In this document: piece after piece, positions 1 through 42,526 of the stretch | Layout of the letters: the number at the start of each line of letters is the position of its first letter | How positions within the stretch are numbered: the first letter of the stretch is position 1 | Source of the DNA: a virus | UHGV virus genome: UHGV-0239872 | Length of the DNA stretch: 42,526 bases | Strand: one strand, 5' to 3' | Program-made: the position numbers and the translations under genes | Notes under the pieces: model-generated | What the model saw: only the letters and a program-made list of their open reading frames with translations | The model's database searches: none | What the model was told of the DNA's origin: nothing

Positions 1-83
1 CAGGCGGTACAGCAGTACCGCCACGTCTTGCCCATCCGTAATGTCAGGCCCACGGAATACCTTGACCGGATGCAGCGCCATGC

Positions 84-368
84 TTAGACCTCGAAGCTAC
101 CAATCGCCTCGTAGCCCTGAGCAGGCATGTTCTCAGCCGCACCAGCGTTCAAGGTGCCGCCATTCAGCAGGAATGCCAGCTCACCCATGCGGCTGATGTC
201 AGATTCCAGCGACGGCAGCGCAGCCTTCGCGTCTTCGACCGTGTTCAGTTCCGGTACATCGTGGCAGCCAGAGATACACAGCGCCATGTTGCCTTCTTCG
301 AAGCCATCGCCCACGATTGCAACGATATCTTTTTGGGAAGCGGAGTAGTATGCAGTTACTTTAGCCAT
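84..368 (-). CDS. small highly acidic early protein (94 aa; starts at the internal ATG, MAKVTAYY...)
   Basis: ATG at 366-368 with GAGGG SD; ORF-track N-terminal extension has no RBS; preceded by hairpin plus GGCATGATTGCC box; net charge about -10. Confidence 0.6.
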   Translation of the reverse strand: MAKVTAYYSASQKDIVAIVGDGFEEGNMALCISGCHDVPELNTVEDAKAALPSLESDISRMGELAFLLNGGTLNAGAAENMPAQGYEAIGSFEV

Positions 369-405
369 GGTAAAACCCTCAGTTAGTTGTGGCATGATTG
401 CCCTA

Positions 406-429
406 CAGCCCACCGCTATGGATGGGCTG
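406..429 (-). promoter_or_regulatory. 5'UTR hairpin (CAGCCCA-10nt-TGGGCTG) followed by a GGCATGATTGCC box (391-402) upstream of gene 84..368
   Basis: perfect 7-bp stem; one of five perfect or near-perfect hairpins that precede the acidic early genes. Confidence 0.5.
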
Positions 430-436
430 ACAGAAA

Positions 437-667
437 TCACGCAGTCGCTACGACTTCGCCTTGCAGTGCTGCCCGGACAGCCGCAGCGTAGCCCGTAGTA
501 GCCAGCGCTTCTTCGATATCATCGAAGTGTTCTTCGTTGCCCAGTTGAGAACGAGCGTAGCGCTCGCTGGTATACACAACCACCTCCGTGCGCCCGGCGT
601 TGAATTGTGCGAAGGTTACTTCGCCATCGTTCGGGTCGATGAAGCGTACCAGTTCAAACTTAGCCAT
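437..667 (-). CDS. small acidic early protein (76 aa)
   Basis: ATG 665-667 preceded by AGGAG; tightly packed after the upstream gene. Confidence 0.55.
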   Translation of the reverse strand: MAKFELVRFIDPNDGEVTFAQFNAGRTEVVVYTSERYARSQLGNEEHFDDIEEALATTGYAAAVRAALQGEVVATA

Positions 668-695
668 GCTTTGTACTCCTGTTGTTGGTTGTGGG

Positions 696-971
696 TTACT
701 CGAAGTCAGCCGCGTCTACGTTGTCGGCTTCGAAGCTGGTGATGAAGCGCGGCTCCAGTTCGTTCAGCTTCTCGACGGAGAGCTTGCCACCCTGAATGGC
801 AATCAGCATACCGCCGAGGTCTTCCAGCGCCTCGCGCACTTCACCGATTACTTCATCGTGGCTTGCGTCCGGCTTCGGCTGCACGCCCAGCGACGGTGCG
901 TTATCTTTGGTCTCGCCTACGATGAAAGCCAGACCGCCGTTGTTCAGTGCAAACACATTGATAGTGGACAT
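696..971 (-). CDS. small highly acidic early protein (91 aa, MSTINVF...)
   Basis: ATG 969-971; conserved 5'UTR module (hairpin, GGCATGATTGCC box, SD); shares an IVG(D/E) / LNGG motif with the 84..368 product. Confidence 0.6.
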   Translation of the reverse strand: MSTINVFALNNGGLAFIVGETKDNAPSLGVQPKPDASHDEVIGEVREALEDLGGMLIAIQGGKLSVEKLNELEPRFITSFEADNVDAADFE

Positions 972-1036
972 AATAAATCCTCGATAGGTTAAGGCATGAT
1001 TGCCGCATTGCCCCCTCGCAAGGAGGCAACAAGGCA

Positions 1037-1378
1037 TCACGCGTCGAAGTCGATATCGTCTTCCGCGTCGTACTCTTTGAGCACGTTGATAACCACGTCT
1101 TCACCCAGTGTTTCGGTGTCGATGTAGGCGTGGCCGCCCATGAGAGCGAACAGTTCCAGCGGGAAGCCAGACTCGCGGAACTCTGCGAAGCTGGTGTCGT
1201 TATCGAAGTGCGCCACGATAGCGTCAGGAGAATCGCCGTCGCAGTTGCGGCCTGCAATCAGGTAGCGCTCGTCGTCCTGAGTGAAGCCAACCCACTCGCT
1301 GGTGATAGTGTCAGCCGGAACGCCTGCGCCGAAAGCAGAGGCAGCGATGTTGGACAGCAGAACCAGTTTGATAGTCAT
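1037..1378 (-). CDS. small highly acidic early protein (113 aa, MTIKLV..., net charge about -19)
   Basis: ATG 1376-1378, GAGGG SD; perfect 8-bp hairpin and GGCATTATTGCC box upstream. Confidence 0.6.
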   Translation of the reverse strand: MTIKLVLLSNIAASAFGAGVPADTITSEWVGFTQDDERYLIAGRNCDGDSPDAIVAHFDNDTSFAEFRESGFPLELFALMGGHAYIDTETLGEDVVINVLKEYDAEDDIDFDA

Positions 1379-1414
1379 AGTAAAACCCTCGATTGAGTAA
1401 GGCATTATTGCCAC

Positions 1415-1439
1415 GCTGCGCCCTCGTTGAAGGCGCAGC
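1415..1439 (-). promoter_or_regulatory. 5'UTR hairpin (GCTGCGCC-9nt-GGCGCAGC) followed by a GGCATTATTGCC box (1401-1412) upstream of gene 1037..1378
   Basis: perfect 8-bp stem with no U-tract, so not an intrinsic terminator. Confidence 0.5.
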
Positions 1440-1449
1440 AGGACAACGC

Positions 1450-1731
1450 TTACTCGTCGTCAACCTCGGCTTCGAAGGTGCCGATTTCTTCCAGCGTCAG
1501 GCCGCTACCGTGACGCGCTTTCAGCTCGTCTTCGTCCTGCTCAGCGAGCATGATGATGAACTCATGCGGCAGCGGGATACCAGCCAGCGTTTCCAGAATG
1601 CCTGCGTTGTCGGTCGGCTCGCCGTCTTCACGGACGTGGTGCAGGTACTGGCCTTCGTTCAGAGATACAGCGAAGCCATACAGTTCGCCGTCACGTTTGG
1701 TGATGAAAGCAGTTACAGTTTTGATAGACAT
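1450..1731 (-). CDS. small highly acidic early protein (93 aa, MSIKTV..., net charge about -15)
   Basis: ATG 1729-1731 with TAGGAG SD; hairpin and GGCAGAATTGCC box upstream; N-terminus paralog-like to 1037..1378. Confidence 0.6.
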   Translation of the reverse strand: MSIKTVTAFITKRDGELYGFAVSLNEGQYLHHVREDGEPTDNAGILETLAGIPLPHEFIIMLAEQDEDELKARHGSGLTLEEIGTFEAEVDDE

Positions 1732-1769
1732 GGTGAAGCTCCTAAATGGTTGGGGCAGAATTGCCATAA

Positions 1770-1791
1770 AGCCAGCGCCTTGACACTGGCT
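1770..1791 (-). promoter_or_regulatory. 5'UTR hairpin (AGCCAG-10nt-CTGGCT) followed by a GGCAGAATTGCC box (1754-1765) upstream of gene 1450..1731
   Basis: perfect 6-bp stem. Confidence 0.45.
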
Positions 1792-1806
1792 TGAGTCAAT
1801 CCCGGC

Positions 1807-2085
1807 TTACGCCACTTCGAAATCTTCCTGACGACCCCAGCGCACCGTGCCATCGTACGGCGTGCCGTTGTTATCATCCAGCAGCCAGAGGAAGTCGCCG
1901 GATTCGTCCAGCAGTTCACGGCTTTCCTTGAAGTGCGGCAGTTGCTCCGCGCCTTCTTGAATGTTCAGGCGGCCAGTGTCGTCAATCGTAGCAACGATGC
2001 GGCCAGTAGGCTGGGCTTCCATGGTGGTTGCAGGAATGGAACCAGCTTTCGGTTTGATGCGAGTGTCAACAGCTTTAAAAGTCAT
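1807..2085 (-). CDS. small acidic early protein (92 aa)
   Basis: ATG 2083-2085, AAGGGG SD; perfect 7-bp hairpin (2124-2146) upstream. Confidence 0.55.
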   Translation of the reverse strand: MTFKAVDTRIKPKAGSIPATTMEAQPTGRIVATIDDTGRLNIQEGAEQLPHFKESRELLDESGDFLWLLDDNNGTPYDGTVRWGRQEDFEVA

Positions 2086-2123
2086 GCTATACCCCTTGAG
2101 GTTGGTGTGTGTGGTTACAATTC

Positions 2124-2146
2124 AGGCCACTCAGTGAATGGCCTGT
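2124..2146 (-). promoter_or_regulatory. 5'UTR hairpin (CAGGCCA-9nt-TGGCCTG) upstream of gene 1807..2085
   Basis: perfect 7-bp stem. Confidence 0.45.
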
Positions 2147-2152
2147 CAGTAA

Positions 2153-2677
2153 TCACGCAGCTTTCAGCTTGCGCAGGCCGTCCAGCACGTTCTGAGGCAC
2201 GACAACCTTGTTCGCGTCTTCATCACGCCCTTCGTGGCGCAGCTCATTGGCCTTGTTCATTGCCTTCTCAGCTTTGGCAATGAGCTTGTCCAGCGCTTCT
2301 TGCAGGTCGAAGCCTTCGAACGCTGGCTCAGGCTTGCAAGTCCACCACATCGTGGCTTTCGCCTTGTCGATGTTGTCGCGGATATGGTCTGCGCCTTTCC
2401 AGCCGACGAAGCCGGATTTACCATCCTCGCGCTCACCGATTACCAGACCGCCGAACTGCACGAACCAGTCAACCAGTGCTTTCTGGCGAACGCCCTCGCC
2501 CAGCCCATTAACGAAGGACTCAGCACGAGTGTAGTCGCCATGCTTGTGAGCATGAAGGATGATGCCAACGGCTACATTCTGGATGCCGTTACGCAGTGTT
2601 TTGGCCTTGCTGATTGTGTCAGCGATAGCTTTATCCAAAGCGGCCACGTCTTTGAAGCTGGTGTATTTGAATTGCAT
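2153..2677 (-). CDS. hypothetical early protein (174 aa, starts at MQFKYT)
   Basis: ATG 2675-2677 with AAGGGG SD; ORF-track start further upstream lacks an RBS. Confidence 0.5.
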   Translation of the reverse strand: MQFKYTSFKDVAALDKAIADTISKAKTLRNGIQNVAVGIILHAHKHGDYTRAESFVNGLGEGVRQKALVDWFVQFGGLVIGEREDGKSGFVGWKGADHIRDNIDKAKATMWWTCKPEPAFEGFDLQEALDKLIAKAEKAMNKANELRHEGRDEDANKVVVPQNVLDGLRKLKAA

Positions 2678-2824
2678 GATGTTACCCCTTGTCAGGTTGG
2701 TTGATTTCACATAGCGCCCCGCAGGACGCTATAGGCTATCAGCCACGGCGACGGCTCAGGCGTTGGTCAATGACCCAGCAGGCCGCCGCTATAACACACA
2801 GTGCAGTGAACATAGTCATTCCCC

Positions 2825-3214
2825 TTACTCCACTACCCAAAACAGTTCACCGTCATAAGTCCAAGCGGTATGCTGCCCGGCTTCCATCTGCTCGCCTGTT
2901 TTGCTGACCAGCTTGCCAGCAGGCTTGCCCGGATACGGTGAATCCATGAAGATTGCATCATCATCTTTGGTCACTACCATGATGCAGTCCTGTTCAAAGG
3001 CTTTACAGAACAGCTTAACAGCCTGTCTGATTTCGTAGATTCCATCGACAGGAAAGACCATGCTTAACTCATACGCATTGTCGAACTTGCCTGTCAGTGT
3101 GACCGGAATCACTCCGAACATATCCTGCACCGTTCGCAGTGCCTTGCAATGAAGCGCCAGATTAACACACTCAGCGTTTCCCTGACGATATGCGCTTGCA
3201 TAGATACGGTACAT
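2825..3214 (-). CDS. hypothetical early protein (129 aa), first clear early gene downstream of the promoter cluster
   Basis: ATG 3212-3214 with TGGAGAAA SD. Confidence 0.5.
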   Translation of the reverse strand: MYRIYASAYRQGNAECVNLALHCKALRTVQDMFGVIPVTLTGKFDNAYELSMVFPVDGIYEIRQAVKLFCKAFEQDCIMVVTKDDDAIFMDSPYPGKPAGKLVSKTGEQMEAGQHTAWTYDGELFWVVE

Positions 3215-3687
3215 AGTTATTTCTCCAGTTGTTGGCTATTTTCAGGTGGATAGTGAACCCATTGTGACGCGCCGTACAGTCTGCACTCAGTGGCATTGAT
3301 TGGCTTGTCGGATTCACTACCCTGAAAAATCGCCCCGCCCATTTCGCGCTGTGAGTCACCACTCACTCTCAGGAGTCCTTTAGCAGTCCGTCGCGTATCT
3401 TGCTCACCGTTGCCAGCTAACAAGCCGTTTGACTACCCACCTACTACCCTCCGCGCCTTATAAGACGTTCGGTATTGTGCTGATACTGCGCTGCGTCTAT
3501 CGCGCTTCTCCGTTACCTTGCATCAGGCGCTACCCCTACGGCGTTAGCAATGTTGCGATACCGTTGCCTTTCGGCGATGCCTCACCCAGTTCCAACCTGC
3601 GGCGGATACCCAGTGAGCCGTGACACTACGCGGCCAGTTTGCGTTCACTCAGAGCAGGATGCTTTCCATCCTTTCAACTCGGTGCTG

Positions 3688-3716
3688 ATTACAACACAGT
3701 GTATTCAGCTTGTCAA
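3688..3716 (-). promoter_or_regulatory. sigma70-type promoter A (minus strand: TTGACA-N17-TGtTGTAAT, extended -10)
   Basis: rc of 3711-3716 is TTGACA; rc of 3688-3693 is TGTAAT; 17-nt spacer; TG at -15/-14. Confidence 0.6.
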
Positions 3717-3767
3717 CTACTTTTTACTTCTGACTGACTGGCTTGCTGCCCTGTCAATCTGGTGTGC

Positions 3768-3796
3768 ATTACAGCATACTCGTTTCATCCTGTCAA
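3768..3796 (-). promoter_or_regulatory. sigma70-type promoter B (TTGACA-N17-TGcTGTAAT)
   Basis: same module as A; part of the repeated unit ATTACAGCATA...CTGTCAAC on the plus strand. Confidence 0.6.
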
Positions 3797-3905
3797 CCGA
3801 TTTAATCAGCGCCCGTTCAGAGTTAATTAAACCGTACCAGTTAGCCTGCGCGGGTGTTAACGTGTTTATCCATCACTATTCGGCTTGTCTGGCTGACGTG
3901 GAAGC

Positions 3906-3934
3906 ATTACAGCATAGTGAGCTTGCCTTGTCAA
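3906..3934 (-). promoter_or_regulatory. sigma70-type promoter C (TTGACA-N17-TGcTGTAAT)
   Basis: same module; 17-nt spacer. Confidence 0.6.
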
Positions 3935-4006
3935 CACACCAGATTGTTAAAGAGCAGTGCTACCGTTCAATCTTGTCTACTGGGCTAGTGCCTTTCGACG
4001 TGATGA

Positions 4007-4036
4007 ATTACAGCACATAACCAAAACAGTTTGCAA
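4007..4036 (-). promoter_or_regulatory. sigma70-type promoter D (TTGCAA-N18-TGcTGTAAT) with AT-rich UP-like sequence upstream
   Basis: rc of 4031-4036 is TTGCAA; rc of 4007-4012 is TGTAAT; AT-rich 4037-4060. Confidence 0.5.
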
Positions 4037-4164
4037 GTATTATTTTCAAGAAAAGTGATAAGTTACTGTAATCATTAGGATTAAAGTTTGATTAGATAAT
4101 CACAACACTGGATAGAATACCGTTAGATTACCATGAATAAATCCTTATAAATCAATGATTAAAT

Positions 4165-4182
4165 GAAAGTAACTATAGTGAT
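4165..4182 (-). promoter_or_regulatory. candidate phage-RNAP promoter core (minus strand ATCACTATAGTTACTTTC, contains the SP6/T7/K11-type CACTATAG)
   Basis: exact 18-nt repeat of 26325-26342 in opposite orientation; sits in a roughly 180-bp AT-rich island between the terminus-like repeats and the sigma70 promoters, a position analogous to T7 phiOL. Confidence 0.4.
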
Positions 4183-4199
4183 AGATATCGCTAGATAGC

Positions 4200-4660
4200 T
4201 GTCAGCGAGCGCGGCGCAGCCGAAACAAGCGAGCGCGGAACGGCAACGGATGGAATCCGACAGGATGACAGGCGGCAGACAGTGAACGCAGTAGACAGAG
4301 TGTAGGACAGTAACAGCAGGTAGCAGAGCATGACGCGCAGAGCTGGAGGCGCAGACAGTAGACCAGCAGACAGGACAGCACCACGCAGCACCACCGCCAC
4401 CACACAGCACCACGCCGCGCCACGAAAAGAGACAGATACCCGCACGACCACGCGCAGCACGCAGCACAGCACAGCCAGCGCAGAGCGTCCCCATAGGACA
4501 GCACCGCACAGCACAGCCAGCAGGACAGCGCACAGCACGACACACGGCAGACGATGAAACGCGACACGCACGAGCTATACCGCACGCAGGCAATCCTTTC
4601 GACGCGCCGCGCAGCGCACGCGAGCAATTATCGCGCACGTCGCGAGGCTAAACCGCGCAC
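4200..4660. repeat. T-depleted (plus strand almost only A/C/G) CA/GCA-rich low-complexity tract with short imperfect direct repeats; candidate genome-terminus or terminal-repeat-adjacent repeat array
   Basis: T is about 3-8% over about 450 nt; CACAGCACAGCCAGC occurs twice (4465-4479 and 4507-4521); AGGACAGCAC occurs at 4372-4381 and 4496-4505, with a degenerate AGGACAGCGCAC copy at 4522-4533; junk ORFs in all six frames. Confidence 0.5.
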
Positions 4661-4777
4661 ACGCTATGGGGGCACGCGCGGTCATTTGGGTCGAGGGAGG
4701 GGCAAGTATAAACGTGCAATTTTCAAGCCGGGGTATTGCACCCACGGCCTGTTCATTGCCTCAGCTTTTGGATACCC

Positions 4778-5314
4778 CTACAGCGTCGCACAGTAAGCGC
4801 TACAGCGTTTTGCACGAGCAACCAAGGCATCCCTATAGCGAACCACTGTCGGGGCTGTAGAAGCCTTTAGGAACGCAATACGAAGGTCACAGATGGCTGC
4901 TGCTGCGGAGTGAGGTTCCAGACGTTTGGCTGCTGCCACGGTAGCAGGGCCAACAATCCCGTCTTGTGCAACGCCGCATACCCGCTGTAGAGCTTTCGCC
5001 GCACGGGAGACACCGGAGTTGACACCGTAGTCAAACACGGCACATGCAATCGCAGGGTGAAGTTCGTCACCTCGGATGGGGGTGTAGTAATCCCGTCGAT
5101 AGATTGCTTCGGCTTGTGCTTTGGTGAGCTGCTTGATAGGTACACAAATAGTGCCGCCAAGCCCAGTAGGGACACCACAAGCTCTGCCATCCAGTTTGCC
5201 ATCACGAGCGTCACTAATTCCATGATTCGTTTCCCCTCCGGTATCGCCGGGCAGCTTGGTGTAACCACCTTCTGCCAGCCCGGTGAACCGCATACAGATT
5301 TCAAAGTTAGTCAT
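4778..5314 (-). CDS. endolysin: GH108 N-acetylmuramidase-like catalytic domain plus PG_binding_3 domain; no SAR or signal sequence
   Basis: TGLAEGGY...DTGGETNHGIS matches the GH108 EGGY motif; C-terminal ...FDYGVNSG...DGIVGPAT matches PG_binding_3; last gene before the non-coding terminus region. Confidence 0.8.
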   Translation of the reverse strand: MTNFEICMRFTGLAEGGYTKLPGDTGGETNHGISDARDGKLDGRACGVPTGLGGTICVPIKQLTKAQAEAIYRRDYYTPIRGDELHPAIACAVFDYGVNSGVSRAAKALQRVCGVAQDGIVGPATVAAAKRLEPHSAAAAICDLRIAFLKASTAPTVVRYRDALVARAKRCSAYCATL

Positions 5315-5697
5315 TACATCCCCAGTAGTGTAGTGATGAAGGCTTGCAGTGAGCTTAAGTCACCAGCCTTGATTGCTAAGTAGATACCGCTACACAGGGA
5401 TGCAGTTAAGAGACACCATTTGACAGCGTGAGCCGCCGCCGTGAACAACTTACCGATGTGGCTCATAGTCTTTTGAATGTCCTGAATTTGCTCAACCACA
5501 AGGAGCTGCTGTTGAACCGTCTGCCAGCGGAGGTCGTTCTCTGCCAGCTTAGAAATCATTGCAGCATCGCCCTTCTCAAGAGTGGCGATTTGTACCTCGT
5601 GCTTGTCAAGTCGAAGTTCTACGGTCTGCATACGAGCCTCCACCGCACCCATACGCGAGTGGATGTTAGGAGATGGCTCCTTCTTTGCTTCCGTCAT
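5314..5697 (-). CDS. lysis-cassette protein with N-terminal coiled-coil and a single C-terminal TMD (127 aa); candidate holin or antiholin with unusual topology
   Basis: ATG 5695-5697 with AGGA SD; hydrophobic stretch WCLLTASLCSGIYLAI near the C-terminus; overlaps the upstream gene by 32 nt and the endolysin start by 1 nt. Confidence 0.45.
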   Translation of the reverse strand: MTEAKKEPSPNIHSRMGAVEARMQTVELRLDKHEVQIATLEKGDAAMISKLAENDLRWQTVQQQLLVVEQIQDIQKTMSHIGKLFTAAAHAVKWCLLTASLCSGIYLAIKAGDLSSLQAFITTLLGM

Positions 5698-6154
5698 CTT
5701 TCACTTTCCTTTTCCACGGAGATGGTACAAACCACATGACTAAACCAAGGATGCACGTAAGGCCCATGCCGAAAGCCCATAGGAGGCTGCGTGGGTCGCT
5801 CTGAGAGACGATAACCGTGCGAGCCTGTACGTTTCCTTGGGTCATTTGCGACCCCTGCTTAGAAGCGTTTACAGAGCCTCCTGAGACGTCCTTGATGGAT
5901 GTGCCATTCGAACCCTGCTTAGCGGTATCCACTTTCGCGTTGCCTGATACGTCACCGACTTCTGTTTCGTCGGACTGTTTCGCAGTCACACCGATACCTT
6001 GCTTCGTATTCTCTGCACCTACTTGAGCCGTCAGTTCCGGCTTGTTGGGAGATACAGCCGAAGTTACAGCAGACAGTGCGCTAGTTGCGGAGCAGCCCGT
6101 CAGAGTCAGCGACGCTGATAGGACTGCCCCGGCCATTAGCCGAGACAGTTTCAT
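5666..6154 (-). CDS. lipoprotein with lipobox LTGC and a C-terminal TMD (162 aa); candidate unimolecular spanin (T1 gp11-like architecture)
   Basis: signal MKLSRLMAGAVLSASLTLTG|C with Ser at +2; repetitive periplasmic region (AKQG/GDVSG repeats); C-terminal LLWAFGMGLTCILGLVMWFV followed by KRKVKDD. Confidence 0.5.
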   Translation of the reverse strand: MKLSRLMAGAVLSASLTLTGCSATSALSAVTSAVSPNKPELTAQVGAENTKQGIGVTAKQSDETEVGDVSGNAKVDTAKQGSNGTSIKDVSGGSVNASKQGSQMTQGNVQARTVIVSQSDPRSLLWAFGMGLTCILGLVMWFVPSPWKRKVKDDGSKEGAIS

Positions 6155-6164
6155 GAGATACCCC

Positions 6165-6359
6165 TTACGCTGCGGCGTTAGTCAGATTAGTGAGCGCCGT
6201 CTGAACACGGGTCACGAACTCTTGATAATACGCCACCAGCTCAGTGTTGGTGGTATCGAAGAAGTAGTCTTCCGTCCAAACGTTCAGATACTTGGCCGCC
6301 ATATTACAGGCTGCCACGAACTCCGCACGTTCAGTAGCGGTAGAGTCAACAAGTGCCAT
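6165..6359 (-). CDS. hypothetical soluble protein (64 aa) in the lysis region
   Basis: strong AAGGAG SD; no TMD. Confidence 0.5.
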   Translation of the reverse strand: MALVDSTATERAEFVAACNMAAKYLNVWTEDYFFDTTNTELVAYYQEFVTRVQTALTNLTNAAA

Positions 6360-6370
6360 AAAGATTCTCC

Positions 6371-7051
6371 TTAAGAGAGTGTAATGCCAGTGATTGCACC
6401 AGCGGAAACAGCGAAGGTCACGGTGTCGGTGTACGTGCCAGTGACCGGGATGGTCAGTGCATCACCGTTATCCACCATGGCCACAGTAGCGGCGAGGTTG
6501 AAGCCAGTGAGAGCACCGTTGCTTGCCACGACAGCAGTGGCGTTATGGCCGTCAGCACCAGCAGAGTTACGGACGGAGTAAGCCGAACCGTTAAGCACTG
6601 CATCGGCGTTAGCCGGGAGCCGCACGTTACTCAGCAGACCATCAGCTACACGGGCGGTAGCAGTGGTGATACCGAGGATAGAGCCGTCGAAGCGACGAAT
6701 CTCAGTTGAGTCAGTGTGGTCTACCAGCGCTGCGGTAGACAGGACGAGCTGCACGTTATCCAGCGTGGTGCCAGTAACGTTGGCAGTGGCGTTGTGCGCG
6801 TCGTTACCTGCGGAGTTAACCATGGAAACAGTAGCGCCGTCAGCCAGCAGAGCGGAACCTTCCGGTGTACCCGCGTAGCCAGCAGCCTCAAGTGCCGCCA
6901 CCAGATTTGTGATGGCAGTTTCAATGTCAGCAGCCTGAGCTGCCGTCACTGTACGGGTATCATTGCTGAAGCGTTGAGTCACGTTAGCTGCGATGCCGCA
7001 GCGATAACCAAGCTCGTAACGCTGAGCATCAGTGATGGTGATAATGGACAT
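6371..7051 (-). CDS. hypothetical Ala/Thr/Asn-rich protein with internal repeat (226 aa), immediately after large terminase
   Basis: ATG overlaps the TerL stop (ATGA-type junction); repeat NSAGNDAHNATANVTG / NSAGADGHNATAVVAS. Confidence 0.45.
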   Translation of the reverse strand: MSIITITDAQRYELGYRCGIAANVTQRFSNDTRTVTAAQAADIETAITNLVAALEAAGYAGTPEGSALLADGATVSMVNSAGNDAHNATANVTGTTLDNVQLVLSTAALVDHTDSTEIRRFDGSILGITTATARVADGLLSNVRLPANADAVLNGSAYSVRNSAGADGHNATAVVASNGALTGFNLAATVAMVDNGDALTIPVTGTYTDTVTFAVSAGAITGITLS

Positions 7052-8811
7052 TATTTGATTCTCCGTCGCGTGCCGCGCACAGGTTTATGGCTGCGCCACT
7101 TCGAGTCATCGTAACCCATTGGGTTGGCAAGGAACTCTCGTGCAGCAGCAGTCTCACGTTTGGCGGCTTCTTCATGTTCGTCCTGCTGTAGCACCTCAGC
7201 GTGCAGGTACACGGCAGCAGACAGGGTTTCGATGCGGTCATCATGGGGGATGGATTGACGGTCTTGTGTCAGGTTCTGGAGCTGCCAGAATAGGCTGAAC
7301 TCACGACCACCGTTATTCATACCCCGGCACAGCCGCAGGTCTTCTTCAACAACGCACCAATGTACAACGACACGGTGACGCTGCATGATTGGGCCGAGGC
7401 GGTTGATGATACGCACCTCTTTCTGACCGGACGAATACACGCCCTCGCAGCCAATGGTCAAGCTCTGCCGCTTAATCTCACCTCGGTACATGTTGGTCAC
7501 GGTGCCGTGGCCCATGTTATCCTCAATGACCAGCCGTTTAACCCCGGTTTCAGCGAGCCACTCTACCGCCGCCTTGATGTTTTCCTCCGTCTGGCCGCCG
7601 TGGTAGACGTGCATACCGATGACGTGGATAAACGGGCCGACAGAAGCGGTGGCAATGATAACTGATTCGTCCGACCCACCACCAGCAGGGTCAAGAAACG
7701 CCGAGGTATTTTCGAATGGTACATAAGTGTCCGAGAAATCAGCAGCCAAGAATAGCTGAGCACGAGCCAGTGGGAAATCCAGTGGCAGCTCGGCGGCATG
7801 GCGCGGGTGGTTCGACCAATGCAGAACCTCCGGCGCAGACTGCGTTGAGCCGTGGAAGAAGATTAAGTCTTTGAGATGTAACGTTTGTTTGAGCGCATCC
7901 GACAGCGACGTATCCAGCATGAACTGCAACTGGAAGCCTGCCTGCTGGTAGTCTCGTTCGTTCTGCAACTGCTTTTCTTCGGAGTAGCGTTGCGGGTCGG
8001 TCTGCGCACCACGGTTCCCAAGGATACCGTAGCCAGTGCGTAGCTCAGGGTGGCCTTCCATCTTCTGCTTAATCCACGGGGCCAGACAGCCGCCGTAGCG
8101 TTCTTCTTCCTCAACCGTTGGGAAACGACCGGGCCAGATGCGAACGTCGAAGCCACGCTGCGGGAGCGTGTTGTAGATGGAGTCCTGCGTCTGCGGTGTG
8201 CCGAGGTACAGAATCTCTGCACCATCGTTGGCGATAGCCGCAAACTCTTTGGTCAGGGTGTTGATACGGGCGCGGTTGGCAGGAGAGCTACCGTTACTGG
8301 TAGTCTCCACGTCATCGGCAATCAACAGCGATACGTGGTTCCCCTGCAACTGGCCGAAGATACCGACCGCTTTTACAGAGGGCTGTTTGTCAGGGATACG
8401 GAATGCGTGATGCACGTCGAAGCCGTCCGTATAGGACGTACGTGCGCCAGCGCGAGTCTCAGGGCGCAGCCATTCCAGACGCTCCCATTGCATAATGGCA
8501 GACACGATGGCGTGCGACAGCGTACCCGCATAGTCGTCCGAACCAGATACCAGCAACACAGTGGCGTTCGGCATCTGGACGAACTCGTACAGGGCGCGAG
8601 CAATACCGATGGTGGACTTTGCCTCACCGCGCTGAGCCATGACGCACTTGTTCTTGAGCGTCCGGTCGGCCATGTAGCGGCCAATGTCGAGCTGCATTTC
8701 AGTGAGGTCAAAGCCCAGCCATGCGAAGTAGTCATGCAGGAACAGCGGGAAGTTGTTCTCGTAGTGAGCGCGAACGATTCCTGCCATCACCATGCGGCGT
8801 TGTAAATCCAT
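7051..8811 (-). CDS. terminase large subunit (T7 gp19-like, 586 aa)
   Basis: PSVKAVGIFGQLQGNHVSLLIADDVE, YLGTPQT and AGFQLQFMLDTSLSD align with T7 gp19 motifs; same length as T7 gp19. Confidence 0.93.
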   Translation of the reverse strand: MDLQRRMVMAGIVRAHYENNFPLFLHDYFAWLGFDLTEMQLDIGRYMADRTLKNKCVMAQRGEAKSTIGIARALYEFVQMPNATVLLVSGSDDYAGTLSHAIVSAIMQWERLEWLRPETRAGARTSYTDGFDVHHAFRIPDKQPSVKAVGIFGQLQGNHVSLLIADDVETTSNGSSPANRARINTLTKEFAAIANDGAEILYLGTPQTQDSIYNTLPQRGFDVRIWPGRFPTVEEEERYGGCLAPWIKQKMEGHPELRTGYGILGNRGAQTDPQRYSEEKQLQNERDYQQAGFQLQFMLDTSLSDALKQTLHLKDLIFFHGSTQSAPEVLHWSNHPRHAAELPLDFPLARAQLFLAADFSDTYVPFENTSAFLDPAGGGSDESVIIATASVGPFIHVIGMHVYHGGQTEENIKAAVEWLAETGVKRLVIEDNMGHGTVTNMYRGEIKRQSLTIGCEGVYSSGQKEVRIINRLGPIMQRHRVVVHWCVVEEDLRLCRGMNNGGREFSLFWQLQNLTQDRQSIPHDDRIETLSAAVYLHAEVLQQDEHEEAAKRETAAAREFLANPMGYDDSKWRSHKPVRGTRRRIK

Positions 8812-9116
8812 TAGTGCATCATCCCGCTATCTTCTGCGATTGAGTTGATGGCAGCAGACATGATATCTTTACGACCTGCTTCCGTTTTCTCGTTGTTGAG
8901 CTGCTCTTGCAGCGCGAGTAAATCGTCGGCGTGGTCTTTATCAGCCTGAATACCGTTATCTTTCAGGAACTGGCGAAGTACGGACAGCTCAGCCGCCGCC
9001 ATAGGTTCAATGATATTACCGTGTTCATCTTTCCTACGAGCGTCGGCCAAGCGGTCGGACAGATACTCCACCAGCATCCGGTGCAGCCCGTCGAGCTGCT
9101 TATTCACGGATGCCAT
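8811..9116 (-). CDS. terminase small subunit (T7 gp18-like position, 101 aa)
   Basis: position immediately upstream of TerL; helical, charged; no motif check possible. Confidence 0.5.
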   Translation of the reverse strand: MASVNKQLDGLHRMLVEYLSDRLADARRKDEHGNIIEPMAAAELSVLRQFLKDNGIQADKDHADDLLALQEQLNNEKTEAGRKDIMSAAINSIAEDSGMMH

Positions 9117-9126
9117 GTGGTTCTCC

Positions 9127-11499
9127 TTAAACGTAAGCTACCGGATACGTGGCGGCGAGCTGCGTTCCCGCAGGGATAGCCGTCACAATGGCAGGGGTAA
9201 TGTCGATGCGTACTGGGTTTCCGATGTTGTTATCCACCTGATACGGAGCACGCACCACCGTCACAGTGAGTGTACTGCCTCCCGGCCCGGCACCCGGAAC
9301 ATTGAGTCGAGTACCAGCGGAGATTGGCTTATGGTACAGCCACGAGGTGGATGCCTGAGTACCAGCCGGAGTCAGGTTCTGCTCCAGATACGTCTGGCCA
9401 GCGGCGGCAGCACGCACCTTGAAGTTGTTACCGTCATCCGGGATGTAGGCACCGAACTGGGTGACGATGAACTGGCCACCTGAGCCGTCAGTCTTGAGCA
9501 GCACAGTACCTTCGCAGAACTCTTTCCCGGTAGGGAACTCAGCACCCGTCAGTGTTGCGAGGTTGTTCGGCAAGGTGTACATGCGGTTGACCGGAGACAG
9601 GATAACGCCAACGTTACCTTGGATGTTGGTGTACGGGATAGCACGCACGTTGGAGTTCAGCATACTGATATCCGAGTAGCGAGCCTTACTGTACAGAGCA
9701 CCCTCAGTCATGCCCGGCCCATAGAAGTTCACGTTCACCATATTGAGAACAGTCTTCTTACGCGGGTATAGACCGTTGGAGGACGTACCGCCGCTGGAGT
9801 CATCGCCCACAGCGTCGAACTCCACACCAGTTACGTTGGTCATGTTCAGCAGGGTTGCCACACCGAACAGCGTCATCTTGTAACAGTGGATATTTTCAAG
9901 GTGATACGTGTTGGTGTTGTCATCGTCGGAACCGACACCAGCGTAGAATCGCCCGGTGCGGGTCTGCACGTTACGCACAGTCATGTCAAACGATGGGCAA
10001 GCTGCGCCCGGCGTACCGCCAGCACCTGCTTGGTTCGCACCCCACTCCAGCATCACGACACGAATGTCGCCCGGCGCGGTAGACCCAGTGTTCAGAGGTT
10101 CACCTACCACACCATCAATGGTCATTCGCTTGCAGCCGTACGTGATTACGCCAGCGGCACTCAGACCAGTACCAATAGACACTGACAGGTCAGGGTTAGC
10201 CACTACGTTCTCGCAGGTGCTGTCACGCGTAACCTCGAAGTGGACGACCTGACGCACGCCACGCGGAGCATGGACGTTACGGACAGTGACGTTCTTCGCA
10301 TACTGCGTCTCAGCAGCATCCCAACCGAACGGGCCTTGACCAGCAATACCGATGCCAATACCCCAGTTGGACAGTGGAATAGGCGCGTTGGTGCCATCGA
10401 TATTCTCAAGGAAGATGTTCTCAATCAGCAGGCCACCATCATAGTGCTTGTTGATTACGTTCATCTCAATGCCATCACCCTGCATATCCATCATGGTGAT
10501 GCCACGGATAACGCCGTTGGTGATAGCCTCGCCAGTACCCTGCTGGAGAATACCGAACTTGCCATTGCGGTGAATACCGTTCTCAATGACGTAGCTGCCA
10601 CCTTGGATGTTGCCTTGGAACAGGATAGACGTAACCTTGGAGTTGCTCGGCGCACTGGTGAACTCATAGTCAGCAATGCGTACCTTACCACCCCAGTAAG
10701 CCACACGAACAGTGGAGGCCACGAAGTTGCGGAAGGTGGAGTTCAGCAGGCGAATGTCAGCCTTGCCGTGCCACTTACCGCCGACGACCTCAATACCATC
10801 CATCAGCACAGTGGAATCCACCGTACCTTCCCAACCGCGAGCATCAACGACCTTGCCGTTGGCTTTCGCATAGTCGAAGCAAGCCTGTACCGCAGCGGCA
10901 GTAGAGGCGTACCCTGTGTTGTTGGTGAACTCGGACAGGCAGACGGTATCCTGACGGTCGAGGAACGTGCCCCCGCCGAGAGTACCAATCCACTTACCGC
11001 CGTCAGCCATTGCCAGAGCAATAGCCAGTGCAGAGTCCGGGATATCGACCAGAGGAATCATGAACGGCTGACCGTTGCTGTCAAAGCCCAGTGCCTTGTT
11101 GCGGCGGCCAGCGACGTTCGGTAGTGCGTTGATAGAGACCTCGGAGTTTGGAACACGGACGGCGCGGTCAAGCGGCGCGAGCCATGCTTCCTGAGTTTCC
11201 TCAGCCTTAAACAGAATCTGCTCGAAGTTCTCGTCGAGGTTGCTGCCCGTGAAGGCAGCGTCCTGACCGAACTTATTAAGCAGAACCTCAGAGGTGTAGC
11301 GTTGGAGTCGGACAATCACCCCGGCGAGCGGGGCGGTGTCGAAGATAATCTGTTTGGTCACAGAGTTATAGGTGTACCCTTCCGTTTGAAGTTCGGAGTT
11401 GAGGTACACCTGAATCTCAGTGAACACGCGCTGCTCGAACGTGACGAGGAATGCGGTCTGTGAACCGTTCGCCACGTAAGCATTATAGCTGTTCGCCAT
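9127..11499 (-). CDS. tail fibre / tailspike: T7 gp17-like N-terminal adaptor domain plus right-handed beta-helix (pectate-lyase-like) depolymerase domain (790 aa)
   Basis: N-terminus MANSYNAYVANGSQTAFLVTFE... resembles the T7 gp17 N-terminus; central NGV/IxN-rich repeats typical of beta-helix glycosidases. Confidence 0.75.
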   Translation of the reverse strand: MANSYNAYVANGSQTAFLVTFEQRVFTEIQVYLNSELQTEGYTYNSVTKQIIFDTAPLAGVIVRLQRYTSEVLLNKFGQDAAFTGSNLDENFEQILFKAEETQEAWLAPLDRAVRVPNSEVSINALPNVAGRRNKALGFDSNGQPFMIPLVDIPDSALAIALAMADGGKWIGTLGGGTFLDRQDTVCLSEFTNNTGYASTAAAVQACFDYAKANGKVVDARGWEGTVDSTVLMDGIEVVGGKWHGKADIRLLNSTFRNFVASTVRVAYWGGKVRIADYEFTSAPSNSKVTSILFQGNIQGGSYVIENGIHRNGKFGILQQGTGEAITNGVIRGITMMDMQGDGIEMNVINKHYDGGLLIENIFLENIDGTNAPIPLSNWGIGIGIAGQGPFGWDAAETQYAKNVTVRNVHAPRGVRQVVHFEVTRDSTCENVVANPDLSVSIGTGLSAAGVITYGCKRMTIDGVVGEPLNTGSTAPGDIRVVMLEWGANQAGAGGTPGAACPSFDMTVRNVQTRTGRFYAGVGSDDDNTNTYHLENIHCYKMTLFGVATLLNMTNVTGVEFDAVGDDSSGGTSSNGLYPRKKTVLNMVNVNFYGPGMTEGALYSKARYSDISMLNSNVRAIPYTNIQGNVGVILSPVNRMYTLPNNLATLTGAEFPTGKEFCEGTVLLKTDGSGGQFIVTQFGAYIPDDGNNFKVRAAAAGQTYLEQNLTPAGTQASTSWLYHKPISAGTRLNVPGAGPGGSTLTVTVVRAPYQVDNNIGNPVRIDITPAIVTAIPAGTQLAATYPVAYV

Positions 11500-14400
11500 T
11501 ATTCACCCTTAACTGCTTCGTTGAGTGCTCGGACACCCGGCACAATGGAGATTAGTGGGAGAGCCTGAATGATGTTCCCGGCAGCCTTGCGAGCGTTATG
11601 CCCGGCTTGGTCGATATCCCCAGTAGCCAGACTCCCTGCCGTAGCAGAGGTGGCACCAGCAACACCGTACAGGCGGTCGAGGAACAACAGGCCCGGCGCA
11701 CCAAAGCTGCGCTGCTGCCCGGTCAAGATTCCAGTGAACTCAGAGGCAAAGCCGATAGCACCAAGATAGTTCAGTGCCTGACCAGCCAGTTTGTTCGGAG
11801 CCATGGTATCCGGGTCGGAGAATGCCTTACCGGAAATCACGTTGTTGGCAGCAGTGGCCATCATCGCCAGCGGATACTGGTACGCCATCAGCGTCGCCAT
11901 ACCACGGGCACCCTCACGATTCCAAGTACCAACCAGAGTCTTGTTGTGCGTAGCCGCGACGAATCGACGGAACGTAAACAGGAACTTACCCAGCGTACTG
12001 AACTCAGCAAATGCAGGCAGCTCACCTACGCGAGCGCGAACAATAGCGTCATCCATGGCATTCATCATGACAATGCGAGAGCGATTGAACACCCCTTCAT
12101 CCCAAGCGTCAGGCTTGGTGCCATGAGTACCAACCTGCTTGCGAATGTCAGCCAGCAGCGCGTCATTGGCACCGTAGGTTTTCATGGCTGCAATAGCCTT
12201 GGCATCACCTTCGGCTGCCTTGCGCAGCGTCTGCATCACGAGCGCAGCGTTGGTTCGAGTCTGGTGGAAGTGGATGTATTTCTGCATGTTGATGAACATC
12301 GTGGCATCGCGCAGGTGTTCCATACGCATGACCCACGGAGACTTATCCGCAGAGAACATGTCGTCATAGTGCTGCATGATTGGGCGCATACGAATATCAC
12401 TCGCTACAGCCGCAGTCAGCGCTTCTTCGGCATCCAGAGCCAATTGACGACCTTCCTTAGTAGTTACCCTCATTTGCTTAAATAATGCGCGTGCTTCGGG
12501 AATTGTACGCATCATGGCGCGAAACGTATTGACTGCCCCGAAACGTTGCATCATCGTGCCGTATTCTACCAACTGCCACAGGCCAGATGCAGCCAGACCA
12601 GTCGCCTGAGTCAGTGCCGAAAGCTGGCGCATGAACTCCGGCATTTCCTCACCAACAGGAGCACCTTGGTAGTAAGCCATGATGTTGTCGTACTGGTCGA
12701 GAGCCTTGCGGCGTGCTGTGCTATCCGGGATGGATTTGGCCAGAGCCTCGCGAGCGGCGGCGCGTTCAGCGTCAGTACCCAGTCCAGCTTCATGCAGAGC
12801 CAGTCGCCCGGTAATGCGGCGGTTATAGCTGTCCATCATACTGGTGATGCTGTCGTCGAACAGGTCACGCACCTGCAAGTTAGGGCCAAGCGTGTGCATC
12901 ATGTCGATGTTGATACGGCTCTTAAGCATCGACGGTCGGCCAGCGTCCGAGCCAGACTCACGAAGGAGTGCGGAAGCACGGGCCTTGGCAGCCTCGTCGA
13001 GACCTTTCGAGTTCTCAATGATTTCGAGCAATTCATCGCGACCTTCCTTGTTGATAATCATACCGGAGTTGTCGATACCGTAACCCTTACGACGAGCACG
13101 CTCAACCATGGCATGGGCAATGACGTTGGCAGTCGGACGGTCAGTACCGATACCGCGCTGCACAGCAGTCGTCATCTGCTTCATGAATGGCTTCTTGCCG
13201 AGCAACTGCTCAGCCTGCTCAATCTTGGTCACGTTCATCCGGCGCGGGTAGTAGTACGGGTTCTTGTCTACGAATCCCGGTTCCACCATACCCTTCGCCT
13301 CCAGCTCGCGGCCCACGGCGCGGGAGTATTCCCCCAGTCGGTCGGCGGCAGCGGCCACGTTAGCGTTGGCACCTCGGAACTCTTTGTCAATCATGCGCTT
13401 GTCCAGCTCGAAACGGACAGCAGCTTCGAACTCCTGCTGCGCCCGGCGATAGCCCACTGGGTCACGGAAGCGCCGGATGTTAGTCCAGCCATCAGTATTC
13501 AGTGCGTTACGCAGGGTGTCCTCGTACTGGTTCAGCAGCACACCAAACCGAGCCTGAGTCTCTCGCTGGATAGATGCAGCGGAAGTCATGTTCGGATTCA
13601 GTGGGTCATCCAGCAGTCGCCCGGCGAGAGCACTGGCTTCGTCGGAATGCTGACTGAACGACTTGAACAGAGACCATTCAAGGAACGGACGCTTAGGGTT
13701 GGTCTGCTCACCGCGACGGGCGAGGTCAAGGCCGCGCTGTGCAGTGGCCCGGATGGATTCCGGCACCTCGTCAACCACAGTCGCGCCACGACCACCAAAG
13801 CCCAATGACATGGCCAACGGCGACATAGCATTGTTCGGGTCGAACTGCGGCGGGTTGTTCGGGTCGATGCCGTTACGACGCTGCATCTCTGCTGCAAATT
13901 CCTCTGGCGACAAGTCGGCCAGCGAGCGCTGTACCGGGGCCGGGCGATAGAATGCAGTGGTGGCCGCCCCGTGCAGGGCAGCCGCGAAGATGATTTCGTT
14001 CTGAGACACTGGGCGTGCTTCGTTACCCACCGCTGTCATAGTGGCAGCAGTTGAAGCTGCACCGACAGCGGCGGTTCCGAGGCGACCTAATTTCAGGGCA
14101 GTGCCTGCTCCCATCGAGAGCAGGTCAGTGGCAAGGTACAGCGGGTCAGCGAATTGCAGAACCGCGTTCATCACCGGGGCAGTGTGAGCCAACTGGGTAC
14201 GCTCGCGCATCTCTTGAAGCTGCTGCGTACGCCAGTTGAACTCGTCCATGGATTTGGATTTAAACAGGAAGGTTCTGTCGTCTTCGCCTACCGGGAACTG
14301 CACGTTCTGCAAAGCCTCATTGGGCTTGAAGTCCGGGTCAGCTTGGAAGGTAGGCTTGTTGAAGGCGGCATCAAAGAGCTGGGTGGTATCCCAGTTCTTC

Positions 14401-14606
14401 ACAGAAGCGCTCAACGCCGTGGCCATCGGAGTCGCTTCCAGTTCCTGCATCTTGTCGAACTGCTCGACGGCACCCTGACGAGTGGCATCTTGCAGTGGAG
14501 TGCTGAGGTCAGCAGTCTTTACGGGAGCTGGAATCACCAGCGTAGGGGCGTTGGCCCCCTGCTTGGGAGCCATGAACTTGTCGAGCGATTCTTGTGTGAT
14601 AATCAT
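11499..14606 (-). CDS. internal virion / ejection protein, largest (gp16-like position, 1035 aa)
   Basis: size and position between the gp15-like protein and the tail fibre in the T7-like structural order. Confidence 0.65.
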   Translation of the reverse strand: MIITQESLDKFMAPKQGANAPTLVIPAPVKTADLSTPLQDATRQGAVEQFDKMQELEATPMATALSASVKNWDTTQLFDAAFNKPTFQADPDFKPNEALQNVQFPVGEDDRTFLFKSKSMDEFNWRTQQLQEMRERTQLAHTAPVMNAVLQFADPLYLATDLLSMGAGTALKLGRLGTAAVGAASTAATMTAVGNEARPVSQNEIIFAAALHGAATTAFYRPAPVQRSLADLSPEEFAAEMQRRNGIDPNNPPQFDPNNAMSPLAMSLGFGGRGATVVDEVPESIRATAQRGLDLARRGEQTNPKRPFLEWSLFKSFSQHSDEASALAGRLLDDPLNPNMTSAASIQRETQARFGVLLNQYEDTLRNALNTDGWTNIRRFRDPVGYRRAQQEFEAAVRFELDKRMIDKEFRGANANVAAAADRLGEYSRAVGRELEAKGMVEPGFVDKNPYYYPRRMNVTKIEQAEQLLGKKPFMKQMTTAVQRGIGTDRPTANVIAHAMVERARRKGYGIDNSGMIINKEGRDELLEIIENSKGLDEAAKARASALLRESGSDAGRPSMLKSRINIDMMHTLGPNLQVRDLFDDSITSMMDSYNRRITGRLALHEAGLGTDAERAAAREALAKSIPDSTARRKALDQYDNIMAYYQGAPVGEEMPEFMRQLSALTQATGLAASGLWQLVEYGTMMQRFGAVNTFRAMMRTIPEARALFKQMRVTTKEGRQLALDAEEALTAAVASDIRMRPIMQHYDDMFSADKSPWVMRMEHLRDATMFINMQKYIHFHQTRTNAALVMQTLRKAAEGDAKAIAAMKTYGANDALLADIRKQVGTHGTKPDAWDEGVFNRSRIVMMNAMDDAIVRARVGELPAFAEFSTLGKFLFTFRRFVAATHNKTLVGTWNREGARGMATLMAYQYPLAMMATAANNVISGKAFSDPDTMAPNKLAGQALNYLGAIGFASEFTGILTGQQRSFGAPGLLFLDRLYGVAGATSATAGSLATGDIDQAGHNARKAAGNIIQALPLISIVPGVRALNEAVKGE

Positions 14607-17299
14607 TCCTGCATACCTGCGAGTAGAGTTTGGACGTAATACTGCTTACGCTCGTCCTGCGACAGCTTATAAGCCGGGGTCGCAGCCAGAGCCTGAACAG
14701 CTTTCTCTCGGTCGCCAACACGGATTGCATCAGCCAGTTTGCTGTACGCACCATCGGTACGATACCAGTTTGAACCTGCCTGATAACCCATCTGCATCAT
14801 GAACTGGAACTGGGCATCGTTGTCACGACTCCACCCCAGTGCAGAAGCAGTGCCGGGCATCTGCCGGGCTACCATGTTGGTGTGCGCCACGAACGTATCG
14901 TGGATAGTTCGCGGAGACCATTCAGTACCGCCTTTCATACCGGAAGCCTGACCCTCAGCAAAGTACGGGCTGCGGTCAGAGATACCGATACCGTTCGTCT
15001 GCACGCCAGTGCTGTCACGGTAAGTAGTGTTGCGGATACCTTCGAAGTCAATCAGTTTGCCACGGGCAACAAGCATACGCTGCTCGTCTACCCCAGCAGT
15101 ATTCACGCCGTTCACGCGGATACCCACGTTACTGGTCTTATCAACAAAGAGTTTCCCGTCGCCATAGACTTCGTTATTCGCAGTGGCCGCTGCACGGTCA
15201 TCTTCACGGATGCGTTCTTGCACGACCTGCGGCAGAATGCGTACCGAGTTCGGAGAAACGTCACCTTGCTTGTTGAAGAACTGAACGTTCAGGGAGCCAT
15301 CTGGCATAAAGGAGTAGGACGACTCGAAGCCTTCTGGTGCCTTGGTCTGGTCAAGTGCGGCGATAGCGCGACCGATACGGTCGGGGGCTACGTCAGCAGG
15401 CAAGCCGAGCATAGACTGAACAGTTTGGCCTCTCGGTGCGATAAGCACAGAGCCGGGGCTGAATGTGGTTTCCCCGACGCGGAGAACACGGTTAGCCAGC
15501 TTCGCAGATGCGAGGGCTTCCATACCATCTTTGGTCACGTTCGGGTTCTTGAGGATGACAGCTTGCAGTTCCTCGCGGTACGCGGCAGACACCTCCGACA
15601 TTTCCTGCGCGGCAGTAATGTCACCAGATGCGACGCGAGCTTGGAACAGGTTCTGCTGAGTGTCTGAGAACAGACCAGCCAGCCCCTGCCAAGTGCGAGA
15701 GAAGAAGCCTTGAGCCTCAAGGGAGTTCACCACAGTGTTAACGTCAGACTGACGCTGCGTGAGAATTTGAGATTTCTGTGCCGGGGTTAAGCCAGCATAG
15801 TCCTGCTGCTGCTTGATGTAACCCTGACCAGCTTGGTCGATGGTGCGCCCGGCCTTAATCTGCTCGCGCATGTACACCATCTTCTCTTGGTTTTCCTCGG
15901 ACAGACCTGACAGGAGTTTAGTCCATGCGGTCTTGTCACCCTGATTCTCGGCCACGGTTACGCGGTCAATCAGCCCGGTCACGGTAGCGGCTGCATCAGG
16001 GTTCATTTCATCCACGGTGCCGAAGTTCGACAGGGATGGTTCAATCAGTTTCGCGGCAGACTTGTACGCAGAAGGGAAGCCAGTCTGAGCACCAACTTGC
16101 AGCAGGTCGAATGCCACGGAGCTTGCCGTAGCGCCCGGTTGCTTCATACGAGCCTTGATGAATGCGTCAGCACCATCCTGCTCGCTCGCGCCCTGCTGGA
16201 GCATGTACGTCTGGTTCCCGGTAGCGTAAGCCTGACCTAGCTGGCTGGCCTTGGCTTGCTTAGCGTAATCCTTGTAGAAGGACTCGATAGCCGAGCTGAA
16301 ACCACCAGCGCTAATCAGTTTGTTGTCCACCATCTGCTGGAGCGTCTGAGTGTACTGCTCCGGCGTAACGTCACCGAATACTGCTTGCCGCGCGTCGAGC
16401 TGACCTTTCTGTGCCAGCAGACCCATGTTGTCCTGAACCTCAGTACGAGATTTGGATTCACGAATCTGACCTTGCAGCTTGGCCAAGTCTTCCGCAGGCA
16501 GCTCGTTGAACAGCCCGGAGTTCACAGCAGTCTCGACCGGGGTACGCAAATCCTGCTGGAGCATCAGCCCCATCATGGACGTTACCTGAGTCCGGCGAGT
16601 TTCCAGAGGCAGCTTGTCGTCTGCCAGAATGGACTTGGCCCATGCCATGGTCGCAGCCGTAGCGTTGGCATACGCGCCACCGTCACCAGTTGCTTTGGCC
16701 TGCGCCGCCAGAGTAACGAGAGTGTTACCCTGAGAGTTGTACATCGCCGCACGCTGCTCAACCAGATACTTACCATGCTGGGCAGCCTGCGTACGGATAA
16801 GGGTGTTGCTGAACGTGAGCTGGTTTTCCAGCAGAGACTTACGGCCATTCAGCGTCATGCCATCAGTGTTCTCGAAAAGGCCAGTGGTCTTCTCGTCCAC
16901 CACCTTCAAGAACTCGTCAGGACTCATTTTCGCGTACTGCGGCATGTTAGCCGAGATATCAGAGGCGACTTTCGCCATCTGCATACGCTTGTACTGGTCG
17001 TTGTAACCAGCCTTCTGGAACTGGGCAGTGAGCCAGTTCGAATCCAAATCCTCAACAGCCTTGCCGCTCGCGGCGGCGTTGGCACCCTTGAGGTATTCTT
17101 CCTCGTTCGCACGCTCAGTGACACGACCAGCCAACTGGCTGGCCATGTTCAGTACGCGCTGAATGGACTCGGTAGGAAACGTGTCAATGCGAGTATCGCG
17201 GCCTGCGAGACTGAACGGAGTCTGCGCCTGCTGCACACTTGGTAATCCCTGCTGCGCAGCATTAAGGTTAGCGCCACGCTGGTCACGCATAGTAGCCAT
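14603..17299 (-). CDS. internal virion / ejection protein (gp15-like position, 898 aa)
   Basis: position and size; Q/A-rich helical protein. Confidence 0.65.
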   Translation of the reverse strand: MATMRDQRGANLNAAQQGLPSVQQAQTPFSLAGRDTRIDTFPTESIQRVLNMASQLAGRVTERANEEEYLKGANAAASGKAVEDLDSNWLTAQFQKAGYNDQYKRMQMAKVASDISANMPQYAKMSPDEFLKVVDEKTTGLFENTDGMTLNGRKSLLENQLTFSNTLIRTQAAQHGKYLVEQRAAMYNSQGNTLVTLAAQAKATGDGGAYANATAATMAWAKSILADDKLPLETRRTQVTSMMGLMLQQDLRTPVETAVNSGLFNELPAEDLAKLQGQIRESKSRTEVQDNMGLLAQKGQLDARQAVFGDVTPEQYTQTLQQMVDNKLISAGGFSSAIESFYKDYAKQAKASQLGQAYATGNQTYMLQQGASEQDGADAFIKARMKQPGATASSVAFDLLQVGAQTGFPSAYKSAAKLIEPSLSNFGTVDEMNPDAAATVTGLIDRVTVAENQGDKTAWTKLLSGLSEENQEKMVYMREQIKAGRTIDQAGQGYIKQQQDYAGLTPAQKSQILTQRQSDVNTVVNSLEAQGFFSRTWQGLAGLFSDTQQNLFQARVASGDITAAQEMSEVSAAYREELQAVILKNPNVTKDGMEALASAKLANRVLRVGETTFSPGSVLIAPRGQTVQSMLGLPADVAPDRIGRAIAALDQTKAPEGFESSYSFMPDGSLNVQFFNKQGDVSPNSVRILPQVVQERIREDDRAAATANNEVYGDGKLFVDKTSNVGIRVNGVNTAGVDEQRMLVARGKLIDFEGIRNTTYRDSTGVQTNGIGISDRSPYFAEGQASGMKGGTEWSPRTIHDTFVAHTNMVARQMPGTASALGWSRDNDAQFQFMMQMGYQAGSNWYRTDGAYSKLADAIRVGDREKAVQALAATPAYKLSQDERKQYYVQTLLAGMQE

Positions 17300-17301
17300 G
17301 A

Positions 17302-18042
17302 TTAGCCCCCAAAGATTGAACCTGAGCCGTAGCCCATGTAACGATTTGATTGATACTGCGCCGGAACTGGGTCAAATTCCCCAGCCTTTTGCATCCAGTT
17401 AGTTGTTCCATAACTCGCTGACGTAGAGCCGAGGTTACTGAACGTTGACGCTGTAGCGCCTGCACTGCCACTCTGTGTGCCAGTACCTTTCGCACCTTCG
17501 GTCGGCATGTAGTCGAAGCTGGTCTGCGCGAGGCTTGAAGCGAACTGCATAGCGGATACGCCAATGGCGCGGCCCACAATCATGCTGTTGCTCGCTGGCT
17601 TCTGCGAATAACGCTGAGCTGCGACTGCTGTGTCGATGATATCGTTGATGCTGGTGTCGAGGTTCATCTCCTGAATCTGCTCGTTGAACCGGGTCTGCGC
17701 TTGGCTTTCCTGATTCTGACGGCTGATATCCGTGACCGCCTCGTCCACAGAGGCACCTTCAATCCCGGCAGCGGCGGCGTTGTTAATGCTCGCGCCGGAT
17801 GCCCGGTTAGCTTCCTTGTTGATATTGTATAGGTCGGTGCCAGTCTGCTGCCGGAGCAGGCCACGCTGGAGATTCACGGTGTTGATGCGCTGGCCCATTG
17901 CCTGCCACGTCTGCTTGTTCAGGCGTTCGTTCTCTGCCTGCACAGCCTTCATCTGCGCACGTTCCGCTCGTCCTTGAGCGTAGGTGGTGATGAAGGAGTT
18001 CGTAGCGTCGGCACCAGCTTTAGCAAAAGCTGCCCAACCCAT
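17302..18042 (-). CDS. internal virion protein (gp14-like position, 246 aa)
   Basis: follows tail tubular protein B; low-complexity G/S/T-rich C-terminus. Confidence 0.55.
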   Translation of the reverse strand: MGWAAFAKAGADATNSFITTYAQGRAERAQMKAVQAENERLNKQTWQAMGQRINTVNLQRGLLRQQTGTDLYNINKEANRASGASINNAAAAGIEGASVDEAVTDISRQNQESQAQTRFNEQIQEMNLDTSINDIIDTAVAAQRYSQKPASNSMIVGRAIGVSAMQFASSLAQTSFDYMPTEGAKGTGTQSGSAGATASTFSNLGSTSASYGTTNWMQKAGEFDPVPAQYQSNRYMGYGSGSIFGG

Positions 18043-18043
18043 A

Positions 18044-20494
18044 TTAGATTCTCCGAACTTTGTTGTAGAACTTGATGTAGTAGCCCAGCCCCTGAATGTT
18101 CAGGTCGCCAGCCGTAGACGAGTCCACGACCATGCTGCTGGATTCCACCTCAAGACCCATGCGAACTTTCAAGTGCGCACGCTTAGCCAGCATCGCTGAC
18201 TCCAGACCTAACTCCTGACTGGTGTACCGGATAGGGCTGCTGATAATGTTCAGCGCCGAGTACGCACCCCGGTCGCTCGCTGTGATGTTGAACAGGCTCG
18301 TGTACCGCAACGTGAAGTTGTAGTGCATGATGACCATCTTGTTCACATCCATGTACGAACCGTCCTGATTGAACACTCGCGGCGGCGTAGGGCTGAACAC
18401 TGCTTTGAATCGCAGGCCCACATACAGCGAAGTGCTGCCGTACGATGGCTGGAGATAGACACGGCGGTTCGTGGTGTCGATGGATTTAATACCCACCTCA
18501 GCCCCGATGTAGTTGCCGGATGGCACTACGTTCGTCATGAAATCCCAGTTTCCCTCAGTCTGGTAACGGTACTGGATGATATCCCACAGCGCCTTCTGCT
18601 CGCCGGACGCGGCGAACTGGATGTACGAGCTATCCGTGGCCGGGTTCGTCACAGTCAGCAACTGGGCGTAGTCAATGGCCGGGAGGAATCGCGCCGGGTC
18701 AGTCGGGTCGGGAGAGTCTCGCATGGACAGCGTGAGCAAGTTCATGTGGCCCTGCTGCTCGACCAGCACAACCAGCACCTCACGGACAAACCATGCAGCC
18801 TGAATCGTGCCATACACTTCCCAGCGGTGCCACGAGGATAGAACCTTCTCGTCACCAGACCAGAGGTACTCGTTCACGTACAGCGTTGACTTCTCAGTCG
18901 TAGAGCCAAACACAACGATGTTGTTCGTGGTGCTGGCAGAGATGTACGAGTTGGCCCCTTCCAGATAGGTCGGCAGGTGGTCGGTCACATCCTGACTCAC
19001 GTACTGCAAATCCGTGTAACCGGACGGTAGCATCTCTTTGATGGAGAACGAGCTGTTCGAGCGCGGGTACGCGTAATACAGGCTGCGGCCAGAGGTGGTC
19101 GGCGGTACGCCAGTGTCCATCTGGTACGTCGAGGTCAACACAGCGGTGGCGTTGTTCGGCGTGAGGATTTGGTTGCGTCCGGGGATAACGGCTTGGTGTT
19201 CTTCGCTGGCCAGAATCAGGTCAGAGTTGAATGGGATACCGTACCGGAACGATGCCCCGGCGAAGCTGGATGCAGTGAACTCGATACGGTCGTCGTCCAG
19301 TACCTGCGTCACAGTCGTACGGAAGAAGTTGTTGCGGTCTTCCTTGTTGCTGGAACCCATGGTAATGTACGGCCCGGAGAACACAATCAGGCGACCTTGG
19401 AAGGAAGCCAGTCCAGTAATACCCACACCATCGGCATCCGTGAATGCTGGGATAGCGTTGGTCTTATCATCACCAGCCAATCGGCCCGGCCAAGTGCCTT
19501 GTGTGAAGGTGTGCTGGTTCAGGGTCGAGGTGGTGTTGAATACCAGCGGCATGGTGCTGGGGTTAATCCCAGTCGGGGAGCCATAGGCACCCTTCTCAAT
19601 CCAGCGCGAGTCATTGTAACTCCACTGGAAATACTGGGCAAAGTTATCATCGCCAACAGTCATGATGAAGCCACCCGCCGAGGCTGGCAGACGAGCTGGC
19701 AGCTTAGTGGTCAGGTCAACTGTGTGCGTGTTTGACGCAATGGCGTAGCTGGAACCAGTCGAGGTGGACACGTTCATGTCAGCGGCTGCTGCGGTACACT
19801 GGATGTACAGGTACGCGCCGTCCTGCGCCACCACTTCAATACCCTCGGCACCGCCGATGTGGGTATCGAGTTGGGACTTGAGCTGGCCCACGATGTACTC
19901 AGGCGTTGACTCCTGCGACGGGTTGCCCGTGGTCGCTGAGCTTTCAGGCGTAGTGTATGTTGCGCTGACCGCGCCGAGTTTGGTCTGCACGCGAACAGTG
20001 AACTGCTTGCCGTAGGCACCAGCGATAACGAAGTAGTAACCCCGGCGACCCGGATTCATACGCGTCTCGTTCTCCAGAAGCACGGGCAGCTTGGAGCAGT
20101 TGGCAACATACATGGTGTTGCCTACGGTAGCGAATACAATGTCGTCGGGGTTGTTCGTGACGAGGTACGAGGACTGGCCCATGAACTGGACAGTCTCGGT
20201 CTCGACGATGGCGGTGACATAACCAGTCTTCGTGTTCACGATGAACGTGGTGATGCCCCAACCTAAGTTAGTGGTTGTGAAGCGTAAGTGGCCGAAGTTA
20301 CCAAGGCTCCAGACGTTCGCGTTAGTGGAATCCACAGTGCGGTGCAGTCGGGTGCCGGGGCGTTTACGCAGGCCACGGACAGTATCAGAGGTCATGTTGA
20401 CCTGTTCCTCAACCTGCGATAGCTGTCGGTCGGTATAGACCTGCTGGCTCACGCCGCCGAGGATGGATTTATAAGCGCCTTGGTATACTGGCAT
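18044..20494 (-). CDS. tail tubular protein B (T7 gp12-like, 816 aa)
   Basis: size and position after tail tubular A. Confidence 0.8.
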   Translation of the reverse strand: MPVYQGAYKSILGGVSQQVYTDRQLSQVEEQVNMTSDTVRGLRKRPGTRLHRTVDSTNANVWSLGNFGHLRFTTTNLGWGITTFIVNTKTGYVTAIVETETVQFMGQSSYLVTNNPDDIVFATVGNTMYVANCSKLPVLLENETRMNPGRRGYYFVIAGAYGKQFTVRVQTKLGAVSATYTTPESSATTGNPSQESTPEYIVGQLKSQLDTHIGGAEGIEVVAQDGAYLYIQCTAAAADMNVSTSTGSSYAIASNTHTVDLTTKLPARLPASAGGFIMTVGDDNFAQYFQWSYNDSRWIEKGAYGSPTGINPSTMPLVFNTTSTLNQHTFTQGTWPGRLAGDDKTNAIPAFTDADGVGITGLASFQGRLIVFSGPYITMGSSNKEDRNNFFRTTVTQVLDDDRIEFTASSFAGASFRYGIPFNSDLILASEEHQAVIPGRNQILTPNNATAVLTSTYQMDTGVPPTTSGRSLYYAYPRSNSSFSIKEMLPSGYTDLQYVSQDVTDHLPTYLEGANSYISASTTNNIVVFGSTTEKSTLYVNEYLWSGDEKVLSSWHRWEVYGTIQAAWFVREVLVVLVEQQGHMNLLTLSMRDSPDPTDPARFLPAIDYAQLLTVTNPATDSSYIQFAASGEQKALWDIIQYRYQTEGNWDFMTNVVPSGNYIGAEVGIKSIDTTNRRVYLQPSYGSTSLYVGLRFKAVFSPTPPRVFNQDGSYMDVNKMVIMHYNFTLRYTSLFNITASDRGAYSALNIISSPIRYTSQELGLESAMLAKRAHLKVRMGLEVESSSMVVDSSTAGDLNIQGLGYYIKFYNKVRRI

Positions 20495-21042
20495 TATCCT
20501 CTCCGAGCACTCTCATAGCGCCACCAGCTCTTACGCTGGCGAGCATTGAATCGACGCTGGCGGGTATGAATAGTCTGGCACTGCTGTAGCGCCATGGCAT
20601 AGCCACCTGTCACACTGGCTGGGGGATTGTCTCCCATGTCGTCTGCGTACGCGGAGATAGCTGCTTGATAAGCAACAAGTCGTTGTACCGGACTTGGTAG
20701 GTCATCCCAGCCCAAATCGTACGTCACCAATCCCGGAACATCTTCTGTAAAAACAAAGGTTTGAGATTGCGCGTTGTAAAGATACCCGCCACGCACAATG
20801 CACTCAAACCCATCAGGGATGAAGCTAAGAGCGTCGGCGGGATATTTAACCCTACCATCCGTTTCGCGGGGGATGGTGATTCGAATATTGTTGAACCACC
20901 AACCATCAGTGAGAACTTCTTCCTGAGCGATACCAATCTTGTCAAGTGCAAGGGTAACGGACGGGTTTCGAATCTCAGTTGAAGATACGGTGTGTTCGGA
21001 CAATGCTCGAAGAACAATGTTTACTGCTTCGAGTAGAGTCAT
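20494..21042 (-). CDS. tail tubular protein A (T7 gp11-like, 182 aa)
   Basis: size and position; GGGAGG SD. Confidence 0.7.
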   Translation of the reverse strand: MTLLEAVNIVLRALSEHTVSSTEIRNPSVTLALDKIGIAQEEVLTDGWWFNNIRITIPRETDGRVKYPADALSFIPDGFECIVRGGYLYNAQSQTFVFTEDVPGLVTYDLGWDDLPSPVQRLVAYQAAISAYADDMGDNPPASVTGGYAMALQQCQTIHTRQRRFNARQRKSWWRYESARRG

Positions 21043-21065
21043 AAAACCTCCCAGTGATAATCATA

Positions 21066-21088
21066 GAAGCCCCTCAGAGAAGGGCTTC
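21066..21088 (-). terminator. Tphi-like hairpin between the capsid and tail tubular A genes
   Basis: GAAGCCC-9nt-GGGCTTC perfect 7-bp stem; followed on the minus-strand RNA by UAUGAUUAU; same location as T7 Tphi (after gene 10). Confidence 0.5.
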
Positions 21089-21098
21089 GAGTTTACCA

Positions 21099-22091
21099 TT
21101 AGGTCTCGGTAGTGACGACTGCCACCACGTCTGGACGACGCTGGCCCACGGTGTACATGTGGAAGCTATCCAGAACGTTGGTCAGTTCACGTTCGTCATC
21201 CCATACGCGGTTGAACAGCGGCTGGGCTTCGACAGTGACCAGAGCCAGAGACGGGTCGAAGATAATCATCTTGCGCTGAATCTCGTCGGCAGTGACGTTG
21301 AAGTCAGGGCCGAGGATGTGGTCAGTGATTGCCGCCTGCGGGAACGCGTTGCTCTCGATGATACGGATACCGTTCACGTAAGCCACACGGCGCATTGCGA
21401 AGTCGTTGACACCACGGCCACCAGTGAACTCAACGTTCATCAGTTTCTTGTGCTCCAGCAGAATGCTGAACCACGCCGGGTCAATCAGCGTAACCAGACG
21501 GCCAAGGTCAGCGTCGCGGCGAATGAACGCCTCGATAGCTTTCTTGTGGCCATGTACCAGCGCAGACGCGTCATCTTCCTCAAATGCCACGGTGCCAGTC
21601 AGAGTGACCTGCTCCTTGATACCTGCGTTGAACGCGCCAGCCAGAGAAGCCGGAGGCACGAAGTCAGCAGACTTCTGGAGCTGGATGACGTGCGCTTGGT
21701 CGAACGCCTTAGCCTGAGCAGTACCCATGTTACGGGTCAGCTCGGCACGGAAGTCCGGCGCAGTCCAGTCGTCCTGATAGTCAATCGGGATACGGATGTA
21801 GGACACGGTATCCACAGTGACAATCAGTTTCTCAGAGCGAACAGGCTGGTTGTCCAGCGCCTCGCCAGAGCGACGACCTTTAACGGTCACAGAGCCGAGA
21901 CGGTCGCCACGCCAAGTGTTGGACTGGTTAGCCACAGACTTGAAGTTGGTCAGACCGGAACGGAAGATGGAGTTGTAAATGAACTGGGTCTGCACGTCAC
22001 GGTCATACACCTCAAGGTGAATGTCGTTGTCAGAGTTCGCGCCACCCCAGTGTGGACGGAACTGGTTCGGGGTATAAGCGTTATCAGCCAT
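21099..22091 (-). CDS. major capsid protein (T7 gp10-like, 330 aa)
   Basis: size, position and N-terminal similarity to T7-like capsid proteins; AAGGA SD. Confidence 0.85.
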   Translation of the reverse strand: MADNAYTPNQFRPHWGGANSDNDIHLEVYDRDVQTQFIYNSIFRSGLTNFKSVANQSNTWRGDRLGSVTVKGRRSGEALDNQPVRSEKLIVTVDTVSYIRIPIDYQDDWTAPDFRAELTRNMGTAQAKAFDQAHVIQLQKSADFVPPASLAGAFNAGIKEQVTLTGTVAFEEDDASALVHGHKKAIEAFIRRDADLGRLVTLIDPAWFSILLEHKKLMNVEFTGGRGVNDFAMRRVAYVNGIRIIESNAFPQAAITDHILGPDFNVTADEIQRKMIIFDPSLALVTVEAQPLFNRVWDDERELTNVLDSFHMYTVGQRRPDVVAVVTTET

Positions 22092-22111
22092 GAGAAATCC
22101 TTACGAAGAAA

Positions 22112-23341
22112 TTAGTAACCTTGAGCTTTAGCCTGACGGCGCTGCTCTACCAGTACGGCGTAATGCTTGTTGTATTCCGGGGAACCAACAGGATGCGCCT
22201 GCTCAAGCCAGCCAAGATGCTGACGGAATGCCTCGTTGGTCATAACTTCACGAGGTGCTTGACCGCCACCATTAGGCGTCAAAGTTTGTCCAGAGCGCTG
22301 AATCAAGTTCCCTGCGGAACCAGCGAACTGGAGAATGGTGTTCACTGCCAAACGTACCTGATTAGGGTCGCCGGAGTTAACAGCCGCAACAACAGCATCA
22401 ATAGTGCCCTTGTCAGCAGCAGTATTGAATGCCTGTACAGCCAGACCCCATCGTTCCTCGCCGCCAGCCATCTGGTAGACCTGCTGCTCGATTGCAGCGT
22501 CGCGCTGCTGACCAGCCGCAACCAGTGCGCCGAATTGACCTTTGAGGATAGATACAGTCTGTGGGTCGAACTGAGCCAGATAGCGGTCGTTCACCAGAGA
22601 CGGGTCACGACGCTCGTAAGCAGAACCGAACGCTGCAAGCAGGTCGATGTTCTGGCCACGGGCAATGGTGTCCATGCCTTGGAATACGGCGCGACTGGTA
22701 TCGTCCGGGAAAATCTGAGCAACCTGCTCAGCGGTCAGGCCGCCCTCTTGCGTTGCCAGTTTCTCAGCCGTGAGGTTGGGATTCTGGAACTGCTGAGGTG
22801 GCTGGCCCGGCTGCTGCGGCTGCAACTGTTGGAAAGGTTGCGGCTGCTGCTGAGGCTGCTGTGCCTGCGGCTGGCCCGGCTGACGACCATACGGGTCGAA
22901 AGCATAGGGCTGCGGAGCTACAGGCTGTTGGAACTGTTGTGCCGGAGCCGCTTGGCCCGGAGGCGTTGCGCCCGGATTCTGATACCCATTAACCGGAATT
23001 GGTGGTGCCGCAAACGGAGAGGTCTGCTGCGGAGCACCATACGGGTTCTGCTGAGGTACGGGTGCGTAAGGACTTGGGTTTCCCTGTTGGGGCTGTGCAT
23101 ACGGGTTGTGCTCCTGTGCAGGAATCAGGCCCGGCTGCTGTCCGAACGGCTGCGCTGGCTGAGGGGTAGCGCCACCACGAGGTAACTCGATAGGCGTACC
23201 CAGTCGGCCTAACGCTGGGTTCTGTACCACCTGTGGGCTTCCACCATAATCATTACCGCCGTGACCAGAGGGAGCATAGGTCGGGCCAGCGGGTACGTTT
23301 TGGGGAGCGGGTGCGGCAGTAGGTTGGGATTCACCAAACAT
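22112..23341 (-). CDS. scaffolding protein (by position) with an approximately 190-aa Pro/Gln/Gly-rich low-complexity N-terminal region (409 aa)
   Basis: ATG 23339-23341 with GGAG SD overlapping the portal stop; N-terminal PQQ/PGQ repeats; C-terminal half helical. Confidence 0.55.
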   Translation of the reverse strand: MFGESQPTAAPAPQNVPAGPTYAPSGHGGNDYGGSPQVVQNPALGRLGTPIELPRGGATPQPAQPFGQQPGLIPAQEHNPYAQPQQGNPSPYAPVPQQNPYGAPQQTSPFAAPPIPVNGYQNPGATPPGQAAPAQQFQQPVAPQPYAFDPYGRQPGQPQAQQPQQQPQPFQQLQPQQPGQPPQQFQNPNLTAEKLATQEGGLTAEQVAQIFPDDTSRAVFQGMDTIARGQNIDLLAAFGSAYERRDPSLVNDRYLAQFDPQTVSILKGQFGALVAAGQQRDAAIEQQVYQMAGGEERWGLAVQAFNTAADKGTIDAVVAAVNSGDPNQVRLAVNTILQFAGSAGNLIQRSGQTLTPNGGGQAPREVMTNEAFRQHLGWLEQAHPVGSPEYNKHYAVLVEQRRQAKAQGY

Positions 23342-23351
23342 GTATTCTCCA

Positions 23352-24917
23352 TTAAATCTGTGCGATGTTAGGCGCTACATCAACTGCGCCCGGCTGTACG
23401 CCAGCGGCGGCAGCGGCTGCATTGTCGATGGCCTGACCTTCTTGGGCCAAGTCTTGTGGCGACTTACGATAGTCGTCCAGCGCAACACCATTGGAGGCAA
23501 AGATAACCTCAAGGACTTTCTGAGGGTCGATGGTGTTAGCAACGCCATTAATATTTTGGACAGCAACCATTGCTGCCTGCGAGTCGGAGAGCGCTCTGAT
23601 AAGCGTCTCAGCTTCAATGCTTCGACCGAGAGCATCCAAGCCAGCTTCGACTTGAAGCGACAGGATGTTGCCGACGATATCTGGTACGGTGGACTCGTCA
23701 ATCTCCGCGAGCAGGACATACGCCAGAGGAATCTGGAGGGTCTTAGCCTGCATTGAGTACGGCCCACCCAGCCCACGCTCGGCGCTGGTTGCTACCTGCT
23801 GCACTTCGGTGGCGGTGGTACGTTCGGAGTCACGGAACTCGCCAGTGTACATGAAGGCTTGCGCCAGTCGCTGCACAATCTGGTTGATTTCGTCACGGGC
23901 CTGTTGAACTTTCTGGTAATCCCCGACCTCCAGCCCCGACAACGTGGTGCCGTTCTGGAGTGGAATGACCTGCCCAGTCTCTGCGCTCTCAATGTCATCG
24001 ACGTTGCCGCCAGAACCAGTGAGCATCCACAGCACGCGTAGCGCTTCCTGCATGTACAGAGCAGAATGCTCAGACAGGAGCGACAGACGTGCGAAATCCC
24101 CAGCGTGGTCTTCGACAATCCCGCGACCGTAATGCTCGCCAGACTTCAAAGACCACACTGGGAATAACCATGGGCAGACTTTTTCAGGGTAGTAATCTTT
24201 ACCGGGGGTATAGACGCAGCCTTGGTAGTTGCCAATCTGCTGCGTTACTTCGTAGCCGTAGTTACCACTGTCCTTCTGAACGCGAAGGACGCGGGTATAC
24301 AGCCACACGCGTTTGTTCCCACCGCAGCGGAAGCCTTTGGAGTTCAGCTCATTCTGAAAGTCCTTCGGCAGAGAATCCCACTGGATGCGCTCCTTGACAA
24401 TAGCATCCACCACAACGCCACGACCGTCGCGCTGCACTACGAAGGATTCCAATCCGTACACTCGGTACGAACCAGTTTCCATATCGCGGTACAGCGCGGC
24501 GTTTCCGGTCACAGCTTGTTGGGCAATGCACTGGAGCAGGTCAGCGTAGCCGCCATTCTCTTTGGCTTTGTCTACGATGGCCTTCTCAATAGTGATAAGC
24601 GCCTGATTCACTTGCGACATAGACTGCCGCTGCTGGTCAGACACCTTGTTTAATTTCAGCTTCACGAATCGTGCAGAAGCCGGGAACAGGAACTCACCCA
24701 ACCGAGCGGTCAGGTTGTTGACGAGCAGAGCGCCGACAGACTGGTAATCACGAGTAATCTGCTGGCGGTTCATGTCGTCCACGTCACTGCGGTCGTACTC
24801 GCTCACCAGCTTAGCCAGTGTGTAGCGGCTGTACTCCCGCGCTTTCGTGACAACGTTGCTATCCCGGTACTTCTGCCACAGAGACTCATAGCTGACGTTC
24901 TGCGCGTCTTGAGTCAT
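23352..24917 (-). CDS. portal (head-tail connector) protein (T7 gp8-like, 521 aa)
   Basis: YGLESFVVQRDGRG and CPWLFPVWSLKSGEHYGRGIVED align with T7 gp8 (SSYVVQRDAFG, CPYIPIRMVRLDGESYGRSYIEE). Confidence 0.9.
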   Translation of the reverse strand: MTQDAQNVSYESLWQKYRDSNVVTKAREYSRYTLAKLVSEYDRSDVDDMNRQQITRDYQSVGALLVNNLTARLGEFLFPASARFVKLKLNKVSDQQRQSMSQVNQALITIEKAIVDKAKENGGYADLLQCIAQQAVTGNAALYRDMETGSYRVYGLESFVVQRDGRGVVVDAIVKERIQWDSLPKDFQNELNSKGFRCGGNKRVWLYTRVLRVQKDSGNYGYEVTQQIGNYQGCVYTPGKDYYPEKVCPWLFPVWSLKSGEHYGRGIVEDHAGDFARLSLLSEHSALYMQEALRVLWMLTGSGGNVDDIESAETGQVIPLQNGTTLSGLEVGDYQKVQQARDEINQIVQRLAQAFMYTGEFRDSERTTATEVQQVATSAERGLGGPYSMQAKTLQIPLAYVLLAEIDESTVPDIVGNILSLQVEAGLDALGRSIEAETLIRALSDSQAAMVAVQNINGVANTIDPQKVLEVIFASNGVALDDYRKSPQDLAQEGQAIDNAAAAAAGVQPGAVDVAPNIAQI

Positions 24918-24919
24918 GC

Positions 24920-25180
24920 TTAGCTCCCAATGCCGAGGTTACTTGCCACACCAGTTCCGGTGCGACGGCGGCGACCACCCAGCGTATCAGAGGCCGAGCT
25001 TACTTGGCCACCTGCCTGAATGGTTGGGGTGTTCTCGTTAGACAAGTCGGCGGCAAGGTTGGCTTGCATAGCCTGAGCCTTTACCTGCGCCGGGTCAGTC
25101 TTGATAGTGTACTGCGGCTTTTGGCTACCCAGTCCGAAGACGGAGCCAATGCCCTTGAATACTTTGCCTACGCTACCCAT
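24920..25180 (-). CDS. small Gly/Ser-rich virion-associated protein (gp6.7-like, 86 aa)
   Basis: ATG 25178-25180 with GGAGAAA SD; compositional similarity to T7 gp6.7. Confidence 0.4.
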   Translation of the reverse strand: MGSVGKVFKGIGSVFGLGSQKPQYTIKTDPAQVKAQAMQANLAADLSNENTPTIQAGGQVSSASDTLGGRRRRTGTGVASNLGIGS

Positions 25181-25611
25181 TACGGTTTCTCCAAATCTAT
25201 GAAGCGGTACTCCTGAACGTAAGGCCGCACCATATGGGAGTAACCGCACCAACGCACACCCGCTGAACGGGCCACGTCTTTGAGTACACGGAGGATGGCA
25301 CGCATCACTCCACGGTTTCTGTACTGGGGCCAGACGTATGAGGCCATAACGACCACCATCTCGCCCACATGAATATCGAATAACCTGCCGATGTGAGCAA
25401 CAGCCATGAGGCTGCCGTCATCGTCAGTGATGTAAACGTCAACGCAACCGGAGGCGGTGGCCTCGTACATGCTGTCCACAATCACATCGGGAGATAGGTC
25501 TGACCATGGCCGCTCAGCTTGAATGCCTTCGGCCACAGCACGGCGAATGTCGAGTGGCATCGTCGTGTGTGATGTATTTCCCATAGTAGTTACCTTAAAA
25601 CCCATAGTCAC
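25180..25611 (-). CDS. GNAT-family N-acetyltransferase-like protein (143 aa)
   Basis: RNRGVMRAIL matches the GNAT motif A (R/Q-x-x-G-x-G/A). Confidence 0.5.
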   Translation of the reverse strand: MTMGFKVTTMGNTSHTTMPLDIRRAVAEGIQAERPWSDLSPDVIVDSMYEATASGCVDVYITDDDGSLMAVAHIGRLFDIHVGEMVVVMASYVWPQYRNRGVMRAILRVLKDVARSAGVRWCGYSHMVRPYVQEYRFIDLEKP

Positions 25612-26075
25612 ACCTCTATGCCAGATAATCCCACAGCTACACGCATTTCAGATGCTTGCTCCAAAGTGTGCGCCACGCCGAGATAAGTCCACTTGCCGTC
25701 AATAGAGCCGTACACTTCATAGTTACCTGTGCGCTCTCGATAATAGGTTCCGGGCACGCCTGAGCTGTTGTCTGCCCGGCGACCCTTGTTAATGCTATTG
25801 CCTGACCTGTCTACCAGCCGCAGGTTGCATAGACGGTTATCCGTCTTGATGCGGTTGATGTGGTCAATCTCCATGCCCTCTGGAATCTTACCGTTGAAGT
25901 GTTCCCATATCATACGGTGTGCTGCTTCTGGCGTACCTGTGCAGTTAATCATGATGTAGCCATGGGCATTAACAGTACCCGCTACCTTACCACCCCACCG
26001 GGGCTTACCCTCTCGGTGCGTGACTACGCCCGTGTCAGGGTCGTAGTCGAACTTACTGTTGATAGCCTGCTTCAT
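25608..26075 (-). CDS. HNH homing endonuclease with C-terminal AP2-like DNA-binding domain (155 aa)
   Basis: HRMIWEHFNGKIPEGMEIDHINRIKTDNRLCNLRL is an HNH_3-type motif; free-standing between the RNAP and the structural module. Confidence 0.85.
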   Translation of the reverse strand: MKQAINSKFDYDPDTGVVTHREGKPRWGGKVAGTVNAHGYIMINCTGTPEAAHRMIWEHFNGKIPEGMEIDHINRIKTDNRLCNLRLVDRSGNSINKGRRADNSSGVPGTYYRERTGNYEVYGSIDGKWTYLGVAHTLEQASEMRVAVGLSGIEV

Positions 26076-26076
26076 T

Positions 26077-26262
26077 TCAAATCACTCTTTCTCTGATGAA
26101 ATCCAGAACGTCTTGCTTACCAGCCTCTCTGTTAATCAGAGGTAGGTTAGTATCGGGAGTGACTGTCTTACCTACCTGAGACCATGTACCGAAGTGCTTC
26201 TCCAGTAGAGCTATCTGTGCTTTAGTGAACTGAACTCTTTCGAGTGGAGATTCTTTACCCAT
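26077..26262 (-). CDS. hypothetical protein (61 aa)
   Basis: AGAGAGG SD 6 nt upstream of the ATG. Confidence 0.5.
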   Translation of the reverse strand: MGKESPLERVQFTKAQIALLEKHFGTWSQVGKTVTPDTNLPLINREAGKQDVLDFIRERVI

Positions 26263-26324
26263 ACAATCCTCTCTTAGTGGCAGTAACCCCCGCCACTGAC
26301 GGGGCTACCGGTAGCGTGATACAT

Positions 26325-26342
26325 ATCACTATAGTTACTTTC
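26325..26342 (+). promoter_or_regulatory. second copy of the ATCACTATAGTTACTTTC motif (plus-strand orientation), in an AT-rich structured spacer just after the RNAP gene
   Basis: exact 18/18 match to rc(4165-4182); extended similarity about 30 nt (TTAAA[T]GAAAGTAACTATAGTGATA); flanked by palindromes GTGATAtgTATCAC and GCTACCGGTAGC and a GC hairpin CCCCG-7nt-CGGGG. Confidence 0.4.
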
Positions 26343-26369
26343 TTTAAGTGCAAGAAATATAAGGCTAAA

Positions 26370-28799
26370 TTAGCAGAAGAATTTAGAGGATTTATTTACC
26401 TCGTTAATGTCTAACTGCCCCCGCGCTGGCGGCTCTTTACTATATCTCATGGCAAGTTGTTGAATTGGGTCATGTTGCTCATACATCTGTACGAACTTTT
26501 CACGAATGACCTTGTGGAGTAACCCGGCATGTGCAGCCGCCACCCCGAACGAATCGTGGATGGACACCATGTACACCCCGTTATTCCACATCTCCCACAA
26601 CACCTTCATCATGTGGCTGGCATCCATGGCATGTACGAAATTCGGAGCAATCGCAGCGGCACACTTCCTGCCGTCTGGTTTGTCGATATACTCCCGTAGC
26701 ACGATAGCATGTACCTTCATCAGATACAGCATCATGCGAGTCTCTTTACTTGCCTGATACAGATTAACCACACGCAGACCTGACGGGGCAGTGAACTCTA
26801 CATACTCGCCGTTGGCTGCCGCCTCAACCGCGATAGCCTGCAACCATGCCATCAGCTCTGCCGCCTTCGGCACAACGCGGGGGATTGCATTCCACATGAA
26901 CTCTGCGATGAACTGCGCACACTCCAGCAGGCTCTTGCCGTCCGGCAGCTTGACCCGGTTCTCTCGCAGATACAGGCAGTAGTAATCCACCATACCGTGC
27001 CGGGTTGCCCCGTACACGTAGGTCATCACTGGCTTCTTAGCCATCGCCCGGACAATACCGATTGAAACAAGCCACGTACCCATCTGCGTTGGTGACTGCG
27101 CTTCACTATCTTCAAGAGCCTGCATCGCCGCTGCTGCCGTCTTGAGATATATGTCTGCCTTTCGCCCCACGCTATTGATAAGGTTGACAGCAGCACCCCC
27201 AACTTCATCGCGTAACATTGCGCTGAGGTGTTGGAGACCTGAACATGTAGCGTCCCACTGCGTAACCACTCGGCAGGGATAAGTCTCAGGACTTCCGCTG
27301 TCGATAGCTCGAATGAGTTCAACAGATGCAGCCCACGCTGAGATAGGGCTATCGGCCTCAGACCAGAACGAATCAAATGCCTCTGGAAGACGGCACGCCT
27401 CACGTAGTCGGGGGAGTGTTTTGTCCGTCCACGCCGCCCGGTCGTCGAAGTCTGTTGCGTCGTAGCCGAAGCAATTCGCAACATGAACCTTGAGCCAGAA
27501 CAGCCCCTCAGTTCCGAGAGCCACTGGTTCCGCAAGCTCAAGCAGCGCTCGCACCGCGTCGATAGACTGAGGGTTAAGGGTCGAAGAATAATAAATTCGG
27601 CCCCGCGTATCGGCGTAAGTCGGGAGATAAATCCTATCGTACTGGGCATAGCGCTCGGCCTCTTTGACTGCGCCGTTCAGTGCCAGCATCTGCGACGTGA
27701 ACTTACGCAACTCATTGTAATACAAGCGAGTCTTCACCTTGTACTCATGAGCTTCCGCATCCATCTGCTGCTGCATCTCTGGTGGGAACTTGCTGATGTA
27801 CTGGGCGAAGCTGACGCCTGCCGGGATAGTGAATGGGAGCTTAGGCTCACGAGGCGGCACAGGCAGCCCCATAACGCCTGTACGGTTCGTTCGCAGGAAC
27901 TCCAGTACCATTGGGTTAACTCGGTACGGAACGCTGCTGAGCATCATACACGGCTCTATAACAGGGGTCGGGTCAACGTTCAATGCACGATACCCTTTGT
28001 GGTTCATGCGACTCATGACCCGGTACATCGCCGCCTGCCCATCTGAATGCCACATACCACTGCGACCATTCGGGGCAATCTGCTTCGGTGGGATAATCAG
28101 CGGTGGGCAGCACATGCCATCGGCACGCGGCATGTCCAGCCAGTCGTTCATCGTAGCCAGCACATCTTCATGCAGTGCGAAGTGTGCCGTACCGCGCTGG
28201 CGCTGGTTGCCGCCGACGCGAATCGTGGACACCAGACCAGTCGGCTCAACGCACTTCATCATCAGCTTGCCAATGGTAATCAGCGCACGCTGCGGCAGCA
28301 CATCAATCTCCACCCCAACGTTCGCCGCCGACGCACGCGCTTTATTGTAAACGTGGTTCGCTGACTTCGAGCGAGACTTCTTCACGTCCTGCTGCACGCG
28401 CTCCATGTAAGCCGCCTGCTGTGGCCCGGTCTGCTTCGCCCGGAGATACACCACCTCAGCCATTAGTGCCTTGCCCATATTCTTAAGCAAGCTCAGCACT
28501 GCCTGCTCTGACGCAGCACCGGACACCGCCATGCTCAGTGCAAGAGAGGCACACGCTTTGGCACCAATCTCACGCATGAACGTCCGGTACTGCGCACCTG
28601 CACCACGGGTCGTTTCGCTCAGGGTTTCTTGCATCGCAGCTTCGACCAGAGGATAAGCCTCAACCATCATACGCTGGAGCAACGGCACCGACCCGGCGCG
28701 GCCACTGGCCATCGCCTCTTTGATATTATCCAGCCAGCCCTCGCGGTGTCTGGCTCGCGCTTCTTCTTCAAGTCGAATCTGCTCTGCAAGTAAATCCAC
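26370..28799 (-). CDS. single-subunit DNA-dependent RNA polymerase (T7 gene 1-like, 809 aa)
   Basis: [20 protein letters not shown] (T7: [20 protein letters not shown]), [27 protein letters not shown] and IHDSFG motifs; AAGGAG SD. Confidence 0.96.
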   Translation of the reverse strand: [809 protein letters not shown]

Positions 28800-28801
28800 G
28801 A

Positions 28802-29116
28802 CTACTCCTTAACTTGTTTGCTCAGGTGCTCAATCAGCTTGCCGTCTTCGGCGTACTGCTCAACGAGACCTACACCGTACGATGGTTTGCCCGGCTCGTC
28901 ATATCCCGGCTGCGCTTGTTTGCGCTGGCCTAAGTCACTCAGTACAGAATGTTGCAGTACCGGGTCACTCGTACCCGTACCGCCGCAGGCTTCGCAATCC
29001 ATCAGGACTACCTGCCCACCAATCAACATGCCACGGTAGGTGCCGCTACCCATGCAGGCACCACACACTTTATGGTCAACCACCGTGTCGTCAATGGCTC
29101 TTTGATAACGACTCAT
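28802..29116 (-). CDS. DnaJ-type zinc-finger protein (two CxxCxGxG repeats, 104 aa)
   Basis: CGACMGSGT and CEACGGTGT; ATG 29114-29116 with AGGAG SD. Confidence 0.55.
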   Translation of the reverse strand: MSRYQRAIDDTVVDHKVCGACMGSGTYRGMLIGGQVVLMDCEACGGTGTSDPVLQHSVLSDLGQRKQAQPGYDEPGKPSYGVGLVEQYAEDGKLIEHLSKQVKE

Positions 29117-29124
29117 ACAATCTC

Positions 29125-29301
29125 CTACGCAAGACAGGCAAACAGAATAGCAGGGATGACAGCCAAGAATACCCACAGTATAAAGCCTGCTGCACCAGAC
29201 CTGTCAACGTGTGTCTTGTTGTACTGGTCGCACGCAGCCAGACAGACAACAGAGAACAGGGCAAACCATACCACAGCTACAATCCAAAGTAAAACACTCA
29301 T
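29125..29301 (-). CDS. small two-TMD membrane protein (58 aa, holin-like topology)
   Basis: two hydrophobic helices separated by a charged loop; ATG overlaps the upstream stop (ATGA). Confidence 0.45.
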   Translation of the reverse strand: MSVLLWIVAVVWFALFSVVCLAACDQYNKTHVDRSGAAGFILWVFLAVIPAILFACLA

Positions 29302-29876
29302 TTGCGTTTCCTTAATTCGAGTTCCAGAATGAACAGCGCATTGCACGCAGCGTGCGCCAGATGGTGCAGGTTGGATTCACTATCCAGTTCCTCACCCTTG
29401 CCCACCGCCGTCAGGTGCCGGAGCAGTGCTGACTTGTAGCGTTCCTCACCTTCCGGTACAGTCTGCCACGAGTGGGCTGCATACTTCTCAGCGCCGAAGG
29501 TGAGCACGCTGGCTACAGCCTCCAGTGCATTCGGGCAGCCATCGAACAGCAACGACATGCGGGGCTTGCCGCCGTCGAACTTCATGCCGCCCGGCCCCGC
29601 ACTCTTGGCCACGGCCACCTCAACATCACTGGCCGGGTCGTACGGGTCAACCGGGATGAACGCAGTCTCGACTTCTTTCACCTCGAACGGCTCCAGTACC
29701 AGCGTGTGGGTCTTGCCATCCTTCACGCAGGTGTAGTAATCGCGGCTGTCATTCGGCACATCATACGGTTCGTCGTACGTCAGGATGATACCTTGCTCAG
29801 CAATGTCGCTCAGCAGCGTGCCAGTACCCCAGTTGCGTGCCGGGTCTAAGATAAACTTCTGACCTTTCTTACCCAT
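29298..29876 (-). CDS. phage Gp49/Sf6-gp66-like / dNTP-diphosphohydrolase-N-domain-like protein (192 aa)
   Basis: KFDGGKPRMSLL...FGAEKY...YKSALLRHL...ESNLHHLAHA motif block; ATG 29874-29876 with GGAGGT SD. Confidence 0.4.
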   Translation of the reverse strand: MGKKGQKFILDPARNWGTGTLLSDIAEQGIILTYDEPYDVPNDSRDYYTCVKDGKTHTLVLEPFEVKEVETAFIPVDPYDPASDVEVAVAKSAGPGGMKFDGGKPRMSLLFDGCPNALEAVASVLTFGAEKYAAHSWQTVPEGEERYKSALLRHLTAVGKGEELDSESNLHHLAHAACNALFILELELRKRK

Positions 29877-30396
29877 TCGCCTTACCTCCATCGACCTTAG
29901 AATCAGCGCCATCGTATTTAGCATTGGCATGAACATACTCATGATTGTCCTCGTACCGGGTCACTTCATAAACCGTGATGCCGAGGCCACGCATGAAGTC
30001 AACGATGTGTGGCAGGTCGTCGAAAGCACACACGATGTTCTCAATGCCAATGTCCTCCAGCGCCGCCAGCTTCATCTCCGTGTCTTTACGGCAGTCGCCA
30101 ATCTCTCTCATGATTAGCTTGTCGTAAACCACACCAGCTTCGTCGAGCCACTGCTCGGTTACTTCACGGGCCACGGCTCCGCGTCCGGTCAGGATGATAA
30201 TGCGATACGTGAGGGCCAGAGCGTTCACAATATCAATCGTGTCCTGAAACGCAGGGTCGTCAGCGCCAGCCAAGTTGAACTCGGCCCACGCTTCGTCAAG
30301 GTGCCGCCGCTCCGGTGGAGGCAGCAGGTGTAAACGCCAACGGCCATCAGCCAGCGTGCCGTCAAGGTCTACTACTACGGTGTCTTTCATGTGCAT
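29869..30396 (-). CDS. HAD-superfamily phosphatase (175 aa)
   Basis: VVVDLDGTLAD is the HAD motif I (DxDGT); GAGGAA SD before ATG 30394-30396. Confidence 0.6.
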   Translation of the reverse strand: MHMKDTVVVDLDGTLADGRWRLHLLPPPERRHLDEAWAEFNLAGADDPAFQDTIDIVNALALTYRIIILTGRGAVAREVTEQWLDEAGVVYDKLIMREIGDCRKDTEMKLAALEDIGIENIVCAFDDLPHIVDFMRGLGITVYEVTRYEDNHEYVHANAKYDGADSKVDGGKANG

Positions 30397-30586
30397 CGTG
30401 TGCTTCCTCAAGAGCGAAGATAATATCTCGGACGTATGCCCAAGGCAACCAGACTTCCTCACCGTCCTGCGAAATACAGACGGTGCCATCTTTATACAGC
30501 TCGACCTGAGTGTTGGCCTCCCACTCAATGGAGAGGCCATCCTCTTTGAGCTGCACCACATCTTCTTGGTACAGTGTTCTCGTCAC
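30362..30586 (-). CDS. hypothetical acidic protein (74 aa)
   Basis: ORF in the gene-dense block; no motif. Confidence 0.4.
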   Translation of the reverse strand: MTRTLYQEDVVQLKEDGLSIEWEANTQVELYKDGTVCISQDGEEVWLPWAYVRDIIFALEEAHDAHERHRSSRP

Positions 30587-31710
30587 TCCAACATCTCCGG
30601 GCTAATAGTGAATCGTGCGACCTCACCGTACCGGGCATGATAAGTAATCACGCTCGCGCTGCGCTCACTCAGCCAACCACCACGAGAAGCGTAGGCATCC
30701 TTCGCCGCCAGCGTACGGTGCTGCTCGACAATCATGACACCAGACTCCAGTACCTTCTTGTGATGCAAGTGGCCAACGTGTGCATACGCATGTTTGGTTC
30801 GGCCATACACTTCGCGGAACTTGGCGACCAGTACAGTCTCCAGTTGTTCTGCCTTACGCTTGTGACCATGGTGGAAGAACAGTGCCGTCTCGCCATGCTC
30901 ATAGCAGTAGTACGGGTCAGGGCTGCGGTCAACAGTAACACGCGGCTCGTCGGCGTACAGTACATGCAGCAGCTCGCGCATCCAGATTGAGCTGGCCATG
31001 TCGTGGTTGCCCTCGGCACACACTACGTGAACCTGCGGGAACTTCTCCAGCAGCATACCGATGATGCGGCGCTGCGCCCGGATAGCCACACGCACCAGTT
31101 TCTGGAATCGCGTGTCAGCATCAAGCACATGCCCACTCGATGGCGTTACTGCATCCAACCCATCCCAGTGCAGGAAGTCACCGAGCTGGCCGAAGATGGC
31201 AACCTGTGCTGGCGGCGCACTGGCAATCGCTGCCGAGAACCACTTGACCAGCAGGTCTTCTGCAATCTTCATATCCCAGTCGTCGCCAGTTTCCTCTGCC
31301 CATGCCAGCATACCGAGGTGGTAGTCAGTCAGCACAAACAGGTTCAGCAGCTCCGCAGGTGCCGCGCCCCCGGCGTACGGTCGGGCAGCTTCCGGGGTGA
31401 TGCTCTCGCTAATTGCATCGACAGCTTCTTGCAGCAGCGCCAGCTCCTGCTCACGGTCGAGTGCCGTCTTCACCCACTGCATGACAACGTTGCCGTCCTT
31501 ATCGTACAGCGTGGACGTACCCTTCACCGCATACGGCTCCGGCACTTCCTTCGTCATGTCGTGCTCAGGACTCCAGCCGCTCTTGGCAAGCTGGCGCTTC
31601 CGGTATCGAATGGCGCTCTCGGTCATGTCATGCTTCTCAGCAATGGCCTTGGTGCCAAGCCCTTCGGCAATGTCTTCTTTGAGTTGGTGATTAGTTAACT
31701 TGGTCATCAT
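30583..31710 (-). CDS. N-terminal HTH plus calcineurin-like metallophosphoesterase (375 aa)
   Basis: LTDYH, GDFLHWD, GNHD, HHGH and GHLHH phosphoesterase motifs; N-terminal KAIAEKHDMTESAIRYRKRQL is HTH-like. Confidence 0.65.
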   Translation of the reverse strand: MMTKLTNHQLKEDIAEGLGTKAIAEKHDMTESAIRYRKRQLAKSGWSPEHDMTKEVPEPYAVKGTSTLYDKDGNVVMQWVKTALDREQELALLQEAVDAISESITPEAARPYAGGAAPAELLNLFVLTDYHLGMLAWAEETGDDWDMKIAEDLLVKWFSAAIASAPPAQVAIFGQLGDFLHWDGLDAVTPSSGHVLDADTRFQKLVRVAIRAQRRIIGMLLEKFPQVHVVCAEGNHDMASSIWMRELLHVLYADEPRVTVDRSPDPYYCYEHGETALFFHHGHKRKAEQLETVLVAKFREVYGRTKHAYAHVGHLHHKKVLESGVMIVEQHRTLAAKDAYASRGGWLSERSASVITYHARYGEVARFTISPEMLE

Positions 31711-32087
31711 TTCCCCTTAGTGATTAAGGCTCGCGCTTTCGCGGCTGCCGCCTTCTTACGTCTCTCGGCTGTCGCCGCTTTCTTCTCTGCCTCGGTCTTG
31801 TGCGTTGGGTACATCAGACCAGTGTGTTGCTTACGTCGCCACTCGATGGCGCTGTCCAGCCAGTCATCGACTGTGCGCTGGCGCTTCGCTCGGTTGGCAG
31901 AGTTCTCTACCTTACCGAGCTGAGCATTACACCAGCGACAGATGACACCGCGAATCTCCCCACTCACATGGTCGTGGTCAACCACCATGAGCTTGAGGTC
32001 TACCATCGGCTCGTTACAGAGTGGGCAAGGACAGCCCATCGCATTCTTCCGCATCTGCAACAAGGTCGCGCCAGTCACTTTCCGCAT
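31707..32087 (-). CDS. endonuclease VII-like Holliday-junction resolvase (about 126 aa; start uncertain between 32039 and 32099)
   Basis: CPCPLC...VVDHDHVSGEIRGVICRWCNAQLG matches the T4 endo VII motif (C..C...HLDHDH..G..RGLLC..CN); GAGGAA before ATG 32085-32087. Confidence 0.75.
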   Translation of the reverse strand: MRKVTGATLLQMRKNAMGCPCPLCNEPMVDLKLMVVDHDHVSGEIRGVICRWCNAQLGKVENSANRAKRQRTVDDWLDSAIEWRRKQHTGLMYPTHKTEAEKKAATAERRKKAAAAKARALITKGK

Positions 32088-32988
32088 ACCATTCCTCATT
32101 CAATTTCTTATGCAGCCAGACACGCAGCTCCTTGCTCAAGGTCAGCGTATTGAGGTGGGCTGCGAATGAGTAGGTCGGCGTGCGGTACAGCCACAACGCC
32201 ACTGCTTCTGGCCATGGGTTCTGGTCGCGCACCATGTACTCACGGAGCACGAACTCAGCCACAGCCGACTCGTCATCAGTCTCCTGATAATCGACCAGCA
32301 TATCGTAAGCTGTCTGCTTACCAATCTTCTTGACACCAGCGATGTTGTCGGCGCTGTCACCCATCAGCATCTGCGCCCAAAAGAAGATAGGCCCATGACC
32401 AATCAGCGACTTGTCACTCTTGGTCTCGTGCCACCACAGACGGCCAACACCTTTACACGGCTCCAGTACCTTGTTGTCGTACGGGTCGAGGAACCTGCCC
32501 GGCCAGCAGCGCAGGTCTTTATCCGCGCTGTAGATTACTGCATCGTTAATGCCAATCGTCCACGCGTCCATGATTAAGGTGTCGTCAGCCTCGAACTCAA
32601 AGTTCAGGTGAACGTACCAGTCCTCACCATCAGGAACGTTGAACATGTTCCGGCCAATTGCTTTACGCAGCGGCTCAACCAGACCGGGCTTGCGGTCTTT
32701 GTCGCGGTTGCCTTGGTACAGCTTGGCCCCACGCAGCTTGTACCGTCCAGCTTTCGTACACTCCGCAGCGGTCAACTCGATACGAACTGACTGGGCATTG
32801 GCGAGGAACTTGGCAGTCAGTACCCCGGAACAGAATCGTGTCTTCGCCGTCTCGATGTTCTTCGTGGTTGCTGCCGCGACGTAGACTGTCGAGTCAGCAT
32901 CACACAGCAGAATACGACCAGACACGTAACCATCAAACTGGTCATCAAGTTCCTCGGCATTGTGAAGCAAGCGTTTCAATCTGCTCAT
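32014..32988 (-). CDS. FEN-family 5'-3' exonuclease (T7 gp6-like, 324 aa)
   Basis: GRILLCDADSTVYVAA and VIYSADKDL match FEN/T5-exo motifs (DGxxxxY, SxDKDxxQL); GGAGAGAG SD. Confidence 0.7.
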   Translation of the reverse strand: MSRLKRLLHNAEELDDQFDGYVSGRILLCDADSTVYVAAATTKNIETAKTRFCSGVLTAKFLANAQSVRIELTAAECTKAGRYKLRGAKLYQGNRDKDRKPGLVEPLRKAIGRNMFNVPDGEDWYVHLNFEFEADDTLIMDAWTIGINDAVIYSADKDLRCWPGRFLDPYDNKVLEPCKGVGRLWWHETKSDKSLIGHGPIFFWAQMLMGDSADNIAGVKKIGKQTAYDMLVDYQETDDESAVAEFVLREYMVRDQNPWPEAVALWLYRTPTYSFAAHLNTLTLSKELRVWLHKKLNEEWYAESDWRDLVADAEECDGLSLPTL

Positions 32989-33142
32989 TCACTCTCTCCA
33001 TCAGCATGTCCTCAATCATCTTCTTCAAAGTGAAGAACATGTCGTAGCTCATTTCAACTTTCTCGCTGCGGCTTTTGATTACCATGCACATATCGCGAGG
33101 CTCGTCGTAAACGATAACCTCGCCCGGCTCTAACTCTCGCAT
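32945..33142 (-). CDS. hypothetical protein (65 aa, MRELEPGEV...)
   Basis: GGAGGA SD before ATG 33140-33142. Confidence 0.4.
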   Translation of the reverse strand: MRELEPGEVIVYDEPRDMCMVIKSRSEKVEMSYDMFFTLKKMIEDMLMERVNEQIETLASQCRGT

Positions 33143-33177
33143 GTATCCTCCACGGCACATCCCTGTGCCACTGTCAG

Positions 33178-34077
33178 TTACAGACTCGGCAGGCCGAAGT
33201 CAGCATCGCCAGTCACGTCCGGCTCAGGCTTGGATGCTGCCGACTTGTCAGCCGCGCCAGCCGTTGCCAGCTCCTGCACTTCCTGCTTAACCTCAGCCAC
33301 TTCCTCTGGCTGGCCTACGTCGCCCAGCTCCGGCAGCTCAGCGATTGCTGAGCCAGCACCAGCGCCGTTCAGCAGCAGGTCAAGCGGAGAGCCGGGGAAC
33401 TCAGGAGATTCCAGCAGCTTGTCCTGAATCCAGTTCTTGGATTTGCCATCGTCGTTCTTGCCTTCGATGTACAGGGATTCCCAGTCTTCCTTGGTCGGAC
33501 GGTTCCACAGGAACAGCTTGAACAGAGTCTCGTCCTCAACCTCCGGCACCGGGTACGGCTGGTCAGTCACTGGGTCAACCGCGAGCATGATGTTCTCAAG
33601 GTCGATGTTGGCGTACACCTTCTTGTTCTCACCCTCGCCCGATTCGTTGTGGATAATCGGAACGATGAAGGTGTGGTTCAGAAGCTGCGCGAAGTGCTTC
33701 GCAGTCTTGTCCGGGTTCATACGCTTGAACAGTTTGTAAGCGCCGGACTTGCTGTTCAGGTCTTTCTTCACAGCGATGAACTGAGTGCGCACCTTGCCCG
33801 GCACCATCTTACCATTGACAACTTCATGGTAAGTCTCGCCGTTCTTGGCCTTGCCCCACAGTGCGAACTGGAGGAAGAACTTATTGACAGGCGGTTTGTC
33901 CGGTGCCTGCTTGGTCACGCTCGGCCCCACTTCAATGTAGCCAACCAGTCGCGCCAGTGCCTTACCTTCCGGCAGCAGCTTACCACCACCAGACGTGGCT
34001 TCGTTAAAGTCAAGTTCTTCCTCGTCAACATACTGCTCGACGATGGAGTTCATGCGATTCAATACAGATGCGGTCAT
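33178..34077 (-). CDS. hypothetical protein with acidic C-terminal tail ending DADFGLPSL (299 aa); possibly a DNA-binding accessory protein
   Basis: position between the DNAP and exonuclease genes; acidic C-terminus reminiscent of the T7 gp2.5 tail, not a confirmed match. Confidence 0.35.
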   Translation of the reverse strand: MTASVLNRMNSIVEQYVDEEELDFNEATSGGGKLLPEGKALARLVGYIEVGPSVTKQAPDKPPVNKFFLQFALWGKAKNGETYHEVVNGKMVPGKVRTQFIAVKKDLNSKSGAYKLFKRMNPDKTAKHFAQLLNHTFIVPIIHNESGEGENKKVYANIDLENIMLAVDPVTDQPYPVPEVEDETLFKLFLWNRPTKEDWESLYIEGKNDDGKSKNWIQDKLLESPEFPGSPLDLLLNGAGAGSAIAELPELGDVGQPEEVAEVKQEVQELATAGAADKSAASKPEPDVTGDADFGLPSL

Positions 34078-36539
34078 AGTGCGATACCCTTACTCAACAG
34101 GAATTGTCTCTTAAACTCCAGCACTTCATCGGCTGTCGTCTCTACGTGGTGCTTCTCGTACATGCTTGGCCCTGCTTCCACCTCTGCCGGGAACGGCACT
34201 GTCAGGTTATACTCTGGCCATACGTGGTTATAGTATTCCGGGATGCTCTCCATGATTGCCTTGAGTCCAACGAAGAACTCGTGAGGGCAGTCAGGTGCAA
34301 TGTCGAAATAGAATGCGTCATGCACTTGGTTGATGGGAACCACACGCCCACCAAAGAAGTCGTTCGATAGCAGCCAGCGGAACAGCAGGCCACCGATTCC
34401 CTGTACCCAAAATGCGGTCTCACCCTGAATAGGATAGTTACGCATCTGAGTTGGTTTGTATTCCATCAGGTGAGCACGCGCCGCCTTGTTCCATTTCTCA
34501 TACTGACGGAATGAGTAACAAGTTCCACCCGGCGACCGGAAGTGACCACGGCGATACACCTGCCATCTTCCGTTCTCGTCCTGCTCCTTGAACACATTGC
34601 TCTGTCCACTTTTCTCTACGGCTGGGAAGATAACCGAGTCGAACCATTCTTCAACTTCCGGGAACAGACCCTTCTCGTTGTCGATGAACGCTTGTGCTTC
34701 TTCCTCAGAGCAACCAGTCGAGTACGCAATGCCTCGCGCTGTTGCACCATACTGGTATGAGAACGCCTTCGGCTTAATGTCAGTACGCATCTGACTGTAT
34801 CGTGCATGGTCAGGATGGGATTCATCCTTGCACTTCTTAAGCACGTCCTCGTATGGCTCGTTGAGCTGAGCTGACAGACGCATACAGTGCATGTCGATAC
34901 CGTCGAGCAATGCACGAATCAGGTTCTTATCCTTGCTGAACCCGGCCAGCCCCACCACTTCCAGCGCCGAGTAGTCAGCCTCAACGATGCGGCCACCTTC
35001 ACCAAAGCGGGAGGTGAACATCTGCTTAACTTTACTCGTGCCTTTACGTGGCAAGTTCTGACTGTTAGGTCGCGCCGATGATAAGCGCGTCGTCTCCGTC
35101 GCGGTCATGTTGATGGTGTGGTGTACGATACTGTCCGGCTGGATGAACTGCATCATCCCCGACTGGCCAGTCACGTTCCCTTCTTCATCGAACGTCTCGC
35201 TCAGGTAGTAAGTGCCGAGGTCTTTCTGTGCCTTGGCTCGGTCGGCAATCTCCACCACGCCGGGAATCTTACGTGCTGCCAGAATGTCCAGCACCTCACC
35301 CGCCGTACTGAATACCGGACTGCCATCGGCAAGCCTGCGCTTACCAACCCAGTCACCCGTGCGCCGCAGGTATTCGCCCGGTCGCTTCGGGTCTTCCCAT
35401 TCGAGGTTGTCTGCAATCTCCTTCGCCCGTTTGTCCTGCACACGCAGGAGGCCCGGCATTCGGAACAGCACCTCACCCCACTTGGTATCCACTTCATCCG
35501 TTGCCAGCTTCTCGAACTTGGGCGCACCCTTGTTCTTACCACTGGTGTAGATGGTCTGGTGTACCTTCTCAACCGGGTCATACCATAGCCCGGTCTCGGC
35601 ATCCCACTCGCACTCGCTGGTATGCTTGACCCACTTGTCCTTGCCACGCTTGAACAGTGGTGCATCCACCTTGACGTAAATGAGATTGCCATCCCCATCC
35701 CGGCGCTCGACTCGCGCCTTGTACTTCATCACGCCGCCGAACACGAACGCACTCATGTGGTAAGCTGACGTGAACTTGAACTGGTCACGCGCTTCCTGTG
35801 GCATGTCGGCTGGCAGGTAACTCAGCAGCGTATCAGTCAGCCCACTGATTGCATCCTGCAACTCACGGCGGTTGCGCTCGGCAACCTCGCGGTCAACGTG
35901 CAGACCAGCGTGCATCATGTACGCCCACATGAGCATACCTTCGAACCGGGTCAGTGCCATCGGCAACATGCCCTGCTTCGTCAGCTCAGCCCACTGACCA
36001 ACGAACAGCTTGGTCGTGTTCTCGATATCGCCGGACGGCCCGGACAGATATTCGCTCAGCAGCTCAGGGTCAATCTGGCTGGTCAGGTATCCCGACTCCC
36101 ACATTGCCTTGACTGCATCCACCTTGTGAGTACCACCATACTTCGGTGCTGTCTCATTCAAGGATGGGTACTGGGATTGTTGGTGCGTCAGCAGATACTC
36201 AGCATACGCCGTACAGAATACACGGCCACCTCGTTTGAGGAAGGCGATGAACTCGTCACCGTAATGCTCGAACCACCAACTCAATTCATACGGCGCGTTG
36301 TGGGCTACCAGAATGTTCGTGTCAGGATGCAGGTGCAGGCTCTTGTTCTGCAACCAATCCTCCCTCGAACTGTACCGGTATTCCTCGCGCTCGTAGAACA
36401 CCCAGCCATCCTTGGTCAGCACACAGTCACGCTGGCCCTGCATCACCACGTAGTTATCCGGGCAGCGCGGCGATGCCAGCTCCCCATACCACTCGTGGTT
36501 CTCGGTCTCAACGTCAATCACCTGTGCTCGAATTGCCAT
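34074..36539 (-). CDS. family A DNA polymerase with 3'-5' exonuclease domain (T7 gp5-like, 821 aa)
   Basis: IDVETE (Exo I), ADYSALEV (motif A), KAFSYQYGATARG (motif B), INQVHDAF (motif C); GGAGGA SD before ATG 36537-36539. Confidence 0.9.
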   Translation of the reverse strand: MAIRAQVIDVETENHEWYGELASPRCPDNYVVMQGQRDCVLTKDGWVFYEREEYRYSSREDWLQNKSLHLHPDTNILVAHNAPYELSWWFEHYGDEFIAFLKRGGRVFCTAYAEYLLTHQQSQYPSLNETAPKYGGTHKVDAVKAMWESGYLTSQIDPELLSEYLSGPSGDIENTTKLFVGQWAELTKQGMLPMALTRFEGMLMWAYMMHAGLHVDREVAERNRRELQDAISGLTDTLLSYLPADMPQEARDQFKFTSAYHMSAFVFGGVMKYKARVERRDGDGNLIYVKVDAPLFKRGKDKWVKHTSECEWDAETGLWYDPVEKVHQTIYTSGKNKGAPKFEKLATDEVDTKWGEVLFRMPGLLRVQDKRAKEIADNLEWEDPKRPGEYLRRTGDWVGKRRLADGSPVFSTAGEVLDILAARKIPGVVEIADRAKAQKDLGTYYLSETFDEEGNVTGQSGMMQFIQPDSIVHHTINMTATETTRLSSARPNSQNLPRKGTSKVKQMFTSRFGEGGRIVEADYSALEVVGLAGFSKDKNLIRALLDGIDMHCMRLSAQLNEPYEDVLKKCKDESHPDHARYSQMRTDIKPKAFSYQYGATARGIAYSTGCSEEEAQAFIDNEKGLFPEVEEWFDSVIFPAVEKSGQSNVFKEQDENGRWQVYRRGHFRSPGGTCYSFRQYEKWNKAARAHLMEYKPTQMRNYPIQGETAFWVQGIGGLLFRWLLSNDFFGGRVVPINQVHDAFYFDIAPDCPHEFFVGLKAIMESIPEYYNHVWPEYNLTVPFPAEVEAGPSMYEKHHVETTADEVLEFKRQFLLSKGIAL

Positions 36540-36549
36540 CAGTCCTCCG

Positions 36550-37233
36550 CTACGCTTGGCCACCTAAGTGGTCAGGCTTATTGTTCACGTACTCCTGAAT
36601 AAACGGCAGCAGCTTCTCATGCTTCTCCAGCATGTAGGCCATGCGACTCAGGCTGGCATCCGGTCGGCAGACACGGAGCGTCAGCAGGTCGTCATAGCTT
36701 CCAACCAGACTGGCCAGCGCCGGATACCACTGCACATCATCGGCGGTCAGCTTCGGCTCATACGGGTAAGCCATGAACTCGCCGGGGTCTCGGCTGTACT
36801 GCCCGGAGTATCGCGGGATACTGGACGGGAAGTAGAACTGGTTCAGGTTGAAGTCGAACTCACCCAGCACCTGTGACCAGCAGCCACACTTGCTCACGAT
36901 GATATCAACCGGGCCTAGCTTGAACACACCATACAGACGGGAACCGAAGTCGCCGCCTTCGCTCGCGTCGTGGTAGCTTGGCATGAACTCATACGGCAGG
37001 TTGTGCTGCTTGGCATAGTCCTCCAGTCTGGAGTCCAGCCAGTCCAGTCGGCCAACCACACGGCTTATGTCGCTACCCCAACCGAAGACCACAATGTCAT
37101 AGTCCTTCGGCTCAACACCCAGCGCGGTATCCCTTGCCCCTCCCCCGGCAACCACGAAGTTCAGTTCTTCGGATTGCAGCAGACGGCAGATATCTTCTGC
37201 CCACACGCGCTTGACTTCGGCATTACTTGTCAT
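36550..37233 (-). CDS. Pol beta-superfamily nucleotidyltransferase (227 aa)
   Basis: VVAGGGARDTALGVEPKDYDIVV matches hGG-x(9-13)-DhDh, as in the CCA-adding / poly(A) polymerase head domain GGxVRD...DxD; AAGGGG SD. Confidence 0.5.
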   Translation of the reverse strand: MTSNAEVKRVWAEDICRLLQSEELNFVVAGGGARDTALGVEPKDYDIVVFGWGSDISRVVGRLDWLDSRLEDYAKQHNLPYEFMPSYHDASEGGDFGSRLYGVFKLGPVDIIVSKCGCWSQVLGEFDFNLNQFYFPSSIPRYSGQYSRDPGEFMAYPYEPKLTADDVQWYPALASLVGSYDDLLTLRVCRPDASLSRMAYMLEKHEKLLPFIQEYVNNKPDHLGGQA

Positions 37234-37414
37234 GCTTCTGTTTCCCCTTACGATAAGTGAAGTTCACCACGGCCACCACATCAGCAGGCGGCACATTGAA
37301 TCGCTCAGCCAGCGCCTCAGCACCACGGAACGCATCACCCTTCCGGTACTGCGCCCGGATGGTAGCCTGCTCACGTTGGTTTAAGGGTGCCGCTCGATAC
37401 GTGCGTTCTTCCAT
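37223..37414 (-). CDS. hypothetical basic protein (63 aa)
   Basis: GGAG 9 nt upstream of the ATG; overlaps an alternative-frame zinc-ribbon ORF (see findings). Confidence 0.4.
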   Translation of the reverse strand: MEERTYRAAPLNQREQATIRAQYRKGDAFRGAEALAERFNVPPADVVAVVNFTYRKGKQKHDK

Positions 37415-37534
37415 ACTGCTTTACTCCACACTTTTCACATTCATAAATCACCAGCACTTTGCCAGTGGCCTTGCCCTTTACCTGCTCAGTCAGCAGGCTG
37501 CCGCCGCAAGAGCAACGGCGATAGCTGCGCCCCT

Positions 37535-37876
37535 TCACCACTTACTCGGCGTGGAACCGGGAAGGTAGTTGGTCGTAGGCTTGCGCTCGACGTACTGATT
37601 GTATACTGACATGGCATCACACGCTGCCTGATACAGTCGTTCAGCTTCTGCATAGCTCCAGTCCTCGACAGGTTGTACTGGCTCAGCTACCTCTGCGAGC
37701 TGCCAAGACTTGGGCCGCGCAGTCCACGAGCCGCCGACACCGGAACCCCGCGCACCATCATCACGACTGATGCTGATGTAGCGGTCACTCACATCCACGA
37801 TGGTGCCAGTCGCACCGTAATGCACACTGCCCTTATCTACGTTTACTACGCGGTCGCCTACTTTCAGTCTGCTCAT
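37535..37876 (-). CDS. hypothetical protein (113 aa)
   Basis: ORF whose start overlaps the helicase stop. Confidence 0.45.
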   Translation of the reverse strand: MSRLKVGDRVVNVDKGSVHYGATGTIVDVSDRYISISRDDGARGSGVGGSWTARPKSWQLAEVAEPVQPVEDWSYAEAERLYQAACDAMSVYNQYVERKPTTNYLPGSTPSKW

Positions 37877-39141
37877 TACATATCCTCATATTGGCAGCGG
37901 TCAGCAAAGAAGTGTACCTGTGACCGCACGTTGCTTGGACGCCCAGCAATCTGGCGTTTGTTCTTCGGCGTACTGACACCGCGCCGCGCCGCCAGCGATG
38001 GGTCATCCACGCTGCCGAGCATCACGATAACATCAGTCGCCCCTTGGATACCAGTCTTGGAATCCTTTAATGCGTCAAGCGCCGGGAACATATCATCGGC
38101 ACCATCGGCTGATACCTGAACCGTAGCCAGTGACACGAAGTTGTGTCGCACTGCCAGCTCACGTACCTCCTGCCATAGCTGCTCGACCTGACTCGCCTTG
38201 TTGCTCGACGGGTCAGACACAGACAGCTTGAAGTTGGCAAGCATATCCCACACCACGATGCACGGGTTCATCGCTTCGATAACCTGCTCAGCTTTCGCCA
38301 GTGTCGCGCCGTGCATATCCTTCACACGAATCACGTTGGCTGGCGCACCCAGTGCTTTGGCATACGCAGCGTGCAGCTTGCCCCTGTCCTCACCCAGCGC
38401 TTTCAGTTCCGGGAGCGTACAGTTGAGCGCCGCCTGATAGATGCGCGGGATGATGTTGATGCCCTGCCCTTCGTTGTTGAACCACAGGATTGGTCTGCCC
38501 GGATATAGCTTCGCTGCTGTCGCCGCCATTCGCGTAAGGTTAAACGCGATGAAGCTGGTCTTCCCACTGTCAGGTCGGGCAGCGATTGCAACGGAGTCGC
38601 CGGGAAGCAGTACGCGTACGCTATCTTGCAGACACATGAGACCGAACTTAAAGCCTTGGTCATCATCAGTGCGATTAATAATGTCCACAACATCGTCATC
38701 GACATAATCGGTAACTGATGATTGCCCCCGACTGCGGCGTGCGCCCTCAGCCAGACGGCCAAGCTCATAGATAATATCCAGTTCTTCACCATTGTCGTAC
38801 CTCTGCATCAGCAGGTTCGCACGGCCAGCGGTGTCCAACTCTACGAGCTGGTCAAGGATGCCTTCCTTCTGTTCCTTCGTGGGCTGATACTCTTTGAGCT
38901 GAGCACACAATGAATCGAAGGCTGCCATCTGTTCAGGCGTGCTGCCTGTCTTCAAACGAACATGCGTACCCAGTGTCTCAATGTCAATGAAATCACTGTC
39001 CGGGAACGCGTCAAAGTATGAGCCGTAAGCACGCAGCATATAGCCCGTGGTCTGGCTCATTGTATCTTCCGGGATGGCGTGTCGCAGGGAGTTATACTTC
39101 CCGCGCTCGCGCATCACCGTTAACAACAGCTTGTCAAGCAC
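37876..39141 (-). CDS. DnaB-like replicative helicase (T7 gp4 helicase-domain-like, 421 aa)
   Basis: Walker A AARPDSGKTSF; RecA-like core; follows the primase. Confidence 0.85.
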   Translation of the reverse strand: MLDKLLLTVMRERGKYNSLRHAIPEDTMSQTTGYMLRAYGSYFDAFPDSDFIDIETLGTHVRLKTGSTPEQMAAFDSLCAQLKEYQPTKEQKEGILDQLVELDTAGRANLLMQRYDNGEELDIIYELGRLAEGARRSRGQSSVTDYVDDDVVDIINRTDDDQGFKFGLMCLQDSVRVLLPGDSVAIAARPDSGKTSFIAFNLTRMAATAAKLYPGRPILWFNNEGQGINIIPRIYQAALNCTLPELKALGEDRGKLHAAYAKALGAPANVIRVKDMHGATLAKAEQVIEAMNPCIVVWDMLANFKLSVSDPSSNKASQVEQLWQEVRELAVRHNFVSLATVQVSADGADDMFPALDALKDSKTGIQGATDVIVMLGSVDDPSLAARRGVSTPKNKRQIAGRPSNVRSQVHFFADRCQYEDM

Positions 39142-39142
39142 A

Positions 39143-39853
39143 TCACTCTCCTACGATTTGCACACGCCCAACGACACGCAGCTCCCGGCGTATGCGCTGA
39201 GCACTTGGGTGGTGGCAGATAACCACGAGGTTGTATCCATACGCCAGCGTCACACTGACCAGCGCCTGCAACGTTGAGTCGTCCACGTTTGGAACGAACG
39301 CGCAGTTGCCGCCGTCGCGTACCTGCTGGAGATACTCGTCCACCTCACCATAAATCCAGAGGCAGTTGGTCTCAGCATTACCACGAGGGCTGACCTTCAT
39401 TGCCAAGCTGTGCTTGTGCGGCGAGCGCCACGGGATGAACTGCCTGCCAGTGTAGTCCAGACCACAGTAGCTGCCCGTGTCGTCCGGCAGATACAGCCTG
39501 CCATACGTTGGGCTTGCAGTCAGGATAGACAGGTGAGGCATCAGGTTCTCCCGCTCCAGCACAGGTAGCAGCAAGCGCGGCTGCTTGGCAATCACCTCAG
39601 TGATAGGCACTACATCCGTAGGCACCTTCACTTGCACCTCCGCTGGCGGCACATACACAGCATGGGTTAAGTCATGCTTGCGGCTGTACCCGCAGCGGTG
39701 GCACTTGCACCAGATGTAATCCGGCGCACGACCGTACTCGAAGTTGGTCTTGTTGAATGACCGCGAGCAACTGTGAAACGTCCTTCGCTTTTGTCCTACT
39801 GGCAGACGCTTCGCCAGCTCCGGCCACTCGTCGTTGCTCACTGATTTCATCAT
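39143..39853 (-). CDS. DNA primase (zinc-ribbon plus TOPRIM-like, 236 aa)
   Basis: HSCSRSF...CKCHRCGY zinc motif; IYGEVDE / NVDDST acidic TOPRIM-like residues; position directly upstream of the helicase. Confidence 0.55.
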   Translation of the reverse strand: MMKSVSNDEWPELAKRLPVGQKRRTFHSCSRSFNKTNFEYGRAPDYIWCKCHRCGYSRKHDLTHAVYVPPAEVQVKVPTDVVPITEVIAKQPRLLLPVLERENLMPHLSILTASPTYGRLYLPDDTGSYCGLDYTGRQFIPWRSPHKHSLAMKVSPRGNAETNCLWIYGEVDEYLQQVRDGGNCAFVPNVDDSTLQALVSVTLAYGYNLVVICHHPSAQRIRRELRVVGRVQIVGE

Positions 39854-40290
39854 TCGTTATCCCAGTCCGGTATGTACTGAATCTTCTTCTTCATCTTCAC
39901 GCTGGCCACAACTTGCAGCACACGGACAGTACCACCGTGGCGCTCGGCCAGACGCTCAGCTTCATCACGCGCCTCACGCTCAGTGATATGCTCAACCTTC
40001 GGCGGCGCGTTGCTGCCTTCGACCAAGCACATGAACCGACCACGCTTCTCGGCTGGCGTGCTGACCAGACTGGTGTTGTCTTCCAGCCAGTCAGATTTGT
40101 AGTGGCTGATATCCGGCTGCGCATTCATGCGCTCACCAATCCAGCTCACGATGTAACGGGTCTCCCCGCTACGCTCCCACGCTCGGCGGTCAGGGTTAAC
40201 CCATGCGATGATGCCCAGCTTACCCGACCGGGTGCCAGTGCCATCGTCGCCTACGATTTCATCCCCGACTTTATACTTTGGCTTCACCAT
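39850..40290 (-). CDS. hypothetical protein (146 aa)
   Basis: ORF in gene-dense minus-strand block. Confidence 0.45.
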   Translation of the reverse strand: MVKPKYKVGDEIVGDDGTGTRSGKLGIIAWVNPDRRAWERSGETRYIVSWIGERMNAQPDISHYKSDWLEDNTSLVSTPAEKRGRFMCLVEGSNAPPKVEHITEREARDEAERLAERHGGTVRVLQVVASVKMKKKIQYIPDWDNE

Positions 40291-40487
40291 TTAATCCACC
40301 TCCGGCTCTGGCCTACGTCAAGGCTGAACGCCATTAAGCCCCAGCCCACCAGCATACCGAGTATCGTACCCAACCCACCCGTCGCTGATTCACCAAGGGC
40401 AGGCACCAGCACAGTTACTGCCAGTACGCACCAGATAGCACCCCATATTAATACGAGGAACAGGAACAACAATATAACTCTGAACAT
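40284..40487 (-). CDS. small two-TMD membrane protein with basic C-terminus (67 aa, holin-like topology)
   Basis: two hydrophobic helices; C-terminal QSRRWIKW; GAGGA SD. Confidence 0.5.
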   Translation of the reverse strand: MFRVILLFLFLVLIWGAIWCVLAVTVLVPALGESATGGLGTILGMLVGWGLMAFSLDVGQSRRWIKW

Positions 40488-40506
40488 ATTTCATCCTCAC
40501 GTTGGC

Positions 40507-40550
40507 CAATATAGTTACCTTCATAATGCCAGCTAAATAATAACTGGCAT
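40507..40550. promoter_or_regulatory. AT-rich intergenic element: degenerate third copy of the TATAGTTAC motif (ATATAGTTACCTTC, plus orientation) plus a perfect 7-bp hairpin ATGCCAG-11nt-CTGGCAT
   Basis: 12/14 match to the ACTATAGTTACTTTC core; hairpin at 40526-40550. Confidence 0.3.
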
Positions 40551-40560
40551 GAGTAGATGA

Positions 40561-40752
40561 CTACGCCGGAATAACATTACGGACTATGCGTTGCAGGTCT
40601 TCGAGTTTACTCTCGGCCTCCCACTTTGTATCACGCACAGCCAAAGGTTTATTCGGCTGGAGTTTATTAACAACCCACCAGAATAATCCGGTGGGTGATT
40701 TGATTACGGCCAGCTTAGTGTCGCGTTGCATTCTTCGACTCCAGCATTGCAC
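40561..40752 (-). CDS. hypothetical protein (63 aa, start uncertain)
   Basis: ORF overlapping the upstream gene by 17-38 nt. Confidence 0.3.
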   Translation of the reverse strand: MQCWSRRMQRDTKLAVIKSPTGLFWWVVNKLQPNKPLAVRDTKWEAESKLEDLQRIVRNVIPA

Positions 40753-41227
40753 GAATCATTTCTTCAACGTTACCCTTGAGGGTACGAATCGTTGTGTTAA
40801 TGAACTCACCCACGAACAGCAGACCCAGCGCAGTCTCGCTGATATCCTTCGGCACGTTGGAGCACGCCATGTACCAGTCGTGGTATCGCTCAGCAATATC
40901 CTTGCTCGACATGGCCTGCGCCGCTATCTTGCCAGCCAGACGCAGCTCGACCTGTGCTTCTTCATCGCCAGCAGCCTGCGCCACCCGCATGTTCATGCCG
41001 ATGATGACGCTGACGTTGCGAGCCAGCAGCGCACCAGTACGAGTGGCCGGGATAATATTCAGTGCCGCCTCTTTACCAGCACGCACCGCGCCGATGTAGC
41101 TTTGCTTCGGCATGTACCCGCCTTTGTACTCAATGATTTCACTGAGCATCGGCTCGCTGTCGATGTGCTCAGCCAGCAGCTTGATTACTTCCAACTGCTT
41201 AGGGTTAAATGTTTTGAAGTCAATCAT
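40715..41227 (-). CDS. hypothetical protein (170 aa)
   Basis: ORF in operon context. Confidence 0.45.
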   Translation of the reverse strand: MIDFKTFNPKQLEVIKLLAEHIDSEPMLSEIIEYKGGYMPKQSYIGAVRAGKEAALNIIPATRTGALLARNVSVIIGMNMRVAQAAGDEEAQVELRLAGKIAAQAMSSKDIAERYHDWYMACSNVPKDISETALGLLFVGEFINTTIRTLKGNVEEMIRAMLESKNATRH

Positions 41228-41523
41228 TTGTTATCCTCTTTCAGAACGCGCACGGTGAACTCGTCGTCCTCGTACGCCTGCCACTCACGCTCAGGGCCAT
41301 GCCCCAGTTTGGTAACGACCAGTCGGCTGCCGTCATATTCCACGGCACCGATGCGCTGGATGTACCCGCCGTATGCTACCACGTAGTCGCCCAGCTTAAG
41401 CTCCTGCGTTTTCTTCTCGACGTATTGGAACGGCGAGTCGTCATGCACAGGTGCTGGCGGTGCGCCAAAGGCATCCACCAACCAACGCTGTAGCTTGGCT
41501 ACGTTCTCACTCCACTTACTCAT
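41224..41523 (-). CDS. hypothetical protein (99 aa, MSKWSENV...)
   Basis: AGAGAGGTG SD before ATG 41521-41523. Confidence 0.45.
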   Translation of the reverse strand: MSKWSENVAKLQRWLVDAFGAPPAPVHDDSPFQYVEKKTQELKLGDYVVAYGGYIQRIGAVEYDGSRLVVTKLGHGPEREWQAYEDDEFTVRVLKEDNK

Positions 41524-41525
41524 AG

Positions 41526-41810
41526 TCACACCTCTCTTTCTTCCAGCCATTGTTGCGCGGCTGCATACGCATCTTCATAACTGATGAAGCCGTCGAACTC
41601 GTCGCCGTTCGGTGCGAGGAAGCACCAGTCGAGGTGTTCATGTGGGTTGCCCCGCGAGAAGATTACGCAGGGGAATACGCCGCCGACCGAGTGCCCACGC
41701 AGGCCGCCGTTACCAGCACAGTGACCGAGCGTCGCGGCTACCCCACGCAGATGCTCAGCCTCACGGATTGCGCCAGCTTGTTCGATAAGTGATTCAGATG
41801 CCAGTACCAT
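41526..41810 (-). CDS. hypothetical protein (94 aa)
   Basis: ORF packed tightly in the operon. Confidence 0.4.
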   Translation of the reverse strand: MVLASESLIEQAGAIREAEHLRGVAATLGHCAGNGGLRGHSVGGVFPCVIFSRGNPHEHLDWCFLAPNGDEFDGFISYEDAYAAAQQWLEEREV

Positions 41811-41812
41811 AA

Positions 41813-41965
41813 CTACCCCCGGATTAAATAATATTCATGGTGCATGTAGTGACCGCCGAGGTATACCGCCCGGCTCATTAGGTTGGGGTTGCTCGCCCCG
41901 CCCAGCGCACAGTAACCAGCGTATGATATCTGGTTGGCGTGGGCATTGTATGTGCTCCCACTCAT
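41813..41965 (-). CDS. small Gly/Tyr/His-rich protein (50 aa, MSGSTYNAHANQ...)
   Basis: GAGCGAGG SD before ATG 41963-41965. Confidence 0.35.
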   Translation of the reverse strand: MSGSTYNAHANQISYAGYCALGGASNPNLMSRAVYLGGHYMHHEYYLIRG

Positions 41966-42021
41966 AGTAACCTCGCTCGTTTGATAATGACACAGCCCCC
42001 GCAAGCAGAGGCTGTAGCTTA

Positions 42022-42267
42022 TCACTCGACGATTTCGATGGTGTGACCAACGTGTGCGGCAGTGAATGCGAAGCACTCGTCACCCACATCGTCAACGAAG
42101 AAGATACCCTGCTCGTCAGTTGTGTAGCTGCCGTCAGGAAGTTCTTCACCATCCTCAACCAGCAGTGCGTCGTACTCTTTGCCGATGGTGGTGTCACGTA
42201 CTGCGCCAGAGAAATGCTCAGGCAGAGAGGTGTGACCGATGATGCGAATCAGAATTGAACGTGCCAT
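42022..42267 (-). CDS. hypothetical acidic protein (81 aa, MARSILIRI...)
   Basis: GAGGA SD 8 nt upstream of ATG 42265-42267. Confidence 0.45.
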   Translation of the reverse strand: MARSILIRIIGHTSLPEHFSGAVRDTTIGKEYDALLVEDGEELPDGSYTTDEQGIFFVDDVGDECFAFTAAHVGHTIEIVE

Positions 42268-42271
42268 ATAA

Positions 42272-42469
42272 TTAGTCCTCGTTGTCAATACCAAAGAGAT
42301 ACATCTGCCCTTCATAGATGGGAGTCAGTACCTTGAGCCACGTCTGGACAGCCAGCGGCGCGGCGCTATGATGTTGCTCGTTCAGCAGGTCAATGATGAA
42401 TGGCCTGCGTCCGGCGTACGCTTTGAAGCGGTCGATGATTTGCTCGTCGGTCGCCTCGCTCGTCAGCAT
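42272..42469 (-). CDS. hypothetical protein (65 aa)
   Basis: ORF at window edge. Confidence 0.35.
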   Translation of the reverse strand: MLTSEATDEQIIDRFKAYAGRRPFIIDLLNEQHHSAAPLAVQTWLKVLTPIYEGQMYLFGIDNED

Positions 42470-42526
42470 GTGCTGACCTAAGATTTCAATCTGGTCAATG
42501 ACGACCAGCCCTTCCTGACCATCGGG

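What the first reader, a model, noticed from the sequence alone, without database searches (positions are those of the whole stretch)
84..2085. Tandem array of six small, extremely acidic early proteins: candidate DNA-mimic or anti-defence module
Six consecutive genes downstream of the host-type promoter cluster encode 76-113 aa proteins with estimated net charges of about -7 to -19. Several look like paralogs. The 1037..1378 and 1450..1731 products both begin M(T/S)IK(L/T)V and both have poly-D/E C-termini. The 84..368 and 696..971 products share IVG(D/E) and (F)L(L)NGG(T/L) motifs. This position and composition match T7 gp0.3 (Ocr)-type DNA mimics and other early anti-restriction or anti-defence proteins, but no sequence resembles Ocr directly. 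Diversified paralog arrays at the infection front are typical of counter-defence loci.
Basis: partly seen in the sequence, partly recalled or inferred. Interest (0 to 1): 0.72.

Follow-up and report, generated by a model that had tools for sequence, protein, structure and literature searches.

The report
Small acidic early phage gene cassettes
Behind the early promoters and an anti-restriction enzyme of a T7-like coliphage lies a fast-changing row of small, acidic proteins of unknown function, separated by RNA-processing hairpins; they are reasonable but unproven anti-defence or host-takeover candidates, and they are not relatives of the DNA mimic Ocr.

Summary
The window is a complete, circularly permuted Bonnellvirus genome (Autographiviridae), with all genes on the minus strand. 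The six ORFs exist at the stated coordinates. Lengths (76-113 aa) and net charges (-7 to -19) are confirmed. They lie downstream of three exact TTGACA-N17-TGTAAT promoters, after a SAM lyase and a conserved gene of unknown function. The acidic run continues across the window origin, giving at least nine acidic proteins. Only one claimed paralog pair holds: g1 (84-368) and g3 (696-971), hhalign 94%. g4 and g5 are unrelated. None of the six matches Pfam, PDB, Ocr or ArdA. A 1.84-billion-protein search found only 13 relatives for the five proteins queried (g4 not included). High-confidence models of g3 and g4 are small alpha/beta folds with no significant structural neighbour, so not Ocr-like. 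The genes are under purifying selection. Cassette content, order and copy number differ among relatives. The cassettes are separated by conserved, covarying hairpins of about 55 nt. A model built from these hairpins ranks what I recall as T7's five early RNase III sites first. Anti-defence or host-takeover function is plausible from context, and DNA mimicry rests on composition alone. These are new orphan members of a known kind of locus.

The parts
3906..3934 (-). early host-type (sigma-70) promoter 1, TTGACA-N17-TGTAAT with TGn extended -10
   Evidence: Exact pattern match. Only 3 in the genome, against 0.08 expected. Sequence read.
3768..3796 (-). early host-type promoter 2
3688..3716 (-). 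early host-type promoter 3
2825..3214 (-). S-adenosylmethionine lyase (T3 gp0.3-type anti-restriction enzyme), first early gene
   Evidence: Pfam PF23780, E 2.2e-26, full length. phrog_2226. Annotated 'anti-restriction SAMase' in relatives.
2153..2677 (-). conserved 174-aa early protein of unknown function (phrog_1448), not acidic (net +2); used as the anchor of the array
1807..2085 (-). g6: 92 aa, net -7. Cassette present in only a few relatives. Its slot is replaced by the unrelated f9 cassette in L005 and deleted in LF82-23.
1450..1731 (-). g5: 93 aa, net -15. Orphan family, distantly related to the f9 family (not present in this window).
1037..1378 (-). g4: 113 aa, net -19. Alpha/beta fold with a disordered acidic tail. 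The family is tandemly duplicated in relatives.
696..971 (-). g3: 91 aa, net -11. Model with pLDDT 92 and topology b-b-b-a-a-a-b. Distant paralog of g1.
437..667 (-). g2: 76 aa, net -7. No hairpin upstream (28-nt spacer), so probably co-processed with g3. Fastest evolving, with a mosaic patch.
84..368 (-). g1: 94 aa, net -10. Distant paralog of g3. Weak phrog_32287 match.
1..81 (-). 5' part of f2 (111 aa, net -9). The gene is split by the arbitrary window origin and continues at 42526..42272.
   Evidence: same 111-aa family in relatives
42272..42526 (-). 3' part of f2
42022..42267 (-). f1: 81 aa, net -13. Continuation of the acidic run.
41526..41810 (-). f5: 94 aa, net -9. Continuation of the acidic run.
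2674..2746 (-). weak copy of the RNase III-type intergenic hairpin, upstream of the phrog_1448 gene
   Evidence: model R1, 19.3 bits, E 2e-4
2082..2164 (-). RNase III-type intergenic hairpin upstream of g6 (divergent copy)
   Evidence: R1, 25 bits; hairpin seen
1728..1811 (-). RNase III-type hairpin upstream of g5. Carries the T7-like ACUCAAG...CUUUAUG motif.
1375..1455 (-). RNase III-type hairpin upstream of g4
968..1048 (-). RNase III-type hairpin upstream of g3
365..448 (-). RNase III-type hairpin upstream of g1
41962..42033 (-). weaker copy of the hairpin further down the early region, just after f1
   Evidence: R1, 24.7 bits

Best explanation
The six genes are part of a longer, hypervariable early 'accessory cassette' region of a Bonnellvirus. 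Shown: three strong host-type promoters are followed by a SAM lyase, a conserved gene, and then at least nine small acidic ORFs. Most of these ORFs are preceded by a conserved structured RNA element of about 55 nt that contains the stop codon of the upstream gene. Inferred: host RNA polymerase makes one early polycistronic RNA as the leading end of the genome enters the cell. Host RNase III cuts it at the hairpins into stable mono- or dicistronic mRNAs, as in the T7 early operon. The same conserved hairpins provide homology for recombination, which swaps, deletes and duplicates cassettes between related phages. Inferred function: the products are compact, lineage-specific alpha/beta proteins with negative surfaces and flexible acidic tails. 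They most likely act as stoichiometric binders or inhibitors of host proteins, chiefly nucleic-acid-binding ones. They would serve as host-range or counter-defence accessories alongside the SAM lyase, each cassette being dispensable on some hosts. They are not homologues of Ocr or ArdA.
For: Genome identity and layout. Promoters. SAM lyase.

Charge and clustering. T7's other small early proteins are not acidic.

Real genes: dN/dS is 0.0-0.53 for all six, against 0.07-0.20 for the SAM lyase.

Accessory behaviour. Against altidsur, amino-acid identity is 60-97% for the six and 95% for the SAM lyase. g6 occurs in only 5 of the 20 phage records with a match. Mellemsur keeps only g1. Order and copy number differ in Lidtsur, J8-65, LIMEzero and L008. 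The g6-to-f9 swap and the g6 deletion are bounded by the hairpins. The literature says Bonnellviruses differ mainly in small hypothetical genes (PMC7552041), and that leading regions of Autographiviridae are variable and often carry anti-defence genes (PMC12455610).

Orphan status. There are no Pfam or functionally annotated PHROG hits. Twenty relatives of g4 were found in 5.8 billion proteins. Thirteen relatives of the other five were found among 1.84 billion representatives. All lie on phage-sized contigs.

Hairpins. MFE is -24 to -33 kcal/mol. The variable positions of the conserved box covary with the upstream flank. 86% of cells are paired, against 41-48% in slid controls. 18 of 20 pairs show double changes, and 0 of 500 shuffles reach the observed score. 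Model R1, built only from this lineage, ranks five T7 intergenic spots first. These coincide with the five early RNase III sites as I recall their coordinates. The ACUCAAG...CUUUAUG motif is shared.
Against: No functional evidence of any kind exists for these proteins. No homologue has a known role. No structural neighbour suggests a target. Acidity is shared by nearly all small early proteins of this lineage, so it may reflect a general property such as solubility, rapid folding or avoidance of nucleic acid, rather than mimicry. g3 is almost invariant among close relatives (dN/dS about 0). That looks more like a conserved takeover function than an arms-race gene. One mosaic patch begins inside g2 rather than at a hairpin. 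RNase III cleavage is inferred from structure and from similarity to T7 sites, not observed. The covariation alignment was fitted to the model. The T7 site coordinates are from memory.
Confidence: 0.5

Rival explanations
1. One reading: one or more of the six are Ocr-type structural mimics of double-stranded DNA that block type I R-M, BREX or other DNA-binding defence enzymes.
For: The proteins are small, early and acidic. g4 (24 acidic, 5 basic of 113 aa) and g5 (21 acidic, 6 basic of 93 aa) approach the charge density of known mimics (PMC4872106). They are adjacent to another anti-restriction gene. DNA mimics are notoriously diverse in sequence and fold (PMC3902945), so lack of homology does not exclude mimicry.
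Confidence: 0.15
2. They are host-takeover proteins unrelated to immunity. They would be inhibitors or modulators of host RNA polymerase, replication, division, nucleoid proteins or RNA turnover, as with T7 gp0.4, gp2 and gp5.7 and the early proteins of phiKMV-like phages.
For: Same genomic class and size as known takeover proteins (own knowledge of T7 and the phiKMV group). The RNA polymerase gene lies late in the early/middle region, so the host polymerase must be used first and then shut off. g3 and g5 are highly conserved among close relatives (dN/dS 0.0-0.09).
Against: Presence and absence vary strongly among phages isolated on the same K-12 host. This argues that most cassettes are dispensable there, unlike a core takeover function. 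No structural match to known takeover proteins.
Confidence: 0.3
3. They are evolutionary filler: selfish or recently born ORFs kept only because they sit between conserved RNase III sites, with no function of their own.
For: Orphan status, small size, and frequent loss without obvious consequence.
Against: dN/dS is well below 1 for all six. The models are confident and well packed. The families are retained across several genera, including LIMEzero and LIMElight relatives.
Confidence: 0.05

Closest known systems
T7 gp0.3 Ocr (DNA-mimic anti-restriction / anti-BREX protein)
   Same: Small, acidic, early protein made from host-type promoters at the leading end of an Autographiviridae genome. Presumed stoichiometric inhibitor.
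   Different: No sequence or profile similarity. g3 and g4 are alpha/beta folds, not the helical Ocr rod. Charge is lower: -7 to -19 against -28. Not the first gene after the promoters.
T3 gp0.3-type SAM lyase early region
   Same: The first early gene here is a SAM lyase (PF23780), as in T3, so the locus opens with a known anti-restriction function.
   Different: The six acidic proteins are additional genes with no counterpart in T3 or T7 (found only in Bonnellvirus records).
T7 class I early operon with RNase III processing sites (R0.3, R0.5, R1, R1.1, R1.3)
   Same: Three tandem strong sigma-70 promoters, a polycistronic early region, and intergenic irregular hairpins with the shared motif ACUCAAG-stem-CUUUAUG. 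The model of this phage's hairpins ranks what I recall as T7's five sites first.
   Different: Here a site precedes most of the small cassettes (8 copies across about 5 kb of the early region). The lower stem is a fixed GCGUGAUU/AAUCAUGC pairing that includes the upstream stop codon. Cleavage has not been shown.
PeSL (promoter-early stem-loop) cassettes of T4-like phages (PMC2839356, PMC4122927)
   Same: Conserved intergenic stem-loop elements flank small, variable, mostly orphan ORFs in a hyperplastic region. They coincide with insertion, deletion and replacement boundaries.
   Different: No embedded early promoter (the conserved box is part of a helix). The element is an RNase III-type processing hairpin rather than a terminator/promoter composite. 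One mosaic boundary lies inside an ORF.
ArdA and other acidic anti-restriction proteins of plasmid leading regions
   Same: Acidic proteins expressed first from the entering end of a mobile element.
   Different: No Pfam ArdA hit at E up to 1. The single-sequence search of five of the six against 1.84 billion representatives returned only 13 short relatives, and all of the g4 family's relatives lie on phage-sized contigs. Context of the 13 and the plasmid collection were not examined.

Membership tests
Ocr (T7 gp0.3) family | Sequence or profile homology to Ocr | tested here: not met
   No Pfam hit at E up to 1. hhalign of every family against T7 Ocr gives probability below 1%. PDB profile searches find no Ocr chain.
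Ocr (T7 gp0.3) family | All-helical elongated dimer shaped like bent B-DNA | tested here: not met
Ocr (T7 gp0.3) family | Very high acidic content (34 acidic, 6 basic of 116-117 aa) | tested here: inconclusive
   g4 has 24 acidic and 5 basic residues, g5 has 21 and 6, and the others have 13-17 acidic residues. Ocr was computed the same way.
Ocr (T7 gp0.3) family | Inhibits type I R-M and BREX | not testable with these tools
   Needs plating and binding assays.
ArdA | Pfam ArdA domain and three-domain elongated fold | tested here: not met
   No Pfam or PDB hit. The proteins are single small domains.
DNA-mimic proteins (functional class) | Small, pI below 5, rich in Asp and Glu | tested here: met
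   pI 4.05-4.52 and 15-23% D+E.
DNA-mimic proteins (functional class) | Surface carboxylates arranged like DNA phosphates; competes with DNA for a DNA-binding protein | not testable with these tools
Tandem paralog array | Neighbouring genes are detectably homologous | tested here: inconclusive
T7-type RNase III processing site | Intergenic position in an early polycistronic unit; irregular hairpin of about 20 bp with an internal loop | tested here: met
T7-type RNase III processing site | Resemblance to experimentally established T7 sites | tested here: met
   Model R1 ranks T7 intervals 1422-1505, 3096-3174, 5857-5888, 6409-6478 and 848-925 as its top five hits. These coincide with R0.5, R1, R1.1, R1.3 and R0.3, whose coordinates I give from memory of Dunn and Studier 1983. 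Shared ACUCAAG/CUUUAUG motif.
T7-type RNase III processing site | Cleavage by RNase III | not testable with these tools
   Needs RNA end mapping in rnc+ and rnc- hosts, or in vitro cleavage.
PeSL mobile regulatory cassette (T4-like phages) | Stem-loop combined with an early sigma-70 promoter | tested here: not met
   No promoter-like hexamers in 1-5400 apart from the three upstream promoters. The conserved box is the 3' arm of the lower stem.
PeSL mobile regulatory cassette (T4-like phages) | Elements mark the boundaries of indels and replacements of small ORFs | tested here: inconclusive
   The g6/f9 swap, the g6 deletion and the mellemsur deletion are bounded by elements. The g2 patch starts inside the ORF.
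S-adenosylmethionine lyase (neighbouring gene 2825-3214) | Full-length match to PF23780 | tested here: met
   E 2.2e-26, 92.8 bits against a cutoff of 28.

The most novel reading that the evidence does not exclude
The early region is a phage 'cassette exchange' system. At least ten interchangeable ORF cassettes encode previously unseen small acidic folds. Each is bounded by the same structured element of about 55 nt, which serves both as an RNase III processing site and as the recombination joint. Related phages would thereby assemble different combinations of novel inhibitors of host immunity. Several cassettes (g1, g3, g4 and perhaps g5/f9) would descend from one ancestral b3-a3-b domain that diversified against different defence proteins. 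Some may act through SSB-like acidic, Phe-containing tails rather than by rigid DNA mimicry.
Probability: 0.2. Interest if true: 0.7.

Novelty: new member of a known kind. Interest (0 to 1): 0.42.

Why it matters
If any of these cassettes inhibits a defence system, it would define a new anti-defence family with a new fold. The families are absent from the Pfam and PDB libraries searched and carry no functional annotation in PHROGs. The array also offers a compact natural panel, about ten small genes that vary between phages isolated on the same host, for mapping which early accessory gene counters which E. coli or Enterobacter defence. The hairpins extend T7-style RNase III processing of early mRNA, apparently undescribed for this lineage, to a phiKMV-like-organised group of coliphages. 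They also suggest how such accessory repertoires are shuffled. If the genes prove to be ordinary takeover factors, the locus is a routine example of the variable early region of Autographiviridae.

Tried and rejected
1. g4/g5 paralogy. The shared M(T/S)IK start and acidic ends are not backed by BLASTP or profile-profile comparison. Similar N-termini occur in nearly all early ORFs of the lineage.

2. The invariant GGCAATNNTGCC box read as a promoter. It does not fit sigma-70 or sigma-54 spacing. It occurs only four times, all in this array, so it is not a phage-RNAP promoter. It is the 3' arm of a covarying helix.

3. The hairpins as intrinsic terminators. They have no U-tract.

4. Rfam. There was no family match. 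The only hit was a sub-threshold manganese-riboswitch match on the opposite strand inside the SAM lyase gene (20 bits against a gathering score of 45), taken as chance.

5. A concatenated five-family profile in the search for homologous proteins returned nothing. The same idea worked with phmmer on representatives.

g2, g5 and g6 therefore remain unmodelled.

7. PDB profile searches for g4, g1/g3, g5, g6 and g2 gave only chance-level hits. The antibody VH hits for g2 at E 0.014-0.08 are dismissed.

8. The idea that the acidic Phe-containing C-termini mimic the SSB or gp2.5 tail. The Phe is not C-terminal and the tails are not conserved within families. This is kept only as speculation.

Full report
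WHAT THE WINDOW IS

The first 6 kb match about 20 GenBank phages, all Bonnellvirus (Autographiviridae, now Autoscriptoviridae/Stentvirinae). The closest are Ec1-ASingh and SS-2025 at 94% nucleotide identity. All large ORFs are on the minus strand. The annotated relatives altidsur and LF82-23 show this order: terminase ... lysis cassette (Rz-like spanin, endolysin) | about 1.5 kb non-coding | SAMase | conserved 175-aa gene | a run of small hypothetical genes | primase. The window is therefore a whole genome of about 42.5 kb that is circularly permuted. Its arbitrary origin falls inside the gene that follows the finding.

CHECK OF THE OBSERVATION

The six ORFs are at the stated coordinates on the minus strand, each with an ATG and a Shine-Dalgarno sequence.
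- g1 84-368: 94 aa, -10
- g2 437-667: 76 aa, -7
- g3 696-971: 91 aa, -11
- g4 1037-1378: 113 aa, -19
- g5 1450-1731: 93 aa, -15
- g6 1807-2085: 92 aa, -7
All have pI 4.05-4.52.

The 'host-type promoter cluster' is real. Three exact TTGACA-N17-TGTAAT sites with a TGn extension lie at 3688-3716, 3768-3796 and 3906-3934 (minus). These are the only three in the genome, against 0.08 expected. The generic scan missed them because of the G at position 2 of the -10 hexamer.

Two genes separate the promoters from the six. The first is an S-adenosylmethionine lyase (PF23780, E 2e-26). The second is a non-acidic PHROG-1448 protein.

The acidic run continues beyond g1 across the window origin: f2 (111 aa, -9), f1 (81 aa, -13) and f5 (94 aa, -9). 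Almost all small proteins of this genome with pI below about 4.75 are in this block. In T7, by the same calculation, only Ocr is strongly acidic among the small class I proteins: 0.4 is -2, 0.5 is +4, 0.6A is +7 and 1.1 is +10. The clustering is therefore real and is not the T7 norm. Charge density (15-23% D+E) remains below that of Ocr (29%; 34 acidic and 6 basic residues; and PMC4872106).

PARALOGY

Pairwise BLASTP among the six finds nothing. I built family profiles from related loci. With these, g1 and g3 align over their full length (hhalign probability 94.3%, E 1e-7). g4 and g5 are not related (0.3% and 8.7%). g5 is distantly related to a family, f9, that occupies the g6 slot in other phages (80%, E 1e-5). 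The g4 family is tandemly duplicated in Lidtsur, L007 and L008.

HOMOLOGY AND FOLD

None of the six hits Pfam. PHROGs gives only a weak match of g1 to an unknown-function family.
- g4 alone finds 4 proteins among 5.8 billion, and its profile finds 20. All are unnamed and lie on phage contigs of about 43 kb, such as LIMEzero.
- A phmmer search of the other five, concatenated, against 1.84 billion representatives finds 13 proteins.
- tblastn against 50,697 phage records finds the six only in Bonnellvirus, always annotated as 'hypothetical protein'.
- Profile searches of all PDB chains give nothing below E 0.01. hhalign against T7 Ocr gives probabilities below 1%.

EVOLUTIONARY BEHAVIOUR

All six genes are under purifying selection, with dN/dS between 0.0 and 0.53. 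g2 and g4 are the least constrained (0.32-0.53), g3 is the most constrained, and the SAM lyase lies at 0.07-0.20.

Content is mosaic:
- g6 is present in only 5 of the 20 phage records with a match.
- Mellemsur keeps only g1, and usur only g5 and g4.
- Lidtsur has g4-g5-g4'-g3-g1.
- J8-65 has g4-f9-g5-g2.
- L008 has g5-g3-g3'-g4-g4'.

Against the near-identical L005, the g6 slot holds an unrelated cassette. g5 to g3 are 95-100% identical, and the last two thirds of g2 drop to 60-73%. This agrees with the published remark that Bonnellviruses differ mainly in small hypothetical genes (PMC7552041). It also fits the view that the first-injected region of Autographiviridae is variable and often carries anti-defence genes (PMC12455610).

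THE INTERGENIC ELEMENT

A conserved element precedes g1, g3, g4 and g5, and more weakly g6, the PHROG-1448 gene and two further early genes. It has four parts in order:
- GCGTGATT, which includes the upstream stop codon
- a GC-rich stem-loop whose sequence varies
- an invariant GGCAATNNTGCC box
- the Shine-Dalgarno sequence about 10 nt further on

The MFE fold is one long irregular hairpin (-24 to -33 kcal/mol). In it, the box pairs with the GCGUGAUU flank below an internal loop and a 9-10 bp upper stem. The two variable box positions covary with their partners: C:G against U:A or U:G, and A:U against C:G. On 61 distinct copies, 86% of cells are paired, against 41-48% when the partners are slid. 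18 of 20 pairs show double changes, and no shuffle out of 500 reaches the observed score. One caveat applies: that alignment was fitted to the model.

The copy upstream of g5 carries ACUCAAG-stem-CUUUAUG, the motif visible in T7 sites R0.3, R0.5 and R1.1. A covariance model built only from this lineage was run on the first 8 kb of T7. Its top five hits are 1422-1505, 3096-3174, 5857-5888, 6409-6478 and 848-925. These are the positions of the five early RNase III sites R0.5, R1, R1.1, R1.3 and R0.3. I give those coordinates from memory of Dunn and Studier 1983. RNase III processing of T7 early RNA is Dunn and Studier 1973, cited in PMC5371410. I therefore read the elements as T7-type RNase III processing sites. 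Cleavage itself is inferred.

The g6/f9 swap, the g6 deletion in LF82-23 and the large deletion in mellemsur all begin and end at these elements. The elements probably also serve as recombination joints. This is functionally like the PeSL cassettes of T4-like phages (PMC4122927), but without an embedded promoter.

MOST LIKELY MECHANISM

Shown: strong host-type promoters, a leading SAM lyase, a string of small acidic ORFs under selection, processing-type hairpins between them, and cassette-wise variation.

Inferred: immediate-early polycistronic transcription by host RNA polymerase; RNase III maturation into stable short mRNAs; and products that act as stoichiometric binders of host proteins, probably nucleic-acid-binding ones, given the negative surfaces and tails. 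These would serve as host-specific counter-defence or takeover accessories.

I put about 0.5 on the accessory counter-defence reading, 0.3 on non-immune host takeover, 0.15 on true Ocr-like DNA mimicry for at least one member, and 0.05 on no function.

COMPARISON WITH KNOWN SYSTEMS, AND VERDICT

The locus is organised like the T7/T3 class I region: three promoters, a gp0.3-position anti-restriction gene and RNase III sites. It behaves like the hyperplastic, PeSL-bounded regions of T4-like phages. The proteins themselves belong to no described family and have no significant structural neighbour.

The finding is real. Its boundaries and paralogy claims need correction. Its functional interpretation is plausible from context but untested, and the specific Ocr analogy fails every testable criterion except acidity. 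I classify it as new (orphan) members of a known kind of locus, of moderate interest, mainly as a well-defined candidate set for anti-defence screening.

Noticed in passing
window 365-448, 968-1048, 1375-1455, 1728-1811, 2082-2164, 2674-2746, 41962-42033, 40484-40569 (all minus strand): A conserved long irregular hairpin of about 55 nt lies between early genes. Its 5' arm contains the upstream stop codon (GCGUGAUU) and its 3' arm is the invariant box GGCAAUNNUGCC. It shows strong covariation. A model built from it ranks first what I recall as T7's five early RNase III sites. It is probably an RNase III processing site that also marks cassette boundaries.
   Followed up: yes
window 3688-3716, 3768-3796, 3906-3934 (minus): Three exact TTGACA-N17-TGTAAT promoters with a TGn extended -10, the counterpart of T7 A1-A3. 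The generic promoter scan misses them because of the G at position 2 of the -10 hexamer.
   Followed up: yes
window 1-81 and 42272-42526 (minus): The window origin cuts through a 111-aa gene (f2). The sequence is therefore a circularly permuted complete genome, and the acidic gene run continues at the far end of the window (f2, f1 at 42022-42267, f5 at 41526-41810).
   Followed up: partly
window about 4200-4640: A GC-rich stretch of short degenerate repeats (GCTGTG/CAGCA-type, periods 5-14) lies between the endolysin gene and the early promoters. It is reminiscent of the short-repeat arrays next to the T7 terminal repeat and probably marks the physical genome end.
   Followed up: partly
window 3215-3687 (minus): About 470 nt with no credible gene (only one 41-aa ORF, 3217-3342) lies between the last early promoter and the SAM lyase start. 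No clear RNase III-type site was detected there, unlike T7 R0.3. Its role is unknown.
   Followed up: no
protein P0033 (from; aligned): A 124-aa database protein is a chimera: the first 49 residues of g6 joined to the C-terminal part of the PHROG-1448 protein. This is evidence of illegitimate or short-homology recombination within the early region of some relative.
   Followed up: no
L003 1130-1435 and 1864-2157; L007 11262-11570 and 11646-11957; L008 11656-11949 and 12024-12323: The g4 family occurs as two diverged copies per genome in Lidtsur and in two related metagenomic phages. Each copy has its own upstream hairpin.
   Followed up: partly
C-termini of g1, g3, g5, g6 and the f9 and f1 families: Unrelated early families end in a similar strand-plus-acidic-tail pattern: E-x-I-G-(S/T)-F-E-(V/A)...DFE...DIDFDA. 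This could be convergence on a short interaction motif or simply a common terminal beta-strand. It remains unexplained.
   Followed up: partly
window 2950-2989 (+): A sub-threshold Rfam match to the manganese riboswitch (20.4 bits against a gathering score of 45) lies on the non-coding strand inside the SAM lyase gene. It is almost certainly chance.
   Followed up: no
proteins P0001 and P0010: Database copies of the g4 family are labelled Enterobacter bugandensis (on a 42.7-kb contig) and Cutibacterium acnes (754-bp contig). These look like phage genomes or contaminants deposited under bacterial names, not bacterial homologues.
   Followed up: no

What the first reader, a model, noticed from the sequence alone, without database searches (positions are those of the whole stretch)
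391..2146. Reiterated 5'UTR module: perfect hairpin, GGCAnnnnTGCC mini-palindrome, conserved spacer, SD
Four early genes (ATGs at 368, 971, 1378 and 1731) are each preceded by a GC-rich 6-8 bp hairpin that is perfect in three cases and has one mismatch upstream of 696..971. Each hairpin is followed 0-3 nt later by a conserved box GGCA(T/G)(G/T/A)ATTGCC on the plus strand, at 391-402, 993-1004, 1401-1412 and 1754-1765. A roughly 20-nt semi-conserved spacer follows (ttACtcAAtcGAGGgtTTTAcc on the mRNA) before the ATG. A fifth hairpin at 2124-2146 lacks the box. The hairpins have no U-tract, so they are not intrinsic terminators. In T7 the early polycistronic RNA is cut between genes by RNase III at hairpins, so these could be processing or stabilising sites, or a binding site for a phage-encoded regulator.
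Basis: seen in the sequence. Interest (0 to 1): 0.55.

Follow-up and report, generated by a model that had tools for sequence, protein, structure and literature searches.

The report
T7-type RNase III hairpins between early genes
The repeated "hairpin plus box" between the early genes of this T7-relative phage is one longer, roughly 20-base-pair RNA stem-loop. It closely resembles the sites where the host enzyme RNase III cuts phage T7's early messenger RNA, so it is a new example of a textbook mechanism, not a new kind of element.

Summary
Four GGCAATNNTGCC boxes lie on the gene (minus) strand at 391-402, 993-1004, 1401-1412 and 1754-1765. Each follows a GC-rich hairpin and sits 21-22 nt before an ATG.

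The anatomy needs revising. When the end of the upstream ORF is included, each module folds into one interrupted stem-loop of 19-27 bp. The box is the 3' strand of a lower stem that pairs with the last codon, the stop codon and a few following bases (GCGUGAUU/AAUCAUGC). Both stems covary across 31 distinct modules from at least five phage genera.

The modules align collinearly with the T7 early RNase III sites. A covariance model built only from the five T7 sites finds the fifth hairpin (E 1e-4), module 4 (E 0.08) and further sites in the window. The reverse model ranks T7 R0.5 as its best T7 hit.

My best explanation is host RNase III processing and stabilising signals. The predicted cut falls just 5' of the box. 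This is a new member of a known kind.

One point stays open. The same box stands alone at the predicted mRNA 5' end in unrelated viral contigs, so it may also act as a 5'-terminal mini-hairpin.

No cleavage was tested.

The parts
391..442 (-). Module M1. An extended stem-loop made of lower stem GCGUGAUU/AAUCAUGC (includes the UGA stop at 437-439 of ORF 437..667), UCU/GGG, and a 9-bp upper stem CAGCCCAUC/GGUGGGCUG. The box is 391-402. The cut predicted by alignment to T7 lies between 403 and 402.
   Evidence: Folding gives -29.7 kcal/mol, z -4.65, 0 of 200 shuffles as good. Covariation is shown. Model R2 scores it E 1.6e-18, by construction.
993..1042 (-). Module M2. Lower stem GCGUGAU/AUCAUGC plus GCC/GGC, then an 11-bp upper stem with a UGCG loop. 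The box is 993-1004. The predicted cut lies between 1005 and 1004.
   Evidence: Folding gives -31.3 kcal/mol, z -4.77. Box partners are listed.
1395..1455 (-). Module M3, a 27-bp interrupted helix: GAGUAAG/CUUACUC, CGUUGU/AUAAUG, CC/GG and a 12-bp upper stem. The box is 1401-1412. The predicted cut lies between 1413 and 1412.
   Evidence: Folding gives -36.3 kcal/mol, z -6.24.
1754..1804 (-). Module M4. Lower stem GGGAUUG/CAAUUCU and a 10-bp upper stem. The flanks ACUCAAG...CUUUAUG match T7 R0.3, R0.5 and R1.1. The box is 1754-1765. The predicted cut lies between 1766 and 1765 (CUUUAU|GGCAAU).
   Evidence: Alignment A1. The T7-only model R1 scores it E 0.08. Folding gives z -3.35.
2108..2159 (-). 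H5, the fifth hairpin (upper stem 2124-2146), with its lower stem but no box. It closely resembles T7 R1 (ACAGGxCAU...GUGGCCUGAAU). The predicted cut lies between 2121 and 2120.
   Evidence: The T7-only model R1 scores it E 1e-4. Alignment A1. Folding gives z -5.97.
2698..2745 (-). H6, a stem-loop upstream of the gp2-like gene (2153..2677). It matches the motif published as the 'putative phage promoter' of KP34-like viruses, and it has the same two-part fold as the other sites.
   Evidence: A 32-nt stretch is 100% identical in distant podophages. The consensus is given in PMC4411677. Folding gives z -4.38. Model scores are R1 E 1.3 and R2 E 0.08.
41982..42024 (-). A further early intercistronic site, GAG-UGA-UAAGCUACAGCC...GGCUGUGUCAUUAUCA. 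The stop codon lies in the lower stem, as in T7 R0.5.
   Evidence: R1 E 0.0036 and R2 E 0.004. The sequence is shown. Folding gives z -4.17.
21050..21097 (-). The strongest T7-like site in the window, between the major capsid gene (21099..22091) and tail tubular protein A (20494..21042): AAACUCGAAGCCCUUC...GGGGCUUCUAUGAUUAUCAC.
   Evidence: R1 E 2e-6. The same site is hit in altidsur and J8-65. Folding gives z -3.13.
369..390 (-). G-poor leader with the SD (GAGGG) for ORF 84..368. Equivalent leaders lie at 972-992, 1379-1400 and 1732-1753.
   Evidence: Position counts from 49 distinct modules show G almost absent for about 10 nt after the box, and the SD 9-11 nt from the box.

Best explanation
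The modules are T7-type RNase III processing and stability signals in the polycistronic early mRNA, which host RNA polymerase is expected to make.

Each signal is an irregular stem-loop of about 20 bp. Its lower stem forms between the end of the upstream ORF (last codon, stop codon and a few nt) and the 'box'. An internal loop or bulge separates it from a GC-rich upper stem, which is often capped by a UNCG loop.

By analogy with T7, host RNase III should bind the two-turn helix and cut once, on the 3' side of the internal loop. In M1-M4 that position is immediately 5' of box position G1.

The upstream cistron would then end in a 3' hairpin that blocks 3'-5' exonucleases. The downstream cistron would start as pGGCAAUNNUGCC, followed by a G-poor leader and the SD sequence.

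Shown here: the structures, their covariation, their similarity to the T7 sites, and their distribution. Inferred: transcription by host polymerase, cleavage by RNase III, the exact cut site, and the effect on stability.
For: (1) Folding. With the ORF end included, M1-M4 fold as single 19-27 bp interrupted helices. Energies are -24 to -36 kcal/mol, z-scores -3.4 to -6.2, and 0 of 200 shuffles fold as well.

(2) Covariation in 31 distinct modules from Bonnellvirus, LIMEzero, LIMElight, PhiM1, Buco, BF25/12 and viral contigs. Of all cells, 89.4% pair, against 74.5% in shuffles (0 of 500 reach the observed value) and 38-47% when the partners are slid. All 8 upper-stem pairs show changes on both sides. 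In the lower stem, box position 7 is C when the stop codon is UGA and U when it is UAA. Box position 8 is A-U or C-G according to module type.

(3) Recurrent UGCG, UACG and UUCG loops point to function at the RNA level.

(4) Collinear alignment with T7 R0.3, R0.5, R1, R1.1 and R1.3, including the ...CUUUAU|G and ...CCUGAAU| contexts of the cut.

(5) A covariance model built only from the five T7 sites hits the window on the gene strand. Hits are 21050-21097 (E 2e-6), H5 (E 1e-4), 41982-42023 (E 0.0036) and M4 (E 0.08). In 376 kb of unrelated bacterial DNA the same model gives one hit at E 0.85.

(6) The reverse model, built from box modules, ranks T7 R0.5 as its best T7 hit. It recovers 4 of the 5 T7 sites among its 7 T7 hits.

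(7) The stop codon is embedded in the lower stem in T7 R0.5 as well.

(8) The sites are intercistronic and confined to the early region in the whole genomes fetched.

(9) Literature. E. coli RNase III substrates span about two helical turns. Internal loops limit cutting to one strand, and the 3' hairpin left behind stabilises the RNA. T7's early precursor carries five such signals (PMC1540722, PMC3867540).
Against: No cleavage data exist for this phage or its relatives.

The T7-only model does not reach M1-M3 (E above 10). These three are linked to the T7 sites only through M4 and H5, the shared GCGUGAUU... flank, and weak reciprocal hits (E 0.13-4.3). The model E-values are rough.

The T7 cut coordinates come from my memory of Dunn and Studier (1983); the T7 record fetched does not annotate them.

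Pairing alone does not explain why box positions 1-3 (GGC) never change while their partners vary (UCU, GCC, UCG).

The box also occurs in unrelated contigs without the lower-stem arrangement.

I did not check the proximal-box and distal-box determinants of RNase III position by position.
Confidence: 0.62

Rival explanations
1. The stem-loops are not cut. They act only as passive intercistronic elements: barriers to 3'-5' exonucleases after cleavage elsewhere (for example by RNase E at the AU-rich UGA|UUUC), or insulators that keep each ribosome-binding site unstructured.
For: The hairpins are stable and GC-rich with UNCG loops. GA|UUU at the M1-type stop codon fits the RNase E preference RN|WUU, which I take from general knowledge. 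The leaders are G-poor.
Against: A passive role does not explain the conserved lower stem about two helical turns long. It also does not explain the sequence-level similarity to sites that RNase III is known to cut.
Confidence: 0.17
2. The box is chiefly an autonomous 5'-leader element, a 4-5 bp mini-hairpin GGCA-NNNN-UGCC at the very 5' end of the mature mRNA. It would protect against 5'-end-dependent decay or bind a factor. Its pairing with the stop-codon region would be secondary.
For: The same 15-mer, TAGGGCAATCATGCC, lies 0-3 nt after the expected start of a sigma-70-type promoter (TTGACG-16-TATTAT) in an unrelated contig group next to an ArdA gene. A second copy in that group follows a 23-bp hairpin, and there the box folds on its own. 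A further case is L021. Box-to-SD spacing is tight. GGC at box positions 1-3 is invariant although its partners vary. In 596 Gb of bacterial genomes, none of 57 matches had both an SD and an ORF of at least 100 aa.
Against: The mini-hairpin is weak, at -3.5 kcal/mol. The three variants with U9 changed to C break it while improving the lower stem. No compensatory change was seen inside the mini-hairpin. In the J8-65 and Lidtsur type, the box lies 9 nt downstream of the aligned cut.
Confidence: 0.3
3. The box or the hairpin is a promoter for the phage's own RNA polymerase. The KP34-like virus paper proposed this for the H6 motif. The LIMEzero annotated promoter TTTAAAGGCAATCACTAAGG shares GGCAATCA with the box.
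For: PMC4411677 lists AGCCTATAGCGTCCTACGGGGCGCTATGTGAA as a putative phage promoter. The shared 8-mer with the LIMEzero promoter is shown.
Against: The box is identical in genera whose predicted phage promoters differ: the window has AAAGTAACTATAGTG and GAAGGTAACTATATTG, while LIMEzero has AAAGGCAA(T/G)CACTA. The box is absent before middle and late genes. It sits before genes that precede the polymerase gene. It covaries as RNA with the stop-codon region. The 8-mer occurs three more times on the gene strand inside coding sequence in the window.
Confidence: 0.04
4. The box is a palindromic DNA operator for a phage or host regulator. Alternatively, the modules are conserved mainly as recombination linkers that shuffle early gene cassettes, as proposed for the promoter-stem-loop cassettes (PeSL) of T4.
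For: The box is palindromic, and in L031 it overlaps +1 of a promoter. The DNA homology of relatives breaks exactly at modules: the match begins at query position 364 for forsur, ROV85 and glasur, and at 2111 for smaasur and J8-65. The same module precedes many unrelated genes.
Against: Conservation within the box is asymmetric (GGCAAT against variable NN-TGCC), and the box always has the same orientation. Covariation with the stop codon is an RNA-level signature. No sigma-70-like promoter is found in 1-4800. A linker role can coexist with RNA function but would not explain the compensatory changes.
Confidence: 0.08

Closest known systems
Phage T7 early RNase III processing signals R0.3, R0.5, R1, R1.1 and R1.3
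   Same: Both are intercistronic elements in the early operon. Both are stem-loops of about 18-21 bp made of a lower stem, an internal loop and a 9-12 bp GC-rich upper stem. The stop codon of the upstream gene lies inside the lower stem (T7 R0.5). They share sequence blocks: G-UGA-U..ACUCAAG/ACAGG..GGCCUUUAU|G or CCUGAAU|. After the cut, a 27-34 nt leader precedes the AUG.
   Different: The host phage belongs to a different family-level lineage (Bonnellvirus-like, with the polymerase gene late in the middle region). M1-M4 carry a subfamily-specific 3' strand, GGCAAUNNUGCC, that is self-complementary. Cleavage has not been demonstrated. M1-M3 are not reached by a model built from T7 alone.
'Putative phage-specific promoter' motif of KP34-like viruses (PMC4411677)
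   Same: Element H6 (2698-2745) matches that consensus, and a 32-nt stretch is identical in several podophage genera.
   Different: Here it folds as the same two-part stem-loop as the other sites and scores weakly with both models. It is therefore more likely an RNA processing or stability signal than a promoter.
5'-terminal stabilising stem-loops (E. coli ompA leader, T7 gene 10 leader); general knowledge, not tested here
   Same: After the predicted cut, or after the L031 promoter, the box would form a hairpin flush with the mRNA 5' end.
   Different: The box hairpin has only 4-5 bp, its effect on decay is unknown, and its sequence rather than its pairing is what is conserved.
T4-type PeSL cassettes (promoter-early stem-loop); from memory
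   Same: Both are reiterated stem-loop-containing intergenic cassettes that flank small early genes and coincide with mosaic junctions.
   Different: No sigma-70-type promoter is present in the modules.

Membership tests
T7-type RNase III processing signal | Irregular double helix of about two turns (about 20 bp), with at least 11 bp between the loop and the cut | tested here: met
   M1 has 20 bp, M2 21, M3 27, M4 20, and H5 about 19. The criterion is taken from PMC1540722.
T7-type RNase III processing signal | Internal loop or bulge between the upper and lower stems, which limits cleavage to one strand | tested here: met
   M1 has a 2x2 loop plus a 1-nt bulge. M2 has a 1x1 loop plus a bulge. 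M3, M4, H5 and H6 also have asymmetric loops.
T7-type RNase III processing signal | Similarity in sequence and structure to the experimentally defined T7 sites | tested here: inconclusive
   Met for H5 (E 1e-4), 21050-21097 (E 2e-6) and 41982-42023 (E 0.0036). Borderline for M4 (E 0.08). Not reached for M1-M3. The reverse model recovers 4 of the 5 T7 sites, but only weakly (E 0.13-4.3). The negative control was clean.
T7-type RNase III processing signal | Structure conserved through compensatory changes | tested here: met
   10 of 18 pairs show changes on both sides, 0 of 500 shuffles reach the observed score, and the slid controls fall to 38-47% paired.
T7-type RNase III processing signal | Intercistronic position in a polycistronic transcript | tested here: met
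   All sites lie between same-strand ORFs with no promoter-like or terminator-like sites between them. That they are co-transcribed is inferred.
T7-type RNase III processing signal | Cleavage that depends on RNase III | not testable with these tools
   This needs end-mapping in rnc+ and rnc- hosts, or in vitro cleavage.
Intrinsic (rho-independent) terminator | GC-rich hairpin followed by a U-tract | tested here: not met
   No U-tract follows any of the hairpins. The terminator scan lists none of them.
Phage single-subunit RNA polymerase promoter | Conserved motif of about 20 nt before middle and late genes that changes together with the polymerase | tested here: not met
   The box occurs only in the early region and is identical across genera whose predicted promoters differ.
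T4 PeSL cassette | Stem-loop followed by a sigma-70 early promoter | tested here: not met
   No promoter-like site was found in 1-4800.
Any curated Rfam family | Match at the gathering score or at a low E-value | tested here: not met
   There were 0 matches at gathering score in the window. With the E-value threshold, no match fell on the modules.

The most novel reading that the evidence does not exclude
The 12-nt box GGCAAUNNUGCC may be an autonomous leader element that is shared horizontally. Phages of unrelated families would place it flush with the 5' end of early, anti-restriction-region mRNAs. In the T7-relative podophages an RNase III cut would create that end. In the L031 contig group and L021 transcription initiation would create it. 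There the box would fold into a terminal mini-hairpin that shields the message from 5'-end-dependent decay, or that a conserved factor recognises.
Probability: 0.28. Interest if true: 0.62.

Novelty: new member of a known kind. Interest (0 to 1): 0.42.

Why it matters
If confirmed, T7-style RNase III punctuation of early mRNA is not peculiar to T7 and T3. It would extend, with recognisable sequence similarity, to phiKMV-like podophages of Enterobacterales: Bonnellvirus, LIMEzero, LIMElight, PhiM1, Buco and BF25/12.

It would also give a concrete alternative reading of a motif published as a 'putative phage promoter' in KP34-like Klebsiella phages.

It supplies precise cut-site predictions that a single end-mapping experiment in rnc+ and rnc- hosts can test.

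It marks the boundaries at which small early genes, possibly anti-defence genes, appear to be exchanged between phages.

It provides compact natural 'insulator' cassettes (3' protective hairpin, defined 5' end, unstructured leader) that may be useful in engineering therapeutic phages and operons.

Tried and rejected
- Sigma-54, sigma-70 and other promoter readings of the box. The GG..GC spacing is 3 nt too short for sigma-54 by inspection, and there were no sigma-70-like sites in 1-4800.
- Rfam at gathering score and at E up to 10. Nothing matched the modules.
- Complementarity or identity of the box to E. coli 16S, 23S or 5S rRNA. Only chance-level runs of 7-9 nt were found.
- A host regulatory motif. 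The scan of 185,579 species genomes for TAGGGCAATCATGCC-N17-24-ATG gave 57 scattered matches, none with both an SD and an ORF of at least 100 aa.
- Literature search for the box as a string. Nothing relevant was found.
- The paralogue by-product idea. It was rejected. The single-linkage cluster that joined the M1 and M2 genes was transitive only.
- A viral-contig scan with GCGTGATTTCTGTC.
- Pfam on the eight early proteins. Only the first gene (2825..3214) matched, as an S-adenosylmethionine lyase.
- Outgroup early regions (phiR8-01, Dev-CD-23823, Kc318, a Salmonella phage). They contain no box and no T7-type hits at E up to 0.1.
- My first folding started after the stop codon.
Full report
**Context.** The window is a complete, circularly permuted genome of a podophage close to the genus Bonnellvirus. 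It is 93% identical to Escherichia phage Ec1-ASingh and 85% identical to altidsur, and J8-65 is also related. All genes lie on the minus strand. The early region starts with an S-adenosylmethionine lyase gene (2825..3214), runs down to position 84, and then wraps to the window's right end. The single-subunit RNA polymerase gene lies far downstream (26370..28799). The early genes are therefore expected to be transcribed by host polymerase. That is an inference from genome order and from what is known of phiKMV-like phages.

**Observation.** GGCANNNNTGCC occurs exactly four times, at the coordinates given. The bare count is only weakly above chance: 1.5 matches are expected, and 4 of 100 shuffles reach 4 or more.

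- On the mRNA strand all four copies read GGCAAU-NN-UGCC.
- Each follows a GC-rich hairpin by 2-4 nt.
- Each ends 21-22 nt before an ATG with an SD sequence.
- The fifth hairpin (2124-2146) lacks the box.
- None of the hairpins has a U-tract, and no terminator-like site is called at them.

**Conservation.** The box is present in three or four copies in every Bonnellvirus genome fetched, except ROV85, which has one. It occurs only in the early region. The hairpin stems differ between phages by compensatory changes.

The same module, GCG-UGA-UUUCUGU-[hairpin]-UAG-GGCAAUCAUGCC-leader-SD-AUG, also occurs in phages of other genera and subfamilies:
- LIMEzero
- LIMElight
- Pectobacterium PhiM1
- Shigella Buco
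- Dickeya BF25/12
- several uncultivated viral contigs

It is absent from the Melnykvirinae early regions and from a Salmonella relative.

The genes downstream of the box fall into at least 10 BLAST clusters. The four in this window show no pairwise similarity. The module is therefore not a by-product of gene duplication.

**Anatomy.** My first folding started after the stop codon and showed the box as a separate 4-bp mini-hairpin. When the last codons of the upstream ORF are included, each module folds as one interrupted stem-loop.

- M1: GCGUGAUU pairs with AAUCAUGC (box positions 4-11), UCU pairs with GGG, and there is a 9-bp upper stem. The total is 20 bp at -29.7 kcal/mol.
- M2: 21 bp.
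- M3: 27 bp.
- M4: 20 bp.
- H5, H6 and three further sites have the same two-part shape.

Z-scores range from -3.1 to -6.2.

The box is thus the 3' strand of a lower stem whose 5' strand contains the stop codon. Its 'variable' positions covary with that strand:
- Box position C7 pairs with the G of UGA. Modules whose stop is UAA have U7 (LIMEzero ORF7 and two modules of contig L042).
- Box position 8 is A-U in the M1 type and C-G in the M4 type.
- U9-to-C variants turn a G-U pair into a G-C pair.

On an alignment of 31 distinct modules, 89.4% of cells pair. Shuffles give 74.5% (0 of 500 reach the observed value), and slid partners give 38-47%. All eight upper-stem pairs carry changes on both sides. 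Upper-stem loops are often UGCG, UACG or UUCG. These are RNA-specific stabilising tetraloops, which I take from general knowledge.

**Comparison with T7.** I fetched the T7 early region. That record does not annotate the RNase III sites. The cut coordinates I recall from Dunn and Studier 1983 are 890, 1468, 3138, 5887 and 6448. They fall at CCUUUAU|GAU in R0.3, R0.5 and R1.1 and at CCUGAAU|AGG in R1, which supports the recollection.

The T7 sites align collinearly with the window modules:

- T7 R0.5: GAG-UGA-UAGACUCAAGGUCGCUCC..GAGUGGCCUUUAU|GAUUAUCAC
- M4: CGGGAUUGACUCAAGCCAGUG..CGCUGGCUUUAU|GGCAAUUCUGC
- T7 R1: ACAGGUCAUCUGCGGGUGGCCUGAAU|AGGUAC
- H5: ACAGGCCAUUCACUGAGUGGCCUGAAU|UGUAAC

In T7 R0.5 the stop codon of gene 0.4 also lies in the lower stem.

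A covariance model built only from the five T7 sites finds these sites in the window. All are on the gene strand, apart from a weak reverse-strand echo of H5.

| Window site | E-value |
|---|---|
| 21050-21097 | 2e-6 |
| H5 | 1e-4 |
| 41982-42023 | 0.0036 |
| M4 | 0.08 |
| 40510-40559 | 0.24 |
| H6 | 1.3 |

In 376 kb of unrelated bacterial DNA the same model gives one hit, at E 0.85. It also finds sites in altidsur, J8-65, LIMEzero and Buco.

The reverse model was built from the 31 box modules. Its best T7 hit is R0.5 (E 0.13). R1.1, R0.3 and R1 are also among its seven T7 hits. M1-M3 are not reached by the T7-only model. They are tied to the family through M4 and H5, the shared flank and the shared architecture.

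**Mechanism.** According to PMC1540722 and PMC3867540:
- E. coli RNase III substrates typically span two helical turns.
- Internal loops restrict cleavage to a single phosphodiester.
- The resulting 3' hairpin protects the upstream RNA.
- T7's roughly 7-kb early precursor carries five such signals.

The window modules meet the structural criteria. By alignment, the cut in M1-M4 would fall immediately 5' of box position G1. Each upstream cistron would keep a 3' hairpin. Each downstream cistron would begin pGGCAAUNNUGCC, followed by a G-poor leader and an SD sequence 9-11 nt further on. The cleavage, its position and its consequences are inferences.

**What remains unexplained.**
- Box positions 1-3 (GGC) are invariant although their partners vary.
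- The exact 15-mer TAGGGCAATCATGCC also occurs, with the same spacing to an SD and ATG, in unrelated viral contigs.
- In the L031 group the box starts 9 nt after the -10 hexamer of a TTGACG-16-TATTAT promoter, upstream of an unknown gene followed by an ArdA gene. A second copy follows a 23-bp hairpin and folds on its own as GGGCA-NNNN-UGCCC.
- L021, from a relative of Pseudomonas and Xanthomonas siphophages, is another case.
- In 596 Gb of bacterial genomes, none of 57 matches had both an SD and an ORF of at least 100 aa. The viral cases are therefore unlikely to be chance.

This suggests that the box may have a second role as a 5'-terminal mini-hairpin (-3.5 to -6.8 kcal/mol). Against this, U9-to-C variants weaken the mini-hairpin. 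In the J8-65 and Lidtsur type, the box lies 9 nt beyond the aligned cut.

**Rivals considered.**
- Passive stabiliser without cleavage.
- Phage-polymerase promoter, prompted by the KP34 paper's reading of the H6 motif and by an 8-mer shared with LIMEzero's annotated promoter.
- DNA operator.
- Recombination linker.

The promoter and operator readings are contradicted by four findings. The covariation is at the RNA level. The box is restricted to the early region. It is invariant across genera whose predicted promoters differ. No sigma-70-like sites are present. A linker role may coexist with RNA function, since the DNA homology of several relatives breaks exactly at modules.

**Novelty.** RNase III punctuation of T7 early mRNA is textbook knowledge. 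I found no paper in the searchable library that describes such sites in phiKMV-like phages. None of the related records fetched annotates them. No Rfam family matches. The finding is therefore a new member of a known kind, with one loose end (the box) that could prove more interesting.

Noticed in passing
window 21050-21097 (minus strand): This is the strongest T7-like RNase III-type site in the genome (E 2e-6 with the T7-only model). It lies between the major capsid gene and the tail tubular protein A gene. The same site is hit in altidsur and J8-65. LIMEzero annotates a 'factor-independent terminator' after its capsid gene, at what appears to be the equivalent position; I did not check that sequence. 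The window site has no U-tract.
   Followed up: partly
window 2698-2745 (minus strand): This element matches the published 'putative phage promoter' consensus of KP34-like viruses (AGCCTATAGCGTCCTACGGGGCGCTATGTGAA). A 32-nt stretch is 100% identical in Minorna and in Klebsiella and Acinetobacter podophages. Here it folds like the other RNase III-type sites, so the promoter assignment may need revisiting.
   Followed up: partly
L031:3866-3913 and L031:5130-5215; L021:6470-6530 (minus strand): The exact box, with the same spacing to an SD and ATG, occurs in unrelated viral contigs. One copy follows a sigma-70-type promoter, upstream of an unknown gene that is followed by an ArdA gene. A second copy follows a 23-bp hairpin. 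L021 is related to PaMx74-like siphophages and has a second similar palindrome (TAGGGCCATTGCCCCTA) 12 nt upstream.
   Followed up: partly
window 364-368 and 2111 (module M1 and hairpin H5): The DNA homology of several relatives begins exactly at these modules: query position 364 for forsur, ROV85 and glasur, and 2111 for smaasur and J8-65. The processing sites therefore coincide with mosaic junctions of the early gene cassettes.
   Followed up: partly
window 26322-26345 and 40505-40525 (minus strand): The repeated motif (A/G)A(A/G)GTAACTATA(G/T)TG lies just after the polymerase gene and again after a hairpin in the early-to-middle region. LIMEzero annotates phage-specific promoters at what appear to be the equivalent positions (just after its polymerase gene and just before its primase gene). 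These are likely the phage polymerase promoters of this genome.
   Followed up: no
window 3215-4777: About 1.5 kb has no convincing gene. It presumably holds the genome ends, terminal repeat and early host promoters. Yet the simple sigma-70 scan finds no promoter-like site there, against 2.6 expected from shuffles.
   Followed up: no
window 84-2085 (minus strand): The six small early proteins (76-113 aa) have no Pfam match. Several, judged by eye, are rich in acidic residues, and they follow an S-adenosylmethionine lyase gene. They may be anti-defence proteins, but this was not examined.
   Followed up: no
The first has the stop codon in its lower stem (GAG-UGA-UAAGCU...), as in T7 R0.5. The second is AT-richer and is followed by the putative phage promoter motif.
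   Followed up: partly

What the first reader, a model, noticed from the sequence alone, without database searches (positions are those of the whole stretch)
4157..4190. SP6/T7/K11-type promoter core CACTATAG embedded in an exact 18-nt repeat that occurs twice in inverted orientation, each time in an AT-rich island
ATCACTATAGTTACTTTC is present on the minus strand at 4165-4182 and on the plus strand at 26325-26342, with extended similarity of about 30 nt. A degenerate third copy, ATATAGTTACCTTC, lies at 40507-40525. The 9-mer CACTATAG is the -8 to +1 core shared by T7, SP6 and K11 promoters, and this phage encodes a clearly T7-like RNAP. The copy at 4165-4182 is oriented toward the early genes, like T7 phiOL at the left end. 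The copy at 26325-26342 lies directly after the RNAP gene in an AT-rich, palindrome-rich spacer, which recalls the T7 primary replication origin (phi1.1A/B plus an AT-rich region just after gene 1). It points antisense to the RNAP gene. The repeats may therefore be phage promoters coupled to replication origins, or binding sites for a regulator.
Basis: partly seen in the sequence, partly recalled or inferred. Interest (0 to 1): 0.68.

Follow-up and report, generated by a model that had tools for sequence, protein, structure and literature searches.

The report
Phage RNA polymerase promoters, one inverted

Summary
ATCACTATAGTTACTTTC occurs exactly at 4165-4182 (-) and 26325-26342 (+), with none expected by chance, and the degenerate copy near 40507-40524 is genuine.

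The window is a whole Bonnellvirus-like Autographiviridae genome with its genes on the minus strand. The motif is the promoter of the phage's single-subunit RNA polymerase, but it reads ATGAAAGTAACTATAGTG. The T7-like CACTATAG lies on the other strand because the core ACTATAGT is palindromic.

Evidence from 12 relatives:
- Every copy within a genome carries the same variant (GTAAC, GTGTC, GTGAC or GCTAC).
- Each variant goes with its own sequence in the RNAP specificity loop.
- The block shared by all copies ends sharply at TG.
- Relatives with non-palindromic motifs keep the same orientations.

So site 2 points sense into the late genes, not antisense into the RNAP gene. Site 3 follows the early terminator. 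A fourth copy lies inside a virion-protein gene (12456-12473). Site 1 points away from the early genes, across a U-poor spacer and the terminal repeat.

This layout matches the experimentally mapped LUZ19 promoters, including antisense P001. It is a new member of a known kind. The role of the leftward copy remains open.

The parts
4163..4180 (+). Site 1: phage-RNAP promoter ATGAAAGTAACTATAGTG on the window plus strand, which is antisense to all phage genes. It fires toward the terminal repeat. It contains the reported 18-mer (4165-4182). The inferred start is G4178 or G4180.
   Evidence: Exact repeat. Antisense copy present at the same place in all 12 Bonnellvirus genomes and in LIMEzero, each with that genome's own motif variant. 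Geometry conserved.
4178..4191 (+). Small hairpin GTGATAGATATCGC at the 5' end of the predicted leftward transcript.
   Evidence: Folds to a 5-bp stem of -3.3 kcal/mol. Relatives keep a hairpin here with a variable loop, and J8-65 and smaasur have one with a different sequence.
4183..4694 (+). Stretch copied by a leftward transcript: the spacer plus the putative terminal repeat. It has 7.6% T on the RNA-like strand, the genome-wide minimum, and is made of degenerate ACAGCAC-type short repeats.
   Evidence: Composition, repeats. The same T depletion is seen in J8-65, LIMEzero and LUZ19.
4450..4694 (.). Putative direct terminal repeat, present once in this circularly permuted assembly. The limits are approximate.
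   Evidence: Homology (69% identity) to the 259-bp annotated repeat of J8-65. Not determined for this phage.
4425..4437 (-). ATCTGTCTCTTTT on the sense strand. It resembles the T7 class II pause/termination signal and sits at the inner edge of the terminal repeat.
   Evidence: Occurs exactly once per Bonnellvirus genome, always on the sense strand, 256-310 nt from site 1. In J8-65 it starts 13 nt inside the repeat boundary.
3688..4036 (-). Four host-type early promoters (TTGMMA-N17-18-TGTAAT, three preceded by TGn) at 4036-4007, 3934-3906, 3796-3768 and 3716-3688. They diverge from site 1.
   Evidence: Read from the sequence. The pattern is found at conserved offsets in 12 genomes. The consensus scanner missed them because its -10 rule requires A at position 2.
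26327..26344 (-). Site 2: phage-RNAP promoter AAGAAAGTAACTATAGTG on the sense strand, 26 nt after the RNAP stop codon. It drives the structural and lysis genes.
   Evidence: Same position as the 'putative phage specific promoter' annotated in LIMEzero at 20330-20349 and as LUZ19 P007/P008 and KP34 S1.
26316..26329 (-). Hairpin GTGATATGTATCAC at the 5' end of the predicted late transcript.
   Evidence: -4.2 kcal/mol. J8-65 has TCTGGtatacCCAGA in its place.
40507..40524 (-). Site 3: weaker promoter copy ATGAAGGTAACTATATTG on the sense strand, upstream of a small gene and the primase/helicase/DNA polymerase block.
   Evidence: Carries each phage's variant. Same position as LIMEzero's annotated promoter at 7294-7313.
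40528..40548 (-). Hairpin GCCAGTTATTATTTAGCTGGC immediately before site 3, a likely early-region terminator.
   Evidence: Read from the sequence. Conserved in relatives. LIMEzero annotates a terminator at the equivalent place.
12456..12473 (-). Site 5: promoter-like copy ATGAGGGTAACTACTAAG inside the internal-virion-protein gene (11499-14606), upstream of the tailspike, terminase and lysis genes.
   Evidence: Carries GTAAC, GTGTC, GTGAC or GCTAC in step with the other copies of each genome, although these changes alter the encoded amino acids. Lidtsur and LIMEzero have their own versions at about the same offset into the homologous gene, roughly nt 2130.
26370..28799 (-). T7-like single-subunit RNA polymerase gene (809 aa).
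   Evidence: Matches T7 RNAP over residues 6-784 with E = 2e-57.
26670..26759 (-). Codons for RNAP residues 681-710, aligned to the T7 specificity loop. T7 R746, N748, R756 and Q758 align to R688, M690, K695 and H697.
   Evidence: Alignment. Hot spot of variation that tracks the promoter variant.

Best explanation
The 18-mer is the core of the promoter recognised by this phage's own T7-like single-subunit RNA polymerase. The functional reading is ATGAAAGTAACTATAGTG, about -17 to +1, with transcription probably starting at one of the last two G's. The window holds four copies.

Three copies lie on the coding strand:
- Site 3 follows the early-region terminator hairpin and switches on the DNA-replication genes.
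- Site 2 lies 26 nt after the RNAP gene and drives the structural genes.
- Site 5 lies inside an internal-virion-protein gene and boosts the distal late genes.

The fourth copy, site 1, is inverted. It lies about 270 nt inside the terminal repeat, back to back with the host-type early promoters. Once the phage RNAP has been made, it should fire leftward through a U-poor, terminator-free spacer and across the terminal repeat. On concatemers the transcript would continue into the right end of the neighbouring genome copy.

Shown here: the repeat, its conservation, its orientation, and its co-variation with the RNAP loop. Inferred: that the RNAP initiates at these sites, and what the leftward transcript is for. 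My preferred reading of its role has low confidence. It transcribes the concatemer junction head-on against late read-through, and so shields the early region and/or opens the repeat for end processing.
For: 1. The genome encodes a T7-like RNAP.
2. The motif occurs at fixed positions and orientations in 12 Bonnellvirus genomes.
3. All copies within a genome share the same variant at three adjacent positions: GTAAC in the window, GTGTC in four phages, GTGAC in three, GCTAC in one. J8-65 and smaasur have CTGT in place of CTAT. This holds even for the copy embedded in a coding region.
4. Each variant has its own specificity-loop sequence. Window versus megetsur RNAPs differ at 9 of 680 residues outside the loop and 11 of 31 within it (Fisher p = 2e-11). 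Phages with the same variant have identical loops.
5. The block shared by sites 1, 2 and 3 within each genome runs from ATG to TG and stops sharply there. It is asymmetric about the palindrome. Numbered as -17 to +1, the co-varying bases fall at -10 to -8.
6. LIMEzero's record annotates sense-strand phage promoters at the equivalents of sites 2 and 3. LIMEzero also has an unannotated antisense copy of its own non-palindromic motif at 653, upstream of its host promoters.
7. The validated promoter of the CD23823 RNAP, AATGTATACCCCTATATACAC, has the same ATG-N7-CTATA build (PMC12272871).
8. LUZ19 promoters mapped by ONT-cappable-seq have the same layout, including antisense P001, which is conserved in 15 other Phikmvvirus species (PMC10914365). 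I located P001's motif at 751 on the antisense strand, 279 nt inside the repeat and upstream of the sigma-70 promoters.
Against: No transcription data exist for this phage or any Bonnellvirus, so initiation and the exact start are inferred. Sequence-level co-variation is partly confounded by shared ancestry, since there are only about five independent variants. The CD23823 start was reported as A, and its position could not be read from the text, so the +1 assignment is approximate. KP34 has its left-end promoter on the sense strand, and so does T7 from my own knowledge. Orientation at the left end is therefore not universal. The palindromic core in this phage could in principle allow weak initiation in the other direction. 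No terminator or defined 3' end was found for the leftward transcript.
Confidence: 0.82

Rival explanations
1. The promoter is the T7-like ...ATCACTATAG reading, so the left-end copy fires rightward into the early genes like T7 phiOL, and the copy after the RNAP gene fires antisense into that gene.
For: CACTATAG matches the T7, SP6 and K11 core at 8 of 8 positions (own knowledge; see also the KpnP and Ro45Iw promoters). KP34's left-end promoter is on the sense strand. Dev-CD-23823 has an antisense copy right after its RNAP gene.
Against: In this orientation the block common to all copies would run from about -1 to +17, and the co-varying bases would lie at about +5 to +7 of the transcript. Site 3 would read CCAATATAG and lose the CAC. 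The J8-65, Lidtsur and LIMEzero copies are not palindromic and resemble their genome's other promoters only in the opposite reading. Sites 2, 3 and 5 would all fire against the genes.
Confidence: 0.06
2. The repeats are binding sites for another sequence-specific protein, such as a phage regulator or a replication or packaging factor, rather than RNAP promoters.
For: The copies are in inverted orientation. Sites 1 and 2 have palindromes next to them (GTGATAnnTATCAC), and megetsur-type phages have a second palindrome upstream of site 2. Both sites lie in an AT-rich setting.
Against: The variant bases track the RNAP specificity loop. The positions match predicted or mapped RNAP promoters in LIMEzero, LUZ19 and KP34. 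The build matches a validated promoter. The palindrome's spacer varies in length from 2 to 3 nt, and J8-65 has a different hairpin in its place. That pattern fits an RNA hairpin better than a dimer-binding site.
Confidence: 0.05
3. Site 1 is a promoter whose main job is DNA metabolism rather than transcription control. The leftward, U-poor transcript would form a stable RNA-DNA hybrid that primes replication, or exposes the terminal repeat for concatemer formation or processing. This would make it a functional analogue of the T7 phiOL secondary origin and end-processing region.
For: A phage promoter about 260-290 nt inside the left repeat recurs in Bonnellvirus, LIMEzero, LUZ19 and KP34 in either orientation. 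That argues against a purely strand-specific role. The transcribed stretch has the lowest T content in the genome, a feature conserved across genera. It sits next to an AT-rich island with divergent promoters and faces a pause-like signal at the repeat edge.
Against: There are no replication data. No iterons were found. T depletion could equally serve to avoid termination, or could reflect a constraint on the sense strand. The LUZ19 authors favour a transcriptional-insulation role.
Confidence: 0.25
4. The two identical copies are a chance or recombination by-product with no function.
For: The window looks mosaic. The flanks upstream of sites 1 and 2 are J8-65-like, while the downstream parts are megetsur-like. 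Recombination has therefore shaped these regions.
Against: No matches are expected by chance. Position, orientation and concerted variation are conserved across 12 genomes and a second genus.
Confidence: 0.01

Closest known systems
LUZ19 / Phikmvvirus phage-specific promoters P001 and P007-P009 (Putzeys et al., microLife 2024, PMC10914365)
   Same: Few promoters per genome: copies directly after the RNAP gene, one in the structural region, and one on the opposite strand at the left end between the terminal repeat and the host early promoters. LUZ19 has the motif at 751 with the repeat ending at 472. J8-65 has it at 548 with the repeat ending at 259. In both, the stretch between the repeat and the promoter is strongly T-depleted on the antisense strand.
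   Different: The motif sequence is unrelated (GgtTATGTCACacACAnnGG). The RNAPs are only about 32% identical. Bonnellvirus also has a middle promoter before the replication genes. The LUZ19 promoters are mapped experimentally, whereas these are inferred.
Predicted phage-specific promoters of Pantoea phage LIMEzero (GenBank FR751545 annotation)
   Same: Homologous positions: after the RNAP gene, and after a terminator before the primase gene. Same orientation and a related build (ATrAAGGCAAkCACTAwG).
   Different: Different genus and a different motif. The record does not annotate the antisense left-end copy (653) or the copies at 20743 and 33869 that I found.
T7 phiOL (left-end T7 RNAP promoter upstream of A1; own knowledge)
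   Same: A phage-RNAP promoter a few hundred bases inside the left terminal repeat, immediately upstream of the strong host early promoters. The core contains ACTATAG.
   Different: phiOL points rightward, toward the early genes. Site 1 points leftward. The bases at the specificity positions differ.
KP34 strong promoter S2 at nt 475-490 (Lu et al. 2019, PMC6834552)
   Same: A left-end copy 259 nt inside the terminal repeat, with further copies behind the RNAP gene and in the structural region.
   Different: The left-end copy is on the sense strand, and the motif is unrelated (TrATGTTACAGGAGTA).
Validated promoter of the Cronobacter phage Dev-CD-23823 RNAP (JBC 2025, PMC12272871)
   Same: The same build: ATG, then 7 nt, then CTATA, followed by a purine start within a few bases.
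   Different: The middle bases differ (TATACCC against AAGTAAC). The copies are placed differently in the genome: a sense copy at the start of the record and a divergent pair after the RNAP gene. It belongs to a different subfamily.

Membership tests
Promoters of T7-like single-subunit phage RNA polymerases | The genome encodes a T7-like single-subunit RNAP | tested here: met
   The 809-aa product of 26370-28799 (-) matches T7 RNAP with E = 2e-57 over residues 6-784.
Promoters of T7-like single-subunit phage RNA polymerases | A conserved motif of about 18-23 bp, repeated in the genome and placed upstream of and co-oriented with gene blocks | tested here: met
   Sites 2, 3 and 5 are on the coding strand ahead of the late, middle and distal-late genes. 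The shared block is 18-19 nt.
Promoters of T7-like single-subunit phage RNA polymerases | Motif bases around -8 to -11 co-vary with the RNAP specificity loop | tested here: met
   Five motif variants correspond to five loop sequences. Window versus megetsur shows 11 of 31 loop differences against 9 of 680 elsewhere, p = 2e-11.
Promoters of T7-like single-subunit phage RNA polymerases | The cognate RNAP initiates at the motif | not testable with these tools
   No transcription data are available for any Bonnellvirus. The nearest experimental support is the CD23823 promoter of the same build.
phiKMV-type promoter layout with an antisense left-end promoter (LUZ19 P001 class) | [quoted passage not shown] | tested here: met
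   Site 2 starts 26 nt after the RNAP stop codon.
phiKMV-type promoter layout with an antisense left-end promoter (LUZ19 P001 class) | A copy on the non-coding strand between the left terminal repeat and the host early promoters | tested here: met
   Site 1 in 12 of 12 Bonnellvirus genomes and in LIMEzero. Compared directly with LUZ19.
phiKMV-type promoter layout with an antisense left-end promoter (LUZ19 P001 class) | Antisense transcripts from it run across the repeat into the right-end genes | not testable with these tools
   The only support is that no terminator-like sites above background were found on the plus strand from 4180 to 12000.
phiKMV-type promoter layout with an antisense left-end promoter (LUZ19 P001 class) | Sequence motif GgtTATGTCACacACAnnGG | tested here: not met
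   The motif here is ATGAAAGTAACTATAGTG. The likeness is one of layout, not of sequence family.
T7 phiOL-type left-end promoter | Points rightward toward the early genes | tested here: not met
   The asymmetry of the conserved block and the non-palindromic relatives show a leftward orientation.
T7 primary-origin type (promoter followed by an AT-rich region after the RNAP gene) | An AT-rich region downstream of the promoter, and initiation of replication there | tested here: not met
   In the functional orientation, site 2 is followed by a small hairpin, a GC-rich hairpin and a gene start. The AT-rich part (26350-26399) lies upstream. No iterons were found. Replication itself is not testable here.
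T7 class II pause/termination signal at the concatemer junction | ATCTGTT in the non-template strand followed by a U-rich tract, near the edge of the terminal repeat | tested here: inconclusive
   ATCTGTCTCTTTT (6 of 7 plus a T tract) occurs once per genome on the sense strand. In J8-65 it starts 13 nt inside the repeat boundary. In T7 any base change abolishes function, and this RNAP may differ.

The most novel reading that the evidence does not exclude
The inverted promoter, the conserved U-poor transcribed spacer and terminal repeat, and the sense-strand pause-like signal at the repeat edge may together form a left-end module shared across distant Autographiviridae. These include Bonnellvirus, Waewaevirus and Phikmvvirus, with a sense-oriented version in KP34 and T7. 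Its purpose would be DNA-end biology rather than gene expression: transcription-driven opening or R-loop formation over the terminal repeat that primes replication or promotes concatemer formation and cutting.
Probability: 0.22. Interest if true: 0.65.

Novelty: new member of a known kind. Interest (0 to 1): 0.38.

Why it matters
It gives a concrete, testable promoter for an RNAP clade that has no experimentally defined promoter. Only 22 phage records carry an RNAP more than 60% identical to this one. It also corrects the strand on which that promoter should be read.

The genus offers a natural series of RNAP-promoter pairs in which nearly identical polymerases differ mainly in the specificity loop, and their promoters differ at three adjacent bases. 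That is useful material for understanding or engineering orthogonal transcription systems.

Finally, it shows that the antisense left-end promoter mapped in LUZ19 also exists in a lineage whose RNAP is only about 32% identical. This strengthens the case that the leftward transcript has a conserved, still unknown role.

Tried and rejected
- Rfam, whole window at gathering thresholds: no hit.
- Consensus scans for terminators in the path of the leftward transcript: nothing above the shuffled background.
- Consensus promoter scanner: it missed the obvious host promoters because their -10 is TGTAAT. I found them by pattern instead.
- Coding potential downstream of site 1: only short or low-complexity ORFs caused by T-poor composition, and relatives have indels that are not multiples of three. 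Rejected as a gene.
- Iterons or origin-like repeats at either site: only degenerate ACAGCAC-type repeats in the spacer and repeat, and none at site 2.
- A 5-mismatch look-alike at window 16709-16726 (+): it is conserved as GTAAC in all phages and does not co-vary, so it is not a promoter.
- The AGTTACTGTAAT element at 4061-4072, which pairs with part of site 1: it also does not co-vary.
- Site 4, a copy overlapping the start codon of the gp36-like gene in J8-65, smaasur, RZ4, forsur, ROV85, Lidtsur and LIMEzero: absent from the window, which reads ATGAAGCAGGCTATCAAC.
- The original LIMEzero paper could not be retrieved.
- The exact +1 of the CD23823 promoter is shown only in a figure.

Full report
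WHAT IS THERE

The 18-mer ATCACTATAGTTACTTTC is present exactly as reported, at 4165-4182 on the minus strand and 26325-26342 on the plus strand. There are no other matches with up to three mismatches, and none are expected in shuffled sequence. The flanks share further bases over about 55 nt. The degenerate third copy is GAAGGTAACTATA, 12 of 13, at 40510-40522. Site 1 lies at the edge of a 200-bp island of 24-32% GC in a 56% GC genome. Site 2 lies in a smaller AT-rich patch. The core ACTATAGT is a palindrome, so an ACTATAG core occurs on both strands at each site. The sequence alone therefore does not give a direction.

CONTEXT

The window is a complete, circularly permuted genome of a Bonnellvirus-like member of the Autographiviridae. 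It is 84-96% identical over the 6-kb query (window 3000-9000) to the '-sur' coliphages, Ec1-ASingh and BHUENT7, and to J8-65. Essentially all genes lie on the window's minus strand.

- In J8-65 the ends are annotated. A 259-bp direct terminal repeat lies next to the endolysin gene. About 1.2 kb of non-coding DNA then precedes the first early gene, a SAM hydrolase.
- By homology, the window's repeat is about 4450-4694.
- Reading the phage sense strand from there, one meets a strongly skewed spacer, then site 1, then four host-type promoters (TTGMMA-N17-18-TGTAAT) at 4036-4007, 3934-3906, 3796-3768 and 3716-3688, then the early genes.
- Site 2 lies 26 nt after the stop codon of the T7-like RNAP gene at 26370-28799 (-).
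- Site 3 follows a hairpin and precedes a small gene and the primase-helicase-polymerase block.

DIRECTION AND IDENTITY

I oriented twelve relatives to the sense strand and located every copy. Four results decide the matter.

1. Fixed layout. The copy after the RNAP gene and the copy before the replication genes are always on the sense strand when read as ATGAAAGTAACTATAGTG. The left-end copy is always antisense.

2. Concerted variation. All copies in one genome carry the same variant at three adjacent bases. The window has GTAAC. Megetsur, Ec1-ASingh, BHUENT7 and aldrigsur have GTGTC. RZ4, forsur and ROV85 have GTGAC. Kc261 has GCTAC. J8-65 and smaasur have CTGT where the others have CTAT. 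This holds even for a copy I found inside the internal-virion-protein gene, at window 12456-12473 (-), reading ATGAGGGTAACTACTAAG. There the changes alter the encoded amino acids.

3. Asymmetric shared block. The block shared by sites 1, 2 and 3 within each genome runs from ATG to the final TG and ends sharply there. It extends 11 nt to one side of the palindrome and 1-2 nt to the other. If the last G is +1, the block is -17 to +1 and the variable bases sit at -10 to -8. [quoted passage not shown]

4. Non-palindromic relatives. In J8-65, Lidtsur and LIMEzero the motif is not palindromic. The left-end copy matches the genome's other promoters only in the leftward reading.

LINK TO THE POLYMERASE

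The window's RNAP aligns to T7 RNAP. T7 R746, N748, R756 and Q758 fall at R688, M690, K695 and H697. Across the genus, this 30-residue stretch is the main hot spot of variation.

- Window and megetsur RNAPs differ at 9 of 680 residues before it and at 11 of 31 within it (Fisher p = 2e-11).
- Phages with the same promoter variant have identical loops (RZ4, forsur and ROV85). Each variant has its own loop sequence.

Shared ancestry confounds this to some degree, because there are only about five independent variants. The concentration of change in the loop is still hard to explain otherwise.

COMPARISON WITH WHAT IS KNOWN

- LIMEzero. Its GenBank record annotates 'putative phage specific promoters' on the sense strand at the equivalents of sites 2 and 3. 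I additionally found an unannotated antisense copy of its motif at 653, upstream of its annotated host promoters, and copies at 20743 and 33869.
- Dev-CD-23823. The experimentally validated promoter of its RNAP, AATGTATACCCCTATATACAC, has the same ATG-N7-CTATA build (PMC12272871).
- LUZ19. ONT-cappable-seq mapped four phage-specific promoters. [quoted passage not shown] The fourth, P001, is on the opposite strand at the left end. Its transcripts run into the right-end genes, and the same antisense promoter was found in 15 other Phikmvvirus species (PMC10914365). I checked LUZ19 directly. The P001 motif is at 751 on the antisense strand. That is 279 nt inside the 472-bp repeat and about 160 nt before the first annotated sigma-70 promoter. 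J8-65 has the same geometry, with the repeat ending at 259 and the motif at 548.
- KP34. Strong promoters lie behind the RNAP gene, in the structural region, and at 475-490 near the left end (PMC6834552). That left-end copy is on the sense strand, 259 nt inside the repeat.

The Bonnellvirus layout is therefore the known phiKMV-type layout, with a different motif and an RNAP only about 32% identical to those groups.

HOW IT LIKELY WORKS

Host RNAP transcribes the early region from the four strong promoters. Once the phage RNAP is made, it should start at three sense-strand sites. Site 3 serves the replication genes. Site 2 serves the structural genes; its leader begins with a small hairpin, followed by a conserved GC-rich hairpin. 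Site 5 serves the distal late genes.

It should also start at site 1 and run leftward. That transcript would begin with a small hairpin. It would cross a stretch with 7.6% T on the RNA-like strand, the lowest of any 500-nt window in the genome. This depletion is shared by J8-65 (8.7%), LIMEzero (13%) and LUZ19 (6.8%). The transcript would meet no terminator-like site above background. On concatemers it would continue into the lysis genes of the neighbouring unit as antisense RNA.

The LUZ19 authors suggest that such transcription stops late transcription from reading on into the early genes. An alternative is a role in replication priming or end processing. Three observations suggest this:
- A left-end phage promoter recurs in either orientation.
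- The transcribed stretch has an extreme composition.
- A sense-strand ATCTGTCTCTTTT sits at the repeat edge. It resembles the orientation-dependent T7 class II signal ATCTGTT found near the T7 concatemer junction.

Neither role can be tested here.

The comparison with the T7 primary origin does not fit, because the AT-rich patch is upstream of site 2 in the functional orientation and there are no iterons. A separate regulator is unlikely, given the co-variation with the RNAP loop.

VERDICT

This is a real and functional-looking feature that is essentially explained. It is a new member of a known kind. Interest is moderate to low for the promoters themselves. The natural series of loop-promoter pairs and the conserved, unexplained leftward transcription across the terminal repeat add some interest.

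Noticed in passing
window 4425-4437 (-); J8-65 L003 272-284: ATCTGTCTCTTTT (ATCTATCTTTTTT in J8-65) occurs exactly once per Bonnellvirus genome, on the sense strand. In J8-65 it starts 13 nt inside the terminal-repeat boundary. It resembles the T7 class II pause signal ATCTGTT plus a U tract, which in T7 lies near the concatemer junction.
   Followed up: partly
window 4183-4706 (+): The most T-depleted 500-nt stretch on either strand of the genome: 7.6% T against 23% overall. It is made of degenerate ACAGCAC-type repeats. The same depletion is seen between the left end and the left-end promoter in J8-65, LIMEzero and LUZ19. Its purpose is unknown.
   Followed up: partly
window 26370-26450 and 26670-26759 (-), RNAP residues 681-710 and 784-809: The RNAP looks mosaic. 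Its body is megetsur-like (9 of 680 differences). The specificity loop and the last 26 residues are closer to J8-65 (7 of 30 and 3 of 26 differences). The sequences just upstream of sites 1 and 2 are also J8-65-like, while the downstream parts are megetsur-like.
   Followed up: partly
window 12456-12473 (-), inside gene 11499-14606: A promoter copy embedded in the internal-virion-protein gene carries each phage's motif variant, so promoter co-evolution changes the encoded residues (Val-Thr, Val-Ser or Ala-Thr). Lidtsur and LIMEzero have their own versions at about nt 2130 of the homologous gene. J8-65 lacks it.
   Followed up: yes
window 3688-4036 (-): Four strong host-type early promoters with an unusual conserved -10, TGTAAT, three of them preceded by TGn. 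They sit at conserved spacing in all 12 genomes. The tool's consensus scan does not detect them.
   Followed up: yes
window about 26283-26312 (-): A conserved GC-rich hairpin (GGTAGCCCCGTCAGTGGCGGGGGTTAC) lies in the leader of the predicted late transcript, between site 2 and the first late gene. It is present in most relatives but not in J8-65, smaasur or Lidtsur. It could be a processing or stability element.
   Followed up: no
L005 megetsur about 18827-18856 and the equivalents in L007, L008, L009, L012 and L014: Megetsur-type phages carry a second copy of the palindrome (AGTGATATGTATCAT) about 25 nt upstream of site 2. It mirrors the one just after the promoter. The window lacks it.
   Followed up: no
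L015 Dev-CD-23823, 19321 (antisense) and 19334 (sense): This phage has a back-to-back divergent pair of its validated promoter directly after the RNAP gene, with one copy pointing into that gene. It also has a sense copy at nt 19 of the record. Antisense phage promoters therefore occur at different places in different groups.
   Followed up: partly
MN850583 glasur record ends, corresponding to window about 4184-4186: Judging from BLAST coordinates, the deposited glasur sequence is opened within a few bases of site 1. This could be coincidence or an assembly break at the inverted repeat.
   Followed up: no
window about 26058-26075 (-), start of the gp36-like gene: Several relatives and LIMEzero have a promoter copy overlapping the start codon of this gene. 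The window has a longer gene here (155 aa, against 139 aa in most relatives) and no such copy.
   Followed up: partly

What the first reader, a model, noticed from the sequence alone, without database searches (positions are those of the whole stretch)
4200..4660. Extreme strand-compositional anomaly: about 450 nt nearly devoid of T with CAG/CAC-type short repeats, a candidate terminal-repeat or packaging region
Between the end of the lysis genes and the AT-rich promoter region the plus strand is almost pure A/C/G. It contains reiterated short motifs such as AGGACAGCAC and CACAGCACAGCCAGC (at 4465-4479 and 4507-4521). T7-like genomes carry arrays of short repeats next to their direct terminal repeats that take part in concatemer processing and packaging. 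This tract sits exactly where the right-end/left-end junction of a T7-like genome is expected, so the window is probably a circularly permuted assembly with the DTR collapsed here. The purine/pyrimidine asymmetry could also support triplex or other unusual DNA structure.
Basis: partly seen in the sequence, partly recalled or inferred. Interest (0 to 1): 0.6.

Follow-up and report, generated by a model that had tools for sequence, protein, structure and literature searches.

The report
Phage terminal repeat and A-poor leader
The T-poor stretch is the joined-up end region of a T7-like (phiKMV-type) E. coli phage genome: one copy of its roughly 250-bp terminal repeat plus about 230 bp of non-coding leader. 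This is ordinary in kind, but its one-strand avoidance of a single base is shared by several related phage genera and has no known explanation.

Summary
Window 4200-4660 has 6.3% T against 23% genome-wide. It holds the lowest 400-nt content of any base in the window and the four longest T-free runs. The quoted repeats sit at the stated coordinates, and short repeats exceed shuffles.

The window is a circularly permuted, complete Bonnellvirus genome (Autographiviridae, phiKMV-like), with genes on the minus strand. Its relative J8-65 has an annotated 259-bp direct terminal repeat (DTR). The J8-65 left end aligns to window 4694.

Two markers found at mapped ends of other Autographiviridae are present. 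CCCCCATAG lies 23-31 nt from 4694. TATCTGTC plus a T-run (4438-4424, minus strand) lies at the expected inner boundary.

I predict the following layout:
- 4431/4452-4694: DTR.
- 4200-4430: a fast-evolving short-repeat leader, comparable to T7's SRL (the short-repeat array left of its DTR).
- 4020-4199: an AT-rich spacer.
- 3688-4036: four sigma-70-type early promoters.

The tract is not coding and not triplex-forming.

The part not described in anything I found is the composition. The A-poor sense strand recurs in phiKMV, LUZ19, LKA1, LIMEzero and LIMElight, which share no obvious sequence similarity with it, and gain of T appears to be resisted. Its function is unknown.

The parts
4688..4700 (-). 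Predicted left genome terminus. On the plus strand the motif reads GGGTCGA|GGGAGG. The phage sense strand would start 5'-TCGACCC at window 4694.
   Evidence: Base 1 of J8-65 (TCGACCC...) aligns here. The motif is present in 15 of the 16 aligned Bonnellvirus sequences; Lidtsur differs at one base.
4664..4672 (-). CCCCCATAG on the sense strand, 23-31 nt from the predicted terminus. This is an end-proximal motif shared across Autographiviridae.
   Evidence: The same C-run motif lies 23-37 nt from the annotated left end in T7, T3, SP6, gh-1, KP34, phiKMV, LUZ19, LKA1, LIMElight and J8-65.
4445..4694 (.). Predicted direct terminal repeat, present once because it is collapsed in the assembly. The inner boundary is uncertain within 4431-4452, giving a length of 243-264 bp. 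The stretch 4540-4694 is the conserved part; 4450-4540 is variable and repeat-rich.
   Evidence: Homology to the 259-bp repeat annotated at both ends of J8-65 and the alignment of 16 relatives.
4424..4438 (-). TATCTGTCTCTTTTC on the sense strand. It is a conserved island at the inner edge of the repeat and resembles the T7 concatemer-junction pause signal ATCTGTT followed by a T-run.
   Evidence: The motif is unique in the genome. It is identical in the 13 main-group sequences and differs at one or two bases in J8-65, smaasur and Lidtsur. The annotated repeat ends are followed by ATCTGTT in T7 and T3. In gh-1 the repeat ends in TATCTGTC. In LKA1, KP34 and LIMElight a T-run motif follows.
4200..4423 (.). 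Unique left-end leader beyond the repeat. It is T-poor on the plus strand, rich in short repeats, evolves fast, and has little single-strand self-structure.
   Evidence: Composition; 10-11-nt and 1-nt indels among relatives; predicted DNA folding energy of -21 to -25 kcal/mol against -37 to -46 expected at this GC content.
4376..4424 (.). Period-10 tandem array, CAGCACCACG x5.
   Evidence: Tandem Repeats Finder. This is the site of most length variation among relatives.
4464..4521 (.). Two exact 16-nt copies of GCACAGCACAGCCAGC (4464-4479 and 4506-4521), inside the predicted repeat.
4020..4199 (.). AT-rich spacer (about 28% GC) between the leader and the early promoters. It occupies the same position as the AT-rich region that follows the phiOL promoter (position 405) in T7.
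   Evidence: T7 annotation.
3688..4036 (-). Four sigma-70-type early promoters, each TTGACA or TTGCAA, then 17 nt, then TG-n-TGTAAT. They run 4036->4007, 3934->3906, 3796->3768 and 3716->3688. They are the counterpart of T7 promoters A1-A3.
   Evidence: Repeat family D3/D4 and motif coordinates. They are largely conserved in relatives. The generic promoter scan did not call them, because its rule requires A at position 2 of the -10 hexamer.
4717..4729 (-). GGCTTGAAAATTG on the sense strand. This element is invariant and lies 23-35 nt upstream of the predicted terminus, on the right-end side. It may be part of the cutting or packaging signal.
   Evidence: Invariant in all 16 aligned sequences, while its flanks vary. 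Unique in the genome.

Best explanation
The tract is the concatemer-junction region of a phiKMV-type podovirus of the genus Bonnellvirus. It appears once because the two terminal copies were collapsed in a circularly permuted assembly.

Layout, read on the phage sense strand (the window minus strand):
- The late operon ends at the endolysin stop (4778).
- The mature left end is at about 4694.
- A direct terminal repeat of about 250 bp runs down to about 4431-4452.
- A conserved TATCTGTC plus T-run motif follows.
- Then come about 230 bp of unique short-repeat leader, an AT-rich spacer, four host-type promoters, and the first gene (SAMase).

The region most likely works as in T7, and every step below is inferred from T7 rather than shown here:
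- The repeat lets replicated genomes join end to end.
- Terminase cuts at the two repeat boundaries, guided by the conserved end-proximal motifs.
- This end of the DNA enters the cell first.

The near-absence of A on the sense strand is a property of the whole non-transcribed leader in phiKMV-like phages, not of the repeat alone. It appears to be maintained rather than accidental. Its most visible physical consequence is that the leader strands can hardly fold on themselves. Whether that is the selected function is inferred, not shown.
For: Genome type, gene order and circular permutation.

J8-65 has identical annotated 259-bp repeats at both ends. Its base 1 aligns to window 4694, and its repeat ends just before the conserved motif at 4424-4438.

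The CCCC(C)RT.. motif lies 23-37 nt from the annotated left end in ten phages, and 23-31 nt from window 4694.

A pause-signal-like motif sits at the inner repeat boundary in T7, T3, gh-1, LKA1, KP34 and LIMElight (annotated repeat ends), and in SP6 if its repeat is 174 bp (a length I recalled, not annotated in the record). The literature describes the T7 concatemer-junction class II signal as a strictly conserved 7-base motif.

The tract is non-coding:
- 3 to 20 indels per pairwise comparison are not multiples of 3.
- All three sense frames are open only because there are no stop codons without A.
- There is no Pfam hit above cutoff and no Rfam hit.

The composition is conserved:
- T is 5.5-8.4% in the other 14 aligned Bonnellvirus tracts, despite identity as low as 61%.
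- The A-poor sense strand also occurs in phiKMV, LUZ19, LKA1, LIMEzero and LIMElight, with which I saw no sequence similarity (not aligned).
- C<->T differences number only 11-12 against 54-61 A<->G differences, although C makes up 34% of the tract. In the flanks the two are about equal.

The layout matches the annotated T7 left end: A0, phiOL, A1-A3, gene 0.3. T7 ejects about 850 bp of its left end first (PMC11863960).
Against: - No read coverage or virion-end data exist for this phage, and I did not find the method used for the J8-65 annotation.
- The inner boundary falls in a variable zone, so it is known only to about +/-10 nt.
- The TATCTGTC motif matches only 6 of the 7 bases of the T7 signal. 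It degenerates in J8-65 (ATCTATC) and in LIMEzero. The hexamer ATCTGT occurs 9 times on the sense strand of the genome.
- The periodicity of the repeats is weak: lag 5 gives z 3.9 and lag 10 gives z 2.2, against z 8.7 for T7's 13-nt period.
- KP34 and SP6 show only mild A depletion and normal single-strand folding. T3, gh-1 and VP93 show no A depletion. The composition is therefore not required for the terminal-repeat mechanism itself.
Confidence: 0.8

Rival explanations
1. The strand asymmetry is only a by-product of the tract being built from expanding and contracting copies of a few short, non-self-complementary motifs (CAGCA, GACAG, CCACC). Such motifs could be protein-binding sites or slippage products. 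On this view no selection acts on base composition as such.
For: There is an excess of repeated 8-mers, and the 5-mers CAGCA (x12) and GACAG (x11) are frequent. Indels of 10-11 nt fall in the repeat zones. T7's array of CCTAAAG units is also asymmetric but lacks a different base, with G at 10-12%. The low folding energy is explained by composition alone, not by the arrangement of bases: z is about 0-1 against the tract's own shuffles.
Against: The depletion also covers the conserved, non-repetitive part of the repeat (4540-4660). The same base is missing in six genera whose motifs differ. C<->T differences are about three times rarer than A<->G after allowing for composition.
Confidence: 0.3
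2. The tract encodes a protein on the minus strand, as annotated in the relatives HHU8, forsur, ROV85, Kc261 and Lidtsur.
For: ORFs of 159, 126 and 141 aa lie on the minus strand. CDS features are annotated there in five relatives. There is a weak HTH_23 match at E 0.006, below the curated cutoff.
Against: All three frames are open simultaneously, simply because an A-poor strand has almost no stop codons. Every one of the 14 pairwise comparisons shows frame-breaking indels: 3-10 in close relatives and 18-20 in the J8-65 group. The annotated CDSs differ in frame and extent between records. The product would lack about half of the amino acids.
Confidence: 0.02
3. The tract forms triplex (H-DNA) or another purine/pyrimidine-driven structure.
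For: The plus strand is 60% purine. The sub-block at about 4255-4372 looked richer in A and G by eye, but I did not count it.
Against: The longest purine run is 9 nt and the longest pyrimidine run is 7 nt. No mirror-repeat homopurine tract exists.
Confidence: 0.02
4. The three-letter composition is a generic way of keeping the first-entering DNA free of restriction, Dam, or promoter sites before the anti-restriction SAMase is made.
For: A strand without T cannot hold any palindrome containing an A:T pair, nor EcoKI or EcoBI sites, nor a -10 box. This end enters the cell first in T7. The first gene is an anti-restriction SAMase.
Against: Palindromes of 4 bp are not depleted: 37 against 27 +/- 5, because CGCG and GCGC abound. 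The whole genome already lacks GATC, CCWGG and GAATTC, and it has no EcoKI site in its first 13 kb, all without any three-letter composition. The next 1 kb, which is also exposed before the SAMase acts, has normal composition.
Confidence: 0.08

Closest known systems
Direct terminal repeat of Escherichia phage J8-65 (Bonnellvirus J865, KM247287; repeat_region 1-259 and 40723-40981)
   Same: Same genus, the same position after the endolysin gene, and the same terminus motif TCGACCC. It is alignable over the whole region and has the same A-poor sense strand.
   Different: Identity within the tract is only about 66%, with many indels. The motif at the inner boundary reads ATCTATC rather than ATCTGTC. 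The ends of the window phage are predicted, not annotated.
Phage T7 left end and concatemer junction: 160-bp terminal repeat, the CJ class II pause site ATCTGTT, the SRL short-repeat array, phiOL with its AT-rich region, promoters A1-A3, and gene 0.3
   Same: The order of elements is the same one for one. CCCCCATAG lies about 25 nt from the end. An ATCTGT-type motif sits at the inner edge of the repeat. A short-repeat leader with little self-structure follows, then an AT-rich spacer, several strong host promoters, and an anti-restriction first gene.
   Different: T7's array is a regular 13-nt repeat of CCTAAAG and is G-poor rather than A-poor. From memory, T7 also has an array on the right side of the repeat (SRR); no counterpart exists here. 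No phage-polymerase promoter was identified in this window.
Left ends of phiKMV, LUZ19 and LKA1 (Krylovirinae) and of the Pantoea phages LIMEzero and LIMElight
   Same: The sense strand is A-poor from the terminus through the repeat (414, 472, 298 and 277 bp where annotated). The depletion continues for a further 150-400 nt and stops before the host promoters. Single-strand self-structure beyond the repeat is low.
   Different: I saw no obvious sequence similarity to the window tract apart from the short end motifs; I did not run an alignment. Their repeat motifs differ (CCCTGG, GCTGGGTTA), as do repeat lengths and hosts.

Membership tests
T7-type (Autographiviridae) direct terminal repeat / concatemer junction | Lies between the last late gene and the host-type early promoters of a unidirectional genome that encodes its own RNA polymerase | tested here: met
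   Gene order, relatives' annotation, promoters.
T7-type (Autographiviridae) direct terminal repeat / concatemer junction | The same sequence is physically present at both ends of virion DNA, with exact ends | not testable with these tools
   This needs reads or virion DNA. The homologous stretch of J8-65 is annotated as identical 259-bp repeats at both ends.
T7-type (Autographiviridae) direct terminal repeat / concatemer junction | C-run motif (CCCCCATAG or a variant) about 23-37 nt from the left terminus. This is my own empirical marker from ten phages with annotated ends, not a published definition. | tested here: met
   The motif is at 23-31 nt from window 4694.
T7-type (Autographiviridae) direct terminal repeat / concatemer junction | A phage-polymerase pause or termination signal (T7: ATCTGTT) at the inner boundary of the repeat | tested here: inconclusive
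   TATCTGTC plus TCTTTTC at 4438-4424 matches 6 of 7 bases and is followed by a T-run. gh-1 has the same TATCTGTC at its repeat end. The motif degenerates in J8-65 and LIMEzero, and pausing was not tested.
T7-type (Autographiviridae) direct terminal repeat / concatemer junction | Non-coding | tested here: met
   Frame-breaking indels; no significant Pfam hit.
T7 SRL/SRR short-repeat arrays | Many regularly spaced copies of one short motif next to the repeat | tested here: inconclusive
   Repeated 8-mers number 49 against 18 +/- 5, and a 10-nt unit occurs x5. But the autocorrelation is only z 2-4, against 8.7 in T7.
T7 SRL/SRR short-repeat arrays | Arrays on both sides of the repeat | tested here: not met
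   Only 83 nt (4695-4777) separate the endolysin stop from the predicted terminus, and they hold no array.
H-DNA / triplex-forming tract | A long homopurine-homopyrimidine mirror repeat | tested here: not met
   The longest purine run is 9 nt.
Known structured RNA families (Rfam) | A match to a covariance model | tested here: not met
   No match with E <= 1 in 3200-5000 on either strand.

The most novel reading that the evidence does not exclude
The near-absence of A on the sense strand over the first 500-800 bp is a selected, lineage-wide trait of phiKMV-like phages (Bonnellvirus, Waewaevirus, Limelightvirus, Phikmvvirus, Stubburvirus). On this reading, its function is to keep the leader's strands from folding on themselves when they become single-stranded, for example during end resection and annealing into concatemers, or during duplication of the terminal repeat. 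T7's G-poor SRL array would be a different route to the same property.
Probability: 0.2. Interest if true: 0.5.

Novelty: new member of a known kind. Interest (0 to 1): 0.3.

Why it matters
Practical value:
- The result fixes where this genome should be opened: the left end at about 4694, with a repeat of about 250 bp to be duplicated at the right end.
- It flags spurious "hypothetical protein" calls in five public relatives.

Scientific value:
- How T7-type terminases create exact terminally redundant ends is still described as poorly understood (PMC13595956).
- The two end-proximal motifs are shared across subfamilies. The composition rule is conserved and apparently maintained in phiKMV-like leaders. 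Both are concrete, testable handles on that question.
- They could also help predict physical ends from sequence alone in metagenomic Autographiviridae.

Tried and rejected
- **Triplex or H-DNA.** No purine run is longer than 9 nt.
- **Protein-coding.** Three frames are open at once, the indels break the frame, and there is no significant Pfam hit.
- **Known RNA family.** No Rfam match.
- **Restriction-site-free leader.** GC-only palindromes are enriched, and genome-wide site avoidance is achieved without this composition.
- **Chi or RecBCD protection.** There is no Chi site in the tract. All six Chi sites lie elsewhere, all on the sense strand.
- **Phage promoter repeated elsewhere.** The invariant element at 4717-4729 and the motif at 4424-4438 are each unique in the genome.
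- **Generic promoter and terminator scan.** It found nothing in 3200-5000. Its -10 rule excludes TGTAAT, so I identified the promoters by repeat structure instead.
- **Literature searches.** I searched on Bonnellvirus, phiKMV terminal repeats, the T7 SRL/SRR arrays, and skewed composition at phage ends. I found no description of the A-poor leader and no method for the J8-65 ends. The library lacks most older subscription papers (Dunn and Studier 1983; Lavigne 2003), so prior description cannot be excluded.
- **Metagenome survey anchored on the large terminase (TerL).** At 37-42% or higher TerL identity, some but not all contigs that contain the junction show an A-poor window about 1.8-3.3 kb downstream. 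Below about 35% identity the survey is uninformative, because ends and junctions are not defined.

Full report

- Window 4200-4660 contains 29 T in 461 nt (6.3%), with A 30%, C 34% and G 30%.
- Among all 400-nt windows, the T fraction averages 0.230 (sd 0.029). The minimum, 0.0525, is at 4193. No other base falls below 0.125 anywhere.
- The four longest T-free runs in the 42.5 kb (77, 60, 50 and 48 nt) all start within 4203-4495 and end by 4554.
- The quoted motifs are at the quoted coordinates.
- Repetition exceeds what composition explains. There are 49 repeated 8-mers against 18.3 +/- 5.3 in dinucleotide shuffles. A 16-nt exact repeat was reached in 4 of 1000 shuffles. There is also a 10-nt unit repeated five times at 4376-4424.
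- The asymmetry is A over T, not purine over pyrimidine. The plus strand is 60% purine and its longest purine run is 9 nt.

**2. What genome is this?**

- Long ORFs lie almost all on the minus strand, in the phiKMV-type order.
- The region 3500-5400 matches 20 phage records at 80-98% identity. Most are classified in Bonnellvirus (Autographiviridae): J8-65, Lidtsur, the other "-sur" coliphages, Kc261, RZ4 and ROV85.
- A 669-nt query spanning the window's last and first bases matches mellemsur and megetsur in a single piece at 96.9%. The window is therefore a circular permutation of a complete genome.

**3. Where are the ends?**

- J8-65 (KM247287) is annotated with a 259-bp repeat at both ends. 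I confirmed the two copies are identical.
- Its base 1 (5'-TCGACCC) aligns to window 4694 on the minus strand. Its left 2 kb is colinear with the window from 4694 down to 2701.
- In an alignment of 16 relatives, the plus-strand motif GGGTCGA|GGGAGG (4688-4700) is present in 15; Lidtsur differs at one base.
- The J8-65 repeat ends 14 nt before a conserved island. In the window this island reads TATCTGTCTCTTTTC on the sense strand (4438->4424).

Two independent markers agree with these positions.

- A C-run motif (CCCCCATAG or a close variant) lies 23-37 nt from the annotated left end in T7, T3, SP6, gh-1, KP34, phiKMV, LUZ19, LKA1, LIMElight and J8-65. It lies 23-31 nt from window 4694.
- The inner boundary of the annotated repeat is followed by:
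  - ATCTGTT in T7 and T3;
  - TCTGTTCGTTTG in SP6 (the 174-bp repeat length is recalled from memory and is not annotated in the record);
  - TGCCTCTTTTGCC in LKA1, TGCCTTGCTTATTTTGCG in KP34, and TGCCTTTTGTCG in LIMElight.
  - In gh-1 the repeat itself ends in TATCTGTC.
- In T7 this heptamer is the concatemer-junction class II pause/termination signal (Lyakhov 1997 and He 1998, as cited in the bioRxiv paper read).

From these I predict a repeat spanning 4694 down to 4431-4452, which is 243-264 bp.

**4. Anatomy on the phage sense strand**

| Element | Window coordinates |
|---|---|
| Endolysin stop | 4778 |
| Invariant GGCTTGAAAATTG | 4729->4717 |
| Left terminus | about 4694 |
| Terminal repeat | to about 4445 |
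| TATCTGTC + T-run motif | 4438->4424 |
| Unique short-repeat leader | 4423->4200 |
| AT-rich spacer (28% GC) | 4199->4020 |
| Four promoters, TTGACA/TTGCAA-N17-TGnTGTAAT | 4036->3688 |
| SAMase gene | 3214->2825 |

Sources. This mirrors the annotated T7 left end element for element: repeat, short-repeat array, phiOL with its AT-rich region, A1-A3, gene 0.3. In T7 roughly 850 bp of this end is ejected first, and host polymerase at A1-A3 then pulls in the rest (PMC11863960).

**5. The tract is not a gene, not a known RNA, and not triplex-forming.**

- Three minus-strand ORFs (159, 126 and 141 aa) overlap in all three frames. An A-poor strand has almost no stop codons.
- Five relatives annotate a hypothetical protein here.
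- Pairwise comparison with 14 relatives gives 3-23 indels each. Nearly all are 1, 10 or 11 nt, so they are not multiples of three.
- Pfam gives only a sub-threshold HTH_23 match. Rfam gives nothing.

**6. The composition is conserved and seems to be maintained.**

- All 16 Bonnellvirus sequences have a 300-nt window with 2-7% T at the same place. This holds although the tract is the fastest-evolving part of the region: 57% of its columns are polymorphic, against 23% next door (4695-4900). Identity to the J8-65 group falls to 61-66%.
- Between the window and the J8-65 group, only 18-20% of mismatches involve T, against 51-56% in the flanks. C<->T differences number 11-12 against 54-61 A<->G differences, although C is 34% of the tract. 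In the flanks the two classes are about equal. Low-complexity alignment may bias these counts somewhat.
- Beyond the genus, the sense strand is A-poor from the terminus in several phages, with which I saw no obvious sequence similarity and ran no alignment:
  - phiKMV: 4-11% A over 800 nt, repeat 414 bp.
  - LUZ19: 2-9% A over the first 700 nt, repeat 472 bp.
  - LKA1: 2-15% A over 500 nt, repeat 298 bp.
  - LIMEzero and LIMElight also show it.
- The depletion is mild in KP34 and SP6. It is absent in T7, T3, gh-1 and VP93.
- In each case the depletion extends well past the repeat and stops before the host promoters.
- In a TerL-anchored survey of metagenomic contigs, A-poor windows appear about 1.8-3.3 kb downstream of TerL in some contigs down to about 37-42% TerL identity.

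**7. A physical consequence**

- With DNA energy parameters, the 200-250 nt beyond the repeat fold far more weakly than genome segments of the same GC content. In the window the values are -21 to -25 kcal/mol against -37 to -46 expected (z +3.5 to +4.1).
- The same holds for J8-65, phiKMV, LKA1, LIMEzero and LIMElight. It also holds for T7's G-poor array (-1.7 kcal/mol over 200 nt), but not for KP34 or SP6.
- The first 200 nt or so of the repeat fold normally in the phages tested. The inner half of the phiKMV repeat (201-400) is an exception and is also weakly structured (z +3.9).
- The effect comes from composition, not arrangement: z is about 0-1 against each segment's own shuffles.
- So T7 and the phiKMV-like phages reach the same property, strands that cannot pair with themselves, by omitting different bases.
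- Whether this is the selected function (for example during end resection and annealing, or repeat duplication) or a by-product of arrays of short asymmetric motifs cannot be decided here.

**8. Rivals tested**

- The restriction-avoidance idea is weak. Four-bp palindromes are not depleted in the tract (37 against 27 +/- 5). The whole genome lacks GATC (0 against 155 +/- 12 expected), CCWGG (0 against 92 +/- 9) and GAATTC. The first EcoKI site is 13 kb in, all without any three-letter composition.
- There is no Chi site in the tract.

**9. Verdict**

- Its main interpretation, a collapsed terminal-repeat or packaging junction in a permuted T7-like assembly, is supported by homology and by conserved end markers. 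The physical ends of this phage remain to be measured.
- About half of the tract is repeat and the rest is unique leader. The triplex suggestion is rejected.
- In kind this is a new member of a known class.
- The conserved one-base avoidance of the leader in phiKMV-like phages was not described in any paper my searches reached. It is a modest but testable open point.

Noticed in passing
whole window: The 42.5-kb genome has no GATC (155 +/- 12 expected), no CCWGG (92 +/- 9 expected) and no GAATTC. This is extreme avoidance of Dam, Dcm/EcoRII and EcoRI sites.
   Followed up: partly
whole window (phage sense strand = window minus strand): All six Chi sites (GCTGGTGG) are on the sense strand and none on the other. 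The first EcoKI site lies 13 kb from the predicted left end.
   Followed up: no
window 3688-4036, minus strand: Four near-identical promoter-like units, each TTGACA or TTGCAA, then 17 nt, then TG-n-TGTAAT (an extended -10). They are largely conserved in relatives. The generic scan missed them because the -10 hexamer has G at position 2.
   Followed up: partly
relatives L006 806-1354, L012 1007-1522, L014 965-1357, L015 853-1392, L017 814-1221: The public records of HHU8, forsur, ROV85, Kc261 and Lidtsur annotate a 'hypothetical protein' inside the A-poor tract. These calls are probably artefacts of a strand that has almost no stop codons.
   Followed up: yes
PV874197.1 (BHUENT7), record ends; window about 4383: This 'circular' record starts inside the tract. 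Joining its two ends duplicates about 120 nt, so it probably carries an untrimmed assembly overlap.
   Followed up: partly
window 4717-4729: CAATTTTCAAGCC is invariant in all 16 aligned relatives, although the adjacent hairpin (4727-4748) is replaced in the J8-65 group. It is unique in the genome and lies 23-35 nt outside the predicted terminus.
   Followed up: partly
window about 3961 (alignment with Ec1-ASingh and BHUENT7): These two relatives carry an insertion of about 85 nt in the promoter region. It includes another TTGTCA-type element and may be an extra promoter unit.
   Followed up: no
window 4203-4660 compared with relatives: Length changes in the tract are concentrated at 10-11 nt, about one helical turn, and at 1 nt. 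Arrays in LIMElight and KP34 have 10-11-nt periodicity, SP6 has 12 and T7 has 13.
   Followed up: partly

What the first reader, a model, noticed from the sequence alone, without database searches (positions are those of the whole stretch)
5314..6371. Non-canonical lysis cassette with a u-spanin-like lipoprotein and a C-terminally anchored coiled-coil protein but no canonical holin
The GH108 endolysin has no signal or SAR sequence, so a holin is needed. The adjacent genes are not a class I/II holin or an Rz/Rz1 pair. The 5666..6154 product has a lipoprotein signal (LTG|C, Ser at +2, so outer-membrane sorting) plus a C-terminal TMD. This is the defining architecture of unimolecular spanins (T1 gp11), which are unusual in T7-like phages, and its periplasmic part is a Gly/Lys/Gln-rich repeat region. 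The 5314..5697 product has a long N-terminal coiled-coil and a single TMD near its C-terminus (type-II-reversed topology), which is unusual for a holin. The gene overlaps are tight, with a 32-nt overlap between the two genes and a 1-nt ATG/stop overlap with the endolysin. Two small two-TMD holin-like proteins are encoded far away at 29125..29301 and 40284..40487.
Basis: partly seen in the sequence, partly recalled or inferred. Interest (0 to 1): 0.68.

Follow-up and report, generated by a model that had tools for sequence, protein, structure and literature searches.

The report
Phage lysis cassette with unrecognised holin candidate
This is the cell-bursting gene set of a J8-65-like (Bonnellvirus) coliphage: its one-piece spanin is already catalogued, and the unnamed 127-residue membrane protein beside it is most likely the missing holin, of a type not yet described for phages of Gram-negative bacteria.

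Summary
On the minus strand, a 162-aa lipoprotein with a C-terminal transmembrane domain (TMD) (5666..6154) overlaps a 127-aa helical protein by 32 nt. That protein has a C-terminal hydrophobic segment (5314..5697) and overlaps a soluble GH108 endolysin (4778..5314) by 1 nt.

The window is a Bonnellvirus (Autographiviridae), 96-97% identical to phages mellemsur and BHUENT7.

The 162-aa protein is a T1 gp11-family unimolecular spanin (hhalign 99.2%). Its J8-65 and LIMEzero orthologues were already listed in that family in 2018, so this part is known. It is not unusual among phiKMV-like podophages.

The 127-aa protein (PHROG 35530, function unknown) is the interesting part:
- It has distant homologues in at least eight lineages.
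- Each sits directly upstream of an endolysin that lacks any export signal, whether GH108 or T4-type lysozyme.
- Sister phages with a 51-55% identical spanin carry a pinholin plus a signal-arrest-release (SAR) lysozyme in the same slot.
- No canonical holin is conserved elsewhere in the genome.

I conclude it is the holin or an essential holin subunit (confidence 0.6). Its nearest analogue is XhlA/SPP1 gp24.1 of Bacillus phages, but homology is unproven. A conserved internal ribosome-binding site suggests two products, of 127 and 105 aa.

The parts
5666..6154 (-). Unimolecular spanin (u-spanin), 162 aa, T1 gp11 family
   Evidence: PHROG 1804 'Rz-like spanin', E 7e-36. hhalign of the homologue alignment A2 against T1 gp11 gives probability 99.2%, E 2.6e-19, 38% identity over 125 columns. 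There are 184 homologues, some named 'RzlA (u-spanin)'. The J8-65 orthologue is listed in the T1 family by Kongari 2018.
6092..6154 (-). Lipoprotein signal peptide of the u-spanin, ending in the lipobox L18-T19-G20-C21 (6092..6103). Ser22 at +2 predicts sorting to the outer membrane.
   Evidence: Read directly from the sequence. L18 and C21 are invariant and G20 is at least 90% conserved in 34 homologues. The +2 rule is established knowledge.
5828..5953 (-). Two copies of a 21-aa periplasmic repeat in the u-spanin (aa 68-109, DVSGNAKVDTAKQG... / DVSGGSVNASKQG...). Shorter homologues have one copy and LIMEzero has three.
   Evidence: DV[ST]G lies at residues 68 and 89 in the window protein, and at 68, 89 and 110 in LIMEzero. 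Self-alignment score is 42 against a shuffle maximum of 33, with 0 of 500 shuffles reaching it. The copy-number differences are visible in alignment A2.
5717..5785 (-). C-terminal inner-membrane TMD of the u-spanin (aa ~124-146), followed by a basic cytoplasmic tail (KRKVKDDGSKEGAIS)
   Evidence: Kyte-Doolittle 19-residue maximum is 2.01 at residue 125. AlphaFold2 models a helix at 121-142; the 10-residue blocks spanning it average pLDDT 75 and 83. The segment is conserved in homologues.
5314..5697 (-). 127-aa helical, C-terminally anchored protein (PHROG 35530). Proposed holin or holin subunit.
   Evidence: PHROG 35530, function unknown, E 2.5e-57. The family was found by profile search. In eight lineages it lies directly upstream of a signal-less endolysin. 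It occupies the slot that holds a PF04971/PF16080 holin in sister phages. AlphaFold2 gives pLDDT 84.
5629..5641 (-). Internal GGAGG Shine-Dalgarno (5637..5641) placed 5 nt before the Met23 ATG (5629..5631). Putative second start giving a 105-aa product.
   Evidence: GTGGAGGCTCGTATG is invariant at the nucleotide level in 8 bonnellviruses although neighbouring wobble positions vary. LIMEzero keeps AGGAGG-N5-ATG even though the encoded residue differs. The N-terminal 22 residues are nevertheless conserved as protein.
5359..5418 (-). Hydrophobic core W94-I109 (5371..5418), flanked by conserved K93 and K110, followed by the invariant G112-D113 kink (5359..5364) and a 14-aa amphipathic tail
   Evidence: Alignments A3 and A6. 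Kyte-Doolittle maximum is 1.58. AlphaFold2 shows a helix break at residues 112-113.
4778..5314 (-). Soluble GH108 endolysin, 178 aa, with a PG_binding_3 domain
   Evidence: PF05838, E 1e-21; PF09374, E 4e-5. PHROG 315 endolysin, E 2e-40. There is no N-terminal hydrophobic segment.

Best explanation
The three overlapping genes at the end of the late operon form a complete spanin-holin-endolysin lysis cassette.

1. **The 127-aa protein is the holin, or an indispensable holin subunit (inferred).**
   - Its long N-terminal helix stays in the cytoplasm and oligomerises as a coiled coil.
   - Its short C-terminal hydrophobic helix anchors it in the inner membrane, N-in and C-out by the positive-inside rule.
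   - At a set time the accumulated protein permeabilises the membrane.
   - Two products, of 127 and 105 aa from Met1 and Met23, may set that time.
2. **The soluble GH108 muramidase then reaches and degrades the peptidoglycan.** The enzyme family is shown. Its dependence on a hole in the membrane is inferred from the absence of any export signal.
3. **The 162-aa u-spanin completes lysis.** It is lipid-anchored in the outer membrane through Cys21 and anchored in the inner membrane by its C-terminal TMD. Once the wall is gone it is free to collapse and fuse the two membranes, as proposed for its homologue T1 gp11. The homology is shown; the function is inferred from gp11.
For: **Identity of the u-spanin**
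- It matches T1 gp11 and PHROG 1804. gp11 complements the lambda RzRz1 defect (PMC6139136).

**Position of the 127-aa gene**
- Pectobacterium phage PPWS1 and a 45-kb metagenomic phage have u-spanins 51-55% identical to this one. In both, the gene between spanin and endolysin is a PF04971/PF16080 holin, and the endolysin has a SAR-type hydrophobic N-terminus.
- KP34-like phages have the same spanin-holin-endolysin order (PMC4411677).
- Here the slot holds the 127-aa gene, followed by a soluble endolysin.

**Association with soluble endolysins**
- The family's members are 21-65% identical to the window protein, and all share a 16-residue core flanked by K/R on both sides and then a G-D pair.
- In eight lineages the gene lies immediately upstream of an endolysin that lacks an N-terminal hydrophobic segment. 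The endolysin is GH108 in three lineages and PF00959 in six contigs.
- Three of these lineages also have an overlapping gp11-type u-spanin upstream.

**No alternative holin**
- A hydropathy scan of every coding-strand ORF in the window, J8-65 and LIMEzero finds no other membrane protein shared by all three.
- The contig L007 has no other TMD protein from 5 kb upstream to 3 kb downstream.
- Kongari 2018 notes that J8-65 and LIMEzero are the only T1-family cassettes without a pinholin and SAR endolysin. A large-hole holin is therefore expected.

**Analogue**
- SPP1 gp24.1/XhlA has the same plan, a coiled coil plus a C-terminal TMD. It also has a dual start, localises to the membrane and is a holin component (PMC6316719).
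- hhalign between the two families gives probability 93%, E 2.7e-7. Reversed and column-shuffled controls give 5.6% or less.

**Dual start**
- The internal GGAGG before Met23 is conserved.
Against: - No experiment exists for any member of the family.
- The hydrophobic core is short and only marginally hydrophobic. One homologue, P0165, is weaker still.
- No curated holin model matches the protein.
- In every studied case XhlA-type proteins work with a separate two-TMD holin and are harmless alone (PMC6316719; PMC10630273). A partner may therefore be needed here.
- The similarity to XhlA is local (38 columns). An XhlA HMM scores generic 'RLDxLExR' coiled-coil proteins that lack a TMD as high as it scores this family.
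- Adjacency to the endolysin would equally fit an antiholin or another lysis regulator.
Confidence: 0.6

Rival explanations
1. The 127-aa protein is only an accessory or timing subunit (XhlA-like or antiholin-like). The pore is formed by a separate small two-TMD protein encoded elsewhere, most plausibly the early-region 67-aa protein at 40284..40487, or else the 58-aa protein at 29125..29301.
For: - In PBSX and SPP1 the XhlA/gp24.1 component and the two-TMD XhlB/gp26 are each harmless alone and lethal together. SPP1 gp26 is transcribed early and gp24.1 late (PMC6316719).
- In Enterococcus phages XhlA always accompanies a canonical holin (PMC10630273).
- The 67-aa two-TMD protein has homologues in 20 Bonnellvirus records, including J8-65 gp11.
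Against: - Neither small protein has a homologue in LIMEzero, which keeps the spanin, the 127-aa homologue and the GH108 endolysin.
- The 58-aa protein is absent from J8-65, smaasur, Lidtsur and LF82-23.
- Neither protein matches any holin family.
- No two-TMD ORF lies near the homologues in the metagenomic contigs.
Confidence: 0.22
2. The 127-aa protein is not a lysis protein. It would be a membrane-associated coiled-coil protein with another late function, for example in assembly, superinfection exclusion or envelope remodelling, that merely sits in the cassette. The endolysin would escape by an unknown route.
For: - There is no functional annotation anywhere (PHROG 35530 'unknown').
- The TMD is marginal.
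- Coiled-coil similarity is unspecific.
Against: - The gene is tightly coupled to the endolysin start codon in eight lineages, across two unrelated endolysin families.
- It replaces a bona fide holin in otherwise syntenic relatives.
- A soluble endolysin requires a membrane lesion (established knowledge).
Confidence: 0.1
3. The real holin is the +1-frame ORF embedded in the endolysin gene (4867..5304, usable Met at about 5223). It encodes a strongly hydrophobic TMD followed by a basic stretch (SPKHKPK).
For: - The frame stays open for 135-147 codons and keeps its TMD (Kyte-Doolittle 2.0-2.35) in all 8 bonnellviruses compared.
- From my own knowledge, not checked here: out-of-frame holin genes embedded in endolysin genes are known in some Gram-positive phages.
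Against: - Third-position variability of the endolysin frame is not reduced over the putative TMD (0.33, against 0.28-0.50 elsewhere).
- Every such change alters the embedded product, so there is no sign of selection on that frame.
- LIMEzero has no TMD in that frame (Kyte-Doolittle 0.92).
- No protein family matches it.
Confidence: 0.03

Closest known systems
T1 gp11 unimolecular spanin family (Summer et al. 2007; Kongari et al. 2018, T1 family of 28 members including J8-65 and LIMEzero)
   Same: - It has an outer-membrane lipoprotein signal plus a C-terminal TMD.
- The motif TAQVGAENTKQ is conserved.
- There is no periplasmic cysteine.
- hhalign gives 99.2% probability and 38% identity to gp11.
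- It lies in a lysis cassette next to the endolysin.
   Different: - It is about 30 residues longer than gp11 because a 21-aa periplasmic repeat is duplicated. The repeat is triplicated in LIMEzero.
- It is paired with a soluble endolysin and a non-pinholin partner. The rest of the family goes with a pinholin plus a SAR endolysin.
KP34-like / Phimunavirus lysis cassette (u-spanin - pinholin - SAR endolysin)
   Same: The gene order, the position after TerL and a homologous u-spanin are shared (PMC4411677).
   Different: The holin-endolysin pair is replaced as a unit. The 127-aa coiled-coil/TMD protein and a soluble GH108 enzyme stand in place of a 70-88-aa PF04971/PF16080 holin and a SAR T4-type lysozyme.
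XhlA / SPP1 gp24.1 (Pfam PF10779), holin component of Bacillus phages
   Same: - It has an N-terminal coiled coil, a single C-terminal TMD and a short tail.
- It is encoded beside the endolysin.
- A dual-start motif is present.
- Short motifs are shared: E..D[KR]H[DE]xQI, and EN..W (or IEKNTT in distant members).
- hhalign gives 93% probability.
   Different: - An extra helix of about 35 residues lies between the EN..W motif and the TMD.
- A K-x-G-D turn and an amphipathic tail are present.
- Scores are far below the Pfam cut-off (13 bits against 34.7).
- The similarity is not separable from generic coiled-coil repeat proteins.
- No XhlB-type partner lies in the cassette.
- The host is Gram-negative and a spanin is present.
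Class III holins (T4 T; single-TMD holins of T1 and KP34)
   Same: It has a single predicted TMD and would serve a soluble endolysin, as T4 T does.
   Different: - The polarity is reversed. The large domain here is N-terminal and cytoplasmic, not C-terminal and periplasmic.
- There is no sequence similarity to the T1 holin (hhalign probability 1.8%).

Membership tests
T1 gp11 u-spanin family | N-terminal lipoprotein signal with a lipobox Cys and a non-Asp residue at +2 (outer-membrane sorting) | tested here: met
   LTG|C21-S22. L18 and C21 are invariant, and G20 is at least 90% conserved, in 34 homologues. Actual lipidation cannot be tested here.
T1 gp11 u-spanin family | C-terminal transmembrane domain anchoring the protein in the inner membrane | tested here: met
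   Kyte-Doolittle maximum 2.01 at residues 125-143. AlphaFold2 helix at 121-142. A basic tail follows.
T1 gp11 u-spanin family | Sequence homology to gp11 across the periplasmic domain | tested here: met
   hhalign 99.2%, E 2.6e-19, 38% identity over 125 columns. PHROG 1804, E 7e-36.
T1 gp11 u-spanin family | No periplasmic cysteine; beta-rich periplasmic domain | tested here: inconclusive
   There are no Cys among 101 periplasmic residues. The AlphaFold2 model of this domain is low confidence (pLDDT 41-51) and has no assigned strands.
T1 gp11 u-spanin family | Complements a lambda Rz/Rz1 defect (outer-membrane disruption) | not testable with these tools
   Shown only for T1 gp11 (PMC6139136).
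Holins (functional class) | Small phage-encoded inner-membrane protein with at least one TMD | tested here: inconclusive
   The protein is 127 aa. It has a conserved 16-residue hydrophobic core flanked by K93 and K110, and hydrophobicity is marginal (Kyte-Doolittle 1.58).
Holins (functional class) | [quoted passage not shown] | tested here: met
   There is a 1-nt overlap with a signal-less GH108 endolysin. The same adjacency holds in eight lineages. The gene occupies the holin slot of sister phages.
Holins (functional class) | Match to a described holin sequence family | tested here: not met
   No holin model in Pfam, PHROGs or NCBIfam reaches significance. There is no similarity to the T1 holin.
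Holins (functional class) | Lethal, timed and energy-poison-triggerable permeabilisation of the membrane that releases the endolysin | not testable with these tools
   This needs expression and complementation experiments.
XhlA / gp24.1 family (PF10779) | Score above the Pfam gathering threshold | tested here: not met
   The window protein scores 13.0 bits against a cut-off of 34.7. Seven of 10 family members give sub-threshold hits, best E 0.0019.
XhlA / gp24.1 family (PF10779) | Profile-profile homology that is specific rather than generic coiled-coil similarity | tested here: inconclusive
   hhalign gives 93% probability, E 2.7e-7 over 38 columns. Reversed and column-shuffled controls give 5.6% or less. 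However, an XhlA HMM scores coiled-coil proteins without a TMD as high as it scores this family.
XhlA / gp24.1 family (PF10779) | Architecture: N-terminal coiled coil plus a single C-terminal TMD, beside the endolysin | tested here: met
XhlA / gp24.1 family (PF10779) | Partner two-TMD holin (XhlB/gp26 type) in the cassette | tested here: not met
   No such ORF lies in or near the cassette in the window, J8-65, LIMEzero or L007.

The most novel reading that the evidence does not exclude
The 127-aa family (PHROG 35530) may be a previously unrecognised holin class of Gram-negative podophages.
- It would be a tail-anchored protein in which a cytoplasmic coiled coil of about 90 residues drives oligomerisation of a short C-terminal membrane helix.
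- It would be sufficient on its own to release soluble endolysins.
- It would be timed by two in-frame products of 127 and 105 aa.
- It would be evolutionarily related to the XhlA/gp24.1 holin components of Gram-positive phages.
Probability: 0.3. Interest if true: 0.6.

Novelty: new variant of a known kind. Interest (0 to 1): 0.42.

Why it matters
Bonnellviruses and LIMEzero-like phages are being isolated as biocontrol and therapy candidates. No paper found here names their holin. The Kc261 paper recognised only the endolysin, and Kongari 2018 flagged J8-65 and LIMEzero as the only T1-type u-spanin cassettes without a pinholin and SAR endolysin.

Assigning the 127-aa gene to the holin step would complete the lysis pathway for this group and correct 'hypothetical protein' annotations in more than 20 genomes. 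It would also add a holin with reversed polarity, a large cytoplasmic coiled coil and a C-terminal anchor, to the known repertoire for Gram-negative hosts.

The family also gives a clean natural experiment. The same u-spanin works with two different holin-endolysin modules, which supports the view that u-spanins are indifferent to how the wall is breached.

The practical value is modest. Holins are already very diverse, and a new family is not in itself surprising.

Tried and rejected
- **Curated holin families.** Pfam, PHROGs and NCBIfam scans of the 127-aa protein and nine homologues found no holin family, only weak coiled-coil hits.
- **Solved structures.** A profile search of the Protein Data Bank found nothing below E 0.08.
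- **T1 holin gp13.** It is unrelated (hhalign probability 1.8%).
- **XhlA membership.** I pursued this with a family alignment, hhalign and shuffle controls, then weakened it with my own decoy test. It is kept only as the closest analogue.
- **Two remote two-TMD ORFs.** They are patchily distributed and match no family. I rejected them as the main holin and kept them as possible partners.
- **Embedded +1-frame TMD ORF in the endolysin gene.** There is no selection signature and it is absent from LIMEzero, so I rejected it.
- **Holin between the tail fibre and TerS, as in SP6 or JG068** (PMC3765740). No membrane ORF lies there.
- **AlphaFold2 of the u-spanin.** The model was too poor (pLDDT 52) to test the beta-rich periplasmic domain.
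- **Fold search of the 127-aa model.** I did not run it, because a single 100-residue helix would match any coiled coil.
- **The search for related loci with the distant alignment.** It failed because no stretch was conserved enough.
- **LIMEzero paper (PMC3126476).** It is not held in the library.
- **Promoter, terminator and tandem-repeat scans of 3300-7200.** They showed nothing relevant to the cassette.
Full report
**What the window is.** The region matches Enterobacter phage BHUENT7 at 97.4% nucleotide identity and Escherichia phages mellemsur and megetsur at 96%. It matches J8-65 and Lidtsur at about 85%. All are Bonnellvirus, Autographiviridae. All long ORFs lie on the minus strand. In the direction of transcription the gene order is:
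- TerL (7051..8811)
- a 226-aa protein (6371..7051)
- a 64-aa protein (6165..6359)
- the 162-aa protein (5666..6154)
- the 127-aa protein (5314..5697)
- the endolysin (4778..5314)

Non-coding DNA follows. In J8-65 this corresponds to the terminal repeat.

**Check of the observation.** The ORFs, the 32-nt overlap and the 1-nt TAATG overlap are exactly as described.
- The 162-aa protein has the lipobox LTG|C21 with Ser22, and a strong C-terminal hydrophobic segment (Kyte-Doolittle 2.01).
- The endolysin is GH108 plus PG_binding_3 and has no hydrophobic N-terminus.
- AlphaFold2 models the 127-aa protein with pLDDT 84 as one helix over residues 12-111, a break at G112-D113 and a short helix over 114-126.
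- Its hydrophobic core is only 16 residues, lies between conserved lysines, and is marginal by both hydropathy scales I applied.
- The Gly/Lys/Gln-rich 'repeat region' of the spanin is a true 21-aa repeat: two copies here, three in LIMEzero and one in the 128-129-aa homologues.

**The 162-aa protein is a known u-spanin.**
- It hits PHROG 1804 'Rz-like spanin' at E 7e-36.
- It has 184 database homologues, some named 'RzlA (u-spanin)'.
- Its family profile aligns to T1 gp11 with 99.2% probability and 38% identity.
- Kongari et al. 2018 already list J8-65 and LIMEzero in the T1 gp11 family. They call these two 'unusually long' with 'the least sequence similarity', and note that they are the only members not accompanied by a pinholin and a signal-arrest-release (SAR) endolysin (PMC6139136).
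- The same table shows that gp11-type u-spanins are common in KP34-, LIMElight- and phiKDA1-like podophages.
- The repeat expansion explains the unusual length.

**The 127-aa protein.**
- It belongs to PHROG 35530, function unknown. Every record annotates it as hypothetical.
- Close homologues are confined to bonnellviruses and LIMEzero.
- The N-terminal 22 residues are conserved as protein. The long ORF, which overlaps the spanin gene, is therefore real. J8-65 and LIMEzero annotate only the short form, starting at the Met23 equivalent.
- A profile search of 1.8 billion representative proteins found seven distant full-length relatives. Pairwise identities to the window protein within alignment A3 run from 22 to 65%.
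- All share the same plan: about 90 helical residues, a 16-residue hydrophobic core bracketed by K/R, an invariant G-D pair and a tail of about 14 residues.

**Genomic context is the main evidence.**
- In every contig that extends downstream, the homologue abuts or overlaps the start of an endolysin with no N-terminal hydrophobic segment.
- That endolysin is GH108 in the window, LIMEzero and L026. It is a PF00959 lysozyme in L006, L007-L010, L011, L013, L014 and L025.
- In L006 and L011, as in the window, a gp11-type u-spanin lies immediately upstream and overlaps the homologue.
- In contrast, PPWS1 and a 45-kb metagenomic phage have u-spanins 51-55% identical to this one. In the same slot they carry a PF04971/PF16080 holin followed by a lysozyme with a SAR-like N-terminus (Kyte-Doolittle 2.16 and 1.96).
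- KP34-like phages have the same spanin-holin-endolysin order (PMC4411677).
- The holin and endolysin have therefore been exchanged as a pair. The 127-aa gene is the member of the pair that goes with a soluble enzyme.

**Search for another holin.**
- None of these matches a PHROG or a Pfam holin family.
- The 58-aa ORF is missing from J8-65, smaasur, Lidtsur, LF82-23 and LIMEzero.
- The 67-aa ORF lies in the early region and has no LIMEzero counterpart.
- There is no membrane ORF near TerS, where SP6 and JG068 keep their holin.
- An ORF in the +1 frame of the endolysin gene carries a strong TMD and stays open in eight bonnellviruses. It shows no selection signature and is lost in LIMEzero.

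**Closest known analogue.**
- The most frequent weak Pfam hit across the family is XhlA (PF10779), in 7 of 10 members.
- XhlA of PBSX and gp24.1 of SPP1 have the same architecture, localise to the membrane, have a dual start, and form the holin together with a two-TMD partner (PMC6316719).
- A profile-profile comparison gives 93% probability over 38 columns, with shared motifs around an invariant His. Reversed and column-shuffled controls give 5.6% or less.
- However, an XhlA HMM scores generic coiled-coil repeat proteins that lack a TMD as high as it scores this family. I therefore treat homology as unproven and membership as not established.
- No paper in the library mentions both XhlA and spanins.

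**Possible dual start.** GGAGG lies 5 nt upstream of Met23. The 15-nt block GTGGAGGCTCGTATG is invariant in eight bonnellviruses although adjacent wobble positions vary. LIMEzero keeps AGGAGG at the same spacing although the encoded residue changes. This suggests products of 127 and 105 aa, as in lambda S and SPP1 gp24.1. It is inferred, not shown.

**Conclusion.**
- The cassette is u-spanin, holin candidate and soluble endolysin.
- The spanin is a known family member.
- The holin candidate is an unannotated family whose assignment rests on position, association with soluble endolysins, architecture and the lack of alternatives.
- I put 0.6 on 'holin or essential holin subunit', 0.22 on 'accessory subunit that needs a separate pore former', 0.1 on 'not a lysis protein' and 0.03 on the embedded ORF.

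Noticed in passing
window 4867..5304 (minus strand, +1 frame inside the endolysin gene): An out-of-frame ORF carries a strongly hydrophobic segment (MELVTLVMANWMAELVVSLLGLAALFVYL, Kyte-Doolittle 2.04) followed by SPKHKPK. It stays open for 135-147 codons in eight bonnellviruses. Third-position variability of the endolysin frame is not reduced over it, and LIMEzero lacks the TMD. It is probably a by-product of codon composition.
   Followed up: yes
window 40284..40487 (minus strand): An early-region 67-aa protein has two predicted TMDs and a basic C-terminus (GQSRRWIKW). It is conserved but fast-evolving (41-96% identity) in 20 Bonnellvirus records, including J8-65 gp11. It is absent from LIMEzero and matches no family. 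It could be a partner for the 127-aa protein, or an unrelated early membrane protein.
   Followed up: partly
window 29125..29301 (minus strand): A 58-aa protein with two TMDs lies just upstream of the RNA polymerase gene. It was found in only 14 phage records. J8-65 and LIMEzero have an unrelated gene, annotated as 'anti-termination protein Q-like', in that slot.
   Followed up: partly
window 6371..7051 and 6165..6359 (minus strand); L012 249..545, L013 163..459, L029 2177..2491, L016 1291..1743: The 226-aa protein after TerL ends in a motif (T.TFAVSAGAITGITLS). The same motif recurs at the C-terminus of 98-150-aa proteins in the same post-TerL position in distant relatives. The window protein looks internally duplicated, with two stretches matching PHROG 9732. 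Its function is unknown.
   Followed up: no
window 4323..4424: Short imperfect tandem repeats (a 14-bp unit in 2.4 copies and a 10-bp unit CAGCACCACG in 5 copies) lie in the non-coding stretch downstream of the endolysin gene. By comparison with J8-65, this stretch lies beyond the terminal repeat that follows the endolysin gene, toward the early region.
   Followed up: no
L007 4796..7065 (metagenomic relative): In several metagenomic lineages the 127-aa homologue and a soluble lysozyme follow TerL with no u-spanin and no other membrane ORF, from 5 kb upstream to 3 kb downstream. It is unclear how these phages breach the outer membrane, or what their host is.
   Followed up: partly
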